DNA of 64,000 nt from an uncultured virus (IMG/VR IMGVR_UViG_3300027974_001778). Taxonomy: Duplodnaviria > Heunggongvirae > Uroviricota > Caudoviricetes. The position numbers were made by a program, and so were the translations under genes. Below the pieces are notes generated by a model. It was not told the DNA's origin and did not search any database. It saw only the letters and a program-made list of their open reading frames with translations. Positions 1 through 64,000 of the stretch are shown in pieces (position 1 is the stretch's first letter; each line of letters starts with the position of its first letter). The DNA is taken from positions 1 to 64,000 of IMG/VR virus record IMGVR_UViG_3300027974_001778, one strand, 5' to 3'.

Positions 1-62
1 AAATGCGTGATTGGTAATATTTTGTTACATTTGAAACATTTTTTTTCTGTAATTTCCTCCAT
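1..62 (-). CDS. partial ORF running off the window; CxxC N-terminus typical of HNH/endonuclease VII-like homing endonucleases
   Basis: Manual translation from the ATG at 62 gives MEEITEKKCFKCNKILPITHF; only ~20 codons are visible. Confidence 0.5.
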   Translation of the reverse strand, partial: MEEITEKKCFKCNKILPITH

Positions 63-102
63 AATCTTTCTAGTATTTAATTATAAATATCTAGAAAGAT
101 TA
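62..102 (-). promoter_or_regulatory. start-codon-sequestering hairpin containing the TATTTATA motif
   Basis: Perfect 12-bp inverted repeat taatctttctag (62-73) / ctagaaagatta (91-102), extended by tattta/taaata; the 3' arm includes the A of the ATG. Confidence 0.65.
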
Positions 103-121
103 GAAAGGTATTTTTACCATT

Positions 122-982
122 TTAAAATGGGAGGTCTGAATCTGGTTCGTCATCCGATTGTGGGTCTAAAGTTACAGCTGGTGTAGATTTAGAAGTTCCA
201 CCACCAAAAGACTCGGTAGCTACTGAATTACTTTCGTAAACATATCCACCTTTTTCAGTGTCCCATTTTGGAGTCTCTCCGCGAGCAATCGCCTCAAGGT
301 AGTCAATAGGTTTTTTAGAATAAACGTCTAACCAAGTTAACTCATTATTAATCCATGCACTTGCCTGTGCTGGGTCTGTATGAACAGGAGCTGGGTCGTC
401 GTACATAACTGTAGATACTGTTGTATACTCCTTACCTTTTGGAGTTTTAGCTTTAGATAACTCAATAACCAAATCACGACCTTTTTCAGCATCAGTGATG
501 TCACCTTTGTTTCTCCAAATTGGAATGATTTTATCTAAGATACCATCATTCTTGTAATTGTGTTTGAATCTCCAAAATTTTGGACCGTCTTCTTCATGGT
601 CTCTGTCGATAACCTTAACGATATAAAATTTACGAGAACGGTATTGAGCCGCTAACAATTTGTCAGACTCTTTACCTGTTGCAATTAACTCTTCGTAAAC
701 CTCGTTTAAAGGTGAACGTTCGTTATCGTTCTTACCTGGGTCGTAGAACTTTTGCCATTGTCCACCTACTTGGATTTCGTGGTACCATGCTTCTTTGAAT
801 GGTGAAGAACCATCTGTGGTAGGAAGAATTCTTACTCTTCTCTGACCTGACTTCTCTTTATCCCCAAGGATTAAAGCGAAATACCTTTTCATTCTTTCGT
901 CTTGCGACATTTTACTTTGGGCCCCGCCCGATGCGCTTTGCGTTTTTTCGTACTGTGCCAATACGGCGTCTAATGAACTCAT
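122..982 (-). CDS. single-stranded DNA-binding protein, T4 gp32-like
   Basis: RVRILP...PFKEAWYH, KVIDRDHEEDGPKFW, DAEKGRDL motifs and acidic C-terminus DSDLPF. Start moved to the ATG at 982 because the TTG at 1018 overlaps the -10 box. Confidence 0.85.
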   Translation of the reverse strand: MSSLDAVLAQYEKTQSASGGAQSKMSQDERMKRYFALILGDKEKSGQRRVRILPTTDGSSPFKEAWYHEIQVGGQWQKFYDPGKNDNERSPLNEVYEELIATGKESDKLLAAQYRSRKFYIVKVIDRDHEEDGPKFWRFKHNYKNDGILDKIIPIWRNKGDITDAEKGRDLVIELSKAKTPKGKEYTTVSTVMYDDPAPVHTDPAQASAWINNELTWLDVYSKKPIDYLEAIARGETPKWDTEKGGYVYESNSVATESFGGGTSKSTPAVTLDPQSDDEPDSDLPF

Positions 983-1017
983 GTTTTTAAGTTTTAAATT
1001 ATTAAATGTGTTATACA

Positions 1018-1046
1018 ATTATAGGTGAGTCTATGCGTTTTGTCAA
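1018..1046 (-). promoter_or_regulatory. early/middle-type promoter of the SSB gene
   Basis: Minus strand reads TTGACA-N17-TATAAT (perfect sigma70 consensus); also readable as TTTG-N20-TATAATTG (Bacteroidota -33/-7 like). Confidence 0.8.
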
Positions 1047-1073
1047 ATAAAAAAGGTGTCTTTCGACACCTTT
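1047..1073 (-). terminator. intrinsic terminator
   Basis: AAAGGTGTC-GAAA-GACACCTTT stem with a T-tract on the minus strand, just after the 234-aa ORF. Confidence 0.85.
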
Positions 1074-1076
1074 AAA

Positions 1077-1781
1077 TTATTTAAATGAAGTTTTGTACGT
1101 GTCCGTTTCGGCAGCTCCTCCAGGTTGAAATGAATTTTTAATGTCAGATACGTTAATGTCTTTTACTTCGTCTGCAGTTAAAATATAATCATTTTTTCCC
1201 GTCTTTTCCATCTCTTCTGATTTATCATCAAAAAATTGTGAAAGTTTTTGGTTGAATGGATATGAATCGTAAGTTCTTAACTCTAATTTTTCTTGTGGAG
1301 TTTTTTCTCTGTATTTTTCAATCTTAGCTTCAAGTGAATTTAACTTATTCATGATGTTATCCATCTCTCCAAGTCTTGATTGTAAATCATTTAATTGTCC
1401 AAATAGATTGTTAAAATATTCTTCTTGTTTTGTTTCAATACTTTTTTGTGAGTCTACTAATTCTGTAATATCAAGTTCTTCAGATTCACCTTCACCTTTA
1501 TCTGTTTTTTCTTCAGACTCTCCATCGTCGTTAAGTTTCTCAACGTCGGGGTCGTTTTCAACATCTATAGGTTCTCCACCTGCTGGTGCTGGCGCTGGGG
1601 GTGGTACCGCTCCTGCTTCCGCTGGAGGTGGTGGAGCTCCCGCTCCTACGTCTCCTGGTAATGGTGCCAATGCCCCTAAATCTTGTTCAGGTGCTGCAAC
1701 GTCAGCCGCTTGTTCCATGATATATTGATTGATACTTTTGTATCTATCAATCTCACTTAATATTTTTTTATCTAAACTCAT
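1077..1781 (-). CDS. acidic, Pro/Ala-rich coiled-coil hypothetical protein (possible head core/scaffold-type)
   Basis: 234-aa ORF with low-complexity PAPA/E-rich middle and heptad-rich C-half. Confidence 0.65.
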   Translation of the reverse strand: MSLDKKILSEIDRYKSINQYIMEQAADVAAPEQDLGALAPLPGDVGAGAPPPPAEAGAVPPPAPAPAGGEPIDVENDPDVEKLNDDGESEEKTDKGEGESEELDITELVDSQKSIETKQEEYFNNLFGQLNDLQSRLGEMDNIMNKLNSLEAKIEKYREKTPQEKLELRTYDSYPFNQKLSQFFDDKSEEMEKTGKNDYILTADEVKDINVSDIKNSFQPGGAAETDTYKTSFK

Positions 1782-1786
1782 TTGTT

Positions 1787-2011
1787 TTATCCGTTTAATA
1801 GTTGTTTAATTCCTCTTGATGTTTCTACTCTAACTTTTCTGTTAGCGTTAACTTGATGACCTGCTCTTTCGATAAGTCCATCTCTTTCTCTAACGGTGTA
1901 ACAATCCCCTGTGTCTAAGTCACATACTTGTTTTGTTCCGTCTCCGTTATCTTCTTCAGAATATCTTGTAGATTTTCCTAAGTAGTTGTCTAATGCTGTT
2001 TTTATGTTCAT
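1787..2011 (-). CDS. hypothetical protein
   Basis: 74-aa ORF in operon context with TATTTAT motif upstream. Confidence 0.65.
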   Translation of the reverse strand: MNIKTALDNYLGKSTRYSEEDNGDGTKQVCDLDTGDCYTVRERDGLIERAGHQVNANRKVRVETSRGIKQLLNG

Positions 2012-2042
2012 AAGAATCTTTTTATATAAATATGTTGTTATG

Positions 2043-5000
2043 CTATAAAGTGAATGGTGGACTCAATACTGTTTGCACCAAGACTTCTCCGCCTATCGGT
2101 GATGTATACCCATATGGTAGATAGTTTATTTTTAAATTAAAAGTACCTTTTGAATTTACAGTATAAACATAGGTATATTTGTAGTCAATTCCTTGTGTTT
2201 TAGAAGCAGATAGTACAGGGTACCCATCTAAATCTACAATTATGTTATCACCATAATCAGCATCTTTAAACTCAGGAGCATTAAATTTATATGTTATATA
2301 ACCTCCCGCAAGTTTTTTAATATTAAAGTATTCAGTACCATTTCCTTGTATTACATCACTTTCTCCAACCAATGTAATTGACAATGGTTTTTCAGGATAC
2401 GTTAGTTTCTTTGTTGTTACATTATTTCCTGAACGAGTAAAATTGAAATTGAATGCTTGTTCAACTGGTTTTGGGTATTTAACTTTATCTGCGGCTATTG
2501 CATTAACAACAAATTGTATTGTAACTATTTGACCGTCCTTAATTGGTAACGTTTTAAATGGTTCAATAGGCTTATTAATAATAATATCCGCAACTTCACT
2601 ATATGTTATATTAAACACATTATTAATAACATTATTACTAAGGATTGTTTTTGCTTCTCTATTTAATTTTTTGGTTTTGGTATTGTTTGTTATAACTTCA
2701 TCAAACACAGATATATTCATATTAACATCACTTTTTATAGTCCATGTACCTGCATTAGGATTAACATTAACTGTTAATTTATTTGTTATTTCTCCATTAA
2801 AAATATCTTCTGTTGTAGATAATAATGTCAAAGGTCCAGTAGTTTGTGGATTTGTATTAATTGACTCCACATTTGCCAATTGCGTTGTTGTATTTGCTGC
2901 CGTTGGATTGGTAGCATCTCCTGGTGATAATGAACTAACCCCATTCAACGCAGGATTATAGTTAAACAATACATTCCCTGTAAACGTTCCATGGTCAGTT
3001 TTAATTTCAATTTTACCTGAAGCAGCAACAGTTCCTGTGGCAATCTGAGGTACAACAAATCTTAATGTTTCATCATTATAAATTGTTACATCTTTAAATG
3101 GAACAACTTTATTCATAAGTTTAACTTCTTTAGTTGTTGATAAGAATCTACCATTAACTTGTACAATAGTTCCTGTATATCCCTGTAATGGGGCGAACGA
3201 TGTAAACACTGGCGGCGGACATAAAATTGTTGAGTTTGCCATGCTTGAAACTTTGTCAATCATTTTTAATTGCTCACTAATACTTGCAGACTCAGCAGGT
3301 GTTTTAGCGTTTTTAATGTCGGCTTTAAGTTCTGTTTTCTTAATTGCCGATTTTAAATCTTTAGACGCATCTAAACTCGATAACCCAACATTAACTGCGG
3401 ATGATAAAGCTTTATATAATGTATCTGTTGTTTCTTTAAATTGAGTAATATTTGCATCATAATACTCAGAACTAACATTAGAACCTGGCCAATCACAAAT
3501 ATAATATTTCGCCAATCCTCCTGATAAAATTCTTGGAATATTTGGTTCAATTCTTGCACCCATAAATCTAACATATGAATCAAGAGTGTCAAAATGTGTC
3601 ACAGGGTGTGATATGTTTGTTGACGGATTACTCTTAGACTTAACACAACTATATGTTGTTGATAATTGAGTCGTTTGAGACCCCCAATCAACATCTAAAG
3701 AAATCATACCTAAGTTATTATTCCATCCGTTAAACAATCCAATTTTACTACTTGAGGTTTGTTGGAAAGTTTTAAGATACGACATACAATATATGATAGT
3801 TTGAAGACTAACATTATTTGGAAATAATCTTGTTAAAGTATCCGCTAATTCTTTTTCATTTTTATTTGTTAAATCTCCTTTCACTGAAACGTACTTACCA
3901 GGACTATTAACAGGATTGTACACTTTAAGAACATTACCCTCACAAGAATTTGTTGTATCTAAAGTATTATCTGCTTTTTGAGAAATTTGTTGTGCCTTAA
4001 CCGCGTTAGTTGTTCCAGATACTGTTACACTATCTTTATTGATTTTAAGAAGTTCTTCTAACTTAGTAATAAGGTTTTGATTAATACTCTGTAAGAAAGT
4101 ATCAATTGCTGGCAAATCATAAATACCCTGTCTAATTCCTGTAAATGTTGTTTGAAAATTACCAGGTTGTATTGTATGTTGCACATCTTGAATCATGTAC
4201 GGTCCATTAAACATTGGAACGTGTCTTAAGTTAAAATACATCGTTGGTTGTAACAAGGCATTACCTAAACAAACAACACTACATTTATAACTTCTTTGTT
4301 TATAAAGATTATATAAACTTACGTTTTGTGTTGCGGTTTGTCTACCTGACGATTGGTCAACCATATTCAATTGAGTATTAATTGATTCTGATGTTGCAGT
4401 ACCATTGTCTTGACTAACGCTAAACGAATAGAATATATTTTGATTTCTAATACCAATATCTACGTTAAACCCAACACATTTATTTGATACCGCCCAATCT
4501 TTTTTACCTTTATAATCTTCAATTAATGGATTTTCAGAAGCTCTCCTCATTTCAAATGCATCATCTCTAAATTTAAAGTTACCTTTAGGTAGGTCTAAAT
4601 ATTGCGAAGGTTTACCCGCATAAAAACAAACCATTTTTGGTCCTGATTTTCTATAATCAACATCCAAATATGTTCCCCACATACTATTAGCAAAATCTAA
4701 TGAACCCTCAGCCTTTGGAATTGTGGTTCCATCAACATCTTGTACGTTGTAAAAATTAACGTATGCTGGTAAATTCATAATATTAAAGTTATTCTTAATA
4801 AGAATACCACTAATAAACGTATAAACACTCATGGCTTGGTTAAGAGAATATTCTCCATTACCTTTACCTCCTCCAAACATATACTTCAAATCAAAAATAT
4901 CTAATAAGATAGTGTCACCAATATTTCTTGATGCTCTATCTAAGAACATAATATCCTCAAATAATGTTTTAGTTTTAAAATCACCACCAGCAATCCATTT

Positions 5001-8000
5001 GTCATTTAATGCTTTAAACACTTCGTAGTTCTCAACTTTACTTTGTTCTCCACTAATAACACTTTGTACTGTACTCGAAGGAATTTGTTGTTGATTTGGT
5101 AAAGCTACCCTAACACCTGACAATACACCATTTAAGAAATTATTTTGTAAATCCGTTTCTAAACCAAGATATTGAGTAATATTATTTTTAAATTGTGCCA
5201 CAGTCATTGTTGGACTCTTTAACCTTTGAGTTGCATACATTTTAATTATTGGCGTCAATAACACAACATTCTGTTCGTTGAACTCAATATTATTATCAAT
5301 AAAGAAATCAGTAATATACGAACCGTTATTTGTATAGGTAACTCCATTAATTGTTGAGAACCCAACATTGGTTTCAAGTGCGTTCCACGCTTTGGGGTTT
5401 AATAATTTAGATTGGGTTAGTGTTAACGTTCCTCCATTAATTGGTAAAGTGCCTTTAACGTAAGGGTTAAAAGTTATCGGGTCAGTAACTAATTGTTGTC
5501 CATTATATGAAAGATAGGAATTAAAAATTCTGTAATCATAATTAGATGGATTACCATATCTAAAAATAATATCGTATTCCATAAACGCTCTAATTCCATT
5601 TTGAAATACGTCATATTGTGAATTAATTGTTTTATTAAAATAATCGTCTTCTTTTTGTTCCGTACCTTGAGCGGGTACCGTCATTAATGTTTTAAATAAC
5701 GATTGGAAGTTTCTGTAATTGGCATTTAGATTAACAGGACTTTGTCCAAAAGTTACTGTTTGGGCACTAACATCCGTATTGCTCATTGACTTTGAGAAAT
5801 TTAAAAACTCTTGTTCAAATGTGTCCAAAATTCTTTTTTCAAAAACGGAAAATACTTCTTCAATTTTTGAATATGAATTTGTGTTTAAAAAATGAATAGG
5901 TGTTTGTGGATTCTTAGTATCAATAAAATTAAGATATGAATCAGGACTTGGGAATGCTATTTGATTATTGTCATAATATCCAAAGTTTGGCGCGGGCCAT
6001 AAACACCTAACAGAACCGTTATAAACACTACTATTTGATGTTAAGTTTATTTTGGTAGTTGGGGAAGTTGTGTCATTTGTCAAACAAGCTCCTGCGGTTT
6101 GATTAAATGAAGTTCCAAAAGATGGAACAACAAAATACTGTATTCCTTTCGTATTATCTTTAGGATTACAGTTAATACCTATTTCGGGTGTTTTATTTGG
6201 AATCATTACCGACCAAGTTATTAGTCTTAAATTTTTTGTTCCTTGGGTTGCGGTATTAATATTTGAAGTTAGAAAATTATACATCTTCAATCCATTGTTA
6301 ACACTTTCTTGAATTTCTGAGTCAGTATATCCTTCATACAAATTATATCCATTATAAAATAAGTTGAAGTCGTTAATTAATTTAGGATAAAACCCTATTT
6401 GCATATTAACGTTGTCTGTAGTTTCACTTTGTAACACTACAGGTCTATCAACTCCTTCGTATTTAAATGTATAAGGTTTTGTTGTGGTATTAGTTATTGG
6501 GTCATAGTTTATAGTATAGTCAAAGTTTTTCCAAACATCTGTTAAGATATCAACTCCAGTGTCTTTGTATTTTTTATATCTATGCCAAACGGAACCATAC
6601 TTTATCATCCAAGCATATGGTATTTTATGTATTGCACCAAATTTTTTAAAACAAGATGCAATGTAATCTAAGTCAGTTGTTACATTACCGTCAGTTGTTG
6701 TCTTATATTTTTCTCTTAAACTCGCTAATGGTAATGAATTAAGGAAAAGATATGCCGCTTGTACATAAGGGTATGGGTCATTAATTTTAGAATTGGCAAC
6801 TCCATTTTGAATTGCATTAACAAAGTACGGAGTATTCAACATTGATGTTGTAGTTCTTGGTCCTAAAAACCCTGTTGGTGTTGTATAGTCACAATATCCC
6901 TCAGTAGCAATAAAATTATTAGGAGTTCTTGTTGTATAAAATGCGGATAACCCTGGTATTGCACCTGAATAAACTCCTGAAACTATAGCAGATAAAGTTG
7001 GATTTTGAATTAACAAATAAGAAAAATTAGTTACGGGTCGATTTGTTTTGTAATTATTAACATCTTCAAAATTTGCAATAATCTTTCTTGGTTCAAAAAT
7101 TTTCAATGTTTTTTTAGTATCATAAACTTGATTACCCGCAGATGTTGAACTTTGATTTAAGTTATTTAAACACCATGATGGGTCAGTAAATGGTAAAGTA
7201 TCAACAACCATAGGTTCATTAGATGCGTTCGCAATTAGTTTTGCAAGAGCTTCCGATTTGGTACTAAGTTGTGGTATTTTACCTAAATCATTAATACTCA
7301 ATACACTAAAAGAATTATTAGTGATAGATTTAATATACGGTGTTACAAAGAAATCTCTAATATGGTCTTGATATGCTCTACCTGTACCCATATTTGATAT
7401 GGTACTTAAAAATTGTTCGTAGTTAGATGCATTTAATCCGTAGTTTTTTAATTTAAAAGTAATATATGGTGAACTCACTCCTAAACTTGTTGTAATATTA
7501 CTAACCTCAGTTTCAATATTAAGTTTAAGTAAGTCATTAATTTGACCTAAGTTAGCCCTAACTAACCCTGAATAGTGTGAAGTTAAAAATTGTCTCTCCC
7601 ATATTTCGTAATAAAATTTAATCTCTTCTTTATTCTCATAGGCAATTCCTAATGATGGAAATTCAATTGGATTAATATTAATAATATTTGTATCTCTTTG
7701 ATTAGCTAATGGAGGCGCAGAACTAGGGTTTTGAAACTTCATTGTTAGTCCTTTCATATACTCTTCCACAAATTGTACCTCAGGCCATTTAGCGTAATTA
7801 CCTCCTTGTGTTCTATCAATAACTGTTGGGTCTGCGATATATTTTAGTTGGAATCTACCTTTTTTGTCTTCAGGTGTTTCAACAAAAAATTGTGGCCAAG
7901 GATAAACAGGAATTTGAGCATTCTCAGCTGCGGTATTACCCAATAAAGAACCTTGTGTTTGTTTTACATATCCTCTTGTTTCAGAACTTGGAGCTGAAGC

Positions 8001-9824
8001 ATCGTTATCTAAAATCGCGGCCTTTCTAACAGGGTCGTATTTTACGTTCCAAGCTTTAGTATGGACATCATCCATTAATCTAATAAAACCTTCAGCGGAT
8101 GCCATGACAACCGCAATCATATTTCTAACCGTAGGTTTAAACCCAAGTCCAGTATCTTTATCTTCAATCTTTCTTAATAAAGCTTCGGTTATTATTGACT
8201 CATATTCCGATAATTTTTTATTTGCTGTTGTTTCTAAAGAAGATATTGTTGCATCAAATTTACCCTCCCCTTCAAACACAAACCATTTTTCTTTTGTTAA
8301 ACTATAACTCTCTTTTCCATTAACATCCGTCACTTGAATATTATTAACAATTCCAACAAATTTAGCTCGAACTGCGTCTATTGATTCTTGAGTTGGTGTT
8401 ATAATCCCTGTCTGAGCCCTTGTAGTCTCAACCCAATCAATTTGAGAATCACTTGGAGCTTCAATTACAATCATATCCAATTTAATTGGATTTGGGATTG
8501 GAGATGTTCCTTTAACTCCAAGGGTTGTATTACCTGCAAGGGCTTCATTAAATTTTTTAATGTTACTATCTAATAATGATAGTGCATCTGTCTTAGTAGT
8601 TTCATTTGTGGTATTAAAAACGTAAACTTTTGTTTTCTTATCCTCTAAATAAATCGCTTTTGGGTTCAAATAGGTATTAAACCATGAACTATTTGAATTT
8701 CTAATACTTGAAAAGTATTGTGTTAAAATACCTTTATAATTCCTAATATTAGTTAAAGATTCAACATCAGCCTTTGGAAAAGAATTTGTAATGTTTTGTT
8801 CAAACGTATCCAATTTTGCCATTAACTGAATTAATGTAAGTTCGGGTAAGTCTTTAGGTATTAAACCTTTGGCTTTGTATTCACTATAAACTTCAACAAT
8901 TTTTTGATACCCAATTTCAGTAACTAATTCAGTAACAACTGCGTCACTACTATTAGTATTATTGGCTCCAATCGCAGCTTGTACTTTTGATTGGGACTCA
9001 TTTGCTTTATTTGAAGTTTGAGGTGTTACTGGTGTTTGTGAAAAATTAAACCTCTGAGCATACATGTGTGGTGTTGCCAATAAATGTCCCATCGCAACCT
9101 CATTCAATATGTTAAATTTATAACCTTTAAATGTTAAAGTTATTTGATAATTCCCACTAAGCGAATTAAATGCCGCATGAAACTTTTCTAAATTAAGTTG
9201 ATATCTTACCGCCTGGCCATAAAACCCTTTAAGGGTTAAGTAAAATGGTGGATAAGGTAAATTAAAAAAGGCTGAGTATGGTGAATTATTTCCTAATTGA
9301 AATAACGCTTTACCCTGAACATCTTCCAATAGCATTGTTACTGAAGGTATGAATGAACTATTGGTTGTAATATTAATACTAGTAATACCTAACAACCCAT
9401 TATCTATTACATTTGCCTCATTGGCAACACTATTTGTAAAAAATGGTTTTGCTCCTCCGCTAGGTTGTTGTCCTATCTGAGCTGGTTGGTTAGTTCCATC
9501 AAATTTAGTTGCATTTTGACCAGTTAACTCGTCGTAGTATCCTGTACCTAAGTAACTATTTTTAGTTGGTTTAAGAAAATTAAGTTTTGCGACAGAAATT
9601 GTTTGTAACCCACTATCTTCAGGACTAATACCAACCGCTAGTTTTGTTCTTGGTAAAACATCCGCCTCTAAATTAGCATACATAACTAAGTTTTCATGGT
9701 CAACTAATCTTTCTTGAATTTTTCCATTACTAATTGTTTTGTTTGGGTCGACTAAAATAAGGTTATTATAGTCAAACTCAACATATATGTCTCCACTCTT
9801 GTCTGGTGATAGGTTACCTGCCAT
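2043..9824 (-). CDS. very large virion structural protein, probable baseplate hub-type, with C-terminal IPT/TIG-like domain
   Basis: 2593 aa in the tail module; hub-like segment (CSVVCLGNALLQPTMYF...YMIQDVQHTI...TTFTGIR); IPT-like PVFTSFAPLQGYTGTIVQVNG. Confidence 0.65.
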   Translation of the reverse strand: MAGNLSPDKSGDIYVEFDYNNLILVDPNKTISNGKIQERLVDHENLVMYANLEADVLPRTKLAVGISPEDSGLQTISVAKLNFLKPTKNSYLGTGYYDELTGQNATKFDGTNQPAQIGQQPSGGAKPFFTNSVANEANVIDNGLLGITSINITTNSSFIPSVTMLLEDVQGKALFQLGNNSPYSAFFNLPYPPFYLTLKGFYGQAVRYQLNLEKFHAAFNSLSGNYQITLTFKGYKFNILNEVAMGHLLATPHMYAQRFNFSQTPVTPQTSNKANESQSKVQAAIGANNTNSSDAVVTELVTEIGYQKIVEVYSEYKAKGLIPKDLPELTLIQLMAKLDTFEQNITNSFPKADVESLTNIRNYKGILTQYFSSIRNSNSSWFNTYLNPKAIYLEDKKTKVYVFNTTNETTKTDALSLLDSNIKKFNEALAGNTTLGVKGTSPIPNPIKLDMIVIEAPSDSQIDWVETTRAQTGIITPTQESIDAVRAKFVGIVNNIQVTDVNGKESYSLTKEKWFVFEGEGKFDATISSLETTANKKLSEYESIITEALLRKIEDKDTGLGFKPTVRNMIAVVMASAEGFIRLMDDVHTKAWNVKYDPVRKAAILDNDASAPSSETRGYVKQTQGSLLGNTAAENAQIPVYPWPQFFVETPEDKKGRFQLKYIADPTVIDRTQGGNYAKWPEVQFVEEYMKGLTMKFQNPSSAPPLANQRDTNIININPIEFPSLGIAYENKEEIKFYYEIWERQFLTSHYSGLVRANLGQINDLLKLNIETEVSNITTSLGVSSPYITFKLKNYGLNASNYEQFLSTISNMGTGRAYQDHIRDFFVTPYIKSITNNSFSVLSINDLGKIPQLSTKSEALAKLIANASNEPMVVDTLPFTDPSWCLNNLNQSSTSAGNQVYDTKKTLKIFEPRKIIANFEDVNNYKTNRPVTNFSYLLIQNPTLSAIVSGVYSGAIPGLSAFYTTRTPNNFIATEGYCDYTTPTGFLGPRTTTSMLNTPYFVNAIQNGVANSKINDPYPYVQAAYLFLNSLPLASLREKYKTTTDGNVTTDLDYIASCFKKFGAIHKIPYAWMIKYGSVWHRYKKYKDTGVDILTDVWKNFDYTINYDPITNTTTKPYTFKYEGVDRPVVLQSETTDNVNMQIGFYPKLINDFNLFYNGYNLYEGYTDSEIQESVNNGLKMYNFLTSNINTATQGTKNLRLITWSVMIPNKTPEIGINCNPKDNTKGIQYFVVPSFGTSFNQTAGACLTNDTTSPTTKINLTSNSSVYNGSVRCLWPAPNFGYYDNNQIAFPSPDSYLNFIDTKNPQTPIHFLNTNSYSKIEEVFSVFEKRILDTFEQEFLNFSKSMSNTDVSAQTVTFGQSPVNLNANYRNFQSLFKTLMTVPAQGTEQKEDDYFNKTINSQYDVFQNGIRAFMEYDIIFRYGNPSNYDYRIFNSYLSYNGQQLVTDPITFNPYVKGTLPINGGTLTLTQSKLLNPKAWNALETNVGFSTINGVTYTNNGSYITDFFIDNNIEFNEQNVVLLTPIIKMYATQRLKSPTMTVAQFKNNITQYLGLETDLQNNFLNGVLSGVRVALPNQQQIPSSTVQSVISGEQSKVENYEVFKALNDKWIAGGDFKTKTLFEDIMFLDRASRNIGDTILLDIFDLKYMFGGGKGNGEYSLNQAMSVYTFISGILIKNNFNIMNLPAYVNFYNVQDVDGTTIPKAEGSLDFANSMWGTYLDVDYRKSGPKMVCFYAGKPSQYLDLPKGNFKFRDDAFEMRRASENPLIEDYKGKKDWAVSNKCVGFNVDIGIRNQNIFYSFSVSQDNGTATSESINTQLNMVDQSSGRQTATQNVSLYNLYKQRSYKCSVVCLGNALLQPTMYFNLRHVPMFNGPYMIQDVQHTIQPGNFQTTFTGIRQGIYDLPAIDTFLQSINQNLITKLEELLKINKDSVTVSGTTNAVKAQQISQKADNTLDTTNSCEGNVLKVYNPVNSPGKYVSVKGDLTNKNEKELADTLTRLFPNNVSLQTIIYCMSYLKTFQQTSSSKIGLFNGWNNNLGMISLDVDWGSQTTQLSTTYSCVKSKSNPSTNISHPVTHFDTLDSYVRFMGARIEPNIPRILSGGLAKYYICDWPGSNVSSEYYDANITQFKETTDTLYKALSSAVNVGLSSLDASKDLKSAIKKTELKADIKNAKTPAESASISEQLKMIDKVSSMANSTILCPPPVFTSFAPLQGYTGTIVQVNGRFLSTTKEVKLMNKVVPFKDVTIYNDETLRFVVPQIATGTVAASGKIEIKTDHGTFTGNVLFNYNPALNGVSSLSPGDATNPTAANTTTQLANVESINTNPQTTGPLTLLSTTEDIFNGEITNKLTVNVNPNAGTWTIKSDVNMNISVFDEVITNNTKTKKLNREAKTILSNNVINNVFNITYSEVADIIINKPIEPFKTLPIKDGQIVTIQFVVNAIAADKVKYPKPVEQAFNFNFTRSGNNVTTKKLTYPEKPLSITLVGESDVIQGNGTEYFNIKKLAGGYITYKFNAPEFKDADYGDNIIVDLDGYPVLSASKTQGIDYKYTYVYTVNSKGTFNLKINYLPYGYTSPIGGEVLVQTVLSPPFTL

Positions 9825-10137
9825 AATAATAAAAATAATTTTCTAAAGCCGCTTTATAGTCCTGTAAAGATGGTAGTAATGGGAAAGGAATAGTCAACAC
9901 CGCTCCATCATATATATTGTTTTCAAGTCCTCCAAATTGTGGATTTGCTTGAAGTATTAGCCAACTAAACACAGGTGAGCTATAATATTCTTGTGATACC
10001 TTATCTAATCTACTTTGAGCAACTTTATATATATATGACACATCAGTTGCTTTTTGAGGTATGTAAACATATGGCACAACAGTTTGCTCACCATTAATTA
10101 AAAAATCACTATATCTATTCCAATATTGATATGCCAT
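9814..10137 (-). CDS. baseplate wedge subunit (gp53/LysM/tail-X-like)
   Basis: RLDKVSQEYYSSPVFSWLILQANP...GAVLTIP pattern. Confidence 0.75.
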   Translation of the reverse strand: MAYQYWNRYSDFLINGEQTVVPYVYIPQKATDVSYIYKVAQSRLDKVSQEYYSSPVFSWLILQANPQFGGLENNIYDGAVLTIPFPLLPSLQDYKAALENYFYYYGR

Positions 10138-13100
10138 TAGTTTAGTTTTGCTTTAGATATGTATGCACCTGTTGAATTTCCGTTAATATCATTCCAAGTG
10201 TTATTATTTGTATTTTGATTTGTTGTTGCTCCCAATCCTTTAATCATATTTTGTTGTGAGGTTTTAACTTGTGCGGCAGCTGTGTTTGCGATAGTATATG
10301 TAAATACTCTTTCTTTTTTATCAAACGGTGTGTATACCAAGAAGTTTTTTAACTTTGTTTTTTCCATATTTTCAATAAACGCCTTAGTTATATTATTCTC
10401 ACTTAAAAATATTGGTTTAGCAGTTTGTTGCCAATAAGCGTCAAACACCGCTTCAATATTATCTTGACCACCTTTAATGATAGATGCATTACCAATAATA
10501 TTACCTATTAAGGCCTTTTTAAATGTTTCATATTTTTTTTCATCAAGAACATCTTCAGACATAATCATATATTCTCTTCTAAATGAAAAATTATCAAATG
10601 ATAAGTTTGTACTAAAAGGTAAAAAAACTTGTTCAACCGTAACCTCTTTAGACACTCCATCATTTGTTTGGAAAACTAACTTGCCTTCATACTCAATTTT
10701 ATCATAAATAAACTTTGTATTTGACCATATTGCTTCATTAAACTCTCCAATGTTTATTTGTACTTTTTTAATATCCTGAATCAATTCTTGTAATGTATTT
10801 GTTACAGTAGAACTAGTTGCCACCTTAGTTGTACCTAAAGTTACATATACTTTAACATTACCTGTTTTACCTTGTAACCCATCAGTACCTGTATTAGGTA
10901 CACCATCAAAGGCTATAAGATTGACCCTACCTAAACTTTGAATGTAGCTTTGTTCTTCGGTTGTAAGTTCTTGTATTATTTTTGATACCGCATTTTGGAA
11001 AGAACTTCTTTTATTTTTAACAAAATTAAAATAGTTGTCTTGAACTGTTTTTGTTAACCTTGGTGAAAATCCTCTTACAGTATTATTTATAAATTGTATA
11101 AATGGTTCATTTCCGTCTGTGATATTTTTTTCAAACGTCCCAAATATTTCATTAAACCTTTTTTCAACATTGGATGGTTTACCAAATAAAACTACAGGTG
11201 CAGGATTTACAGTACTTCCATTAACATTAAGGTTTCCTTGGGTGTATGAACGTTGTAACATCCATTGTTGTCTTACCGCATTATTATATTGATTAACAGT
11301 TTCTTTTGTTTTATTAACTACTGTGGTAAAATATGTTTGAGTATCTGTAACAAATTTTGCCATAAAATCAGAATAACTCAGGGTACCTGTTTCGCCATCA
11401 TTATTAATTACGTTAGTAAGAATAGTTCCTACAGTTCCATTATTATTTTGTCCTGCATTTGGAACCGCTTGATTTAGTGCTGGTGCCGATACCGTATCCT
11501 GTTTCCAAAATTCCTCATCTAACACTTTTAAGAAATCTTCATTAGCTGTAACTGTAGACCTGTCGTCATAAATTTCAGTATTTGCATAATAGTTAAAACT
11601 TAAAGCATTTTGCAATCTATCAACCGATTCTTTTAATCCACTACCTCCAACAAAGTTGAATCCCATAGTTACGTTAGCAATCATTGGTTGTACACCAATG
11701 CCTTCAGGGTTAAGGTCTAATTCCTCATAAGTTAATCCTAATGATGTTGGAATAATTTTGGTATTATAAAAATCACCAATTCTTAATACTAATACTGGTG
11801 GAGCTCCAAATGCAGTGTTAACAGCATTATTATATTCTAACACAGGTGCCCCACTTGGAGTGTTCTTCTTAATTGTTGGTATTGTATTACCTGGTCTCAT
11901 ACACTGTTGTAAGAAAGTAAGTCTTGTATTTAAACCTTCAGGTGTTGTTGAGTGAAACGCTGGTTGGAAGAACTTTAACTTATCTTTCAAGTTATCATAC
12001 ACCATTGGTGTTTCCGTTTTAATTGTTTCAAAATAATCACACTCGGATAATAAATTTCTTAACACTCTTTTAGTGATATTATCTCTTCTGATACGTTGTT
12101 GAGTAACTTCTTCCGTTCTAACAGTAGTTGTTACAACATTTCCAACTAAAACCTGAGTATAGTTTGGTGGCGGTGGTGGTATTGGTTGTGACAAAGTGCT
12201 TTCTGTTTTTGAAATGTACGCCCTTCTACAAGCCATAGAAGGTATTGTATAAATGTCCTTTGAGCCTGATTGTGTGTCTCCTCCTTTGGCTTGAACATCT
12301 TTATCTGTACAATTATATGTGTCTCCCGCGGTTTTTACGTTTTCCAAAGTATGTGGGCTAACATCATTTTTTTGCTTTATTGTAGTTGCCTTTAATACTT
12401 GAGCTACGGGAATTGTAGTCTCCTCCCCCTTAGGATTTCCGTCTTTAATTAGTAATCTTTTGCCAAAAAATTTAATAGTATTTGGGTTTTCTGCAAAAAA
12501 TTTAGTAAGTGACTCGATTCTTCTTTTTGATAATTCTCTATTATAAGATATAGTTGCTGGCGCAGAACAACTAGAATCAATAACAATAGTAACTGTACCA
12601 TCAGGATATTGTTCAAATTGATTTTTTAAATCCTGAGCCATAGCCTTTAAAACATCATAATTTGGTGTTACAGTGTCACTAAAAAAAGTACCTAAATTGG
12701 CAGCACGTTGTCTATATATATTAATATTATTTTGGTTGGTATATCTCTTATACTCAACATCATAGTTTGGTGCAGTATTTGGTTTTGGATAATCGTTCTC
12801 AAAATACGCTCCAATATTTAAGTATTTATCAAAATATTCTTTACCTAAAGGATTAGATTGCGCAACAACTGTTGCACCTTTTGTTGGAGCGTCTTTACCT
12901 GTTTGAATAGTTTCTTTAATAAATTGAAGCTCCTCTTTTGTAGCCTCTTTGGAAGTTATAACATCTTGTAAGTAAGATAACTCTCCAGGAGGGATTGTAT
13001 AATATTTTTTAGCAAGTTCATATAGGTCATACTTTCTACAACCAGCAAAGAACGAATCTAAAATACCATCAATTCTAGCTTTATTAGTTTCATTGTTTAA

Positions 13101-15197
13101 TACTTTGTTAACAATAACATTTAACACAGAAGGATGGTCAACAACAATTTTCCATGTTAAACTTCCAGTTCTTGTTGTGTTTTTATATGTATATATAGGT
13201 TCAGGCCTTCCTAAGAAATCATGTCCATTCCAATTGGGAGTTACAGACTCACTAAAGGTTAATCCGTATGGAGGGAACCACATTACTCGTCCACCATTTG
13301 GACCTCTCTCACATACCGCTAAATCCGATACAGAGTTACCTGGAGCTCCTGTTCTCCAAGCTAAATTTTCCAATGAGAACATATATTTTTTTGCATAACC
13401 CGTATTACCCGCTCCTCCTATTATGTTAGTAGAGCTATGTCCTCCTTCCATTTTGTTTGGAGCAATGTTAAGGTTGTATGTATTGTCTAATACTGAATCG
13501 GAAAATCTTCTACCGTTAACCGTAATACCATCAACTTTTTGAAGGTCATTGTATTGTAAGTAAGGTATATCTTTGGCAAATACTCTACAGTATTCAGTTC
13601 CAACTTCTTGACCAATAGCACCTGTGTATTTATATACTCTTGAACCCTTAGTCATTTCTTTATATCCATCATGGAAAACTTTACTCACTTGGTCAATCGC
13701 ATTACCTACGTGTTGTAGTCTTCTACCTCCTTGAGGTTGGCTATCAATGATTCTTTGTGTTTGGTCTAATATTGAACCTTGTTTAAATGTTCTTTCTGTT
13801 GACTCGGTTGAATTGTATGATGATGGTTTAAAGTCTTGGTCTTCGTTAACAATCAATCCACCGATACCGACTGTTTTACCAGCATTACCTTTATACTTAG
13901 GAGATACCCATGTAAATCCACCTTCAATACCACCACCATTTGAATATGTAGGACCGTTGGCTCCTAATCTAATTTCTTTACTTGGTCCTTCATATAATTG
14001 AGCTAACTCAGATGGTCCATACACAGGAGATTGTTGTTCTTGTCCAAACGCATTTACAGGAACATCACCACCAGGTGAGAACACTCTTGATGGGTCAGAA
14101 GTTAAACTACCAATATAAAAGTTGCTATTATTAGTTAATGTACCCGTTAGAGCTCCACCTAATCTATCAATTAAAGTTCTTTCGTAATGTGGTTTGTATT
14201 TGTTAAAATCAATATTTTTAAATAAACGAGACTTTTGTCCTGCTCCCATGTTGTTATACATGATTTGAGAACCTGTTTGTCCACCACCTAATAACTTATT
14301 AAAGAACTTACCAACAGTACTTTGTTTAAATGCAAGTGATAACTGTTGGATAGTTGTTGGTTGACCTGGATTAACTGTTGGGTCAAAATAAGAACCTGGT
14401 ATTGTTGAAGTTGGTAATATACTTCCTCCTAATCTTAAAGCGAAATTAGCCGCCGCTAAGATTGGATTTGCATTTACCGTAATTGTATAGTTTGGTTCCA
14501 ATAAAGGAACGTTACCTGAAATGATATTAACTAAGTCGGTACCACTATTAACATTTAAAATATTAGCTCGTCCAATAGTATCTTGTCTAATCTGAGCGGC
14601 AATTCTTTGTTCAAAATCATGTCTAAGTGTTTGTGCTCCTAATTTGGCAATAAATGAATCTTGACTTAATGAGCCATTACTTCCACCAGGGTTTTGGGAA
14701 AGTAAGATTGATAAAGGACTATAGTTTGATGGTACAAACGTTGTTGGGTATGGTTGATTGTTGTAGTTGTTTGTTGTTTGAGGTTTGTCTAACGAACCAA
14801 AGAACTCAGCACTATCTAATTGTATTTGTCCACCGTTAGAGAATACGTTAAGTGGTTTCCACTTTTGTGATTCAGGTAATGATTGAGCAACAATGTTGGC
14901 ATCTTGAAATCCATACTCACCGTCATTTGACTTAGTATTCATTAACCCGCCTGGGTCAGGAACTTGTTTGTATCCACCTTCATTACCCCATTGGTTAAGA
15001 GGAAATAATTTGTTTGCAAAAGATGGCTCATCAATTAATTGGTCAGGACTATCTTGAACCGAAGTATCCGATTGAATGTATTCTGTATTAATAGGGAGCG
15101 TAGGTCTGTTAGGGGACTTAGCATAAGGTGTTAAGTTCCTAGTTATAAGTTTCTTTCTAAAACCATCCGAATTTATAAAATCTAAAGGACTTCCCAT
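10137..15197 (-). CDS. large baseplate/tail protein with an internal OmpA-like peptidoglycan-binding domain
   Basis: 1686 aa; YFENDYP...SSCSAPATISYNRELSKRRIES...GE...RRAYI; tube-initiator-like segments (FPPYGLTFSESVTPNW, PPVLVLRIGDFYNTKII). Confidence 0.65.
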   Translation of the reverse strand: MGSPLDFINSDGFRKKLITRNLTPYAKSPNRPTLPINTEYIQSDTSVQDSPDQLIDEPSFANKLFPLNQWGNEGGYKQVPDPGGLMNTKSNDGEYGFQDANIVAQSLPESQKWKPLNVFSNGGQIQLDSAEFFGSLDKPQTTNNYNNQPYPTTFVPSNYSPLSILLSQNPGGSNGSLSQDSFIAKLGAQTLRHDFEQRIAAQIRQDTIGRANILNVNSGTDLVNIISGNVPLLEPNYTITVNANPILAAANFALRLGGSILPTSTIPGSYFDPTVNPGQPTTIQQLSLAFKQSTVGKFFNKLLGGGQTGSQIMYNNMGAGQKSRLFKNIDFNKYKPHYERTLIDRLGGALTGTLTNNSNFYIGSLTSDPSRVFSPGGDVPVNAFGQEQQSPVYGPSELAQLYEGPSKEIRLGANGPTYSNGGGIEGGFTWVSPKYKGNAGKTVGIGGLIVNEDQDFKPSSYNSTESTERTFKQGSILDQTQRIIDSQPQGGRRLQHVGNAIDQVSKVFHDGYKEMTKGSRVYKYTGAIGQEVGTEYCRVFAKDIPYLQYNDLQKVDGITVNGRRFSDSVLDNTYNLNIAPNKMEGGHSSTNIIGGAGNTGYAKKYMFSLENLAWRTGAPGNSVSDLAVCERGPNGGRVMWFPPYGLTFSESVTPNWNGHDFLGRPEPIYTYKNTTRTGSLTWKIVVDHPSVLNVIVNKVLNNETNKARIDGILDSFFAGCRKYDLYELAKKYYTIPPGELSYLQDVITSKEATKEELQFIKETIQTGKDAPTKGATVVAQSNPLGKEYFDKYLNIGAYFENDYPKPNTAPNYDVEYKRYTNQNNINIYRQRAANLGTFFSDTVTPNYDVLKAMAQDLKNQFEQYPDGTVTIVIDSSCSAPATISYNRELSKRRIESLTKFFAENPNTIKFFGKRLLIKDGNPKGEETTIPVAQVLKATTIKQKNDVSPHTLENVKTAGDTYNCTDKDVQAKGGDTQSGSKDIYTIPSMACRRAYISKTESTLSQPIPPPPPNYTQVLVGNVVTTTVRTEEVTQQRIRRDNITKRVLRNLLSECDYFETIKTETPMVYDNLKDKLKFFQPAFHSTTPEGLNTRLTFLQQCMRPGNTIPTIKKNTPSGAPVLEYNNAVNTAFGAPPVLVLRIGDFYNTKIIPTSLGLTYEELDLNPEGIGVQPMIANVTMGFNFVGGSGLKESVDRLQNALSFNYYANTEIYDDRSTVTANEDFLKVLDEEFWKQDTVSAPALNQAVPNAGQNNNGTVGTILTNVINNDGETGTLSYSDFMAKFVTDTQTYFTTVVNKTKETVNQYNNAVRQQWMLQRSYTQGNLNVNGSTVNPAPVVLFGKPSNVEKRFNEIFGTFEKNITDGNEPFIQFINNTVRGFSPRLTKTVQDNYFNFVKNKRSSFQNAVSKIIQELTTEEQSYIQSLGRVNLIAFDGVPNTGTDGLQGKTGNVKVYVTLGTTKVATSSTVTNTLQELIQDIKKVQINIGEFNEAIWSNTKFIYDKIEYEGKLVFQTNDGVSKEVTVEQVFLPFSTNLSFDNFSFRREYMIMSEDVLDEKKYETFKKALIGNIIGNASIIKGGQDNIEAVFDAYWQQTAKPIFLSENNITKAFIENMEKTKLKNFLVYTPFDKKERVFTYTIANTAAAQVKTSQQNMIKGLGATTNQNTNNNTWNDINGNSTGAYISKAKLN

Positions 15198-15239
15198 TAA
15201 TATCTTTAATTAATAAATAGGTTAAGGACTATTTTTTGT

Positions 15240-17111
15240 TTATTGATTTCCTACCCTTGGAATATAATTACTTTTAAATGGTCCGTTTGGTGTGCTAACA
15301 TTGATAATATATTCTTTTGTTTCCGTACTATTCCATTTTTCAACCAACATTTTTGTAATCTCTTCTTTTTGAGATGAACTTAAATTTTCAGCACCTCCTT
15401 TAAAATCAACCGTTATGTTGAATGACCCTCCAACTTTAACCTCAGAAGAACTTTTACTTCCAAATGGCCCACCGTTACTACTAACAACATCTCTAACTTT
15501 AGATGAAGCGTTGGTTCCTTCAATTAAACTTGAAATTGGTCTGTTTCCATCACCAGTGTTTCTAGTTGTTTGAGTTTTAGTTTCACCTAACATTTGGTCG
15601 ATAAAACTTCTGGCGTTTATATCAATTGCATTTTTATCACCTAACTGTGAACGTGTTTCTTGTAATGTTTTTATAATATTTGCTTGAGCATCCTTACTTA
15701 AACCCTGTAATTGAACTCCAGCTTTAGTTAAATAATTTGATAACGCGTCTGTTGTTGAAACGTCTTTATTTGCAATATCTTTAAATAATGATTTTACGTC
15801 GTCAAAAGAATCGGTAAGTGTATCTCTAACTTTTTGTGGAGAACTAAAGTTTTTAGATAATGCTCCCGTTAAACTTGAAGATAATTTTCTAATAGCTTCT
15901 GAACCAGTTAAGACATCTTTTTGTGTTACCGCTCCCCCTAAAACTGCAGACTTAATTGCCGAAACATTACCAGCAATATCCGCGCTAATAGTCATTTGAG
16001 ATTTTGCAATCTCTTCCATTGTTTTAGGACCTTCTTTTTGTTCTTTAATTAACTTATCAAATTCGTCTTGAGTAAGTTCAGAAAGTTTTCTTGTTTCTAA
16101 TTCTCCTTTTTCATTTGTAAGTTTAACTTCATACTGTCCACCTTCACCCATTTTAGCAATGTTTGCCAAATATTGTTTGTCTTCTTCACTTCCAAGTTTA
16201 AGTCCTGCAGCGTTAATAGATGAAAGTCTTTGGTCTAATTCAGCCGCGGCTAGTCCCATTTTACTCATCTCTTTAGCACTAACACCAGTTTGTTGCTCCA
16301 TCTCTCTAAGAGTTAACACACCTTGTGGGTTAATCTTGAAAGTTTTTGTTTTTTCGTCAAAATAGGTAAATTGTTTTGCAACATCTGCCAAACTATTTTG
16401 AAGCCCTGATGGGTCATTGATAGATTGGTTCATTAATTGGAATGGGTCTGCAAGAGCTCCTGCACTAACGCCTAATCTTTGAAAAGCCGCGGCTACTTCA
16501 ATAGCACCTTCAGGATTTAATACTTTATCCGCAAGTCTAAACGTTTCCCCCATATCAAACCTCAACATTGAAGCTTGAGCCGCCATTTTGGTTAAACCTT
16601 GAACCCCTCCCTCAAATTGGTAACGATTCATTTGTTCCATGTTACTTCTAACGTCCGCCATCACTTGTTTGGTGTTTCCACCTATACTACGAACATAGTT
16701 AACTGAATCTTCTAATTGTTTACCAACTTGTTCAATTCCAACACCAACATTTAAAAATCCATCTGCAATTTCTTTAACACTTCCACCAATTACTTTAGTA
16801 CTGGCATATAACTTCTGAACATCTTCAGTATTTGCAACAACGTTTCTTCTTGAGGCTTCTGCAATTTGACCAATAGTTTCACCAACAGCACCTAAATCTC
16901 CACCTAATCTAACAACATTAGGAAGAGCATCTGTAAGAGCAACTTTAACTTCATTAATTCGTTCTCTACTCTGACCAAACGTATTATTAACTTCACGAGC
17001 AACCGAACCAACTCTTTCAAACGCGTCAACAAAATCGGCAGCATTTAAAGTTGCCGCATTTTTTATTTCATCTGCAATTTGTCCTGGGGTCTTTTGGGTT
17101 TCGTCTGCCAT
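15240..17111 (-). CDS. tape-measure-like protein
   Basis: 623 aa, helical Ala/Gln/Met-rich; canonical position after tube and chaperone genes. Confidence 0.65.
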   Translation of the reverse strand: MADETQKTPGQIADEIKNAATLNAADFVDAFERVGSVAREVNNTFGQSRERINEVKVALTDALPNVVRLGGDLGAVGETIGQIAEASRRNVVANTEDVQKLYASTKVIGGSVKEIADGFLNVGVGIEQVGKQLEDSVNYVRSIGGNTKQVMADVRSNMEQMNRYQFEGGVQGLTKMAAQASMLRFDMGETFRLADKVLNPEGAIEVAAAFQRLGVSAGALADPFQLMNQSINDPSGLQNSLADVAKQFTYFDEKTKTFKINPQGVLTLREMEQQTGVSAKEMSKMGLAAAELDQRLSSINAAGLKLGSEEDKQYLANIAKMGEGGQYEVKLTNEKGELETRKLSELTQDEFDKLIKEQKEGPKTMEEIAKSQMTISADIAGNVSAIKSAVLGGAVTQKDVLTGSEAIRKLSSSLTGALSKNFSSPQKVRDTLTDSFDDVKSLFKDIANKDVSTTDALSNYLTKAGVQLQGLSKDAQANIIKTLQETRSQLGDKNAIDINARSFIDQMLGETKTQTTRNTGDGNRPISSLIEGTNASSKVRDVVSSNGGPFGSKSSSEVKVGGSFNITVDFKGGAENLSSSQKEEITKMLVEKWNSTETKEYIINVSTPNGPFKSNYIPRVGNQ

Positions 17112-17142
17112 AATTTTATTCTGTTAGATATTATATAAATAC

Positions 17143-17168
17143 AAAAGGACTGATTTTTCAGTCCTTTT
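17143..17168. terminator. hairpin / bidirectional-type terminator
   Basis: aaaaggactga-tttt-tcagtcctttt perfect 11-bp stem overlapping the stop at 17158-17160. Confidence 0.75.
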
Positions 17169-17337
17169 TATTGTCTTCAATCCATTTATCTAATAAATAC
17201 TTTCTCATAAAGAGTGGCATAATTAGAAAATCTTGATACGATATGTTTAATAGTGTCGATAAATAGTAATACTCATCGAGCTGACTTTTCCTATAATCAG
17301 AAGAAAGGACGAAAAAAGTCCACCCCAAAACCGACAT
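17158..17337 (-). CDS. small chaperone-associated ORF (gp51/gpT-like), probably made as a frameshift extension of the upstream chaperone
   Basis: Not in the ORF track (59 aa). The +1 frame reads (MSVLGWTFF)VLSSDYRKSQLDEYYYLSTLLNISYQDFLIMPLFMRKYLLDKWIEDNKKD* and overlaps the chaperone end. Confidence 0.7.
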   Translation of the reverse strand: MSVLGWTFFVLSSDYRKSQLDEYYYLSTLLNISYQDFLIMPLFMRKYLLDKWIEDNKKD

Positions 17338-18040
17338 TAACTGTCAATCTATCTCCTGATGGGGTCATTACTACTCTTGTCATATCCAATCTTGGCTCAT
17401 TCTCACTCATAAAGTTTCTTATGAATTTTGAATCAGCAATTGGCATCTGCTCTATAAATTTGGCGATTTCGCCTTTATCGGTTGAACCGTTTGCTTCAAC
17501 AATTTCTTTTTGAAGTCTTAATGTAATCTTTGGGGCCACTCTACCTACAGGGTATGAATCAGCAATTCTTTGGTTTTCTAAAATTTCACCATAAGTCATT
17601 GGTTTTAACTTAACCGTTGTTTGTGATTTTGGTAAAGTTGTAATAAACGTACCATCTTCATTTGGTGTTTGTCCTTGTAAAATTGATAATTGTTCTAATG
17701 ATACAGTTGTCTTAAATGATTTTCTTGTTGTTGGGTCAGTTAATGTAACTTCCATTTCAGGACCAAACGCCGTGTTTCTTAAAAAGATTAAGATAGCTTC
17801 AACATCACCTTCTAACATCTCCTCAACTCGTAAGTCTGGTTCGTAAATTTTAGTTCTTAAAAGATTTGGTGTCATATCTTCACCACCAGCCATTAGTAAG
17901 TTTTCATCATTGGCAGTTAAATAACCGACTTTGACTGATTTCTTTTTGTTTTTGTAGAATATACCTTGAGATGGTAATGGCACCACGTCATGAGGAAGGG
18001 AGAAATTTGCCTGTCCGTATTCTTTTGATTGATTATCCAT
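17297..18040 (-). CDS. baseplate hub / tail assembly chaperone (T4 gp26-like)
   Basis: VPLPSQGIFY, YLTANDENLL, LIFLRNTAFG, C-terminal DFFRPFF; lies between tube and tape measure. Confidence 0.75.
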   Translation of the reverse strand: MDNQSKEYGQANFSLPHDVVPLPSQGIFYKNKKKSVKVGYLTANDENLLMAGGEDMTPNLLRTKIYEPDLRVEEMLEGDVEAILIFLRNTAFGPEMEVTLTDPTTRKSFKTTVSLEQLSILQGQTPNEDGTFITTLPKSQTTVKLKPMTYGEILENQRIADSYPVGRVAPKITLRLQKEIVEANGSTDKGEIAKFIEQMPIADSKFIRNFMSENEPRLDMTRVVMTPSGDRLTVNVGFGVDFFRPFF

Positions 18041-18048
18041 ATAAAAAA

Positions 18049-18080
18049 TTAACCGTAAAGTTTATGTGCTTTACGGTTAA
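18049..18080 (-). terminator. 12-bp hairpin (terminator or leader structure) 8 nt upstream of the chaperone ATG
   Basis: ttaaccgtaaag-N8-ctttacggttaa followed by TTTTTT on the minus strand. Confidence 0.65.
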
Positions 18081-18112
18081 ATATAATAGTTCTAAATTTT
18101 TTATAAATAGTA

Positions 18113-18601
18113 TTAGTAAACTAACACACATCTATCCATTCTTAAAGTTGCTGCGATTGTCGCTAAAGCATCTGTATTGTAGGCCAATGCGTTGAAGTTA
18201 ACATCTGTCAAGAATGTTCCATAAAGAATCCATTTCTCAACAACAACTCCTGTTGGGTCCAACATCTCAAGGTCAATATCTTTCTTATAACCTGCAGCGT
18301 ATCCCATACGGCCTGTTACTGATTCCGCATGTAAACGTACCCACTCCATAAGAGCTTGTGACGCAGATGGGCCAATTGGGTCTCTAAAGACTACGTTAAT
18401 TGTTTGCCAGTTGAATCTACCTGCAACATAAGTTGAGGTGTTCAAAAACGGAATTTCCGTTGCTGCGATTGTGATATGCGGTCTAGATGCAGATTCTACA
18501 AACCACTCATTAATTCCTAAACTCGATGGAAACCTTAAAATGAATCGGTTTTGACGTTTCGGTTCATAAGGAATCGGCATTTTCATCAGTAAATCAGCCA
18601 T
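18113..18601 (-). CDS. tail tube protein (gp19-like)
   Basis: YEPKRQNRFIL, YVAGRFNWQTI, GYKKDIDLEMLDPTGVVVEKWIL. Confidence 0.88.
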   Translation of the reverse strand: MADLLMKMPIPYEPKRQNRFILRFPSSLGINEWFVESASRPHITIAATEIPFLNTSTYVAGRFNWQTINVVFRDPIGPSASQALMEWVRLHAESVTGRMGYAAGYKKDIDLEMLDPTGVVVEKWILYGTFLTDVNFNALAYNTDALATIAATLRMDRCVLVY

Positions 18602-18696
18602 ATTATTTAAATTTTGTTTCTATGTTTATAACGATAAATATATCCTGTTTCAAAAATTTTTCTATTTACTTAAATTTTTAAAAATTGTATTCTTAA

Positions 18697-19524
18697 CTAG
18701 ACTTCTTTTTTAATGCCTCCAGTTGTAGAATATGTTCTTACTATATTATCTGGTTTATCTTTAAAATGTTTTTTCATTACTTCTATATTCTTTGGGTCAT
18801 CGTCTGAAAAGCCTATAGATGGTTCTTTAGGAATAAAGTTATTATTAACATCATTCTTTAAAAAAGCCTTTTTGTTTAATACTGCAGCCATTCCTTTAAT
18901 ATAACTTACAAAATCATCCATTGCACGGACCTTCGCCTCTTCAGGATTTTGGGCTCCTTTTTCATCACCAAAAGAAACGGGGTGGTACTTATTAAGTTCT
19001 AAATATGACTTGATTAGTTCATCATCACTCATTTCATCCTCATCAGTAAACGACCTATATTTTTTAAGATTTTTAAGAAGTTCTTCTTTATTTATCCCAT
19101 TATAATCATTTATGATGTAGTTATAAACGGCTTGCTTTAAAGTATTTGGATTATGTCCTCTTGCAGTAATAATTGAAAATATTGAACCATTATTAATTGC
19201 TTCTCTAAAATCATCAAATGCTGGTCCTTCTTTGGCTCTCATTGAGTCGATTAAAAAATCTTTGTCTCCCTCAGTTCTAAAGTTTCTAAATGGGTCGTTA
19301 GCAAAACCAACAATTTTCTCACCTTTATATTCAAAAGGTTCCTTACCTAAATGGTGTCTATGTTCCGCAAAGTCATCAGTTGACATACCTACTTCATCAC
19401 CGTCTTCTGTTTTAACAATGATTTTTGTTGGCATGTGTACAATATTATCGTCCCAATCAAATGCATAATATTTCATGTCTGGTGAACCCTTATCCTTAAA
19501 CCCCTCTATTAATTTTTCTCTCAT
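18697..19524 (-). CDS. HAD-superfamily phosphatase
   Basis: HAD motifs FDWDDNI, IITARG, K, FSDDD. Confidence 0.7.
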   Translation of the reverse strand: MREKLIEGFKDKGSPDMKYYAFDWDDNIVHMPTKIIVKTEDGDEVGMSTDDFAEHRHHLGKEPFEYKGEKIVGFANDPFRNFRTEGDKDFLIDSMRAKEGPAFDDFREAINNGSIFSIITARGHNPNTLKQAVYNYIINDYNGINKEELLKNLKKYRSFTDEDEMSDDELIKSYLELNKYHPVSFGDEKGAQNPEEAKVRAMDDFVSYIKGMAAVLNKKAFLKNDVNNNFIPKEPSIGFSDDDPKNIEVMKKHFKDKPDNIVRTYSTTGGIKKEV

Positions 19525-19533
19525 TTGGCTAAA

Positions 19534-19553
19534 GGGGGGATTTAACTCCCCCC
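19534..19553 (-). terminator. GC-rich hairpin after the sheath gene (weak terminator or mRNA stabiliser)
   Basis: gggggga-tttaac-tcccccc; only TTT follows on the minus strand. Confidence 0.6.
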
Positions 19554-19563
19554 ATAATTTTTA

Positions 19564-22500
19564 TTAGATATTTTCAAACGAAGCTCCTGTTGGAGTGATG
19601 AAGAATTCAATGTCGATGAATTCTAACGCCTTCGTAGGTTTTAAGTAGATTTTACCTGTTAAAGTGTTTCTATCTAAGTCTTCAGGTGTTGAAGAAACTG
19701 TTACACGGAAATCGTATAAACCTCTGTCTCTTCTGATTGAATCTAAAATAGGGTTAACACTATCCAAGAATTGTTGTCTAACGATTTGGTCGTTTTGTTC
19801 GAACAATAATCTTACCGCTACCGCTGAAATTAATTTACGAGCTTGTAATAACAATCTTCTTACGTTCAATCTGTTCAATGCTGAATCAGCTACTTGTAAT
19901 GTTTTGTTACCCCAAATTACTGTACCAACGTCTGCGAATGTTGCGATTGGGTTGATTCTACCTTGATAAAGAGTATCTCTATCTTCTTGAGTCAACTTAA
20001 CTCTCGCCTTGATTGAATTTACAAGACCTCTTGTGTAACCCGCTGATGCGAACCAAGGGAATGCAATGTTATCTGTCAATGCTAAGTTTCTTACAACCTC
20101 ACCTGTTGGAGGTAAGTAGATTTGTGTATTATTAACAGTATCTCTTACTAAAATCCATGGGTAGTAAGTTGCTGTATAGTTTGAGTCAATTCCTGTATTA
20201 TCTAAGTTGTCAACTGCCTCTTGTGGATAAATAACATCTAAAGAGTTAGTTCCGTCTGGAGTGTACATTAAGTAGTCAGGAGTTGTTGCGATATAAACAG
20301 AGTCAGCTCTTGCGTATTGAACCATTTGAATTGCTTCCTCAACAAGATTTGAGTTATTAACATAATCAATACTTGAAGTTGCAAATATGTTAATGTTTGT
20401 AGCTTCAGGGTTAGCGAATGTTAATATACCAAGTAAGTAAGCGTAGTAGTCGGTGTTTGCAAAATCTTGAGTATTGTTTTGTATAACAATTCTCTTGAAT
20501 AAACCGTCACCTGTTGCTGTTGGGTATCTTGTAGAAGACGAAGCTCCTGCTAAGTAACCTGTCGCTCCTAATTGGAATCTATCTTGGTTAGTTCTATATT
20601 CTCTATAAACATCCCATCCGTCAAATCCACCCGCAAAACATATTGTATATTTTCTTGAGTATATAAAGTAGTAAGGGTTTTCTTGAGTTTCAGGGTCAAA
20701 TCTGAAATCAGCGACTCCACACTCGAAAGCAGTTTCACCACTTGTTTGGAATGAGTTAGCTATTGTAACTACAGTCGCTCCTGAGTCCATGTGGAATCCT
20801 TTACTTAAGTAGTTCCAAGGTTCACCTGCTACAGGTAACGCTGAACTAACCCAGTTAGGAGGATTTTGTCTACCTTTAAATTGTAAGAATGCATCGTCAA
20901 TACCAAATTGAGAAGAGAAACCTAAGTAAGCTCTTCTAACAATATCACCTGCAGATTCAGTTGCGTTTGTTGTTGAACCAAATGGAGGGTTGAATACAAC
21001 CTCACCTGGATAATAATATTTAGTTTTGAATTTAGGTACTGGTGAAATGTTAGCCGTTGATTCATATTCTCTTTGAGTGTACCCGTAGAATCCACAAGGG
21101 ATTGCATCTATTGGAGCCTCATCAGCTAATTCAATCATTATATATCTTGAAATTAAAGCAAATTCACCGTTAGATGAACCAATTTTCTTAGCAACAAAGT
21201 TGTTTGAAGCTGGGTCCATATTACAATTTGTGAATTTCTCAATTACAACAGGATTAGCGTCTGTATCAAAGAAGTTTCTAACTAATACGTCAAATGTCAT
21301 ATTGTTAAATGATAAGTTTGCAATTGAAACTTTAACTTCTGTGTTAGCTGCGTCACCATCAGAAATTGAAATGAATTTAAATAATCTATAAACTTTATTA
21401 CCTCTTAACTCAGATACTAAGAACGGAGTTTCAGGTGATTGATATTTTTCAACTTTATAAGCGATTGATTGTGTATTTTCGCTTCTTGCATCTTCTAACG
21501 CAACTAACTCAGGATTAATACCTTTAATATAACCTTGGTTATATGCATAGTTTAAAGAACCTGGATAAATTTCTTCAACATATAATGGAACCTCATTTCT
21601 TGATTTTCCAAAATTATCAACACCTAACACTTTAGTTATAAACTTAGGAGACGCCGCAGATAATGAAGTTTCAAAAGAGAAAGTATCAGAATCTTTAGTA
21701 ATACCTGAAAGTAAGAATCCTTCATATGGTGAATTTGTAATACCTGAATATTGTCCTGTTGCAACTAAATTAACATCAGTTAATCCACTTACTTCGTATA
21801 TAGGACCGTGTTGACCAAGGTCTGCGTTGTTTGAATATAATGAAATACCTCTTGAACGTAAAGTTGCTACAACCATGTTGTTATATTCACTATAAGCAGT
21901 ACCTGAGAAGTTGAATACATCTCCTTCAATAGTTCCTGTATAAGTTGCTCCACCGTCAGTTGTTGTTAAAGACGTTACAGTATAATAGAATGAATAACCT
22001 GCGTAGTCGTTATTAATATTAGCGTCATTATCAAACGTTGCATAATACCAAGGGTCGTTTAAATCTGCACTTAAATCATTAGTATCAAGATTGTTTGAAC
22101 TTGACCCAAACACATTTAATTGTTTTGAGTATTGACTAACTAATCCCCAATAAGTTGTTGATGGTACCGCTCCGTAGAATGCAACAGTTGTTGCGGAATA
22201 CGATGGGTTATCGATTATAAATCCTAAATTAGAATTAAAATCATCTTGATATGTAGATGTACTACCATCAGATAATCTATATTGTATATTTAGGTTATTT
22301 TGAATGTCTGTAGGTAATCCACTTAACATAGTAACAGTACTACCCGAACTAGCTCCTGTAAATACAGAAGTAAATGCGGTTCCTCCTGTTGGAGGTATTA
22401 TACCTATAGTTAATGGGTCGACATTGGCAGTAACTCTAATACTCCAAGAAGGACCCGCGTCGTATCCCGACAAACCTAATACTCTTGTAACAAACAATTG

Positions 22501-22776
22501 GTTAGACTGTTGTAAGTATGACTTGGCAATGTATGCCGCTTCATATTTTGGGATTTGTGTGTTTACAAATTTTACTGGTTCCGTTCCGCCAAAATAAGCT
22601 TGGAACTCGTCGTAGTTAGTTATAAAAACAGGTTCGAATGCAGGGCCCTTTATTGTTTCCCCTACTAAACCTAAGGTAGTAACACCGACACTCTGTGCTA
22701 CGAACGAAAGGTCCGTTTCAGATGTGTATACTCCAGGTGATACAAAAACTTTTTGATTTGCTTGTGCTGTTGCCAT
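19564..22776 (-). CDS. contractile tail sheath protein (gp18-like)
   Basis: SPGVYTSETDLS, GETIKGPAFEP, PWFASAGYTRG, INPI, WGNKTLQ, LNVRRLL, IYLKPTKALEFI. Confidence 0.95.
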   Translation of the reverse strand: MATAQANQKVFVSPGVYTSETDLSFVAQSVGVTTLGLVGETIKGPAFEPVFITNYDEFQAYFGGTEPVKFVNTQIPKYEAAYIAKSYLQQSNQLFVTRVLGLSGYDAGPSWSIRVTANVDPLTIGIIPPTGGTAFTSVFTGASSGSTVTMLSGLPTDIQNNLNIQYRLSDGSTSTYQDDFNSNLGFIIDNPSYSATTVAFYGAVPSTTYWGLVSQYSKQLNVFGSSSNNLDTNDLSADLNDPWYYATFDNDANINNDYAGYSFYYTVTSLTTTDGGATYTGTIEGDVFNFSGTAYSEYNNMVVATLRSRGISLYSNNADLGQHGPIYEVSGLTDVNLVATGQYSGITNSPYEGFLLSGITKDSDTFSFETSLSAASPKFITKVLGVDNFGKSRNEVPLYVEEIYPGSLNYAYNQGYIKGINPELVALEDARSENTQSIAYKVEKYQSPETPFLVSELRGNKVYRLFKFISISDGDAANTEVKVSIANLSFNNMTFDVLVRNFFDTDANPVVIEKFTNCNMDPASNNFVAKKIGSSNGEFALISRYIMIELADEAPIDAIPCGFYGYTQREYESTANISPVPKFKTKYYYPGEVVFNPPFGSTTNATESAGDIVRRAYLGFSSQFGIDDAFLQFKGRQNPPNWVSSALPVAGEPWNYLSKGFHMDSGATVVTIANSFQTSGETAFECGVADFRFDPETQENPYYFIYSRKYTICFAGGFDGWDVYREYRTNQDRFQLGATGYLAGASSSTRYPTATGDGLFKRIVIQNNTQDFANTDYYAYLLGILTFANPEATNINIFATSSIDYVNNSNLVEEAIQMVQYARADSVYIATTPDYLMYTPDGTNSLDVIYPQEAVDNLDNTGIDSNYTATYYPWILVRDTVNNTQIYLPPTGEVVRNLALTDNIAFPWFASAGYTRGLVNSIKARVKLTQEDRDTLYQGRINPIATFADVGTVIWGNKTLQVADSALNRLNVRRLLLQARKLISAVAVRLLFEQNDQIVRQQFLDSVNPILDSIRRDRGLYDFRVTVSSTPEDLDRNTLTGKIYLKPTKALEFIDIEFFITPTGASFENI

Positions 22777-22879
22777 TATTTAATTTAATTCTATTGCAGA
22801 TTTATTTTAATGATAAATATTCGTTACTACTACAAAAAACTTGACTTTTGAATATGTATTTGTAAACGGTATGAATAAA

Positions 22880-22898
22880 TTCTGCCTTTTTTCTGCCT
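22880..22898 (+). promoter_or_regulatory. direct repeat TTCTGCCT x2, candidate operator
   Basis: Copies at 22880-22887 and 22891-22898 (11-bp period), abutting the ATG at 22899. Confidence 0.45.
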
Positions 22899-23066
22899 AT
22901 GAAAACTAAGAAGGAAATAAAGAACATTAAAATAGACCCTGAAGTACACGAGATATTAAAAAAGTACTGTGAGAATCGTGGAATGAAGATTTATAAATTT
23001 TTAGAAAATTTGATACTTGAGAAGTGTAAAGAAAAAAAAGATATCTACGGAGAAAAATTAAACTAA
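22899..23066 (+). CDS. small ribbon-helix-helix-type DNA-binding protein
   Basis: Not in the ORF track; MKTKKEIKNIKIDPEVHEILKKYCENRGMKIYKFLENLILEKCKEKKDIYGEKLN* (55 aa), beta-strand followed by two helices. Confidence 0.7.
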   Translation: MKTKKEIKNIKIDPEVHEILKKYCENRGMKIYKFLENLILEKCKEKKDIYGEKLN

Positions 23067-24098
23067 GATATTATCAAACTTAATGTTTGCTTCTAAAGAG
23101 TCATCTTGTTTAACAACTTGTATTCTTAAAACATCATTAGTTGTTATTTGAATCTTCTGAACATCGGTACCATAATAGTCTCCGTTAATATAAACATCAT
23201 ATGATTCAACGTTGATTGAATTAGCCCAAGTTAAATTTGCAGTATAAGCAACCACATCACTTAATGTATTGTTACCAACAACATAATAAAAGTTAGATAA
23301 AAATTCGTCAGGGTTTTTAGGACTTTTATTTCTTCTTTGTTTAAAACTTGAAGTATCAATCTCCATAATTTGAGAAACTCTTGCAATTGCAGGTTTAACT
23401 TCAAACTCATCTTCATCAATAAGATATCCTAACATTGTGAAGTCATATGATTGAACATAATATTTTCTTGAGTCCAAACTCATTTGAGACTCGTCAGAAA
23501 TATTGTTTAATATGATTGGAACATATTGCCCTTTGATAAAAGTGTACGCCTGTCTTGATGAGAATTTTTGCATAACAATTTTATTTAATTCGTTAAGCTC
23601 CCTCATTCTATTACAAATAATTTTTACACTGTAGTTAATATCTACAGGCACTGGCTGTGGTATTGTGTATATGTCCATACCTTGTTCGTTACCATTCCAA
23701 GTTGGAACAGATGCATAATAAAATTGTTTTCTATTAGGTATTGTATATTGAAGAGCAGGATTAGTTCCAAATTTAACTTCAGGACTTCTTACCACTGTAA
23801 TGAATGGTGGTGAAGGGTTATAATCTAAATCAACAAATAAAGCAGTCTCAACATATTGTGTCCAGTTTTGAGTTGTAATAATAATATCAACCATAGGTAC
23901 CACTTTACCTGCGGTTACAACTTCTAAATCTCCTTTAACAAAATCAAGCATACCCCTATCCAAGTCGGCATGTAATACTGACTTAGGTAAATAAGTTCCA
24001 TCTTTGTTGATATATTCCAACAACTGCTCCCTACGAGCAGACAAAGTTTTTTTAGGAACTAACGGCAATGTTGGTTTAACTTGTTTTGGTAATGGCAT
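23058..24098 (-). CDS. tail terminator/completion-type structural protein
   Basis: 346 aa upstream of the sheath; PPFITVVR, PVPVDINYSVKI, YDFTMLGYLI. Confidence 0.6.
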   Translation of the reverse strand: MPLPKQVKPTLPLVPKKTLSARREQLLEYINKDGTYLPKSVLHADLDRGMLDFVKGDLEVVTAGKVVPMVDIIITTQNWTQYVETALFVDLDYNPSPPFITVVRSPEVKFGTNPALQYTIPNRKQFYYASVPTWNGNEQGMDIYTIPQPVPVDINYSVKIICNRMRELNELNKIVMQKFSSRQAYTFIKGQYVPIILNNISDESQMSLDSRKYYVQSYDFTMLGYLIDEDEFEVKPAIARVSQIMEIDTSSFKQRRNKSPKNPDEFLSNFYYVVGNNTLSDVVAYTANLTWANSINVESYDVYINGDYYGTDVQKIQITTNDVLRIQVVKQDDSLEANIKFDNILV

Positions 24099-24100
24099 TA

Positions 24101-24613
24101 TTAAATTCCTCTAAATTCATTTTCACTAACATAAGTGGCAACAACACTTCTATAAAAAGGTTTGTATCCACCGTAAGTGTGTTTATTGTCTGACCTAACA
24201 TATCCATCATCAGACACTACATAATATCTAACCCTATCTTCAGATTCATAATATCCAATATAATCACCTTGAAATATTTCAACTTCCAAATCATCAAGAG
24301 TCTTTTGGTAAATAGAGAACTTCATATTACCAGGCTCTTGTAGTTCAATTTTTGAATTACCATAGTTTTTACTTGCAGGAGTCATCACCTGAACCAAACC
24401 TTGCAATTCAACAGGAGCTAAAAATTGGATTCCATCTTCAAGTACCTCACCATAAACATCATCTACTTTTGTTTTTTGTCTATCTACTCGATAGAGAACA
24501 ATAGTAAAGTTCATATCACCAAGCAACCACTCCTCACCCATACCGATGTCGAGTGAATAGTCTTCAGCTCCAAAGAACTTACCTAATCTTGTAATTGGGA
24601 CTAACTTTTGCAT
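24101..24613 (-). CDS. neck/head-closure protein (gp14-like)
   Basis: LYRVD...DDVYGE, GDYIGY pattern; ATG at 24613 preferred over the TTG at 24631 because TATTTAT lies just upstream. Confidence 0.6.
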   Translation of the reverse strand: MQKLVPITRLGKFFGAEDYSLDIGMGEEWLLGDMNFTIVLYRVDRQKTKVDDVYGEVLEDGIQFLAPVELQGLVQVMTPASKNYGNSKIELQEPGNMKFSIYQKTLDDLEVEIFQGDYIGYYESEDRVRYYVVSDDGYVRSDNKHTYGGYKPFYRSVVATYVSENEFRGI

Positions 24614-24616
24614 ATA

Positions 24617-24645
24617 TTGATAAATACTCAAAGATTAACTATATT
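24617..24645 (+). promoter_or_regulatory. promoter of the helicase gene, overlapping a divergent TATTTAT motif
   Basis: TTGATA-N17-TATATT; ataaata at 24620-24626. Confidence 0.55.
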
Positions 24646-24668
24646 TAAGCCAAATAATTTTCCAATTA

Positions 24669-26420
24669 ATGGACGCTAGTTTAGAATCAAAGGCATTGTC
24701 TCTCTTGGAGGTTTATGAAGGAGGAAATAACTACCTTATTGAACTTAAAAGAAAGTCTCAAATAAATAGGAGGTTTTACCCTACAAGGAGTCAGGCTGAG
24801 TATATTATTAATAACCATAACAAACAACCAAAGGTTGCAAAAAAATGGGTAATACTTGACGCATATTTCGCACAGAAACTTGCTGACGATAAACTTATGA
24901 CCGAAATACCTGAAAAAATTTGGGTAGAAAAGTTATTGGCAGATAAAGAAAAAGCGTTTCACATTTGGGGTAAGATAACCGAATCGGAACAACTACATGA
25001 TTTTTGGTTGCCCAAAGCGGCAATCATAAAAGACAACACGGTTAAAAACGTTGTAATAAACTATGAAAAATATTCTCACCGTCCTCCTCTTGAACATCAA
25101 AAAGAATCTATTCAAAAATTGGTTGAAAATAAAAAATTCATACTTGCAGATGATATGGGTCTTGGAAAGACTACTTCTACTATTATAGCGGCATTAGAAT
25201 CAGGGTCCAAGAAAGTATTAATTATTTGTCCAGCAACTTTAAAAATTAACTGGAAAAGAGAGATTGAAAACTATTCAGATAAGGCAGTTTATATTGCTGA
25301 AGGTAAAAACTTTAGTACGGATGCTGACTTTGTAATAATAAATTATGATATTATAAAAAATTTCCATGATACAAAAAAGAAAGGTGAATCGCAAATTCTT
25401 GATGCCAATTTTGATTTGGTGGTCGTTGATGAAGCGCACTATATTAAAAACGCTACAGCCCAAAGAACAAAACTAATTAACGACCTTGTTAAGAAGGTGG
25501 ACCGACTTTGGTTATTGACGGGTACTCCGATGACCTCTCGACCAATTGATTACTTCAACTTATTAAGTTTGATTGAATCCCCTGTTGCGAAGAATTGGAT
25601 GGCGTATGCTATCAGATACTGTCAGGGATACCAATTCAACGTCGGAGGCAGAAAGGTGTGGAATGTTATGGGGGCGTCTAATCTTGAGGAATTAAGAGAC
25701 AGAACCGCAGGTCTTACATTAAGAAGACTTAAAGAAAACGTACTTGACCTTCCTGACAAAATAATCACACCAGTATATCTTAGATTAAAGTCTAAAATGT
25801 ATGAGGAGATTATGGGAGAATATTACGATTGGTATGACAAAAATCCAGAGGAATCAAAATCTCTTACAGTTCAATTCACCAAGTTAACAAAGATACGTCA
25901 GGTTATCGCAGATGAAAAAGTTTCACAGACAATAGAACTTGCAGAAAACATTGTTGAACAAGGGAAAAAAGTAATTATCTTCTGTAACTTTACAGATTCA
26001 CTTAATAAAATTTGCGAACATTTTGGTAAATCCGCAGTTAAAATAAACGGCTCAATGTCTAAACCTGAAAGACAACACAGTGTAGACAGTTTCCAAGAAA
26101 ACGATAAAATAAAAATACTTGTCGGTAATATAAAAGCCGCTGGGGTTGGTATAACTTTAACGGCAGCTGAAGCGGTTATTATGAACGACCTATCATTTTT
26201 ACCATCCGACCACGCCCAAGCAGAAGACCGAGCTTATAGATACGGTCAAAAAAACAATGTATTAGTTTATTACCCCATATTCGAAAACACAATCGAAGGA
26301 ATTATCTACGACATATTAAACAATAAAAAACAAGTGATTGCCACAGTTATGGGGGACAATCAAAATACGGCCGATGCTGCCGAAGAAATTTTGAAGAGAA
26401 TTAATGAAATGCGTCGTTAA
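24669..26420 (+). CDS. SNF2-family (SMARCAL1/HARP-like) helicase
   Basis: LADDMGLGKT, VDEAHYIKN, LTGTP, AAGVGITLT, QAEDRAYRYGQ. Confidence 0.93.
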   Translation: MDASLESKALSLLEVYEGGNNYLIELKRKSQINRRFYPTRSQAEYIINNHNKQPKVAKKWVILDAYFAQKLADDKLMTEIPEKIWVEKLLADKEKAFHIWGKITESEQLHDFWLPKAAIIKDNTVKNVVINYEKYSHRPPLEHQKESIQKLVENKKFILADDMGLGKTTSTIIAALESGSKKVLIICPATLKINWKREIENYSDKAVYIAEGKNFSTDADFVIINYDIIKNFHDTKKKGESQILDANFDLVVVDEAHYIKNATAQRTKLINDLVKKVDRLWLLTGTPMTSRPIDYFNLLSLIESPVAKNWMAYAIRYCQGYQFNVGGRKVWNVMGASNLEELRDRTAGLTLRRLKENVLDLPDKIITPVYLRLKSKMYEEIMGEYYDWYDKNPEESKSLTVQFTKLTKIRQVIADEKVSQTIELAENIVEQGKKVIIFCNFTDSLNKICEHFGKSAVKINGSMSKPERQHSVDSFQENDKIKILVGNIKAAGVGITLTAAEAVIMNDLSFLPSDHAQAEDRAYRYGQKNNVLVYYPIFENTIEGIIYDILNNKKQVIATVMGDNQNTADAAEEILKRINEMRR

Positions 26421-26462
26421 AGAAAATCTGGATTATTTATATGAAATGGATAATCCAAAAAT

Positions 26463-28001
26463 ATGAAAAAAATAGAAGAGAAAATCCAACAACTCGAAAC
26501 ACAAATACTTGAAAACCACATCACAAAAGAAAAAGAGTTGTTGATTAACGAAATGAAAAAAATAGGAATAGAAAAATTACCCTATTCTTACTCAGCCCTG
26601 AAACAGTTTATTGACCCCGAGACAATGAACTTTCACTATAACAAACATTATAAGGGATATGTGGATAAATTGAATGACGCTTTAAATAAAAAGAAATACG
26701 GGGATTTAGAGTTAGAACAAATAATCAAAACAATAAGTCGTTTTGATAAGACAATAAGAAACAACGCAGGAGGAGCATTTAACCACGCATTGTTTTGGAA
26801 TATGTTAACACCAACTCCAAAGAAATTAGAAGGAGAATTACTTAAAAAAATCACAAAACAATTCGGAAGTTTCACTGCGTTCAAGAAACAATTTGATACT
26901 GTTGCCAAAGATAGATTCGGTTCAGGGTGGGTATGGTTAGTCCTTACTGCCAAGAACACATTAAAGATTATGTCGACTCCAAATCAAGACAATCCTTTAA
27001 TGAATGTGATTGAAGGTGGTGGGTTTCCAATATTAGGATTAGACTTATGGGAACACGCTTATTACTTAAAGTATAGAAACAAGAGAGACGAATATATTGT
27101 TAACTTTTGGAAAGTTGTAAATTGGGAATTTGTTTCCAAGTTATACGAAATGAAAACGGAAACTAAATTAGTAGAATCCGTTAAGTTAGAGAAGTTGATT
27201 ACAGAATCTAAAGAGGCGAAGTTCTGTGACGCCAAGGAAGTTCAATTCTACAGAGAACTTATTAATAATTCAAACATTAAGAGAATATACCAAGACGGAG
27301 TAACTAATGCTTTAAAAGAAGTGTTTAGTCAATTTTGGGTTGATAGTACAAATAAAGAAATGTCAGGGTTTTATGGATTAGAGTCTAAAGAAGGAAGGTC
27401 TATTTTAAATAACCTAAACACAAACTTCAACACGTTTTGTTTATTAACCAAAGCAATTAATACTCAAATTGAAAAAATAGGTAGACCTGAAAAGAAATTT
27501 AATTTTTCTAAAAAAGAAAATAGAACCATTAAAGAAATTAACAGATTAATGAATGCGTTGTATCATTTCAAAACAGAAATATTCACAAAAAACAACGAGG
27601 AGTTTATTAACATAATTAAAGTGTTAAAAAAATTGTGGGATAGAGGACAAAAATCTGAAGATGATGTTTTAATTAAAATTGAAAAATATTTTGGGGATTC
27701 CGCAAAACTTGAAAAGACTGGAGGACATGGTCAAAAAACCGATGCTCTCCTTGGTGTTGATTTAACAATTACTTTAAATGAAACAAAATATACCGCTCAG
27801 GTTAAACCATTTTCAAGAATAATAAAAGAAGATGGGAAAATTACTGTAAAAGATACAGGAAATGTTAAACCGTACGACGTTGATTGGTTGATATTTATTA
27901 ATACAAAATCAAACGAAATTTTGATTTTTGAAAACAACCCGATTAAAAATCATAATCAATATGTGTTTAATGAGAGTTCATTAATTCATAAAATAGAATA
28001 G
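26463..28001 (+). CDS. Fe/Mn superoxide dismutase (Mn-type signature) fused to a C-terminal putative PD-(D/E)XK-like domain
   Basis: LPYSYSAL, HYNKH, GGAFNHALFW, FGSGWVWL, TPNQD, DLWEHAYY; ~270 extra aa containing D..GVDL...AQVK. Confidence 0.88.
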   Translation: MKKIEEKIQQLETQILENHITKEKELLINEMKKIGIEKLPYSYSALKQFIDPETMNFHYNKHYKGYVDKLNDALNKKKYGDLELEQIIKTISRFDKTIRNNAGGAFNHALFWNMLTPTPKKLEGELLKKITKQFGSFTAFKKQFDTVAKDRFGSGWVWLVLTAKNTLKIMSTPNQDNPLMNVIEGGGFPILGLDLWEHAYYLKYRNKRDEYIVNFWKVVNWEFVSKLYEMKTETKLVESVKLEKLITESKEAKFCDAKEVQFYRELINNSNIKRIYQDGVTNALKEVFSQFWVDSTNKEMSGFYGLESKEGRSILNNLNTNFNTFCLLTKAINTQIEKIGRPEKKFNFSKKENRTIKEINRLMNALYHFKTEIFTKNNEEFINIIKVLKKLWDRGQKSEDDVLIKIEKYFGDSAKLEKTGGHGQKTDALLGVDLTITLNETKYTAQVKPFSRIIKEDGKITVKDTGNVKPYDVDWLIFINTKSNEILIFENNPIKNHNQYVFNESSLIHKIE

Positions 28002-28018
28002 TTAAGATATTTATTGAC

Positions 28019-29143
28019 ATGGCAGTATTACCAGAACCAGAAAGAAGTAGGATATATACGAGAATCAAACATCAGTTAGGTGCACCACTAAGAAGTGTTG
28101 AACTTGAAGATGAGATGATGGATTCGTTAATGGAATTAGCAATTGGGGATTACGAAGAGTATATCCTACAATGGTTAATTGATTCTCAATGGGTTAACTT
28201 AGTTAACTTGAATATGAATGAAAGGTCTGTTGCAAGAGCGTTAGTTACAAGAACTATGGATTTTGAACAACAGTTTAGTTACGCATATTCTAAAATTGTA
28301 GGTCTTCAAACTGAAGGTCCTTGGGTTTTAAAGAAAGATTATTTCGTTCTTGAGAAGAATGTTCAAACATATGAAATTCCTGCGGGTAGAGAAGTTAATG
28401 AACTATTATGGTTTAGTGACCAACCTTGGACTGCGTTTGGAATTGGTGGAATGGCTGGTGGTTTTGGTGGTATCGGATTAGGTGCCGACCAAGCTGGATT
28501 TGCTCAAATGGGTAATCAAGGTTCTTATTTTATGATGTCAGGTTTTGATTATTTAATCAGAATGCAAGAAGCCAATATTCTTAATAGAATTTTAGGTGGT
28601 TCGATGACTTATAGAATTACAGGTTTACCTGATGGTAAAAAGTTAATTCACTTAATGAATACCCCTGGTGGTAAATTTAATTGGTCAAGTTATAGTCAAT
28701 ACGTTGGTAAAGCCGTATGGTATTGGTATTATGATGTTGAACCCGATAGTAGAGCCGATTGTCTCAAAAACAATCCTGATATTATTAAATTACCGACAGA
28801 TGTTCCAATCGAATCTCTTAGTTGGGAGGACTTAAACGTTCCTGGTCAACAATGGGTGAGAAGATGGTTTACTGCCTATTGTAAAGAAACTTTGGCAAGA
28901 GTTAGAGGTAAGTATAGTGGTAACTTAAAAACACCTGATTCTGAAATCGTAATGGATTATCAGAGTTTACTTACTGAGGCTAAAGACGAAAAGACCAAAT
29001 TAATAGATGAACTAACAGGAGCTGAAGGATGGTTGACAAGAATGAGACCCGATAAAGTAATGGAACGAGAAGCATTAATTGCAGAAAACTTGAACAAACA
29101 AATGAAGTTCAGAGCAATGCCTCGTCAAATATATGTAATTTAA
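28019..29143 (+). CDS. neck/head-tail adaptor protein (gp13-like)
   Basis: QLGAPLRSVEL, WVRRWFTAYCKETLARVRGKYSG, LLTEAKDEK. Confidence 0.75.
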   Translation: MAVLPEPERSRIYTRIKHQLGAPLRSVELEDEMMDSLMELAIGDYEEYILQWLIDSQWVNLVNLNMNERSVARALVTRTMDFEQQFSYAYSKIVGLQTEGPWVLKKDYFVLEKNVQTYEIPAGREVNELLWFSDQPWTAFGIGGMAGGFGGIGLGADQAGFAQMGNQGSYFMMSGFDYLIRMQEANILNRILGGSMTYRITGLPDGKKLIHLMNTPGGKFNWSSYSQYVGKAVWYWYYDVEPDSRADCLKNNPDIIKLPTDVPIESLSWEDLNVPGQQWVRRWFTAYCKETLARVRGKYSGNLKTPDSEIVMDYQSLLTEAKDEKTKLIDELTGAEGWLTRMRPDKVMEREALIAENLNKQMKFRAMPRQIYVI

Positions 29144-29147
29144 TTTT

Positions 29148-29483
29148 ATGGCAATACTAAAAACAATACCATCAAGAAAAGTAATCAATGGGTTTGTCGT
29201 AGACACCTCAGAAATTTCTATAGTATCTGAAAAAGATTATACAACAAACGGAGAGTCTTGTATTGTAATTAAAGATGTTTCTGAATCTACAGTTATTTTA
29301 AATTCTAAAACAACAGACCATATTGTGGTTAAATCAATGACAAGACTTACAATCAAACCAGACATCGGTAAAATCGATGAAGACTATGATGAAATAGTTG
29401 CTGATAAGTATGCTTGTATTGAATTTAGATTTATGAGTGGAAATTGGTATATCCTATCTTCAGACGGTTTGAAGCAATCCTAA
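29148..29483 (+). CDS. small beta-rich structural protein
   Basis: 111 aa ending KIDEDY...IEFRFMSGNWYI; 3' end overlaps the polB 3' end by 24 bp. Confidence 0.6.
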   Translation: MAILKTIPSRKVINGFVVDTSEISIVSEKDYTTNGESCIVIKDVSESTVILNSKTTDHIVVKSMTRLTIKPDIGKIDEDYDEIVADKYACIEFRFMSGNWYILSSDGLKQS

Positions 29484-32258
29484 TTTTTCTTCCCAACCTT
29501 CCTCGGCTAAATCATACATATAATCTGGCTTAAGACCTCGTCTTTCCCAATAGTTTAATTCTTGTTCAGTTATATCTAAGACATCTTCTTGTAACTTATC
29601 TTGAGAACCCTCATCCAATGGGTGTCCATTAATAAGTTCACACTGAGTTGTTGTAAAGATTCCTCTATCTTGAGGGTTATCAACAATTAAACCATTTCTA
29701 ACTTCGTCTTTAAATACAACCATCAAAGGTTCAATTCTTTTATTGAACGTTGCAATCGCTCTTGGTACATTATAATCACCAGTTAAGTCAGGGTCGTTAT
29801 CCAATATATCTTTATCCAACATATAACAGTTTACCATAACACCATCAGTTATAGGTTTTGACTTAGGATTCATAAGGGAGTTATAAGCATTCGTATCTTT
29901 AATTTGTTTTACGGTCATCTTTTGAACATCACCCTGAGATGATTTAGTTCCGTTGTTAACGTACAAAATAACATCACCTAAATTCACATTTAAATTATTT
30001 TTTAATGCCAATTCCATGTGAGCCATTCTACTCATACTGTTACCAGATTTAGTCTTTGTAGTTAACCTTTTATTATAATCATCAAGACTTAATTTAACTT
30101 TAGCTCTTTGGGCAATCTTACTCAATGGAATTTTTTTATCAAATATGATTTGAAGGTATTCATAATAATATTCAACGAAGGCCTTACCATTACCTTGTAA
30201 TAACATTTTAATACCCTTATCTAAAAACGCCTCAATATATAATGGAAGTTTTTTTGACTTAATACTATTACCCGTTAACTTAATTTTACCTTTGGAATCC
30301 ATAACAGCATAATTCTTACGAGCCAAGTTAATACAAGATGGCCATACCCCATCGGTGTCAAGAGCCATCTCACCTCTCATGAAGATATCATTGTATTCAG
30401 CAACGTCAGCTTCAGGCCCGTAATATTCTTTACCCTCTTTAACCTTCCAATTCAATCCACGTCCAACATAAACTCTGTCGTTCGCCTCATCAGGAGTAGA
30501 AAAGTTCACACCATCCGTATCCATTACCAATGGAACATAACCTTTAGTCATAAAGAATCTAATCATTTGACGAAGGTATTGTCTACCTGTACAAGTGATT
30601 TGTTCCCCCATATACATGTCACCCCAAGCATAAACCTGAGGAGCTGATAAAGCACCGAACATCGAGTTAATGAAAATTTTAATTGGCAATTGTTTATTAC
30701 CATATGATTCAGACTTCTTACGGTCAACATTATAAAACTCTTCGGCAAGTTGTTTGTATTTGATACGAGTGTTACGGAAATAACTTAACATTCCTTTCAT
30801 CGCACCTGTTACATCACAATCAGGAAATACATCATGTACTAATTGAATAGAGGGGTATAGAGACGAGAAATCGAGCTTAAGTACGTTCTTACTATAACCA
30901 ACTTTAAGTAGTCGAGAAAGACCTCCTACGAAGTCTGTCTTGGATTCTTTGGCAGGTATTGCAAGTCCGTGTTTATAAGACCATGCTAACATTAACATTT
31001 TCCATAATGTTGCAGTACCCATAGTAGATACTCTTTCATAAGTTGTTGGAATCATCGCAGCCAACAAGAACGAACCTTGGTTGAACTCTTGGTCTACCTT
31101 AAGGGTTTCATCTAAGTCATCGTCAAGATACATCTCAACTAACTTGTCACCCGCAATCTGATTATAAACATCTGAACGTTTAGAACAAGCGTCATCAATC
31201 TTAGAATCAACACCGACTTTCTTATACTTACCATTCTGAATGTTTAACCAATAATTTTCTTTCTTTGTATAGAATGGTCCAATATCTGAATGGTCAATAT
31301 ATACACGGTCAGGAGCTTCGGCATTAATGTATTGTGTAATGTATTTCAAACCCGCGGCTTTAATACTCGAGTTAATCGCCTGAGCTCTACGAACGGCATG
31401 AATAATATCAATTACATTGTAACCCCAAATAGAAGTTTGAGTAAAATTCTCAACCTCATTGGCAAGTTTCAACATACTATCTTTTCTTGTGAAAGAATGT
31501 TCAGGGTGTAATGATTTACAAATCTTCTTTGGGTCGATACCTAAGATTCTACATCTTTCGAATATCCAATGCCAGTCGAAGTTCGCTGAATTATATCCAC
31601 CAATAATACTTGGCTTAAGTTCATTGATTACCTTGAAGAATTCTATGATGGCATTTCTCTCTTCAGATTCATCCATACATTCGATTACTCTGTGGTAACC
31701 TTTATTGGTTTTAATTCCAATCATGAAGATACGACCGTCCTTAGGTTCAAGTGCAGTCGTTTCTAAGTCAAATACAAGACGGGTAACCTCTTCATAGTTT
31801 TCAAAACCTTTGAATAGTCTTTTTTCTTTTGAAATTAAATATTGTTCTACAGGAGGTAGAACCATCACTTTATCTTTAGTCTTATCACCCCATGGGTCAC
31901 ATCCACCTTCTCTAAAGAATTGGATTAGTTCTCTGTAACCTTTTAAGGATTTAACCATGAAAGTCATACCCTTTTGTAATCTTTCATTACTATGGGTTTC
32001 TAACTTTTCAATCATGATACCATGTTTGGTCATGGCATCTTTCTGAGCTGCTTTTGAACCATTGTAAAAGTTAATCTCACGCAAGTCACCAACCCACGCA
32101 AACGGTGTGAATGTGTCTTTTCGGATTTCCTTTCCTTTACCAGGGATTTCTTTGATTTTGTAAATGCAGTTCTCGCGATAGTCGTATTCGATAGCGACTA
32201 TAAATTCTTCGGGGTCGTTTCCATGTAGGAACGATTCAATATCTTGGTCTGTAAACAT
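29460..32258 (-). CDS. polB: family B DNA polymerase with 3'-5' exonuclease
   Basis: FDLETT, YNSANFD, DFSSLYPSI, KIFINSMFG, MDTDG, KNYA; no intein evident. Confidence 0.95.
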   Translation of the reverse strand: MFTDQDIESFLHGNDPEEFIVAIEYDYRENCIYKIKEIPGKGKEIRKDTFTPFAWVGDLREINFYNGSKAAQKDAMTKHGIMIEKLETHSNERLQKGMTFMVKSLKGYRELIQFFREGGCDPWGDKTKDKVMVLPPVEQYLISKEKRLFKGFENYEEVTRLVFDLETTALEPKDGRIFMIGIKTNKGYHRVIECMDESEERNAIIEFFKVINELKPSIIGGYNSANFDWHWIFERCRILGIDPKKICKSLHPEHSFTRKDSMLKLANEVENFTQTSIWGYNVIDIIHAVRRAQAINSSIKAAGLKYITQYINAEAPDRVYIDHSDIGPFYTKKENYWLNIQNGKYKKVGVDSKIDDACSKRSDVYNQIAGDKLVEMYLDDDLDETLKVDQEFNQGSFLLAAMIPTTYERVSTMGTATLWKMLMLAWSYKHGLAIPAKESKTDFVGGLSRLLKVGYSKNVLKLDFSSLYPSIQLVHDVFPDCDVTGAMKGMLSYFRNTRIKYKQLAEEFYNVDRKKSESYGNKQLPIKIFINSMFGALSAPQVYAWGDMYMGEQITCTGRQYLRQMIRFFMTKGYVPLVMDTDGVNFSTPDEANDRVYVGRGLNWKVKEGKEYYGPEADVAEYNDIFMRGEMALDTDGVWPSCINLARKNYAVMDSKGKIKLTGNSIKSKKLPLYIEAFLDKGIKMLLQGNGKAFVEYYYEYLQIIFDKKIPLSKIAQRAKVKLSLDDYNKRLTTKTKSGNSMSRMAHMELALKNNLNVNLGDVILYVNNGTKSSQGDVQKMTVKQIKDTNAYNSLMNPKSKPITDGVMVNCYMLDKDILDNDPDLTGDYNVPRAIATFNKRIEPLMVVFKDEVRNGLIVDNPQDRGIFTTTQCELINGHPLDEGSQDKLQEDVLDITEQELNYWERRGLKPDYMYDLAEEGWEEKLGLLQTV

Positions 32259-32324
32259 ATGTAATATACGAGTGGTTTATTGGCAATCACAATATTGTGA
32301 AGTTCACCTTACTCATCTTACATA
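32258..32324 (-). promoter_or_regulatory. structured 5' leader of polB
   Basis: 14-bp palindrome TCACAATATTGTGA (32287-32300) nested in ggt/acc, acgagt/actcat and tatgtaa/ttacata arms. Confidence 0.55.
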
Positions 32325-32353
32325 AATATAGAAAATTAAATTGGTTAATCAAA

Positions 32354-32731
32354 TTAACAACAAGCAGTTTCTGAAATAAAACTATCTTGGATATTAATAT
32401 AAAGTTCCTCTCTGATTGGTAGAATTAAATTCCCTTCGTCGTTTTTAATTAAAAATTGACCTTGGTATCTACCAGGAGTATTTGTATCTCTTGCAGTAAA
32501 TTTAAAATAAATGTAATACTCGGGGTCAGCACCTTCAGGTAAAATTAAATTTACAATTTCAGCAGGAGCAGAAACAATTTTAGGAATTCCAGTTTCTACC
32601 TCAACCATAGTGAAAAATATAGTAGAAACCTCCAAGTCTTGCATAAGTTGCAAATAACCTGACCTTCCGTCTTTTACAACCTGCATTTTTAATACAGGTA
32701 AAGTTGCATTCTTTTTTATATAAAATTCCAT
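32354..32731 (-). CDS. BppU-N-like Ig-fold structural protein
   Basis: FYIKKNATLPVL...FTARDTNTPGRYQGQF pattern. Confidence 0.55.
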   Translation of the reverse strand: MEFYIKKNATLPVLKMQVVKDGRSGYLQLMQDLEVSTIFFTMVEVETGIPKIVSAPAEIVNLILPEGADPEYYIYFKFTARDTNTPGRYQGQFLIKNDEGNLILPIREELYINIQDSFISETACC

Positions 32732-32747
32732 AACAATAAATATACTG

Positions 32748-34421
32748 TTATGATTCTTTACGCAGCTCTCTGTTATAATGTTCGAATCTATCGTGTTCTG
32801 TTGGTGTCATAAGTAACAACCCAGGGTACAACTCATCTTTTTTAACTAACTGATACATATGACTCATCCATGTTTGTTCAAACGGATGTGCCCATGTTGT
32901 ATCTAAGAACATTTTTTTATTTCCTGGTCTACTAACAATCTGAGGCCAGTTACAATAATAAACGTCACCAACTGCATATGGAACACCCTTGTGGGATAAC
33001 ACAGCATTGAATTCTGTTTTTGGAGCATTAGGGTCAAGTCCCATTTCTGGAAGTCTTGGTTTACCTGGCCAAAACTCATCTCTTACATGTTGAGGAACAT
33101 TGTACCAAGCCCACTGAGTTCCATTGTCTCCATAAAACTCAGAATAATTCATCTTTAAAAAATCAAAATTTTCTTTCTTAATAATTTCTAAAGACTTTGT
33201 ATATAAATTGGAAACATATCGATTGAATCCATTCCTACAAGATGTCCCTTCATTTGGAAAGAAGAACATATCGTCCTCAAAGAATAAATAATAATCTAAA
33301 TCAGTTTTATCAAAATGTTCGGCAATCCATTGTCTACCACCACATATACCTAAATTATCTTTTTTAATATGTTCAAAATCAAATTCTTTACAAATTACCG
33401 AGTATTCCTCGGTAGTTGACAAATCACTTGAATTATCTAACAAAAACTTTTTAGTTTTTAGTATGTAGTCCTTATCATATGCCAACATAGAATCAATAAG
33501 AGTTCTAAATTGTTTTGGACTATTGAATGTAATAACATACAATCCAACTTTGTTTGGGTCCAAAGTATTGATAACTTTTTCTGTATTTTCACTTTTAACT
33601 TTGAGCTCATCGTTTTTTAAATTTTCAAAAAATGTTCCGATTAAACCATTTGATTCAATTTCAAAATAGTTAATCATATCCGAATGTTTATAAGCCATAA
33701 TACTGAAAATTGATTCTTCAGTACCCATGTATCCATCTTCTAATGTTGATTTAAGTAACCCGTAATAAATTCCGTTAATATCACTTATTGTATGTTTTGG
33801 TCCACCAAAAAATCCTCCTCTGGAAACTTTGGTAACCTTGGCACCAGCAAGAGCATTTAATTTACCATAATTAAATCCATGTATTTCAGTTTCAGCACCG
33901 TATGGAAAACTAACAAATGAAAATTTTGAAATATATTTTGATAAATTATTTAATACTTTATCATGAGTAAAGTATCCTGGATGAACTGTATTCGTTAAAC
34001 CACCATCAATCCAAAACATATATTCCGAATCAAATTGGTCCATTATTTTGGCGTCATGTAATAAAAAAACTTTAGACATAACCAATGGATTATAATTGTC
34101 TAATCTTGCTTGAGTAGATTCTTTTAACCAACCAACTTGATTATACCATTCTGGATTTGTTCTTATTTTTTGAATCATTGGGAAAAACTCTGAATTAGTA
34201 AACCAACTTAATGGTCTTACAATAAACTGAGTGGTTTTAGAACTTCTTCTTTCAAAAACAAATTCTTTTAATTCTTCGTCTCCAAAGATTATTAAGTTTT
34301 CTTCAACCTCTAAAAGTTTTTCAAACTTATCTAAATAATGTTGATAAGGTCTTGACCATCCTTCGGTCAGTTCACCTCTTCCAATATCCCAAATACCTGT
34401 TACTAATGTTATATTACTCAT
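32748..34421 (-). CDS. two-domain glycosyltransferase (HtrL/YibB-like plus GT-A)
   Basis: TLVTGIWDIGR, FWIDGG, GGFFGG, TEESIFS; second domain GGRQWIAEHF...FFEDD. Confidence 0.7.
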   Translation of the reverse strand: MSNITLVTGIWDIGRGELTEGWSRPYQHYLDKFEKLLEVEENLIIFGDEELKEFVFERRSSKTTQFIVRPLSWFTNSEFFPMIQKIRTNPEWYNQVGWLKESTQARLDNYNPLVMSKVFLLHDAKIMDQFDSEYMFWIDGGLTNTVHPGYFTHDKVLNNLSKYISKFSFVSFPYGAETEIHGFNYGKLNALAGAKVTKVSRGGFFGGPKHTISDINGIYYGLLKSTLEDGYMGTEESIFSIMAYKHSDMINYFEIESNGLIGTFFENLKNDELKVKSENTEKVINTLDPNKVGLYVITFNSPKQFRTLIDSMLAYDKDYILKTKKFLLDNSSDLSTTEEYSVICKEFDFEHIKKDNLGICGGRQWIAEHFDKTDLDYYLFFEDDMFFFPNEGTSCRNGFNRYVSNLYTKSLEIIKKENFDFLKMNYSEFYGDNGTQWAWYNVPQHVRDEFWPGKPRLPEMGLDPNAPKTEFNAVLSHKGVPYAVGDVYYCNWPQIVSRPGNKKMFLDTTWAHPFEQTWMSHMYQLVKKDELYPGLLLMTPTEHDRFEHYNRELRKES

Positions 34422-35295
34422 AAATTCTATTAAATTCTTCTAATATTCTATAGAAGCTTTTATTGTTTAAGAAGAGTTCCTCATCAACTCCTCTAGGTGC
34501 GTTGTCTCTACACCACCAAATATCGAAATGTTTTCTAACAAATAAATCTAAATGGTTAAAATACATTAAAGTCATAACGTGTTCTTCATGTGGTATACCC
34601 TTATCTTCAGTTATTATTTTTTGAACATAGTCTTCAAATAAATTAACAACCTCATCCCACTTATCTCTGTGTCCACCAAACATACCACCAATCACATGAA
34701 TACTTCTATCGTATTCAGTATACCATTTTCTATCAACAGTGCCCGACCAATAGTTTCTATCATTTTCTTTACCTAAAATTAAAAACTTATCACTTGTATC
34801 CTCAATAAGATTCTTTAAAAAATCATTATTAAACAAACTACTTTCATAATATCTTTGTTGAATATGTTCATTTGTTAGATACTTTAGGGGAATCAATCCA
34901 CAATGGGATAATCCAGCATCAATCCAATAATAATAATCATAAGATTTATCTTCGTTCCACCACCAATGAAACTTACTGTATTGAACCTCAACACATCTGT
35001 CTCCATTTTTAGTTTCCTCAATATTCTTATATTGATTAATCAAATCTTTAAATTTGGTATTTCCAATATCAAAAACCTGAAACTTAAGTTTGTCTTTTGG
35101 AATTGAGTATTCGACATAAAAAAACTCTTCTAATGAAGGTAATTCTCTATCTGAAGTGTAACATAGGAAATCCGCGTCTGTCATCTTTAAAAGTGACAAC
35201 AAACTATACCTATAATGTCCTCCTCTATTTGGTCTACCTCCAAATTCAGTACCATATAGGTCACTGTAAATTGATGTTATAAATTTAACTGACAT
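34414..35295 (-). CDS. HtrL/YibB-like glycosyltransferase
   Basis: YYWIDAGLSH, IGGMFGG, HEEHVMT; paralogous to the neighbour's N-domain. Confidence 0.65.
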   Translation of the reverse strand: MSVKFITSIYSDLYGTEFGGRPNRGGHYRYSLLSLLKMTDADFLCYTSDRELPSLEEFFYVEYSIPKDKLKFQVFDIGNTKFKDLINQYKNIEETKNGDRCVEVQYSKFHWWWNEDKSYDYYYWIDAGLSHCGLIPLKYLTNEHIQQRYYESSLFNNDFLKNLIEDTSDKFLILGKENDRNYWSGTVDRKWYTEYDRSIHVIGGMFGGHRDKWDEVVNLFEDYVQKIITEDKGIPHEEHVMTLMYFNHLDLFVRKHFDIWWCRDNAPRGVDEELFLNNKSFYRILEEFNRIYE

Positions 35296-36028
35296 AATAA
35301 AATTCTTTATGTTCCCCGTTATCTTTCATTTCTTGAACTTTATATTGGTCCATAAATTCTCTAGGGATTTTAGTTGGACACCACCTATTCCAATTATAGG
35401 TTTGCATGTACCAATTACTATACATACCTTCAGATATGTTTGAATAACCAGCTTTCTGTGGTGCTATTGGTAAAATTGGACAGTAACTTTGATGTTTCTG
35501 AACTATAAATTTAAAAGTATAATCATCTAAGGCGTGAAAATAATCTCCACTTGTAAATGCTGTTAACGCAATATCAAAAATAGAATCGTAGATAGATTCA
35601 TCATATATAACCATATTAGCTGCGTAGATACCACGAGCGTTTTCATCCGCTTCAGGTAAATTAGTCATATCTAATAATAAATTACATTTATCACTAACAT
35701 TAATATCTCTATTTTGAGTTGGCCCTAAATTAAACATTGCAAATTCTAAATCAGGACAAGTGTCTTCTATTTTTTGAAGTAGGTCTTTTGCGTAAGGCAT
35801 AACACCACAATCATCCTCAATAATCATTACACGAGGATAACTTCTTTCTTTTGCAATCTTAATAATTTCAAAAGTTGATTTGGTTATACCCATATAAGAA
35901 TTAGTATCTATCGCAGGAAATCTTTCAAAATCCCATCCGAGATAATTCATTTCCTTTGTAATTTCTTCTAACCTATCAGGTCGTCTATCCAAATTTACAA
36001 TAAACTTAGGGATTTCACTAAATTTCAT
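35285..36028 (-). CDS. glycosyltransferase family 25-like
   Basis: VNLDRRPDR, RFPAID, MIIEDD, SNI. Confidence 0.8.
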   Translation of the reverse strand: MKFSEIPKFIVNLDRRPDRLEEITKEMNYLGWDFERFPAIDTNSYMGITKSTFEIIKIAKERSYPRVMIIEDDCGVMPYAKDLLQKIEDTCPDLEFAMFNLGPTQNRDINVSDKCNLLLDMTNLPEADENARGIYAANMVIYDESIYDSIFDIALTAFTSGDYFHALDDYTFKFIVQKHQSYCPILPIAPQKAGYSNISEGMYSNWYMQTYNWNRWCPTKIPREFMDQYKVQEMKDNGEHKEFYYVS

Positions 36029-37293
36029 TAACTAACAACATTGTGATTTAATTGGCCAGTTATCCTATCACACCATCCTTTTGATTCTGAGTGAGGCCAA
36101 ACTACCCAGTAAGAAGGTAATTCTGTTGTTGGGAATTCTCTCCAAACTTTACAATACTTGTCAGGGTCTCTCATAAATCCTGCAATTTCATTCTTGTCGG
36201 CATCTTTTCTATATAATGTTTCATCCGAACCATTATGGAATGCAACAACCCAAAAATCATAATCAGTTTCAGTAACTTGTGAGTATCCAATATCAATACA
36301 ATGTTTGAATATAGTTGAGAATGAATTTTTCCAATCCTCTTCAGTTTCAAAATTATAAGGACTTGGTGGATATTGTTTGTCCAAACAATGTTTGTCTACC
36401 GCTCTTTTTTCAAATAATAAACCTGAATACTTCTCGTATTCTCTTAGAGTTCTAACAGTACCAAATCCGTATTGCCCATCATGGCCTACTTGAGTTTCAC
36501 CATCCATACCAAATAATTTTCTATTTGTTAAGTGAGAGTGAGTATTTTTTTGACCCCAAGTTTTATCATCATCCCATTGTTTTGTTCTACCTTTACGAGT
36601 GTACTCGTGATAAACTACAGGAATGTGTGGGTGGAATAAATCGTAACCCCATGTGTATGCTCTTGCTGCAATTGAAATCTCTTCACCATGAAAGTAGTAT
36701 TCAGGGTTATGTTGAACTTCTTTTGAAAACTCTCCTAATGTAAAACAGAAGTGAGCTGAATAGAATCTTGACGTAACAGGTTTTTTCATTTCTCTCCAAC
36801 CTGGAATTGTTTCAGGTAAGAAGAATACCGCACCTTCAGGAATGAATCTATCAAAGGCCATTCTCCAAGCATCTTGTGCTCTACCTGCTGGTTCGTTATC
36901 AGGGTCAAAGGAAGGTACATATCCCGTAAGTAGAGGTTTCTTGTACCCATCCTTTTGTAGACCCTTTATCATCTTGATTAGGATATCATCCCAATCTTTA
37001 ACAAATCTCATGTGAGAGTCAATTTGTAATGTATATGATTCTCCATCATAAAGTTGTTGTGTTAGGTTTCTTGCCCAACAAACTCCTTTTGCATCTTGAT
37101 ATGGAATGTCTAAGATTTTAAATCTTTTGTCGTCTCTATATTCATCTAAGTTATCAAACCCGTCTTCCTCTGCGAATTGTCTTGCAATTGAGAATACTAA
37201 ATTTTTAGGTTTCTTGGCGTTTTCCAACATGTCTTTTATTGTTGGTATTAACTGTGGGTCTCTGTAAGACGCAATTTGAACGAATATTTTCAT
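36028..37293 (-). CDS. GT60/Gnt1-type polypeptide alpha-GlcNAc transferase
   Basis: IFVQIASYRDP, GVCWARN, LQIDSHMRFVKDWD, FYSAHFCF, FHGEEISIAARAYTWGYDLFHP, VYHEY, GTVRTLREYE. Confidence 0.85.
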   Translation of the reverse strand: MKIFVQIASYRDPQLIPTIKDMLENAKKPKNLVFSIARQFAEEDGFDNLDEYRDDKRFKILDIPYQDAKGVCWARNLTQQLYDGESYTLQIDSHMRFVKDWDDILIKMIKGLQKDGYKKPLLTGYVPSFDPDNEPAGRAQDAWRMAFDRFIPEGAVFFLPETIPGWREMKKPVTSRFYSAHFCFTLGEFSKEVQHNPEYYFHGEEISIAARAYTWGYDLFHPHIPVVYHEYTRKGRTKQWDDDKTWGQKNTHSHLTNRKLFGMDGETQVGHDGQYGFGTVRTLREYEKYSGLLFEKRAVDKHCLDKQYPPSPYNFETEEDWKNSFSTIFKHCIDIGYSQVTETDYDFWVVAFHNGSDETLYRKDADKNEIAGFMRDPDKYCKVWREFPTTELPSYWVVWPHSESKGWCDRITGQLNHNVVS

Positions 37294-37317
37294 TAATGTC
37301 TATTTTGTATTAAAAAT

Positions 37318-37349
37318 AAAAAACCCTCCACAAAAGTAGAGGGTTTTTT
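37318..37349. terminator. intrinsic terminator (bidirectional form)
   Basis: aaaaaaccctc-N10-gagggtttttt. Confidence 0.75.
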
Positions 37350-37373
37350 GAAATATATTATTTTTAATTATTT

Positions 37374-38420
37374 TTAACAACCTGATGGGTCGACACCTGT
37401 AATCTCACCTGAACCACCTGTAACTAGATATACCGCAGTTCCATTTGAATAATAACCATTTATAACTGGTGTTGATAAACCTGAGTTGTAGTATAAGAAT
37501 TCTCCAACATTTGGACCAATTCCTCCTGATACAGTTCCGTAGATTGTGTTAGGTGCTCCACTGAAATCAATACAAGCTAAGTTTGCTGTACTACCTGTAC
37601 CTAAACTATATTGATAATAAGTTCTTGTTGGTGTGGGCGATGGTGTATGTGTTGGAGTTTGTGTATTTGTAGGTGTATTTGTTGGAGTAGGTGTTAAAGT
37701 AGGACAAAGAGTGTAAGAAAATGCAACTACATCACCATCAGATTGAATTTCAACTACGTAGTTGTTATATTCCAAATATCCTGCTCCTGCAGGAGATGAC
37801 CCGTCGATATTAAGACTGAAATTGTTTACTAAATCAAAACTAGAATTATTACCATACACATTGATTAATGAACCTCCAATATTTCCACAAGCATTTAAAC
37901 TAGTCGAACCAGAATAAACGCTACTAAATAATATACGAGACAATGTTGGTGTTGGAGTTGATGTTGATGATGGTGTATCTGTTGGTGTTTGACTTGGTGT
38001 AATACTTGGAGTTGGAGTTGGAGTTACAGCGGCAGTGCCTGTATTAGTTGGAGTCGGAGTCACAGCAGCAGTTCCTGTTGGTGTATTTGTAGGAGTTGAT
38101 GTATTAGTTGGTGTTTGAGTATTAGTTGGAGTCGGAGTCACAGCAGCAGTTCCTGTTGGAGTATTACTTGGAGTAACACTTGGAGTTGGTGTTGGAGTCG
38201 CGGTTTCACTAATTGGCGGGAAAGCTCCTTGATTAATCAAAGAAACTGAACTAGTATAAACAGGAGAAATTGTATATGTCCCGTTAATTACCCAAATATT
38301 CTTTGTTTGATTTGGATTTAATTCAACTTGATACTCCCAAAGAGAGTCATCACATCTTCTATAATTAAAGTTCACAATTGTGGAACCTGTATTTGTTAAG
38401 GTATATTTGCTACATGCCAT
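37374..38420 (-). CDS. modular mucin-like (Thr-Pro repeat) protein with Cys-containing beta domains; putative virion decoration/fibre
   Basis: 348 aa; three small domains joined by TPTPTNT linkers; TATTTAT upstream. Confidence 0.75.
   Translation of the reverse strand: MACSKYTLTNTGSTIVNFNYRRCDDSLWEYQVELNPNQTKNIWVINGTYTISPVYTSSVSLINQGAFPPISETATPTPTPSVTPSNTPTGTAAVTPTPTNTQTPTNTSTPTNTPTGTAAVTPTPTNTGTAAVTPTPTPSITPSQTPTDTPSSTSTPTPTLSRILFSSVYSGSTSLNACGNIGGSLINVYGNNSSFDLVNNFSLNIDGSSPAGAGYLEYNNYVVEIQSDGDVVAFSYTLCPTLTPTPTNTPTNTQTPTHTPSPTPTRTYYQYSLGTGSTANLACIDFSGAPNTIYGTVSGGIGPNVGEFLYYNSGLSTPVINGYYSNGTAVYLVTGGSGEITGVDPSGC
38041..38159. repeat. 41-bp exact direct repeat within a mucin-like linker
   Basis: gtattagttggagtcggagtcacagcagcagttcctgttgg at 38041-38081 and 38119-38159. 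Confidence 0.8.
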
Positions 38421-38489
38421 CTTAAATGTTATTTATCTAATAAATACTACGATTTTCTCTAATTTTATAAAGTAATCTTATTTTATTTC

Positions 38490-39599
38490 TTAACAAGGAT
38501 TTATGTATGTCACAAATCCATCTCCACTTACAATTATATAAGTACTAACACAAGTAACATCTGTGTCGCCACCAAGAACTGTGAAGCTATAATCAAACCC
38601 ACTACAATCTTTACCAACAAAAAGAGTGTCAGTAGTTCCGCCATAAAATGCATATCTTTTACATAAAGGACCTGACGGTGTTTGTGTTTGAGTTGGAGTG
38701 TTAGTTGAAGTTTGAGTGTTGGTTGGAGTTTGAGTATTGGTTGGAGTTTGAGTATTTGTTGAAGTTTGTGTGTTGGTTGGAGTTTGAGTATTAGTCGGAG
38801 TGTTAGTTGGCGTTTCAGTATTGGTTGGAGTGTTAGTTGGCGTTGATGTATTAGTTGGAGTTGGAGTACTTGTTGGTAATAAAGAACAAAGGGTGAAATA
38901 TCCAACTGTATTACCAGACAAATCAAGTTCAACCAAAACTCCTAAATAATTATAATATCCTGCAATATTTCCAATGATTCCGCCATTTGACGTATTAAAG
39001 AAATAACTATTTTGGTCAAAAATTTGTTCTACACCATATATAGAGGTGCTATCTGAACCGTTACACGCATCGTATGGACTTGTTCCTCCACTTAAACAAC
39101 TAAATTCATATAATATAACTCCTGAAGGAGTTACTGTTGGAGTTGCGGTTTGAGTTGGAGTCTGTGTTTGATTTGGAGTATTAGTTGGCGTTTCTGTATT
39201 AGTAGGAGTTAAGGTATTAGTAGGTGTTACTGTTGGTGTTTGTGTACTAGTTGTGGTGTTTGTAGGAGTTGTACTTGGAGTATTAGTTGGAGTTCCTGTA
39301 TTAGTTGGAGTATTAGTTGGAGTCACCGTTGGAGTTGATGTTACCGTTGGTGTTGGAGAAGTTTCAGTTGGTGTTGGTGTTGGTGTTGGTGTTGGTCCTA
39401 ATATCGATATACTATATGTGTAAGCATATAATGGAACGTAACAATTATATGTTCCGTAATAATAATCTGCAACATAACTAAATGGAAAAACTTGATTACC
39501 TAAGTCAACGGAAGTCCCTCCTGTTTGAGGAAGAAACGTAACTTCGGTTGTTAATCCGCTTAAACTTACACTTGAAATTAATACACCACAATCTGCCAT
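38490..39599 (-). CDS. modular mucin-like (Thr-Pro repeat) protein
   Basis: 369 aa; TPTNT/TQTPTN repeats around 38680-38875 and 39130-39395. Confidence 0.75.
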   Translation of the reverse strand: MADCGVLISSVSLSGLTTEVTFLPQTGGTSVDLGNQVFPFSYVADYYYGTYNCYVPLYAYTYSISILGPTPTPTPTPTETSPTPTVTSTPTVTPTNTPTNTGTPTNTPSTTPTNTTTSTQTPTVTPTNTLTPTNTETPTNTPNQTQTPTQTATPTVTPSGVILYEFSCLSGGTSPYDACNGSDSTSIYGVEQIFDQNSYFFNTSNGGIIGNIAGYYNYLGVLVELDLSGNTVGYFTLCSLLPTSTPTPTNTSTPTNTPTNTETPTNTPTNTQTPTNTQTSTNTQTPTNTQTPTNTQTSTNTPTQTQTPSGPLCKRYAFYGGTTDTLFVGKDCSGFDYSFTVLGGDTDVTCVSTYIIVSGDGFVTYINPC

Positions 39600-39632
39600 G
39601 TTAATAAATACTCAAAAATTTTATTTTATCTT

Positions 39633-40202
39633 TTAACATACCCCAACATTAATAATTTGATTACCGCTAAGTTGAATAAACTTAGCTCCGTTTGAGATTG
39701 TAAAATTGGCATTAATTGGAGGGATTGTTAAAGATTGGTTACCATATACATAATCACCCACTTCTAAATTTTCAAAAAGTTTTGGAATGTAGATTGTTAC
39801 GTTTGCTGGATTTGCAATCATATTAACAGATTGACAGACATTTTGATACCAACCACCTGTTCTTAAATTATACATATAAACTGTTGTTGGTGTAACCGTT
39901 GGTGTTGTTGTAGGTGTTGGAGTTGGAGAAGTTGAGGTTGGAGTCGGTGTTACAGAACTTTGAGTTGGTGTTGACGTAATGGTTGGAGTCGGTGTTGTTG
40001 AAGGACATAAGCCCACTAAAGATATTGTAAGAGGAGCTCCATAACTTTCAACAATTAAATCCTTAGCACAAACATATTGTACTTCTAACGGGTTAATTGG
40101 TGAAACACTAATTATATCCGTACAACCAGTCCATCTATAATATCCTTCTTCGACATTATTGTAGTTGGTTATAATAAAATAGTTACAGTCGGTTGTATAC
40201 AT
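39633..40202 (-). CDS. two-domain mucin-like protein
   Basis: 189 aa; Cys domain, TP linker, Cys domain. Confidence 0.72.
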   Translation of the reverse strand: MYTTDCNYFIITNYNNVEEGYYRWTGCTDIISVSPINPLEVQYVCAKDLIVESYGAPLTISLVGLCPSTTPTPTITSTPTQSSVTPTPTSTSPTPTPTTTPTVTPTTVYMYNLRTGGWYQNVCQSVNMIANPANVTIYIPKLFENLEVGDYVYGNQSLTIPPINANFTISNGAKFIQLSGNQIINVGVC

Positions 40203-40203
40203 T

Positions 40204-40947
40204 TTAACTTATTTTCAAATATCCATAATTAACCGTAACACCTGATACTGTATTGTTTTGAATACCGAATACAAATGTATTTGTTGATGTAACAACTGTT
40301 GAAGCGGTGGATATTGCACCTGCAGTTCCTATAATCTGTGCAGGTATACTTGTAAACAATATTGGACTACCCCCACCAGTATAATTCCATGCATACTGAA
40401 CACCAATTACTGGTACATTAGTATTACTAACACTTACTGTGGCATTATAAACTATTATACCATTTGGTATATTTCCAAGAACCCATAAGTTATACGTATC
40501 ATTAATATCAACTGTAAAACTGTAGTTATTAGTTCCTGGAGTCACCGTCCAACTACCTGTAAAACCAGATAAACCTGAAATTCCACTTGTACCAGAACTA
40601 CCTGAAGAGCCTGATGTTCCTGAAGTTCCACTTGAACCGCTTGTTCCTGAAGTTCCACTTGAGCCAGATGTTCCTGAAGAACCTGAGATTCCGCTAGTTC
40701 CTGATGAACCGCTTGTACCAGAACTACCATTAATTCCGCTAGTTCCTGATGTTCCGCTTGAACCCGATGAACCACTTGTTCCTGAGCTACCGTCTGTTCC
40801 GCTAGTTCCTGATGTTCCTGAAGAACCTATTAATGTTTCTTTTAAAACTTTAAAAGTTTCAGTTAAACCGCTATTATCCATAACAAGATAAGCACCCGTG
40901 GTGTCTCCTGTGTATAGTGGTAATGCACTGATTTTTGTATTTGCCAT
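40204..40947 (-). CDS. fibre-like protein with Gly-X-Y (SGT/SGS) repeats
   Basis: N-terminus MANTKISALP, about 29 Gly-every-third triplets, beta-rich C-domain. Confidence 0.75.
   Translation of the reverse strand: MANTKISALPLYTGDTTGAYLVMDNSGLTETFKVLKETLIGSSGTSGTSGTDGSSGTSGSSGSSGTSGTSGINGSSGTSGSSGTSGISGSSGTSGSSGTSGTSGSSGTSGTSGSSGSSGTSGISGLSGFTGSWTVTPGTNNYSFTVDINDTYNLWVLGNIPNGIIVYNATVSVSNTNVPVIGVQYAWNYTGGGSPILFTSIPAQIIGTAGAISTASTVVTSTNTFVFGIQNNTVSGVTVNYGYLKIS
40560..40827 (-). repeat. degenerate 9-bp coding tandem repeat (Ser-Gly-Thr/Ser)
   Basis: GSSGTSGTSGTDGSSGTSGSSGSSGTSG... in translation. Confidence 0.85.
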
Positions 40948-40960
40948 TTTAATCTATTTT

Positions 40961-43384
40961 TTATGTTATATCTATTTCAATATTATCGTTATTTTCTGCG
41001 GTAGCAACTGAATCATCTTCAAATAATAAGAAGTATGGTTCAGTGGGTGTTACTGTTGGAGTAGGCGTTGAAGTTGTTGTTGGAGTTAAGGTTTCAGTTG
41101 GAGTATTAGTTGGTGTTTCTGTAATTGTAGGAGTTGGAGTAGGTGTTTCTGTTTCAGTAGTAGTAGGAGTTGGAGTTTCTGTATTAGTTGGAGTATTAGT
41201 AGGCGTTTCTGTATTAGTTGGAGTTTGAGTTGGTGTATTAGTAGGAGTTTCCGTATTAGTAGGTGTGTTGGTAGGTGTTTCAGTTGGAGTTGGTGTTTGA
41301 GTTTCTGTTGCAGTTGGTGTTAATCCAACAGTAGCCGTAGAAGTTGGAGTTTCAGTGTTAGTAGGGGTTGATGTATTTGTTGGTGTTGATGTGGTAGTTG
41401 GAGTGTTAGTAGGGGTTGATGTTGGACATGGGTATAAAGAAGAAAACAAATCATTACATGGTACCATCAAATATCCTAAATCATTACACGGTACTGAGAT
41501 ATACAACAAGTCGTTGTTTGGAATAAAAATTCTACAATTAAGACAATTAGGGTCTAATAAATTATATCTATTCTTTAATAATTTAAAGTTATGTCTAATT
41601 TGAGAAGCGTTTAATGGTTCTGTATACATTCTAAATGCACTAACATCACCAATCATACTACCACCAAAAATTTCTTCTAACCTTATTTGAGTTGTAAGAC
41701 CTGAGTATTCAGTATGTTCTAAGTCATAATCTGTTAAACATTCAGGGTCTTGTTGATATGTAATACCACTTAACTCTGCGGGACACCCTGCAGAGAATGT
41801 TAAGTTGTCGTGAAGACCTTGAGTACCACCACCAACTGAAATATTATATCCAACTCCAATTTGTTTTTCTTTTTCAACATTAAGAAGTCTTGGAATTATT
41901 TCCTCGAAATTTTCAGCCACCAAAAATAATTTACCATTAACATAAAACTTAAGAGTACCTAATCTATATTTTTGTTCTTCGGTCCAAATATCAGTAAACG
42001 TAACAACCTCTGTTGAAGGTGGAATATATCCTGGGTCATGTGTTATTGGAGGTTCAACTAATGTTACACTTCTATTCTCTAATGTTGCAAAATATACATC
42101 ATCAACTAACAAACCAAGTCCTCCTTTTTCATATAGGTCACAGGTATCAAACCATTCCTTTCTTTGAAATACGGCATCTATTTGAACCCAATGTTCAACG
42201 TTAGGATAAGTAGTCCCACTACAATCATCAAATATTCCTCTCGTAGAACACCATTCGGTTACAGATGTTCCAGTGTGGTAAGTCAATCCTGTAAGACAAG
42301 TTCCACTATGTTCACACCCTCCTGTTATTCTATATGTCTTAACACATAGTCTTGGACTACCTGTATCTCCACTTAATCTTAAAGACAACGCATTTGACAC
42401 ACCATCATATAACGGGTCCTTTTCAGGATATTTGGCATGTGACTCACAATCACAAGGGCAACCACAAGTACAATGAGTTATCGTACCTCCCGATGGTTGA
42501 TACACCTGTAGACATTCAGATGAAGTATTCGCAGTACTTGCACATCCACAAGTATGCATACAAGTTAACCCTGAGGTCACTCTTGTATACCCTGTATCTT
42601 GTTTTGGTTCACCATCAGCATAGTGATAGAATTTGTTTTCGGCTCTCGCTCCCATGTAGAAAAAGGTTCCCTTATTATCAGGATACCTTGAATTAAGTCC
42701 GACAGAAGTATCTCCTGTCCATCTGTATCTTAACATAAATTCAGCTGTCCACCCTAACGATACTCTTTGAGGGAACACCTGATAGTCGTATCCTGGTAAC
42801 TTATAAAAACCTTGAAAAAACCCTCCGTTTAATCTGGCAAAATAACCCACAGGATTACCATCTGTGGCGTAATACATATCATAGGTATAAGAGTTGTCGT
42901 TCCACAATCTATTTTCTGAAGTTGTGAAACCAGTGATAGGGTGCATTTTCATTCTCCTATCATATTTATATCTACTAAATCTGTCTGACTCTGTTTCGTA
43001 AAGACCAGTTGTGATTTCAATAGTCTCACCTGACATGTTTTTAACAAGTCCATTGTCAATACCTGTCAAACCAACATCACATAACTCAGTAACAATGAGA
43101 CAAAAATTAGGGTCTGTATCAGTCGGATTCCAATAGTTTTCAGATACAATAGTATCATCATCAAATGTACACGAATTTGTTTGACATTTTGTAGTCCCTG
43201 AACTATTAAAGTCAAATTTAAAAGGCATTCTATTACCATTATCCTCACCAATTAACAATGGTGAAAAAATAACTTCTTGGTCGTAGTCTTTCTCATCTGA
43301 CGCGAGACAAATGTCCGTGACTTCGTTGACAGGTTTAATACCCCATCGTCTAAAATTATATTGATTTATATTTTGATATGCCAT
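40961..43384 (-). CDS. Cys-rich LamG/concanavalin-like structural protein with a long Thr-Pro-Glu mucin-like tail
   Basis: [39 protein letters not shown]; ~125-aa TPTNTETPT region at ~41045-41425. Confidence 0.7.
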
Positions 43385-43393
43385 AAACTAATG

Positions 43394-43420
43394 ATAAATA
43401 CATTGTGTCGTGGTATTTAT
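43394..43420. promoter_or_regulatory. back-to-back TATTTAT motifs at a divergent gene junction
   Basis: ataaata at 43394-43400 (serving the minus gene) and tatttat at 43414-43420 (serving the plus gene). Confidence 0.7.
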
Positions 43421-43436
43421 ATGATAAAAAGAACAG

Positions 43437-44252
43437 ATGATTGCAACAGATACCGAATTTTATTCATCGCCATATTATTTTCTCTTAAGAGACAAGGGGA
43501 GTAAATATTCCTTATATTTCTCTGTGGAAGGAAATTTAACTGAAGCTCGCAAAAAAGACGAGGTAATTCACTTCGAAAAAAGTAAGGGTGAGAAAGTAAA
43601 AAAACATTTAAAAAAAGTTGCCAAAGAGAAAAAAATTAAGGATACCAAAACTTTAAAAAAAGATTTGGAAGAACTGGTTAATGCTGACGGAGCAATGTCA
43701 AACTCTGCAATTCCTATTTTAGACCCTAGGCTTCACCCAAGAAAAACTATGGACCAAACTGTGGCGGCATCAAGAATTACAAACGACCCAATCTCTCGTG
43801 GATATAGAACTTACTATGGTGAAAGTGAAATGAAAGAAATTGACATGTCAGGAGCGTTTGGATATGAGGAAACTGAAGACATGGATGGTGAAGACACTTA
43901 CAAATATTTGGTTAAAGATATGGGAATGGAACCTGATGATGCTAAAGAAAGAACAAAGCAACAAGGTAAAGACCCATCAGGTAAGAAAGATAAAAAATCA
44001 AAATACTATAAAGATAAAAACTTTATCACAAGAGCAACATTATCTGAGATTCAAAAACAAAAGGCAATCAAAATGGTTGAGGACCTTTTGGCAAATAAGA
44101 AATCTTCAGAAGATGGTGACGTGAATGAAAAGAATGTTGACGATTTTAAAATTCTAAAAAGAAATATTGCTAACTTAAAAAAACAAGCAGAACGTCAAGG
44201 TCTTCAAATTGATGACTTGATTAAATTTCTAAGAACAGAATTAAAAAAATAA
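43437..44252 (+). CDS. hypothetical protein (charged, Lys/Glu-rich)
   Basis: 271-aa ORF. Confidence 0.7.
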   Translation: MIATDTEFYSSPYYFLLRDKGSKYSLYFSVEGNLTEARKKDEVIHFEKSKGEKVKKHLKKVAKEKKIKDTKTLKKDLEELVNADGAMSNSAIPILDPRLHPRKTMDQTVAASRITNDPISRGYRTYYGESEMKEIDMSGAFGYEETEDMDGEDTYKYLVKDMGMEPDDAKERTKQQGKDPSGKKDKKSKYYKDKNFITRATLSEIQKQKAIKMVEDLLANKKSSEDGDVNEKNVDDFKILKRNIANLKKQAERQGLQIDDLIKFLRTELKK

Positions 44253-44253
44253 T

Positions 44254-44730
44254 ATGAATAAGGACCTATATAATTCGGCCAAAGGAGAAATTGAATTTCC
44301 TAAAGACAAACAGGAACACATGAAAAAATGTTTCCGTATGGTTAAAGGTGCCAATGAAAATATTGAAGGGTTTAATAGAAATCAAGAACTACAAGGTCAA
44401 AATTTTATTGAATACAAACAATTAAAAAGGATTAAAAACTTTTTTGATAATTTTAGTGGTAATCATAATGAAGCTCCGTTTATTTTAAATGGGGGTGTTG
44501 TAATGAAAAATTGGGTGGAAAATGAATTGAGGAAAATGAGAGATTACGAAAAAATGACCAAAACAAATAAAATGAATGCAGGAATGCAAAATCAGTTTTT
44601 AAAACCTCACGAAAAGAAAAACTTTAATAATGTAAGGCCTTCACAAGAACATACCAGTACCGTTTATAGATATAATACTGCGGTAACTGAAAGCCTAAAA
44701 AGAATAAACGAACTAATTTCAAAATTATAA
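44254..44730 (+). CDS. hypothetical protein
   Basis: 158-aa ORF, tightly packed in the operon. Confidence 0.7.
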   Translation: MNKDLYNSAKGEIEFPKDKQEHMKKCFRMVKGANENIEGFNRNQELQGQNFIEYKQLKRIKNFFDNFSGNHNEAPFILNGGVVMKNWVENELRKMRDYEKMTKTNKMNAGMQNQFLKPHEKKNFNNVRPSQEHTSTVYRYNTAVTESLKRINELISKL

Positions 44731-44732
44731 TC

Positions 44733-45026
44733 ATGGCAAATGAACTAATTGTTGATTTATCTCAAAACGAACCAAACGCACTTACAGCCTATGCTGAAGC
44801 GGAAAGAGCTAAATTAATACCAAAAAACGACTATAACGCTGTAGGTAATGAATATTCATCAGTAAACAGAGATGCTGTTGCCGACGGAGATTCTATGGGT
44901 AGAGGTACAGGTACCTTCTTAGATGTCTACAACGTAAACGCTGGAACTATTGACGACGTTATGGAAAGAAAAAACGAAATCAAAATTAACAAATTTAATT
45001 CATCAAAAACTTATCCTAATTTTTAA
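44733..45026 (+). CDS. hypothetical protein
   Basis: 97-aa ORF with TAATG coupling to the next gene. Confidence 0.65.
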   Translation: MANELIVDLSQNEPNALTAYAEAERAKLIPKNDYNAVGNEYSSVNRDAVADGDSMGRGTGTFLDVYNVNAGTIDDVMERKNEIKINKFNSSKTYPNF

Positions 45027-45499
45027 TGAAATTAAATCAAGCACTTAAAGGTCTAATATGTGAAATCGCTTCTATCGATGGTGTTGTTGACGCCATTAAA
45101 AAAAGACAGATAGTGATTATCTATTATGATGGTGATGAACCAGGTGGTAGAGGTATTAGACAAATTGAACCTGTTTGCTTAGGAACAAGTAAAGCGGGCA
45201 ACAAGATTTTAAGAGCTTGGGATGATGAAGGTGCTTCTCACACAGCATATAAGGGAGAACAACCATTACCAGGATGGAGAATTTTTAGGTTAGACAAGAT
45301 ATTGTCAATTAAACCAACAGGTGAAGTTTACAATACTCCAAAGCCTAATTATAATTTTAACGGAGATAAAAGTATGGTCAGTGTAATTATCAATGCAAAA
45401 TTTGATAATCAACAACCTCAAGAAACACAACAACCACAACCAACACAAGAAATACCAACACAAGAAACACCAACGCCTACTCCAACTCCACAAACTTAA
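45026..45499 (+). CDS. stand-alone WYL-domain protein with Gln/Pro/Thr tail
   Basis: IYY...RQIEPVCLG...LRAW...WRIFRLDKI. Confidence 0.8.
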   Translation: MKLNQALKGLICEIASIDGVVDAIKKRQIVIIYYDGDEPGGRGIRQIEPVCLGTSKAGNKILRAWDDEGASHTAYKGEQPLPGWRIFRLDKILSIKPTGEVYNTPKPNYNFNGDKSMVSVIINAKFDNQQPQETQQPQPTQEIPTQETPTPTPTPQT

Positions 45500-45505
45500 T
45501 ATATT

Positions 45506-46135
45506 ATGAACGAAAATGATTTAATGAGCAGATTAGCGGCATCTAAAGCTATTATGGATAGTCCAAAATTTGGTAAAAGTAATAATACAATGAGTGGAGG
45601 ATTACCTCCAACATCTTTGCAAGATTTTGATATGCCACAAGCAAAGTATAATATTCCTCAAGAATATCTACAAGAACAACCACAAGTTCAACAACCTTAT
45701 TTATCAGAGCTCCCTAGAGTGAATACAAAACCAGTTGGTAATCCAACCGTTGATGCAATTAAAAATTCAAAACTTCCTGATGATATTAAGAGGTTAATGA
45801 TGGAACATCCAATTGCGCAACAACAACAACCTGAAGCGACTTTATCAAATGACTTAATTGAAAGAGCTTCAAGATTAATGAAAGGTAATGATGGCGGATA
45901 TGTTCCTGAATCGGCAAAACCAAAAACTCAATCGGAATCTCCACAACAAACTTCTAGTGTTAGTGGTATTAATTACAAATTAATTCAAAAAATGATTAAT
46001 GAAGCCGTAAGTAATGCACTTAGAGAAAACGGATTACTTATGGAAAGTTCTGAAAAATCTAATGAAATTTTTAGCTTTAAAGTAGGTAAGCACGTGTTTG
46101 AAGGTAAAGTTACCAAAATTAAAAAGTTGGCCTAA
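45506..46135 (+). CDS. hypothetical protein
   Basis: 209-aa Gln/Pro-rich ORF. Confidence 0.7.
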   Translation: MNENDLMSRLAASKAIMDSPKFGKSNNTMSGGLPPTSLQDFDMPQAKYNIPQEYLQEQPQVQQPYLSELPRVNTKPVGNPTVDAIKNSKLPDDIKRLMMEHPIAQQQQPEATLSNDLIERASRLMKGNDGGYVPESAKPKTQSESPQQTSSVSGINYKLIQKMINEAVSNALRENGLLMESSEKSNEIFSFKVGKHVFEGKVTKIKKLA

Positions 46136-46140
46136 CACCT

Positions 46141-46172
46141 TTTCTTATTTGACATATTTTGTTATACTTTTG
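46141..46172 (+). promoter_or_regulatory. promoter of the glycan-biosynthesis cluster
   Basis: TTTC-N20-TACTTTTG (Bacteroidota -7 consensus TAnnTTTG); also extended -10 TGTTATACT. Confidence 0.55.
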
Positions 46173-46189
46173 AGTATATATTAAAATTT

Positions 46190-47401
46190 ATGTCAAAAAT
46201 CAAAGTACTCGTTGTACCATCCGATAGAACAGGAGTTGGTAAGTTTAGGTCAGTAGACCCGCACATCTTTTTACAAAATCTCTATCCTGATGATTTTCAC
46301 GTCGATATCGTTTATGAACCACCATATGATGATGTTAACTATTGGACCCAATATCAAATAGTTTCATTCCATAGAAGTATTGGGCCCGATTTTGAAAAGG
46401 CCCATCGTCTTATTCAAATGTTAAACTCATTAGGAGTTATAACTGTTTGTGATATTGACGATTATTGGATGCCAGGTAAAGAACACCCAATCCACGATAT
46501 TATTAAAGTTCACAAGATTAATGAAAAAATTACTGCAAACTTAAAAGTTGCAAAGTATGTTACAACCACAACATCTTTATTTGCTGATGAAATTAGGAAA
46601 TTAAACAAGAATGTTATTGTATTTCCTAACGCAATTAATCCAAACGAATCTCAATTTAAAGAACCAACATTAGAGTCTGATAGACTTAGAATTGGTTGGT
46701 TAGGAGGTTCTTCCCACTTACATGATATTCAATTATTAGACCAAGGGTTTGGTAAGATTTTTTCTTTAAAAGATAAACTTCAATATGTGTTATGTGGATT
46801 TGACACTAGAGGTAGTGTAACTGAAATTAACGCACAAACAGGAGAACAAACTAAACGTAATATTCTTCCTCACGAAACTGTTTGGGCTCAGTATGAAAAA
46901 ATATTTACACAGAACTATTCAATTGTGTCTGATGAATATAAAAAACATTTGATTAACTATAATCAAGAAAGTTATACTGGTAATCCTGACGAACCATATT
47001 TGAGAGTTTGGACTAAACCTGTAACATCATACGCAAAAAATTATGCTAAATTTGACGTATCCTTATCACCAATTAAAAACACAATGTTTAATAGAATGAA
47101 GTCTCAGTTGAAAGTTATTGAAGCTGGATTTTATAAGAAAGCATTAATAGCATCTGACTTAGGTCCTTATACTATCGATTTAAAACATTGTATGAAAAAT
47201 GGTGAGTTTGTTGACGGTAATGCTATGTTAGTAAATGAAAATAGAAATCACGCTGATTGGCCAAAATTTATTGAGAAGTTGGTAAAAAATCCTAACTTAG
47301 CAAAAGATATGGGAGAAAGGTTATACGAAACCGTAAAGGACAAGTACGACCTTAATGTTGTAACAAAAACAAGAGCAGAATTTTATAAATCAATCATATA
47401 A
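46190..47401 (+). CDS. glycosyltransferase, GT-B (GT4-like)
   Basis: DIDDYW, IGWLGGSSHLHD, FNRMKSQLKVIEAG, ASDLGPY. Confidence 0.8.
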   Translation: MSKIKVLVVPSDRTGVGKFRSVDPHIFLQNLYPDDFHVDIVYEPPYDDVNYWTQYQIVSFHRSIGPDFEKAHRLIQMLNSLGVITVCDIDDYWMPGKEHPIHDIIKVHKINEKITANLKVAKYVTTTTSLFADEIRKLNKNVIVFPNAINPNESQFKEPTLESDRLRIGWLGGSSHLHDIQLLDQGFGKIFSLKDKLQYVLCGFDTRGSVTEINAQTGEQTKRNILPHETVWAQYEKIFTQNYSIVSDEYKKHLINYNQESYTGNPDEPYLRVWTKPVTSYAKNYAKFDVSLSPIKNTMFNRMKSQLKVIEAGFYKKALIASDLGPYTIDLKHCMKNGEFVDGNAMLVNENRNHADWPKFIEKLVKNPNLAKDMGERLYETVKDKYDLNVVTKTRAEFYKSII

Positions 47402-48102
47402 TGATAAACATACCTTTAACCAAGATTTTATTTTTAGATATCGAAACTGTCGGTATTCAACCAGATTGGGCATCTCTTGAGTCTAATAGACCTGAGCTGG
47501 CATACCAATTTAAAAATTACCATGATTGGTTTCAAAAAAGATTTCCTGAAGATGCGGACAAACCTGTTGGAGATATGTTTGTAAACAGAGCGGCATTAGT
47601 TCCTGAGTTTGCAAGAATTGCTTGTGTTAGTGTTGCTTTTGTTACAGACAAAGGTGAAACTAAAATGCAATCATTCAGTGACCCTGACGAAAAAAAACTA
47701 TTGGAGGAGGTTCAAAAACTGCTTAAACGAGTTGGAGAATTAAACTTTTTTTTATGTGGTCACAATGTTAAAGGATTTGATATTCCAATGTTGGCAAAAA
47801 GAATGATGATGAATGGTATTCTTCCTCCAAAAATATTACCAGGTCATGACACTAAACCATGGGAAATTAAAGCTCTTGATACTAAAGAACTTTGGCAATA
47901 CGGTGGATATGGTTCTATAGCATCATTAGAACTAATGTGTGTTTGTTTAGGTGTTGAGTCTTCTAAAAACATGGAGGTTACAGGTAATAAAGTTCACGAA
48001 GCGTTTTGGGTTAAAAAAGATATCTCAGGTATTGTTGAATATTGTGAGAAGGACGTATCGGTTTTAATCGACGTAATTAACAAACTATTAAAATTAAAAT
48101 AA
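47401..48102 (+). CDS. PolB-related stand-alone 3'-5' exonuclease (DEDD)
   Basis: LDIET, GHNVKGFDIP, YCEKDV. Confidence 0.85.
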   Translation: MINIPLTKILFLDIETVGIQPDWASLESNRPELAYQFKNYHDWFQKRFPEDADKPVGDMFVNRAALVPEFARIACVSVAFVTDKGETKMQSFSDPDEKKLLEEVQKLLKRVGELNFFLCGHNVKGFDIPMLAKRMMMNGILPPKILPGHDTKPWEIKALDTKELWQYGGYGSIASLELMCVCLGVESSKNMEVTGNKVHEAFWVKKDISGIVEYCEKDVSVLIDVINKLLKLK

Positions 48103-48719
48103 TGCAACAAGGTAACGAAATAAAACCAGAGGTTTGGGCACAAGTTTTAGAACAATTTGAAAAGATAAAATCAGATTCAGGAATAGAACCTGAGTTAGAT
48201 TATATAAAACAATTAGAAGATATGTTGGGAATGTCAGTTGAAGAAATGAATAGAGAGACTGAAATAACCCTTAGAACTAAACGTCTTGGTGTTGAATTAA
48301 TACACGAAGATGCGAAATTTCCGTCTTACGCTTACCCATCTGATTCAGGTTTTGATTTATATTCAACAATAGATTATAAACTCTCCGCGTTTGGAAGAGC
48401 ATTAATTCCAACAGGTCTTAAGTTATCTATTCCTGATGAATATGAAATACAAGTTAGACCTAAAAGTGGTTTAGCTATAAACCAAGGATTAACAGTACTA
48501 AATACACCAGGAACTGTGGATTCAGGTTATAACGGAGAAATTAAAGTGATTATGTTTAACACAAATAATCATGAAGTGATTGTAACCAAAGGAATGAAAA
48601 TTGCTCAAGCTGTCTTATGTCCTGTTGTTAATGGTACTTTTGTACAATTAGAACAGATTGATAAAATTGAAGATAAAGACAGAGGAGATAAAGGATTTGG
48701 AAGTACGGGAATAATTTAA
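48102..48719 (+). CDS. dut: trimeric dUTPase with N-terminal extension
   Basis: SGFDL, RPKSGLA, GTVDSGYNGEI, IAQ, RGDKGFGSTG. Confidence 0.95.
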   Translation: MQQGNEIKPEVWAQVLEQFEKIKSDSGIEPELDYIKQLEDMLGMSVEEMNRETEITLRTKRLGVELIHEDAKFPSYAYPSDSGFDLYSTIDYKLSAFGRALIPTGLKLSIPDEYEIQVRPKSGLAINQGLTVLNTPGTVDSGYNGEIKVIMFNTNNHEVIVTKGMKIAQAVLCPVVNGTFVQLEQIDKIEDKDRGDKGFGSTGII

Positions 48720-48723
48720 TTAT

Positions 48724-50352
48724 ATGATTACAATAGCATACTCAACAAGAGAGAGTAAACCAGAGTTTACAGAATATCTAAAAAAGAGTTCAGGTTTTAA
48801 AAAACTTGAGGTCATTGAAAAAGTTAACAACGGTGAGAAGTCTCTTGCCCAAGTTTATAATGAAGTCTTGTCAGAATCAAAGACTGACATTGTTGTGTTT
48901 TGTCATGATGATATATATTTTGATACAAATTCTTGGTATAACAAATTATTAAAACATTTTGAAAAAAGTGATTTTGGTATTCTTGGTATGGCAGGAACAA
49001 CTCAAATGCCAAGTAGTGGAATGTGGTGGGAAGACAGAAGAAAGATGGTTGGCATTGTTAACCATGAAAGTGATGGAAAGAAATGGGAATCAAAATACTC
49101 AGAGTCCTTAGGTAACTCAATTATAGAAACAGTTGTTGTTGACGGTCTATTCATTGCAATTGACAAAAGAAAAATTAAAAAGAATTTTAACGAAGACTTT
49201 AAAGGGTTTCACTTTTATGATATTCCTTTTTGTTTTGAAAACCATATTGAAGGAGTTAAAGTTGGTGTTATTACTAATATTAGAATTACTCACAGGTCAA
49301 TCGGTCAAACTAATGAACAATGGGAAGAGAACAGAAAATTGTTTGAATCAAAATACGCAAAAAATTTACCTGTTAAACTTAGCTACGACTCTCAAAGAAG
49401 AATTAAAGTTTTAATATCATCTTTGTTTTTTAGAACTTTTACTGGTTCAGAATTATATATTTTTGAACTTGCAAAGAATTTAATTAAACAAAACTGTGAT
49501 GTTACTGTTATGTCCCAAATAGGTGGGCCATTAACTGATATGGCAAAAAGATTAGGTATTAAATGTATATCATTTGAAGAAGCTCCTGGTTTTAAACTTG
49601 GTGATGGTAAATGGGGATTTAATACACCTGAAGGATTTAAAGTATCAACTGAAAATGTAATGTATCGTGTTTCTGAAGTTAACTTTGATATTATTCATAT
49701 GCAACATAAACCTGTTGCCGAAAGAATGATTCAGTTTTATCCTGAGATAGATAAAATCTATTCTATTCATTCTGAAGTTATAGAATTAGAAGACCCTATC
49801 AAACACGAATCAATTAAAAAGTATATTGCAATTAGACCTGAAATTAAGGACCACATTGTAGATAAATTTGAGATACCCGAAGAACAAATTGATATTATTT
49901 ATAATCCAATTGATAACGATAAATTCAAGCCAAAACCTTTAGTTAAAACAGAAAACTCTGTGTTATTTGTTGGTACCATAGATTACCTAAGAAAAGAGAC
50001 CATCTTAGATTTAATGGAAAGAACAAAAGAAGAAGGTAAAGAACTTTGGTTAGTAGGAGAAGATAAAGGAAATTATCTACAACAAGTTTTATTTGAACCT
50101 CATGTAAAATATTTCCCTCCTACTTGGTCTGTAGAAAATTTCATATATAGATGTGAAGAAACTGCAGGAATTCAATTAGGAAGAACAACTATCGAAGGAT
50201 GGATGTGCGGAAAACCGAGTTGGATTTATAAAGTAGATTCAGGTGGATTTATTTTATCAAAAGAAAAATTCGAACCTCCTGTAGACGTAGAGAAATACTT
50301 TTCCTCTAACGTCGCAAAACAAATAAAAGAAGAGTATCAAAAAATCCTTTAA
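48724..50352 (+). CDS. bifunctional glycosyltransferase (GT-A plus GT-B)
   Basis: VFCHDDI, VDGLFI, FHFYD; second domain TGSELY, IYNPID, GRTTIEGWMCGKP. Confidence 0.8.
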   Translation: MITIAYSTRESKPEFTEYLKKSSGFKKLEVIEKVNNGEKSLAQVYNEVLSESKTDIVVFCHDDIYFDTNSWYNKLLKHFEKSDFGILGMAGTTQMPSSGMWWEDRRKMVGIVNHESDGKKWESKYSESLGNSIIETVVVDGLFIAIDKRKIKKNFNEDFKGFHFYDIPFCFENHIEGVKVGVITNIRITHRSIGQTNEQWEENRKLFESKYAKNLPVKLSYDSQRRIKVLISSLFFRTFTGSELYIFELAKNLIKQNCDVTVMSQIGGPLTDMAKRLGIKCISFEEAPGFKLGDGKWGFNTPEGFKVSTENVMYRVSEVNFDIIHMQHKPVAERMIQFYPEIDKIYSIHSEVIELEDPIKHESIKKYIAIRPEIKDHIVDKFEIPEEQIDIIYNPIDNDKFKPKPLVKTENSVLFVGTIDYLRKETILDLMERTKEEGKELWLVGEDKGNYLQQVLFEPHVKYFPPTWSVENFIYRCEETAGIQLGRTTIEGWMCGKPSWIYKVDSGGFILSKEKFEPPVDVEKYFSSNVAKQIKEEYQKIL

Positions 50353-51155
50353 TGAATAGAATTATTGACTATGAAAACTTATCCATAAAAATACAAGATT
50401 GGATTAAGTCTTACGTAAATGAAAATGGAATATCTACCTTAGTAGTAGGTGTTTCAGGTGGAATAGATTCAGCAGTAGTATCAACATTATGTGCTGAAAC
50501 AGGAATACCAACTATTGTTGTTGGAATGCCAATAAACTCAAGTCCTGAAAATACAAAGTTATCTGACTTACAAATTTCACTTTTAAGCGCAAAATATGAT
50601 AACGTTGAGGGATACTATATAGATTTATCTCCTGTATTCGAATCATTTAAATCTCACAAAGCATTTGATAAAAGGTTTAACTCTGAACTTGGATTTGCAA
50701 ATACAAAATCAAGATTACGGATGGTGTCTCTTTATCAAATAGCGGCTTCATCTGGTGGTATTGTAATCGGTACAGGAAATAAAGTTGAAGACTTCGGTGT
50801 TGGATTTTATACTAAGTACGGTGATGGAGGAGTAGATATTTCCCCAATCGCAGATTTATATAAATCAGAAGTTAGAGAGTTAGGTAAGTTATTAGGAGTA
50901 CCTCAAGATATAATTAACGCTGAACCTACAGATGGTTTATGGGAAGACAATAGAGTTGACGAAACGCAAATAGGTTCAACTTATGATGAGCTTGAGTGGG
51001 CTATGGAATATGGTATGAATAAGTGGTCAGAACAACTAGAGTTAACAGAAAAAGAAAAAACAATACTTACAACTTACGCAAACTTCAACACAAAAAATAA
51101 ACATAAAATGGTTTCAATACCAATTTTTGATTTAAAAGAAAATAATGTCATATGA
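50352..51155 (+). CDS. nadE: NH3-dependent NAD+ synthetase
   Basis: GVSGGIDSAV, NTKSRLRM, GTGNKVE, FYTKYGDGGVD, PIADLYKSEV, PTDGLW. Confidence 0.95.
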   Translation: MNRIIDYENLSIKIQDWIKSYVNENGISTLVVGVSGGIDSAVVSTLCAETGIPTIVVGMPINSSPENTKLSDLQISLLSAKYDNVEGYYIDLSPVFESFKSHKAFDKRFNSELGFANTKSRLRMVSLYQIAASSGGIVIGTGNKVEDFGVGFYTKYGDGGVDISPIADLYKSEVRELGKLLGVPQDIINAEPTDGLWEDNRVDETQIGSTYDELEWAMEYGMNKWSEQLELTEKEKTILTTYANFNTKNKHKMVSIPIFDLKENNVI

Positions 51156-52312
51156 AAATAGGGATTATTGGAGCTGGAAGATTAGGATTAACTTTCGCTT
51201 TATTATGTGAGAAGGCAGGATACAATGTACTCGTGTCTGATAAAAGAGAAGATTATGTACAAAATTTAAATCAAGGTGTTTGTTTAACAAATGAACCTCA
51301 TATTCAAAAAATGTTATTTGAGGTACATGATTTTAGCGCTACTACAGACAATGTTGAAGTAATTAAACAATGTGATGTAATATTCACATTTGTTGCCACC
51401 CCATCAACTATGGATGGTAATTATGATACATCCAAAGTTTTTGAGGTTGCTAATGATTTTTTCACGGTTTCTCAATTGAATTTACCTATTCACGATAAAA
51501 AATTTATAATTGGATGTACGACTAATCCTGGTGACACTGAACAAATTCAAAAGAAACTTGCGGTCTTCAATACTCAAGTCGCATACAATCCAGAGTTTAT
51601 TGCCCAAGGAGAAATTGTAAAAGGACTTGAACAATCTGATATTGTTTTGATTGGAACTGATTATCCTGAATTAGGAAATTTTTTAGTTAAAATTTACGAA
51701 AGAATACAAACCACTTCTGTCAATGCTCATATTATGAGCCCAAAGGCTGCAGAAATTACAAAAATAGGAATTAATTGTTTTTTAACTACTAAAATTAGTT
51801 ACGCCAATATGATGGGTGATATCCTAATGAAATCAGGATTAAACTTAGAAATTGACACAGTATTAAGTGCGATAGGTGGAGATACAAGAGTTGGTAAAAA
51901 ATATATGAAATATGGGTTTGGATTTGGTGGACCTTGTCTTCCAAGAGATAATCGAGCATTAGGATATTATGCTAAGAACTTAGGTATGGAATTAAATTTA
52001 CCATTAACTGTAGATGACTTTAATACAGAACATGCTGCGTTCCTAAAAACCCATTACATATCATTAAACCCTAATAAAGAAGTTCCATTTGTTATGAATT
52101 ACATAACATATAAAAGAGGTACGGATATTTTAGAAGAATCCCAACAATTCAAATTATGTGTAGATTTATTAGAAGAAGGTTATTCGGTTAATGTTATTGA
52201 AATTGATGAGGTTGTTAAAAATTTACAATCATTAAGTGAATCTTATAATGGTAGACTTAAATTTTATAAACAAGGTACAACACCTGAAGGATACGTTATT
52301 AATTTACAATGA
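51152..52312 (+). CDS. UDP-glucose/GDP-mannose 6-dehydrogenase family
   Basis: GAGRLG, VATP, YNPEFIAQG, KISYAN, GFGGPCLPRD. Confidence 0.9.
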   Translation: MKIGIIGAGRLGLTFALLCEKAGYNVLVSDKREDYVQNLNQGVCLTNEPHIQKMLFEVHDFSATTDNVEVIKQCDVIFTFVATPSTMDGNYDTSKVFEVANDFFTVSQLNLPIHDKKFIIGCTTNPGDTEQIQKKLAVFNTQVAYNPEFIAQGEIVKGLEQSDIVLIGTDYPELGNFLVKIYERIQTTSVNAHIMSPKAAEITKIGINCFLTTKISYANMMGDILMKSGLNLEIDTVLSAIGGDTRVGKKYMKYGFGFGGPCLPRDNRALGYYAKNLGMELNLPLTVDDFNTEHAAFLKTHYISLNPNKEVPFVMNYITYKRGTDILEESQQFKLCVDLLEEGYSVNVIEIDEVVKNLQSLSESYNGRLKFYKQGTTPEGYVINLQ

Positions 52313-53037
52313 TAAAATTTGTTTGTTGTTTTTGGAACGCAGAAAATTACATTAAAAATTGCATTAGAACTTTAAAATCCCAAAAAGATATAGAGTTTGA
52401 AGTTTATTTAATTGATGATATATCAACAGATAATACGGTTGAATTGGTTAAAAATTTAATAGAAGGAGACAATAGGTTTAAACTTATAGTTAATACAGAA
52501 AAAAAATTTAAACTAAAAAATTTAGATGAATTAATATCAACTTTTGATGATGAAGATATTGTAATTGAAATTGATGGTGATGATTTTTTACTTAACAGTG
52601 ATGTTGTTGGAGATATAAGAAAAGTTTATTCTAATAATAAAGTTTGGTTAACTAACGGTTCATTTATGTACTCCGATGGAAATCCAGGGTTTTCATCGGA
52701 ATGTAATCCAGATACTGTAAGAAAAGATACATTTAGATTCTCACATTTAAGAACATGGAAAACATTTTTATGGAAATCAATTCCTCAAGATTATTTACGG
52801 GACGATGATGGAAGTTATTTCAAATCAGCGGCAGATGTTGCATACACATTTTCATTATTAGAATTGGCAGGCAAAGAGAATTATAGATTTTTACCAAACC
52901 TATATTATGTTTATAACGCGGGTTCCCCGTACAATGACCATAAGGTCGGAAGTGCAACAGGTGGAGGTCACCAAGAACAAGAAAGATGTTCAAACATAAT
53001 AAGAAATAAAACCAAATTAAAAAAATTAATTAGATGA
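52309..53037 (+). CDS. glycosyltransferase family 2
   Basis: IDDISTDNT, IDGDDFL, SHLRTW. Confidence 0.85.
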   Translation: MIKFVCCFWNAENYIKNCIRTLKSQKDIEFEVYLIDDISTDNTVELVKNLIEGDNRFKLIVNTEKKFKLKNLDELISTFDDEDIVIEIDGDDFLLNSDVVGDIRKVYSNNKVWLTNGSFMYSDGNPGFSSECNPDTVRKDTFRFSHLRTWKTFLWKSIPQDYLRDDDGSYFKSAADVAYTFSLLELAGKENYRFLPNLYYVYNAGSPYNDHKVGSATGGGHQEQERCSNIIRNKTKLKKLIR

Positions 53038-53843
53038 GTAATTTAATATCATGTAATTTAATGGGTGGACTGGGAAATCAAATGTTCCAAGCAGCGCACG
53101 CATTATCACACGCAATGAAATTGAACAGAGAGGCTGTTTTTGTACCACGTTCTTGGACACCAATGCAAGGAAGACAAACAGAAAACTACCTTAATAATAT
53201 CTTTAGAAACATGAAATTCATTGACAGTATTGACGGATTTGAAAAAGTTAGTGAAGGCCCATGGGAATATATTGATGTTTACGCTAAAGACCACGACACT
53301 GTCTTTGACGGGTACTTTCAAAGTAGCAAAAACTTCTTTGGTTATAATGACGAGATTAGAAAAATCTTTGCTCCAACAGAAGAATTTATTCAAGAGATGT
53401 ATGAAAAACATCCTGAACTAAAACAAGAGAATACTTTATCAGTTCACATTCGTAGAGGTGATTGTTTTATGAATCCTGACATTCATCCAATTGCAAATGA
53501 AGTATACATTGAAAGAGCACTTAAAGAAATTGGGGAATATTCTCACGTATTTGTTTTTAGTGATGACAAAGATTGGGTTAAAGAAAATCTTAAATTTGAT
53601 AATGTAACTTACGTTGAAGATGATGATTATAGAGAGATGTGGCTAATGTCATTATGTAAAAACCATATCATGGTTAACTCTACATTCTCATGGTGGGGTA
53701 CATTTTTGAATCCTAACCCTAATAAGAAAATCGTGGCTCCTTCAATTTGGTTTGGACCAAGAGGACCAAGAAACTATAAAGACATATACGAACCTAATTG
53801 GATTGTATTAGAAGTAAAATACGAAGACGGATGGTTAAGTTAA
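53034..53843 (+). CDS. GT11 alpha-1,2-fucosyltransferase-like
   Basis: GGLGNQMFQ, GYFQS, VHIRRGD, VFSDD, NSTFSWWG. Confidence 0.9.
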   Translation: MSNLISCNLMGGLGNQMFQAAHALSHAMKLNREAVFVPRSWTPMQGRQTENYLNNIFRNMKFIDSIDGFEKVSEGPWEYIDVYAKDHDTVFDGYFQSSKNFFGYNDEIRKIFAPTEEFIQEMYEKHPELKQENTLSVHIRRGDCFMNPDIHPIANEVYIERALKEIGEYSHVFVFSDDKDWVKENLKFDNVTYVEDDDYREMWLMSLCKNHIMVNSTFSWWGTFLNPNPNKKIVAPSIWFGPRGPRNYKDIYEPNWIVLEVKYEDGWLS

Positions 53844-54649
53844 ACATGCTCTCAAGAAACTTTTCTCATGACAAAGGTTCAACCGCAAATAAACCACCAG
53901 TTCTTGTTGAATGGTGTTTTAATAGTTATGACAACGATATTTCAGTTTATTTAGATAATGATTTATTTAAAGGAATTGAAGACCACAAAGTTGATGGTGG
54001 TAACAAAAAAAAGTTTCTTTGGGTTATTGAATCCAGAAAATTTGATGGGGGAGCTGTAGATAACATTAAAAAACATTTAGATGAAGTTCTTGAAACTTTT
54101 GAACAAATTTGGACACACAATGATGAATTGTTACAGTTAAGCCCAAAGTTTAAATGGACTCCCGCATATGGTAGTTATATTAAAAATTTTGGTATACATT
54201 CAAAAACTAAGATGGCATCTATGATTACATCAAATAAAAGATGGACACACCAACATGAAATCAGACATGATTTTGCAATGGCAAACCAAGATAAGATTGA
54301 TGTTTTTGGCAGGGGTATTCAAGAAATACCGAATAAAGAAATTGGATTAGTTGATTACCGTTTTTCATTTTGTGTTGAGAACGATACATACGATACGTAT
54401 TTTACTGAAAAAATATTAGATTGTTTTGCAACAGGAACAATTCCAATTTATATGGGTACACCAAAAGTTACAGAATATTTTAATTCAGATGGGATTATAT
54501 TTTTTGATGGAACCTTTGATATTACAACACTAACTGAAGAGCTTTATAATTCAAAAATAGAAGCTATTAAAGATAATTATGATAGAGTACAAAAATACAG
54601 TGTTCTTGATGATTGGATTTTTGAAAATCACTTAAAAGATTATGTCTAA
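53831..54649 (+). CDS. GT10 alpha-1,3/4-fucosyltransferase-like
   Basis: YRFSFCVEN...YFTEKILDCFATGTIPIYMG; in-frame ATG at 53831 preferred. Confidence 0.85.
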   Translation: MVKLNMLSRNFSHDKGSTANKPPVLVEWCFNSYDNDISVYLDNDLFKGIEDHKVDGGNKKKFLWVIESRKFDGGAVDNIKKHLDEVLETFEQIWTHNDELLQLSPKFKWTPAYGSYIKNFGIHSKTKMASMITSNKRWTHQHEIRHDFAMANQDKIDVFGRGIQEIPNKEIGLVDYRFSFCVENDTYDTYFTEKILDCFATGTIPIYMGTPKVTEYFNSDGIIFFDGTFDITTLTEELYNSKIEAIKDNYDRVQKYSVLDDWIFENHLKDYV

Positions 54650-55349
54650 AATTTGTTTAATAAGACAACCCGCAGGAATTGGAGATATTTTCTTCACTCA
54701 AAAAATTGCCAAAGATTTAATATCTAAAGGATATGAAGTTTGGTGGCCAGTAATTCAACAGTTTGAATTTATCAAAAACTATATTAAAGTTGATGGACTG
54801 AAATTTGTAACTGAAAATGAAAATTTCCCTCACAAGAACATATATTTGGAAGGATATAGTAAACCAGTACAAATTTCCGATGATTCAATTTACCTACCAA
54901 TACAACATTTTGATAGACATTTCCCCGATATTTCTGTTATGCAGGCGAAATATAAGATGGTGAGTATGGACTCATCTGATTGGTTAGATTATTTCGAATT
55001 TGAAAGAAATTTAGAAAGAGAACAAAAACTTATTGACCACTATGGTGTTCAAGATAAAGAATTTGTTTTTGTTAACAGAATGTTTGGTTCTCCTCCACAT
55101 TCAAAACCATGTCCACATATGGGAGAATATGAAAACTCAGTCGAGATGGAATATCTTGGTTGGGATAATTTATTTGATTGGATTGGACTTTTATTAAAGG
55201 CTAAACACATTTATACCGTAGAGACATCAATTCTCTACATAATCTCAAAACTTGGTTTAAAAAATGTTACGGTTTATTCAAGGCATAATCCACCAAGTTT
55301 TCATCAAGTCGAACATATTTTCGACAAAGATTTAACATACATATTATGA
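54642..55349 (+). CDS. putative GT-B glycosyltransferase
   Basis: QPAGIGDIFF N-terminus, VETS; cluster context. Confidence 0.55.
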   Translation: MSKICLIRQPAGIGDIFFTQKIAKDLISKGYEVWWPVIQQFEFIKNYIKVDGLKFVTENENFPHKNIYLEGYSKPVQISDDSIYLPIQHFDRHFPDISVMQAKYKMVSMDSSDWLDYFEFERNLEREQKLIDHYGVQDKEFVFVNRMFGSPPHSKPCPHMGEYENSVEMEYLGWDNLFDWIGLLLKAKHIYTVETSILYIISKLGLKNVTVYSRHNPPSFHQVEHIFDKDLTYIL

Positions 55350-55729
55350 TTCAAGCACCAGTAAGTGTTGGTGAGTTAATTGACAAATTATCTATCTTAC
55401 ACGTAAAACAAACAAAAATAACTAATGAAGAAAAGTTAGAATACATAAATAAGGAATTTGAACTCCTTTACAATTTATCATCAGGTTATTTAAACGAACC
55501 TGAAATTGAATCTTTATATCATCAATTAGTTGACATCAACACAAAACTTTGGGATATTGAAGATAGGCTAAGAGTATTAGAAACCGAAAAAAGATTTGAG
55601 GGTGAGTTCATCGATTTTGCAAGAAAAGTTTATTTCACAAACGATGAAAGGTTTAGATTAAAAAAAGAAATTAATAAATTCACTGATTCTGAAATCAGAG
55701 AAGTAAAAGAATATGTAAAATATAAATAA
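55346..55729 (+). CDS. conserved small helical protein (DUF6165-like)
   Basis: PVSVGELIDKLSIL, LWDIED, ARKVYFTNDER, EVKEY. Confidence 0.75.
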   Translation: MIQAPVSVGELIDKLSILHVKQTKITNEEKLEYINKEFELLYNLSSGYLNEPEIESLYHQLVDINTKLWDIEDRLRVLETEKRFEGEFIDFARKVYFTNDERFRLKKEINKFTDSEIREVKEYVKYK

Positions 55730-55730
55730 T

Positions 55731-56402
55731 ATGATAGATAATATAAAAGAAGCATTAAAAAACTATTTTGAAGACGAAAGTTTAATTAACCCAGAAGGAA
55801 CTCCTAGTTCTGAAACAGGGTATCCTGAAAGAGACGTTAATTGGATGAAAGAAAATTTAATTCCAAAAATTGAAAATTTAATTGATAAAAATATCAATAA
55901 AAATTGTTTGGATGTTGGTTGTGCTCAAGGGTATTTTACCAGAGTTTTAAGTGAAACTTTTGAAAAAACTTATGGAATTGATTTATCCAATAATAGAATC
56001 AATTACGCTAAACAATATGAAAAAGAAAATTTAAAATTTGTCCAATCCGATTTAACGGAAAGTTTTGCAGATAAGTTTCCAGTTAAATTTGATTTCATGT
56101 TTACCAATGCAGTTCTTCCTCACATTCCTTTAGAATTTAAATCAGATGTTTTTAAAAATTTAGCTGAGGTTGCAAATACAGGTTGTATTTTTGTTATGTA
56201 TGATGGGATGTTAAATGACGATGGTACTCATAAACACGATAAAAATAAACAAGCAAATTTTGAAAATTGGCATAGTAAAGAAATAATTAGAGTTGTTTTT
56301 ATAAGTGAAAAATGGATTCGTGAAAACGCAACAGATTGGGAAATTGTTCAAATTAATAACATTGGTCTTGGTACAGAAGAAATAATATTAAAAAGAAAGT
56401 AA
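55731..56402 (+). CDS. class I SAM-dependent methyltransferase
   Basis: LDVGCAQG, GIDLS, FDFMFTNAVLPHI. Confidence 0.85.
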   Translation: MIDNIKEALKNYFEDESLINPEGTPSSETGYPERDVNWMKENLIPKIENLIDKNINKNCLDVGCAQGYFTRVLSETFEKTYGIDLSNNRINYAKQYEKENLKFVQSDLTESFADKFPVKFDFMFTNAVLPHIPLEFKSDVFKNLAEVANTGCIFVMYDGMLNDDGTHKHDKNKQANFENWHSKEIIRVVFISEKWIRENATDWEIVQINNIGLGTEEIILKRK

Positions 56403-56406
56403 TATT

Positions 56407-57237
56407 GTGAAAAAATCAGTAATACTAACTTCAAGAAACGATAACTATGGTGGAAACTTACACAAAAGAACTACTATGGCGTTATTATCTTTAATTGAAA
56501 ATCATGATGAAGTTATCTTTGTAGATTGGAAAACTAAGAATGGAGAAGGAGTTATTTCTAACATTAAACATAATTTACCTCAAACAGGAAAATTAAAATA
56601 TATTCAAGTTCCTAAAGAATTTTTAAAAGAAAAATACCCTCACATTGCCGACTACACAATTATTGAATCTATTGGTAGAAATATAGGGTTAAGGAGAGCG
56701 TCTAACGATTATATTATTTCAACTAACATCGATATTGTTACAACTCCACTTGACGATTCTATATTAAAAGAAGACGTATTTTATACAGTACCAAGAAGAG
56801 ATGTTGACGAGTCTTTTCATCTATCATTTAATGACTACGAAAGTTTATATAAATCTTTGTGGAATAATCGTGATGGTTACAGAACTAAAGAAAGATTTGA
56901 AACTGATAACGACAAATGGTCATTAATTAATTGTTGTGGTGATTATCAAATTGGGCACAAAAACATTTGGAACCAAATGAAAGGATTTGAAGAATCTGTT
57001 TTATTTGGTTGTGGTATTGATACAAATGTTATGAAGAAAGCCTCTTTCTATTCTAACATCCAAGTGTTAGACCATTATATATTTCATTTAAATCATGGTA
57101 AGAGTGGAGATAGAGATGAAGACGAATCAGTACCTCCAATGTCTGACCAAAATGAAATTATTAAAGATTTTACAAATACATCTAACCCTGATGATTGGGG
57201 TATGTATAATGAAAATTTGCCAATTGAATTAATATGA
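56407..57237 (+). CDS. GT-A fold glycosyltransferase-like
   Basis: RNDNYGG, VDW, RNIGLRRA, TNIDI, GDYQ, GFEE. Confidence 0.7.
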   Translation: MKKSVILTSRNDNYGGNLHKRTTMALLSLIENHDEVIFVDWKTKNGEGVISNIKHNLPQTGKLKYIQVPKEFLKEKYPHIADYTIIESIGRNIGLRRASNDYIISTNIDIVTTPLDDSILKEDVFYTVPRRDVDESFHLSFNDYESLYKSLWNNRDGYRTKERFETDNDKWSLINCCGDYQIGHKNIWNQMKGFEESVLFGCGIDTNVMKKASFYSNIQVLDHYIFHLNHGKSGDRDEDESVPPMSDQNEIIKDFTNTSNPDDWGMYNENLPIELI

Positions 57238-57872
57238 GTGAACCAAAATCAATCCTAATTGTCGGAGGCTCAGCAGGAGCTAAGATAGCGACAAACATTT
57301 TTAAAATGACTCACCCTCATCACGTACTTTATTATGTAGAATGTTTTGCGGATGAAATACAAATTAATAGATTATACTCCACAGTTGAAAAATCTTTAGA
57401 ACATCTTAAGTCACCTAACATTGATTATTTTATTGCAACAGGTGACAATATTTTAAGAAAAAAACATTATGAATTAATTAAAGAACATACCAAAAAAGAA
57501 CCAATAAATTGTATCCACCCGACCGCAGTTGTTGAATCTAAAAGACTTGGTCATGGTAATTTAATTTGCCCAAACGCTGTAGTACATGTAGATTCCTTTA
57601 TTGGTAATTGTACAATAATTAACACTGGGTCAATAGTTGAACATGATTGTTTAATTGGAGACTTCTCTCAAATATCACCTAACGCAACTTTATGTGGTTA
57701 TGTTGAAGTTGGTGAAAATTGTTTTATAAGTGCTGCGAGCACACTAATACCTAAAGTTAAAGTTGGTGACAATTCAATTGTTGCTGCGGGTTCTGTTGTT
57801 ATTGACGACGTTCCACCAAATGTTATGGTTGCAGGAATACCATCAAAAGTTAAAAAAGTTTATAAGTTATGA
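57234..57872 (+). CDS. sugar acetyltransferase (PglD/NeuD family, hexapeptide repeats)
   Basis: ATGDNILR, IHPTAVV, INTGSIVEHDC, VAAGSVV, AGIPSK. Confidence 0.9.
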   Translation: MSEPKSILIVGGSAGAKIATNIFKMTHPHHVLYYVECFADEIQINRLYSTVEKSLEHLKSPNIDYFIATGDNILRKKHYELIKEHTKKEPINCIHPTAVVESKRLGHGNLICPNAVVHVDSFIGNCTIINTGSIVEHDCLIGDFSQISPNATLCGYVEVGENCFISAASTLIPKVKVGDNSIVAAGSVVIDDVPPNVMVAGIPSKVKKVYKL

Positions 57873-59032
57873 AAAAATTAAACATTCCAATTTTTAGATT
57901 GAAATTTGATTTTAAATCTAAGTTTAAGTTTTTAAAGGGTTCATGGGATATCTTGTCTTCTGATAGACCATTAGGAGAATCAAAATATGTAAAGGAGTTT
58001 GAAGATAAATTTGCTGAAATGAGTGACGCAAAATATGCATTAGCATGTTCAAATGGCACAACAGCAATTGAGTTAGCATTAAAGTCTCTTGATGTGAAAG
58101 GTAAAAAAGTTTTAATGCCGTCAAACACATTTTTTGCAACAAGTGTTGCAATCACAAATGCTGGAGGTATTATTGAATTATTAGATATGGAGCCAGAATC
58201 GTTTTCAATATCATTAAAAGATTTGATAACTAAGATTACACCTGAAGTTGGAGCTGTAGTCATTGTTCACATTGGTGGTATTATTTCACACGACATTTCT
58301 AAAATTGTTGATGTGTGTAAAAAAAATAATGTCCCATTGGTCGAAGACGCCGCTCACGCTCATTTTTCATTAAAAGGAACTTACAGGGCTGGTGTTATTG
58401 GTGATGTAGGAACTTTTTCATTCTTCCCAACTAAAGTTATGACAACAGGTGAAGGTGGGATGATTACAACAAATAACAAAGAACTTTATGAAAAAATGAA
58501 ATCATTAAAGAACTTTGGGAGACACATTTATGATAGCGGGATTATTGTTAACTCTGAAGGAAACAACTTTAAGATTAACGAATTCACTGGATTGTTAGGT
58601 AGTATTGAATGTGATAGAGTTTACTCAAGGATTGAAAAAAGAACTGACCTCTTAGAAAGATATCGAAAAAACTTATCCAAAACCAAATACAAAGTTATTA
58701 AACAAAAAGGGAATGGTACATGTGCAAACTACAAAGCCATTGTAATCACTCCTATGGACGGAGCGTGGTTAAAAAAATATTGTAAAGAAAAAGGTATCTC
58801 GTTGACAGGTGAAGTCTATAGAATACCTGTTCATGAACAACCTTTATATAAAGAACAATTTTCCTCTGTAAATTTACCAAATACTGATTATTATTCTAAA
58901 CATCACGTATGCCCTCCTCTATACCCTGAATTATCAATAAAAGAGGTCGATTACATCTGTGATGTTTTAAAACAAGCTTTAATCGATTATGAAGAACAGA
59001 GTAGCAAAACTAACTCAGATAAGAAAGATTGA
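57869..59032 (+). CDS. DegT/DnrJ/EryC1/StrS PLP-dependent aminotransferase
   Basis: SNGTTA, EDAAHAH, FSFFPTKVMTTGEGGMI, PPLYP. Confidence 0.92.
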   Translation: MKKLNIPIFRLKFDFKSKFKFLKGSWDILSSDRPLGESKYVKEFEDKFAEMSDAKYALACSNGTTAIELALKSLDVKGKKVLMPSNTFFATSVAITNAGGIIELLDMEPESFSISLKDLITKITPEVGAVVIVHIGGIISHDISKIVDVCKKNNVPLVEDAAHAHFSLKGTYRAGVIGDVGTFSFFPTKVMTTGEGGMITTNNKELYEKMKSLKNFGRHIYDSGIIVNSEGNNFKINEFTGLLGSIECDRVYSRIEKRTDLLERYRKNLSKTKYKVIKQKGNGTCANYKAIVITPMDGAWLKKYCKEKGISLTGEVYRIPVHEQPLYKEQFSSVNLPNTDYYSKHHVCPPLYPELSIKEVDYICDVLKQALIDYEEQSSKTNSDKKD

Positions 59033-60017
59033 TATTTTTGAGGAAGAAATTCCAAAATTAAAAGAAGGTCAATTACTTGTCTCAATGAAATCTGTTGGAA
59101 TATGTGGTTCCGACATGCATTACTTTAAAGAAGGAGGACTAGGTTCCTTCAAAAATCCTCTACCAATGTACATGGGTCACGAGCCTTCAGGGGTTATAGT
59201 TGACTCTAACGGGTCTAAATTATTCAAAGATGGTGATAGAGTCGCAGTTGAACCTGGGATGCCGTGTGTCACCTCTTATTGGTCTTTAAAGGGTAAACAT
59301 AACTTATGTGATAAAGGAACTTTTATGGGAGCTAATGCACAAGGTGCGTTTGCCGACTATGTTATAGTTGAAGAATTACAATTAGTTAAAATTCCAGATT
59401 CAATGTCCTTTAACTTGGCAAGTTTACTTGAACCTCTTGGGGTTTGTCTACACACTGCAAATTTACTCGAACCAAAATTTACTGAATCAGCAACTATATT
59501 TGGAGCGGGTCCTATTGGTTTGTGTATGTTTTCTATATTAAAGAAGGCTGGTGTTAAAGATATTTTTATGATAGACAAATTACCATATAGAGTTAAGTTT
59601 GCAAAAGACTTCGGAGCAACAGAATCATTCTTACTTGCCGATGACTACACAAAAAAAATCAAAGAATTAACAGGAGGTATGGGAACTACAATGTCTATTG
59701 ACACAGGAGGTACAACAGAATCTATTGATGGATGTATTAATGTTGCGGCGGTTAATGGTAAAGTTGCATTAATTGGAATCCCTGAATCAGATTTTGTAAC
59801 ATACAATCCTCATAGAATGAGGACTAAAGAACTGACAATTAAAAATGTTAGAAGGTCAAATCAAACTTTGGAAGACTGTGTTAAAAACTATACAGGAGAC
59901 AATGAGATTGAAAAAATTATTTCACATGAATTTGAATTTAACGACATTCAAAAAGCGTTTGATACCGTTGCTGATTATAAAGACCAAATCTTAAAATGCA
60001 TAATAAAAAATAACTAA
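58989..60017 (+). CDS. Zn-dependent medium-chain (polyol/sorbitol-type) dehydrogenase
   Basis: GICGSDMHY, GHE, GDRVAVEP, EPLGV, GAGPIG. Confidence 0.9.
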   Translation: MKNRVAKLTQIRKIDIFEEEIPKLKEGQLLVSMKSVGICGSDMHYFKEGGLGSFKNPLPMYMGHEPSGVIVDSNGSKLFKDGDRVAVEPGMPCVTSYWSLKGKHNLCDKGTFMGANAQGAFADYVIVEELQLVKIPDSMSFNLASLLEPLGVCLHTANLLEPKFTESATIFGAGPIGLCMFSILKKAGVKDIFMIDKLPYRVKFAKDFGATESFLLADDYTKKIKELTGGMGTTMSIDTGGTTESIDGCINVAAVNGKVALIGIPESDFVTYNPHRMRTKELTIKNVRRSNQTLEDCVKNYTGDNEIEKIISHEFEFNDIQKAFDTVADYKDQILKCIIKNN

Positions 60018-60018
60018 T

Positions 60019-60627
60019 ATGAAATTAAATTTAGATTATACAGGTGATAGTAGATGGGAACAAATGTCTGACATACATAAGACATCGTTACCAATACCTA
60101 ACTTATTTGTTAGTTTACTTTACCAGTACCAAGACAAAATCCCAAACTTAAACGAAATAAACTTCGCAATTGAAACTGGAACTCACGACGCAAGAACTTC
60201 AATATTCTTGGCTGAACATTTTGATGTTGCATTTACAGTAGAATTATTTCCTGACCGTAATCCTTATGATGGAAGAAGTTATAGAGAAACATATCAAAAA
60301 CTTTCTGAACAATACGGTAACCTTACTTTCTTAGAAGGTAATTCAGGCGATGTATTAAAATCTGTATTAGAAGAATTACCTGATGAAAGATTCTTTATCT
60401 TATTGGACGCTCACAGTATGCTAGATGGTCCATTAAAAGAAGAATTAGGGGCTATTAAATCGGCAAGTAACCGTAATGACCATGTAATGTTAATTGACGA
60501 CTGTAGAGACTTAGGACAAGGTAATTTCCCAACACTACAAGAATTTAAAGATGCGTTATATAACATTAACCCTGATTATACAATCATAAACACAATGGAA
60601 GGTAACCACGTTTACTTAATATATTAA
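60019..60627 (+). CDS. methyltransferase-like protein
   Basis: IETGT, TVEL, EGNSG, LDAH, IDD pattern. Confidence 0.55.
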   Translation: MKLNLDYTGDSRWEQMSDIHKTSLPIPNLFVSLLYQYQDKIPNLNEINFAIETGTHDARTSIFLAEHFDVAFTVELFPDRNPYDGRSYRETYQKLSEQYGNLTFLEGNSGDVLKSVLEELPDERFFILLDAHSMLDGPLKEELGAIKSASNRNDHVMLIDDCRDLGQGNFPTLQEFKDALYNINPDYTIINTMEGNHVYLIY

Positions 60628-60628
60628 T

Positions 60629-61564
60629 ATGAAAAAATATATAATAACAACAACAATTAATGAGCCAACAGAGGCAACCATTAAGTTTTGTGAAATTGCA
60701 GATAAAAAAGATTTTACATTTGTAATTGTTGGAGATACAAAACTCCCACATGAATCATATGAAAAACTTGTTAAGAACTACCTTAATGTAGTTTATCTAA
60801 CACCAGTTAAACAAGAACATTTATATCCTGAATTATCTGAGATTATTGGTTGGAAAACAATTCAAAGAAGAAATATCGGATTAGTTTACGCATATCAAAG
60901 TGGAGCAGAAATTATTGCAACAGTTGATGATGATAATATACCATATGAATTCTGGGGTGACAACATATTACTGGGTCAAGAAATTGAGGTAGATGAATAT
61001 GAAAACTTGTCATGTCCTTACTTCGACGCAATTTCAACCACAGAACATAATGACTTGTGGCATAGAGGATTTCCAATCGAATATCTACAAGTAAAAAATA
61101 ACATTGAATACAAAGGGAAAACAAAAATTACCCCGATGGTTCAAGCAGAATTTTGGGACGGTGACCCAGATATTGACGCAATTTGTCGATTAAGTAAAAA
61201 ACCAATCGTAAAATTTAATTCATTTGAACCATTCACAACAAAACAACTTACACCATTTAACTCACAAAATACATTCATACATAGAGATGTCCTTAAACAT
61301 TACTCTGTCTTTCCTTATGCAGGTAGAATGGATGACATTTGGGGGTCCTATGTCTTACAACATCATTTTCCAAACTCTGTCATATTTGCAAAAGCGTCAG
61401 TCTATCAGGCGAGAAACCCGCAAGACCTTGTCAAAAATTTAGAGAACGAAGTGATTGGTTACAGAGGAACACTTAACCTTTTAGATAATCTAAAAGACTA
61501 TAGGGATTTACTTCCCACTAAAACTGTCGAATATTTCGATATATACCAAAAGTATTTTAACTAA
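60629..61564 (+). CDS. STELLO/RGP(GT75)-like protein
   Basis: ITTTIN, VGDTK, RRNIG, VDDDN, RGFP, DPDIDAI, FNSQNT, RMDDIW. Confidence 0.75.
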   Translation: MKKYIITTTINEPTEATIKFCEIADKKDFTFVIVGDTKLPHESYEKLVKNYLNVVYLTPVKQEHLYPELSEIIGWKTIQRRNIGLVYAYQSGAEIIATVDDDNIPYEFWGDNILLGQEIEVDEYENLSCPYFDAISTTEHNDLWHRGFPIEYLQVKNNIEYKGKTKITPMVQAEFWDGDPDIDAICRLSKKPIVKFNSFEPFTTKQLTPFNSQNTFIHRDVLKHYSVFPYAGRMDDIWGSYVLQHHFPNSVIFAKASVYQARNPQDLVKNLENEVIGYRGTLNLLDNLKDYRDLLPTKTVEYFDIYQKYFN

Positions 61565-62658
61565 TGAAAAAAATAGTAGTATTAGGAGGCGGAGGGTTCA
61601 TAGGTGGACATCTTGCCAAAAGATTAAAAGAAGAAGGAAATCACGTACGAGTATGTGATATTAAAAAACACGAATACTTCTTTCAAGACGAGTTCTGTCA
61701 TGAATTTATATTAGGGGACTTAACAGACCCTAAAGTTGTTGAGCTTGTTATTGAAGAAGGAGTCGATGAAGTTTATCAACTTGCTGCCGACATGGGAGGA
61801 GCATTATACATCTTTACAGGTGAGAATGACGCTAATGTTATGTATAACTCAGCAACAATTAACCTAAATGTTGCACACGAATGTGTTAAGAAAAAAGTTA
61901 AAAAAGTATTCTATTCATCATCAGCATGTATGTATCCTGAACACAATCAGTTGGACCCATTAAATCCAAACTGTGAAGAATCTTCAGCATACCCTGCAAA
62001 TCCTGATTCAGAATATGGATGGGAAAAATTATTCTCCGAAAGATTATATTTGGCTTTCCATAGAAACTATGGTTTAGATGTTAGAGTTGCAAGATTCCAT
62101 AACATCTTTGGGCCACAAGGTACATGGACAGGTGGTAGAGAAAAATCACCAGCAGCAATGTGTAGAAAAGTTGTGGAGGCTAAAGACGGAGATGTAGTCG
62201 AAGTTTGGGGTAATGGAATGCAAACTCGTTCATTCTTATACGTAGATGAATGTGTTGAGGCAGTATTAAGATTAATGGAAAGTGACTTTACAGGTCCTGT
62301 TAATATTGGTAGTGAAGAAATGGTTACAATTAATCAACTTGCAGGAATGGCAATAGCAATATCGGATAAAAATATTGAAATCAAAAATATTGATGGTCAA
62401 GAATTTATTGACAAGTACGGATTTAAATGTCCTTTAGGTGTTAAGGGAAGAAATTCTGACAATAAACTTTATAGAGAAAAAGTTGGTTGGGAAGTTAGTG
62501 AACCCTTATCTATTGGTTTGAAAAAAACTTACCAATGGATTAAGTCACAAGTTGACAAAAAAGAAATTGAAACTCCATGGATTTATGAAAGTCCTGACGG
62601 TGGAAAAACAGTCTATAGACGAGAACCTCAAAGTTCCGATAGACATAAAATCAAATAA
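61564..62658 (+). CDS. GDP-mannose 3',5'-epimerase-like NAD-dependent SDR
   Basis: GGGGFIG, LAADMGG, YSSSACMYP, YGWEK, RFHNIFGP, REKSPAAMCRK, GRNSDN. Confidence 0.88.
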   Translation: MKKIVVLGGGGFIGGHLAKRLKEEGNHVRVCDIKKHEYFFQDEFCHEFILGDLTDPKVVELVIEEGVDEVYQLAADMGGALYIFTGENDANVMYNSATINLNVAHECVKKKVKKVFYSSSACMYPEHNQLDPLNPNCEESSAYPANPDSEYGWEKLFSERLYLAFHRNYGLDVRVARFHNIFGPQGTWTGGREKSPAAMCRKVVEAKDGDVVEVWGNGMQTRSFLYVDECVEAVLRLMESDFTGPVNIGSEEMVTINQLAGMAIAISDKNIEIKNIDGQEFIDKYGFKCPLGVKGRNSDNKLYREKVGWEVSEPLSIGLKKTYQWIKSQVDKKEIETPWIYESPDGGKTVYRREPQSSDRHKIK

Positions 62659-62664
62659 CATATA

Positions 62665-63405
62665 ATGGCAAGAGGCACCAAAAGAACTCCATCAACAACA
62701 CCAACAACAACAAGTGAAGTTATGGTAACAAGAACGAAAAAAGAATTAATTTGTTCAATTGTTAAAAGAAAGACTAAAGAAAAATTTTTATCTGAAAGTC
62801 AAAAAGAGTATTACAATAAACTAGAAACAAACCAAATTACAATATGTTCGGGGCCTGCTGGAGTTGGTAAGAGTTACATCGCAATGAAGGCGGCTGTAGA
62901 CTTATTAGTTGACCCAAAAACTCCTTATGAAAAAATTATTATTGTAAGACCCGCAGTTGAGGCAGAAGAAAAATTAGGGAGTTTACCAGGAGGTGTTGAA
63001 GAAAAATTAGACCCTTACATATTCCCATCTTATTATTTATTAAATAAAATTATTGGTAAAGAATCAAGAGAAAAATTAAAAGATGTTGAAGCGATTGAAG
63101 TTTTTGCATTAGCTTATATGAGAGGGATGAATATTGATAATTCAATATTAATTTTTGAAGAAGCTCAAAATTCAACTCCAAGTCAAATGAAACTTTTGTT
63201 AACAAGAATTGGATTTAATTCTAAATTTTTTATTTCAGGTGACTTAGAACAATTTGATAGACATAAAGATAAAACTCAAACTGGATTATGGGACGCTCTT
63301 CAAAAATTTCAAGGTATGAATGATATTGGAGTATTTGAATTTAGTTCTGATGATATTGTAAGAAATCCATTGATTACAAAAATATTAAAAAGATACGAAG
63401 AATGA
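62665..63405 (+). CDS. phoH: PhoH-family ATPase
   Basis: GPAGVGKS, RPAVEA, LAYMRG, EEAQN, LTRIG, GDLEQ, IVRNPLI. Confidence 0.93.
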   Translation: MARGTKRTPSTTPTTTSEVMVTRTKKELICSIVKRKTKEKFLSESQKEYYNKLETNQITICSGPAGVGKSYIAMKAAVDLLVDPKTPYEKIIIVRPAVEAEEKLGSLPGGVEEKLDPYIFPSYYLLNKIIGKESREKLKDVEAIEVFALAYMRGMNIDNSILIFEEAQNSTPSQMKLLLTRIGFNSKFFISGDLEQFDRHKDKTQTGLWDALQKFQGMNDIGVFEFSSDDIVRNPLITKILKRYEE

Positions 63406-63992
63406 GAATAGGAATAGAATTAAACGGAGTTCTTCGAGATACGCTCAGAAAAATTCAACAAGAATATGAGAAATGGTATATTGAAAATTCTTTTAATGAA
63501 GATGAAGAATTTAAATATGAAGTTATAACAAAATTAACAAGTTTAGAAATATCCAAACATCTTAAATTTAAAAATGAAGATGAGTTATATGATTTTTTAT
63601 ATAAAGAACATACGATGGAAATTTTTGGACATGCTGGTTCTGTAGAAACTTCAGGAATGATGGACTTTAATGATTTTTATTTAGATGTTAGGGATAACCA
63701 CGATATTACAATAGTTTCTGATGAAATTGGTAAATCAAAACCAGCGTCATTATTCTTTATTTCTAAATTTGGGTGTTTAGTAGAATCTATTAAGTTCTAT
63801 AGTGAAAGTACAATTAATTCACTTTGGGAGTCTATAGACATTTTACTTACCGCAAATCCTAAACTATTATTAAATCATCCTGAAAATAAAACAGTTATTA
63901 AGTATAATACCGCTTATAATTCAGATATAAAAACCGAGTATGAGATTTCAACAATCAAAGAACTCAAATCAAAAATAGACGAAATAGTATGA
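63402..63992 (+). CDS. 5'(3')-deoxyribonucleotidase-like HAD-fold protein, degenerate motif I
   Basis: IGIELNGVLRD N-terminus, YN near the C-terminus; common neighbour of phoH in large phages. Confidence 0.55.
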   Translation: MRIGIELNGVLRDTLRKIQQEYEKWYIENSFNEDEEFKYEVITKLTSLEISKHLKFKNEDELYDFLYKEHTMEIFGHAGSVETSGMMDFNDFYLDVRDNHDITIVSDEIGKSKPASLFFISKFGCLVESIKFYSESTINSLWESIDILLTANPKLLLNHPENKTVIKYNTAYNSDIKTEYEISTIKELKSKIDEIV

Positions 63993-64000
63993 TAAATGTA

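What the first reader, a model, noticed from the sequence alone, without database searches (positions are those of the whole stretch)
32748..43384. Candidate phage-encoded mucin-type protein O-glycosylation system: GT60 initiating enzyme beside its Thr/Ser-rich substrates
Seen: five consecutive minus-strand genes (37374-43384) encode proteins with long Thr-Pro or Ser-Gly-Thr repeats. They are followed on the same strand by a GT60/Gnt1-like enzyme, a GT25-like enzyme and two HtrL/YibB-like transferases. Known: GT60 enzymes add alpha-GlcNAc to Hyp, Thr or Ser of proteins (Dictyostelium Gnt1/Gnt2, trypanosomatid mucin-initiating OGNT), and TP-rich tracts are the typical acceptors. Inference: the phage initiates and extends O-glycans on its own virion appendages. 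This would give a mucin-like coat of stiff glycosylated linkers displaying small adhesin domains. No signal peptides are evident, so the modification would occur in the cytoplasm.
Basis: partly seen in the sequence, partly recalled or inferred. Interest (0 to 1): 0.88.

Follow-up and report, generated by a model that had tools for sequence, protein, structure and literature searches.

The report
Phage sugar-coating kit beside Thr-Pro proteins
An uncultured freshwater jumbo phage carries a relative of the enzymes that start mucin-type sugar chains right behind its own threonine-proline-rich proteins, and the same pairing recurs in other phages and even on bacterial injection-machine spikes, so these tracts are probably sugar-coated, although no sugar has been measured.

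Summary
Five minus-strand genes (37374-43384) encode four Thr/Pro-tract proteins and one collagen-like protein. They are followed by a clear GT60 enzyme (PF11397, E 2.7e-66) and three translationally coupled transferase-like genes.

I could not measure sugars, so the enzyme-substrate link rests on comparative evidence:
- 77 of 80 close relatives keep Thr/Pro genes directly upstream of GT60.
- GT60 genes only 35-37% identical to the XacN1 query (about 38% to the window's) also have one.
- In five Burkholderiales genomes, GT60 sits inside a type VI secretion cluster. Only the VgrG spike beside it has a (Thr/Ser-Pro)n tail (5 of 5 against 0 of 20 paralogues).
- crAss-muzzle-like Thr/Pro proteins flank GT60 in two further loci.
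- The cultured relative XacN1 has periodate-Schiff-positive virion proteins.

Against: a terminator-like hairpin separates the two gene sets. About half of the XacN1-like loci lack a nearby Thr/Pro gene. Virion location and an adhesin role are unshown.

Earlier follow-ups in this scan reached the same reading on at least eight related phage genomes. The type VI link was not among them. My literature searches found no report of either pairing.

The parts
40961..43384 (-). 807-aa protein. N-terminal 647 residues are Cys-rich (27 Cys in the whole protein) and of unknown fold. Residues 648-784 form a Thr/Pro tract, followed by a 23-residue acidic tail.
   Evidence: No Pfam or PHROG match. AF2 model failed, pLDDT 34. 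ESM Atlas: viral hypothetical clusters plus one Laminin_G_3 lead (score 0.94; family on 36% of members). The N-domain is conserved in 36 related loci.
40204..40947 (-). 247-aa collagen-like (Gly-Ser/Thr-Ser) protein, fibre-like.
   Evidence: Pfam Collagen E 4.3e-14. 20 PHROG families, mostly tail fibre; the matches rest on the repeat.
39633..40202 (-). 189-aa two-domain protein: a 64-residue beta domain, a 45-residue Thr/Pro linker and an 80-residue beta domain.
   Evidence: In 33 sequences, six Cys and linker positions T70 P71 T72 T76 T87 T94 T100 P101 T104 are invariant. AF2 pLDDT 72 with a disordered linker. No clear fold match.
38490..39599 (-). 369-aa beads-on-a-string protein: three small domains joined by two Thr/Pro linkers.
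37374..38420 (-). 348-aa beads-on-a-string protein: three small domains joined by Thr/Pro linkers.
   Evidence: Exact-match contigs occur in lake RNA libraries; this is weak evidence.
37318..37349 (-). Terminator-like hairpin (14 pairs, 5 G-C, T-run) in the gap between the Thr/Pro genes and GT60.
   Evidence: It is a pattern match only; the number of such sites found in the region was no higher than in shuffles.
36028..37293 (-). GT60 (PF11397) glycosyltransferase. Catalytic part about 1-300 with invariant D92-S93-H94, plus a conserved extra C-terminal domain of about 110 residues.
   Evidence: No membrane span. No solved relative found by sequence.
35285..36028 (-). 247-aa GT25-like protein (N-terminal motif only). 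Its start overlaps the GT60 stop by 1 nt.
   Evidence: PF01755 E 2.7e-8 on residues 7-44. phrog_2835 glucosyltransferase E 5.6e-5. No tblastn relative near distant GT60 genes (0 of 19 viral, 0 of 79 bacterial loci).
34414..35295 (-). 293-aa protein of unknown family, possibly a distant HtrL-like transferase. Overlaps its neighbours by 11 and 8 nt.
   Evidence: No family match. BLASTP E 0.001 to the 557-aa protein. Relatives lie beside GT60 in 7 of 19 distant viral and 5 of 79 bacterial loci.
32748..34421 (-). 557-aa protein: an HtrL_YibB domain (3-252) plus a C-terminal half with weak GT2-like signals. It is the most faithful companion of GT60.
   Evidence: PF09612 E 3.8e-20. GT2 E 0.021. Relatives (37-63% identity in the 10 example loci that show one) lie within 10 kb of GT60 in 15 of 19 distant viral and 32 of 79 bacterial loci.
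46190..47401 (+). 403-aa glycosyltransferase. First gene of a second sugar cluster on the other strand.
   Evidence: phrog_7162 E 1.3e-41.
48724..50352 (+). 542-aa fusion of GT2-like and GT4-like domains.
   Evidence: PF13712 E 8.1e-33 and PF13439 E 2.4e-9.
51152..54649 (+). Nucleotide-sugar dehydrogenase, GT2, GT11 and GT10 (fucosyltransferase families).
   Evidence: TIGR03026 above its cut-off.
55731..62658 (+). Methyltransferase, NeuD/PglB/VioB-type sugar acetyltransferase, DegT/PseC-like aminotransferase, Zn-dehydrogenase and NAD-dependent epimerase/dehydratase: synthesis of modified nucleotide sugars.

Best explanation
The phage glycosylates its own Thr/Pro-tract proteins in the host cytoplasm.

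Proposed steps:
- The soluble GT60 enzyme is a GT-A transferase with a D-x-H metal site. It puts a first sugar, most likely alpha-HexNAc from a UDP-sugar, on Thr of the TPT(N/Q/E)TPT linkers. Hydroxyproline is a less likely acceptor.
- The three genes coupled to it extend the chain: the GT25-like protein, the 293-aa protein and the 557-aa HtrL-type/GT2-like protein.
- The plus-strand cluster at 46-63 kb supplies modified nucleotide sugars and further transferases, including fucosyltransferase families.
- The products would be stiff, hydrophilic, protease-resistant stalks. They would hold small Cys-bounded beta domains away from the particle, on fibre-like proteins that vary greatly between related phages.

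Shown: gene content, family membership, gene order, and recurrent co-occurrence of GT60 with Thr/Ser-Pro tracts.

Inferred: the acceptor, the sugar, the virion location and the benefit.
For: (1) Family.
- PF11397 at 224.9 bits.
- D92-S93-H94 is invariant in 12 sequences of 39-91% identity.
- Per the review passage seen, GT60 was recognised from polypeptide alpha-GlcNAc transferases of Dictyostelium and T. cruzi, acting on Ser/Thr-rich mucin domains (PMC8724618, passage; PMC3769586, abstract).

(2) Close relatives.
- 77 of 80 viral loci (GT60 86-100% identical) have at least one Thr/Pro-rich ORF, in nearly all cases directly upstream on the same strand.
- The other 3 loci have under 600 nt of upstream flank.

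(3) Distant relatives.
- 8 of 18 further viral loci, and XacN1 itself, have a Thr/Pro-rich ORF within 10 kb.
- Two of them have it directly upstream of a GT60 only 35-37% identical to the XacN1 query, about 38% to the window's.

(4) Bacteria.
- 14 of 44 full-length GT60 loci have a Thr/Pro-rich ORF of at least 150 aa with Thr+Pro >= 0.67. Random 20-kb windows of four of the five genomes examined give 0 of 20 (one-sided Fisher p 0.0024).
- With the laxer criterion the counts are 20 of 44 against 2 of 20.

(5) Type VI secretion.
- 17 of 79 bacterial loci carry TssF within 10 kb of GT60.
- In five genomes the GT60-adjacent VgrG has a 54-170-residue Thr/Ser-Pro tail. None of 20 other full-length VgrG paralogues has one (5 of 5 against 0 of 20, p 1.9e-5).
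- 9 of the 10 GT60-adjacent VgrGs captured have such a tail.
- An acidobacterial VgrG with an internal TP tract lies 7 kb from a GT60 that stands alone, outside the other well-supported groups, in the quick tree.

(6) Two loci place Thr/Pro-rich proteins with the crAss muzzle C-terminal domain (E 2e-16 and 1e-19) on both sides of GT60 plus a GT32-like enzyme.

(7) In the complete relative G001, the other Thr/Pro cluster (295-303 kb) abuts GT9 and methyltransferase-GT4-GT9 genes.

(8) The linker Thr/Pro positions of the 189-aa protein are invariant in 33 sequences of 53-94% identity. The DNA repeats are degenerate, 65-88% matches in all but two short arrays.

(9) XacN1 virions show at least two periodate-Schiff-positive bands. 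Its authors proposed that its two transferases, one being the GT60 homologue ORF334, make them (PMC5852040 text and Suppl. Fig. S4 legend).

(10) Missing machinery and solubility.
- The Pfam and PHROG scans of the record's larger ORFs named no lipid-carrier initiating transferase, flippase, polymerase or oligosaccharyltransferase in the 127 kb.
- No hydropathy window reaches a membrane-span value in the nine proteins of the run or the five plus-strand transferases scanned.
Against: - No glycan has been measured on any of these proteins.
- A strong terminator-like hairpin separates the Thr/Pro genes from GT60, so they need not be one transcript.
- 10 of 18 XacN1-like and other distant viral loci, and 53 of 79 bacterial loci (many on short contigs), show no Thr/Pro-rich ORF within 10 kb.
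- In G001, 5 of 8 Thr/Pro-rich ORFs are far from GT60.
- The positive cases are partly inherited together: the five VgrG cases are orthologous. The p values therefore overstate independence.
- Thr/Pro linkers are common unmodified spacers in many secreted proteins.
- Virion membership of the Thr/Pro proteins is not shown, and the XacN1 glycoprotein bands were not identified.
- The record is 41% complete by CheckV, so absence of genes in it is weak evidence.
Confidence: 0.6

Rival explanations
1. Neighbours without an enzyme-substrate link. The Thr/Pro tracts are plain unmodified spacers of hypervariable fibre-like proteins. The GT60 cassette glycosylates something else made by the phage, for example capsid, sheath or another protein.
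For: - Terminator-like hairpin between the two gene sets.
- 10 of 18 distant viral loci lack a nearby Thr/Pro ORF.
- The XacN1 cassette is conserved with its nearest Thr/Pro tract about 9 kb away in a 3313-aa protein.
- The XacN1 glycoprotein bands are unidentified.
Against: - Enrichment in bacteria against random windows.
- Only the GT60-adjacent VgrG carries the tract, 5 of 5 against 0 of 20.
- Thr/Pro genes flank GT60 in several separate branches of the GT60 quick tree.
- Per the review passage seen, the GT60 family was defined on enzymes that act on Ser/Thr-rich polypeptide tracts.
Confidence: 0.18
2. Host-surface remodelling. The transferases and nucleotide-sugar enzymes alter the host's lipopolysaccharide or capsule during infection, for example to block superinfection. 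This is how jumbo-phage transferase clusters have been read.
For: - Iyer and Aravind read jumbo-phage glycosyltransferase clusters as capsular/O-antigen modification systems (PMC7824862, passages).
- GT25, HtrL/YibB and GT9 are families annotated from LPS loci.
- The 46-63 kb cluster resembles O-antigen sugar synthesis.
Against: - No initiating phosphoglycosyl transferase, flippase, polymerase or ligase was found in 127 kb, though the record is incomplete.
- All transferases appear soluble.
- This reading does not explain GT60 inside type VI secretion clusters beside a Thr/Pro-tailed VgrG.
Confidence: 0.12
3. DNA hypermodification. The transferases glycosylate hydroxymethylated bases of the phage genome.
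For: - Phage transferases related to LPS enzymes glycosylate 5hmC (bioRxiv 10.1101/2023.12.21.572611, abstract).
- A thymidylate-synthase-family gene is present in three complete relatives and in XacN1.
- A weak TET-associated glycosyltransferase match on the C-terminal half of the 557-aa protein (E 0.086, below cut-off).
Against: - No Tet/JBP match in five records. That search rang in no control either, so it is uninformative.
- No cytosine methyltransferase was seen in 127 kb.
- None of the GT60 literature seen describes a member acting on DNA.
- The GT60 genes in bacterial type VI clusters have no such substrate.
Confidence: 0.05

Closest known systems
Protist GT60 polypeptide alpha-GlcNAc transferases (Dictyostelium, Trypanosoma cruzi), which start mucin-type O-glycans
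   Same: Same Pfam/CAZy family. Acceptors are Thr-rich mucin-like tracts (PMC8724618 passage; PMC3769586 abstract). Some related phage loci carry PTVT-type repeats.
   Different: - The protist enzymes are described as Golgi enzymes of the secretory pathway (recalled). This one has no membrane span and would act in a bacterial cytoplasm.
- It carries an extra conserved C-terminal domain of about 110 residues.
- Its activity is untested.
Skp1 hydroxyproline glycosylation (prolyl hydroxylase plus cytoplasmic GT60 Gnt1) of Dictyostelium and Toxoplasma (recalled; also named in earlier scan note e1-5340380)
   Same: A soluble cytoplasmic GT60 acting on a protein.
   Different: - Skp1 has a single Hyp site on one protein, not long repeats.
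- No prolyl hydroxylase lies beside GT60 here.
- PF13640 oxygenases occur in the complete relative only 8-9 kb from the second Thr/Pro cluster.
Mycobacteriophage virion glycosylation (Freeman et al. 2023, Cell Host Microbe; not held; details recalled; cited in PMC12582341)
   Same: Phage-encoded transferases modify the phage's own structural proteins.
   Different: - Other transferase families and other acceptors (capsid and tail-tube C-terminal extensions, recalled).
- Actinobacterial hosts.
- No GT60 and no long Thr/Pro stalks, as far as I recall.
Xanthomonas jumbo phage XacN1 (PMC5852040)
   Same: - GT60 homologue ORF334 (45.6% identity).
- Homologues of the 293-aa and 557-aa proteins in the same run.
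- Virion glycoprotein bands by Schiff stain.
   Different: - A carbamoyltransferase is inserted in the cassette.
- No Thr/Pro genes lie directly upstream. The nearest tract is in the 3313-aa ORF325 beside a GT9 gene.
Chlorovirus PBCV-1 capsid glycosylation by virus-encoded enzymes (as cited in PMC5852040)
   Same: Virus-encoded, cytoplasmic glycosylation of a virion protein independent of host secretory machinery.
   Different: A eukaryotic virus with other transferase families. The PBCV-1 glycans are N-linked on the capsid protein (recalled).
Metazoan GT27 polypeptide GalNAc transferases
   Same: A related GT-A family that starts mucin-type chains. GT60 is described as differing mainly by lacking the C-terminal ricin-like domain (PMC8724618 passage).
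   Different: A different family and sugar. The phage enzyme's own extra C-terminal domain has no recognised family.

Membership tests
CAZy GT60 / Pfam PF11397 (GlcNAc) | Match to the family profile above its curated cut-off | tested here: met
   224.9 bits against cut-off 21, E 2.7e-66, two stretches covering profile positions 2-44 and 96-351.
CAZy GT60 / Pfam PF11397 (GlcNAc) | GT-A type D-x-D/D-x-H metal-binding motif conserved | tested here: met
   Q-x-D92-S93-H94-x-R-F is invariant in 12 sequences of 39-91% identity.
CAZy GT60 / Pfam PF11397 (GlcNAc) | Transfers alpha-GlcNAc from UDP-GlcNAc to Thr, Ser or Hyp of a polypeptide | not testable with these tools
   Needs an enzyme assay or glycoproteomics.
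Mucin-type O-glycosylation system (initiating enzyme plus Ser/Thr/Pro-rich acceptor tracts) | Long Ser/Thr/Pro-rich repeat tracts in candidate acceptors | tested here: met
   439 linker residues, 45% Thr and 23% Pro. Degenerate 18/30/36/54-nt repeats.
Mucin-type O-glycosylation system (initiating enzyme plus Ser/Thr/Pro-rich acceptor tracts) | Enzyme and acceptor linked beyond one lineage | tested here: met
   Counts are in the full report; relatedness was not corrected for.
Mucin-type O-glycosylation system (initiating enzyme plus Ser/Thr/Pro-rich acceptor tracts) | Dense O-glycans present on the tracts | not testable with these tools
   No measurement exists for this lineage. XacN1 bands are unidentified.
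Phage virion glycosylation (mycobacteriophage type) | The modified proteins are virion components | tested here: inconclusive
   - Collagen-like gene with tail-fibre PHROG matches that rest on the repeat.
- No structural-family match for the four Thr/Pro proteins.
- No clear fold match.
GT25 (PF01755) | Match over the catalytic domain | tested here: inconclusive
   The score is above the cut-off (34.4 against 24), but only profile positions 3-40 of 199 are matched.
HtrL_YibB (PF09612 / TIGR02192) | Profile match above cut-off, 557-aa protein | tested here: met
   Pfam 73 bits against 24.1, residues 3-252. The NCBIfam equivalog cut-off is not reached (80.8 against 264.9). It is therefore a family member but not a YibB equivalent.
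HtrL_YibB (PF09612 / TIGR02192) | Profile match, 293-aa protein | tested here: not met
   No match at E <= 1 or in NCBIfam. There is only a 49-residue BLASTP alignment, E 0.001, to the 557-aa protein.

The most novel reading that the evidence does not exclude
GT60, often with the 557-aa HtrL-type partner, is a widespread prokaryotic module. It O-glycosylates Thr/Ser-Pro tracts in the cytoplasm on parts of virions and phage-tail-like machines:
- jumbo-phage beads-on-a-string proteins;
- crAss-muzzle-like tail proteins;
- the C-terminal tails of type VI secretion VgrG spikes in Burkholderiales and an acidobacterium.

This would be the first mucin-type modification of a secretion-system spike. 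It would also give a prokaryotic and viral counterpart, possibly a relative by descent, of the protist pathway that starts mucin-type glycans. In the quick tree the type VI enzymes nest inside the XacN1-like jumbo-phage clade, which hints at exchange between phages and these clusters.
Probability: 0.35. Interest if true: 0.85.

Novelty: new variant of a known kind. Interest (0 to 1): 0.72.

Why it matters
If true, tailed phages and bacterial injection machines carry mucin-like glycoprotein stalks. These would be made by a soluble cytoplasmic enzyme of a family so far characterised only in protists.

- It would add a new class of bacterial and phage protein O-glycosylation that needs no lipid carrier and no export.
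- It would bear on how phages resist proteases, stick to or slip through polysaccharide layers, and vary their surface.
- It would give glyco-engineering a simple enzyme-plus-tag pair.
- The lineage is abundant in lakes. More than 7,000 protein clusters match the enzyme at E <= 1e-10. Near-identical DNA occurs in 17 DNA runs, most labelled freshwater metagenome; all 20 holder runs, RNA included, come from 13 studies.
- The type VI secretion link is directly testable in cultured bacteria.

Tried and rejected
- AF2 of the 807-aa protein's N-terminal 647 residues, with 21 aligned relatives, gave pLDDT 34. It was unusable and I ran no fold search on it.
- The 189-aa model had no Foldseek match in the PDB at E <= 0.001. 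The best VIA-align Z was 5.3, against a spore-appendage jelly-roll, which is within the range of common small beta folds. I therefore claim no fold or adhesin assignment.
- PDB sequence searches found nothing: GT60 alone, the GT60 profile and the 557-aa protein.
- tblastn of the 807-aa N-domain against cultured phages gave no match.
- Megablast of the 12-kb region against phages gave only a 146-nt hit at 75% identity.
- Pfam at E <= 1 on eight excised small domains gave nothing usable.
- ESM Atlas on the GT60 C-terminal domain gave no usable hit.
- The Tet_JBP search found no match anywhere, controls included, so it is uninformative.
- Complex prediction (GT60 with the 189-aa protein) met a full queue twice and was then declared unavailable. 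Nothing was folded.
- Metatranscriptome contigs: exact-match pieces from three lake RNA libraries lie on the Thr/Pro genes, GT60 and the 557-aa gene. DNA carry-over cannot be excluded, and contigs cannot show transcript ends, so I make no claim on expression level or operon structure. Uncovered parts are not interpretable.
- The careful tree did not finish in the time allowed, so the quick IQ-TREE result was used.
- The scan's notes held nothing for this genome by place.
- Freeman et al. 2023 is not held.

Full report
**What the window is.**
- The window is the first 64 kb of a 127,475-bp IMG/VR virus record, rated 41% complete. GC is about 33%.
- Complete relatives are 317-326 kb, so this is a jumbo phage.
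- It has T4-like sheath, tube and baseplate genes at 2-23 kb and a family-B DNA polymerase at 29460-32258.
- Beyond the window it has a gp23-type capsid protein, prohead protease, portal and terminase.
- Near-identical DNA occurs in 17 DNA runs, most labelled freshwater metagenome. All 20 holder runs, RNA included, come from 13 studies.

**The observation.**
- Nine consecutive minus-strand genes are as described.
- Four proteins (807, 189, 369 and 348 aa) hold tracts with 70-80% Thr+Pro in 30 residues.
- They are built as beads on a string: Cys-bounded beta domains of 60-80 residues, joined by linkers that start right after a Cys-Pro.
- The 439 linker residues are 45% Thr, 23% Pro and 8% Ser, with 88 TP against 3 SP dipeptides.
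- At DNA level the tracts are degenerate repeats of 18, 30, 36 or 54 nt, 65-88% matches in all but two short arrays.
- The fifth protein (247 aa) is collagen-like.
- Downstream lie four genes:
  - a GT60 enzyme (PF11397, 224.9 bits; phrog_24687, E 5e-166);
  - a protein with only the N-terminal GT25 motif;
  - a 293-aa protein without any family match;
  - a 557-aa protein with an HtrL_YibB domain and a weakly GT2-like C-terminal half.
- The four enzyme genes overlap by 1, 11 and 8 nt (coordinates).
- The 80-nt gap before GT60 holds a 14-pair terminator-like hairpin.
- No hydropathy window reaches a membrane-span value in the nine proteins of the run or in the five plus-strand transferases scanned.

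- The plus strand from 46190 to 62658 holds a second sugar cluster. It contains:
  - a transferase (phrog_7162);
  - a GT2-like/GT4 fusion;
  - a nucleotide-sugar dehydrogenase;
  - GT2, GT11 and GT10;
  - a methyltransferase;
  - a NeuD/PglB/VioB-type acetyltransferase;
  - a PseC/DegT-like aminotransferase;
  - a Zn-dehydrogenase;
  - an epimerase/dehydratase.
- Beyond the window the record adds:
  - another GT2;
  - a carbamoyltransferase;
  - a fifth Thr/Pro-rich ORF (91168-91986) in the head module;
  - 1.4 kb from that ORF, an Asp/Arg-hydroxylase-like oxygenase overlapping a sulfotransferase gene.
- The Pfam and PHROG scans of the record's larger ORFs named no lipid-carrier initiating transferase, flippase, polymerase or oligosaccharyltransferase. 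The record is incomplete.

**Close relatives.**
- The enzyme has 7,211 database relatives at E <= 1e-10 among the 8,000 candidates scored.
- Of 80 viral loci with GT60 86-100% identical, 77 have at least one Thr/Pro-rich ORF, in nearly all cases directly upstream on the same strand. The other three have 77-588 nt of upstream flank.
- These genes vary greatly in size, from 93 to 1785 aa.
- In the 76 loci where the script located the GT60 ORF, 205 Thr/Pro ORFs gave 530 globular segments in 38 clusters.
- One domain family of about 78 residues occurs 218 times in 70 loci, and four times in the window.
- The N-terminal domains are conserved gene by gene.
- In 33 versions of the 189-aa protein (53-94% identity), six Cys and nine linker Thr/Pro positions are invariant.
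- In the complete relative G001 (326,291 bp), 8 of 494 ORFs of at least 80 aa are Thr/Pro-rich:
  - three lie beside GT60;
  - one lies in the head module;
  - four lie at 295-303 kb, next to a GT9 gene, a 1210-aa methyltransferase-GT4-GT9 protein and an FkbM methyltransferase;
  - two PF13640 oxygenases lie 8-9 kb from that last cluster.

**Distant phages.**
- Among cultured phages only four of 50,697 records hold a relative: XacN1, Xoo-sp13, CM1 and RAS14, at 43-48% identity.
- XacN1 keeps the cassette: GT60, then an inserted carbamoyltransferase, then homologues of the 293-aa and 557-aa proteins.
- Its nearest Thr/Pro tract is in the 3313-aa ORF325, about 9 kb away beside a GT9 gene.
- Of 18 further viral loci found with the XacN1 enzyme, 8 have a Thr/Pro-rich ORF within 10 kb.
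  - Two of these (L099, L101) have it directly upstream of a GT60 only 35-37% identical to the XacN1 query, about 38% to the window's.
  - Ten have none. One of the ten (L093) is cut just where its identical sisters carry the ORF.
- The XacN1 paper reports at least two periodate-Schiff-positive virion bands and proposes that ORF328 and ORF334 make them. The bands were not identified (PMC5852040: text passages and the Suppl. Fig. S4 legend seen).

**Bacteria.**
- A profile scan of one genome per species returned 390 relatives, of which the best 79 loci were kept (36-72% identity).
- 26 of the 79 have a Thr/Pro-rich ORF within 10 kb.
- Among the 44 loci of at least 19 kb, the count is 20, against 2 of 20 arbitrary 20-kb windows from four of the five genomes examined. 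Both control hits are ORFs of 88-94 aa at the threshold.
- With a stricter rule (ORF of at least 150 aa, Thr+Pro at least 0.67), it is 14 of 44 against 0 of 20 (one-sided Fisher p 0.0024).
- Pfam on seven loci showed what these proteins are:
  - In Ralstonia and Paraherbaspirillum, GT60 (one or two copies) lies inside a type VI secretion cluster with TssE, TssF, TssG, TssA, a fimbrial-like protein, DotU/OmpA and, in the Ralstonia locus, TagF and TssM. The Thr/Pro protein is VgrG.
  - In a Saprospiraceae chromosome contig and a short contig binned as Planctomycetaceae, Thr/Pro-rich proteins with the crAss muzzle C-terminal domain flank GT60 plus a GT32-like enzyme.
  - In Jiulongibacter, a Thr/Pro protein sits between two GT60 genes. 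A carbamoyltransferase and a homologue of the 557-aa protein follow.
  - In a Gemmatimonadaceae MAG (L139), a Thr/Pro-rich protein with a PqqD domain precedes GT60 and an HtrL-type protein. A second MAG (L134) has a like-sized Thr/Pro ORF in the same place.
  - In Chthoniobacter, a Pro/Thr-rich Laminin_G_3 protein precedes two GT60 genes.

**The VgrG control.**
- TssF lies within 10 kb of GT60 in 17 of 79 loci.
- Of 10 Burkholderiales loci in which the adjacent VgrG was captured, 9 have a C-terminal tail of 54-338 residues of (TP)n, (TPEP)n, (PPPTE)n, (EEPPPS)n or (TEEPPQ)n. One (L173) does not.
- In five genomes I listed all VgrG matches: 33 in all, 25 of them full-length. I fetched the 20 full-length paralogues that are not beside GT60.
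- None of the 20 has such a tract: Thr+Pro at most 0.37 and Pro at most 0.23 in 30 residues. All five GT60-adjacent ones do (Fisher p 1.9e-5).
- The five are orthologues, so this is not five independent events. The repeat units differ, however, which argues for maintained selection rather than a frozen accident.
- An acidobacterial VgrG with an internal TP tract lies 7 kb from a GT60 that stands alone in the tree.
- A 2026 review of type VI accessory factors contains no word beginning 'glycosyl' (PMC13584744, term search).

**Tree.**
- The tree is a quick IQ-TREE run on 107 rows. The careful search did not finish.
- I kept every eighth of the 80 close loci, dropped one locus with under 280 aligned residues, and used the first 320 residues of each match.
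- It places loci with a Thr/Pro neighbour in at least eight separate groups.
- It nests the 17 type VI enzymes (SH-aLRT 96) inside the XacN1-like phage clade (99).
- The root is arbitrary, so I name no donor.

**Partner enzyme.**
- Homologues of the 557-aa protein (37-63% identity in the 10 example loci that show one) lie within 10 kb of GT60 in 15 of 19 distant viral and 32 of 79 bacterial loci.
- The GT25-like protein has none by tblastn (0 of 19, 0 of 79).
- The type VI clusters examined have GT60 without this partner.

**Reading.**
- The best-supported mechanism is cytoplasmic O-glycosylation of the Thr/Pro tracts. GT60 starts the chain, and the coupled genes and the second cluster extend it.
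- The sugar, the site (Thr or hydroxyproline), the virion location and the benefit are inferred.
- The rivals are mere linkage, host-glycan remodelling (PMC7824862 passages) and DNA glycosylation (bioRxiv 10.1101/2023.12.21.572611 abstract; a ThyA-family gene in relatives). They are weighed in their own sections.

**Novelty.**
- Searches of the held library found no report of a phage or bacterial GT60 acting on Thr/Pro proteins, nor of VgrG glycosylation. The searches were:
  - phage/virion/O-glycosylation;
  - GT60 with bacteriophage;
  - jumbo phage/glycoprotein;
  - VgrG/glycosyltransferase;
  - PF11397;
  - VgrG/proline-rich.
- Most subscription journals are not held.
- Within this scan, at least eight earlier follow-ups on related phage genomes reached the same reading. 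None held both 'VgrG' and 'GT60'.

**Weak extra.** Exact-match contigs from three lake RNA libraries lie on the Thr/Pro genes, GT60 and the 557-aa gene. DNA carry-over cannot be excluded.

Noticed in passing
L199:4356-20553, L150:3420-16383 (also L165, L169, L171, L172, L180, L198, L202): In Burkholderiales, a GT60 gene lies inside a type VI secretion cluster. The VgrG of that cluster, and none of 20 other VgrG paralogues in five genomes, ends in a long Thr/Ser-Pro repeat tail.
   Followed up: yes
L149:2307-15864 and L148:614-9262: Thr/Pro-rich proteins with crAss muzzle domains lie on both sides of a GT60 gene and a GT32-like (Gly_transf_sug/Caps_synth) gene. One locus is on a 3-Mb Saprospiraceae contig.
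   Followed up: partly
L139:9230-12969 (also L134:8510-9235): In a Gemmatimonadaceae MAG (L139), a 241-aa Thr/Pro-rich protein with a PqqD (peptide-recognition) domain sits directly upstream of GT60 and an HtrL-type protein; L134 has a like-sized Thr/Pro ORF in the same place. This hints at a peptide-modification use of the same enzyme pair.
   Followed up: no
G000 record 91168-94564 (outside the window; L103:9168-12564): A fifth Thr/Pro-rich ORF lies in the head/packaging module. About 1.4 kb away, an Asp/Arg-hydroxylase-like oxygenase gene overlaps a Sulfotransfer_2 gene.
   Followed up: partly
window 26463-28001: A 512-aa phage protein carries both Fe/Mn superoxide dismutase domains (E 4.5e-40 and 6.5e-22) in its first half.
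   Followed up: no
window 2043-9824 and 10137-15197: Two giant ORFs (2593 and 1686 aa) beside the baseplate genes have no Pfam or PHROG match.
   Followed up: no
window 50352-51155: An NAD synthase gene sits in the middle of the plus-strand sugar cluster.
   Followed up: no
window 45026-45499: A 157-aa protein with a sub-threshold WYL match ends in a short [12 protein letters not shown] tail, on the strand opposite the Thr/Pro genes.
   Followed up: no
L085:10001-11716: In one jumbo-phage relative, the conserved C-terminal domain of the GT60 enzyme is present twice in tandem.
   Followed up: no
tree: The GT60 genes of type VI clusters form one clade nested within the XacN1-like jumbo-phage GT60 clade. 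The tree is quick and arbitrarily rooted.
   Followed up: partly
window 40421-40821: The collagen-like repeat draws about 100-fold excess depth and many false joints from metagenome contigs of other organisms. Read-based measures there are unreliable.
   Followed up: no
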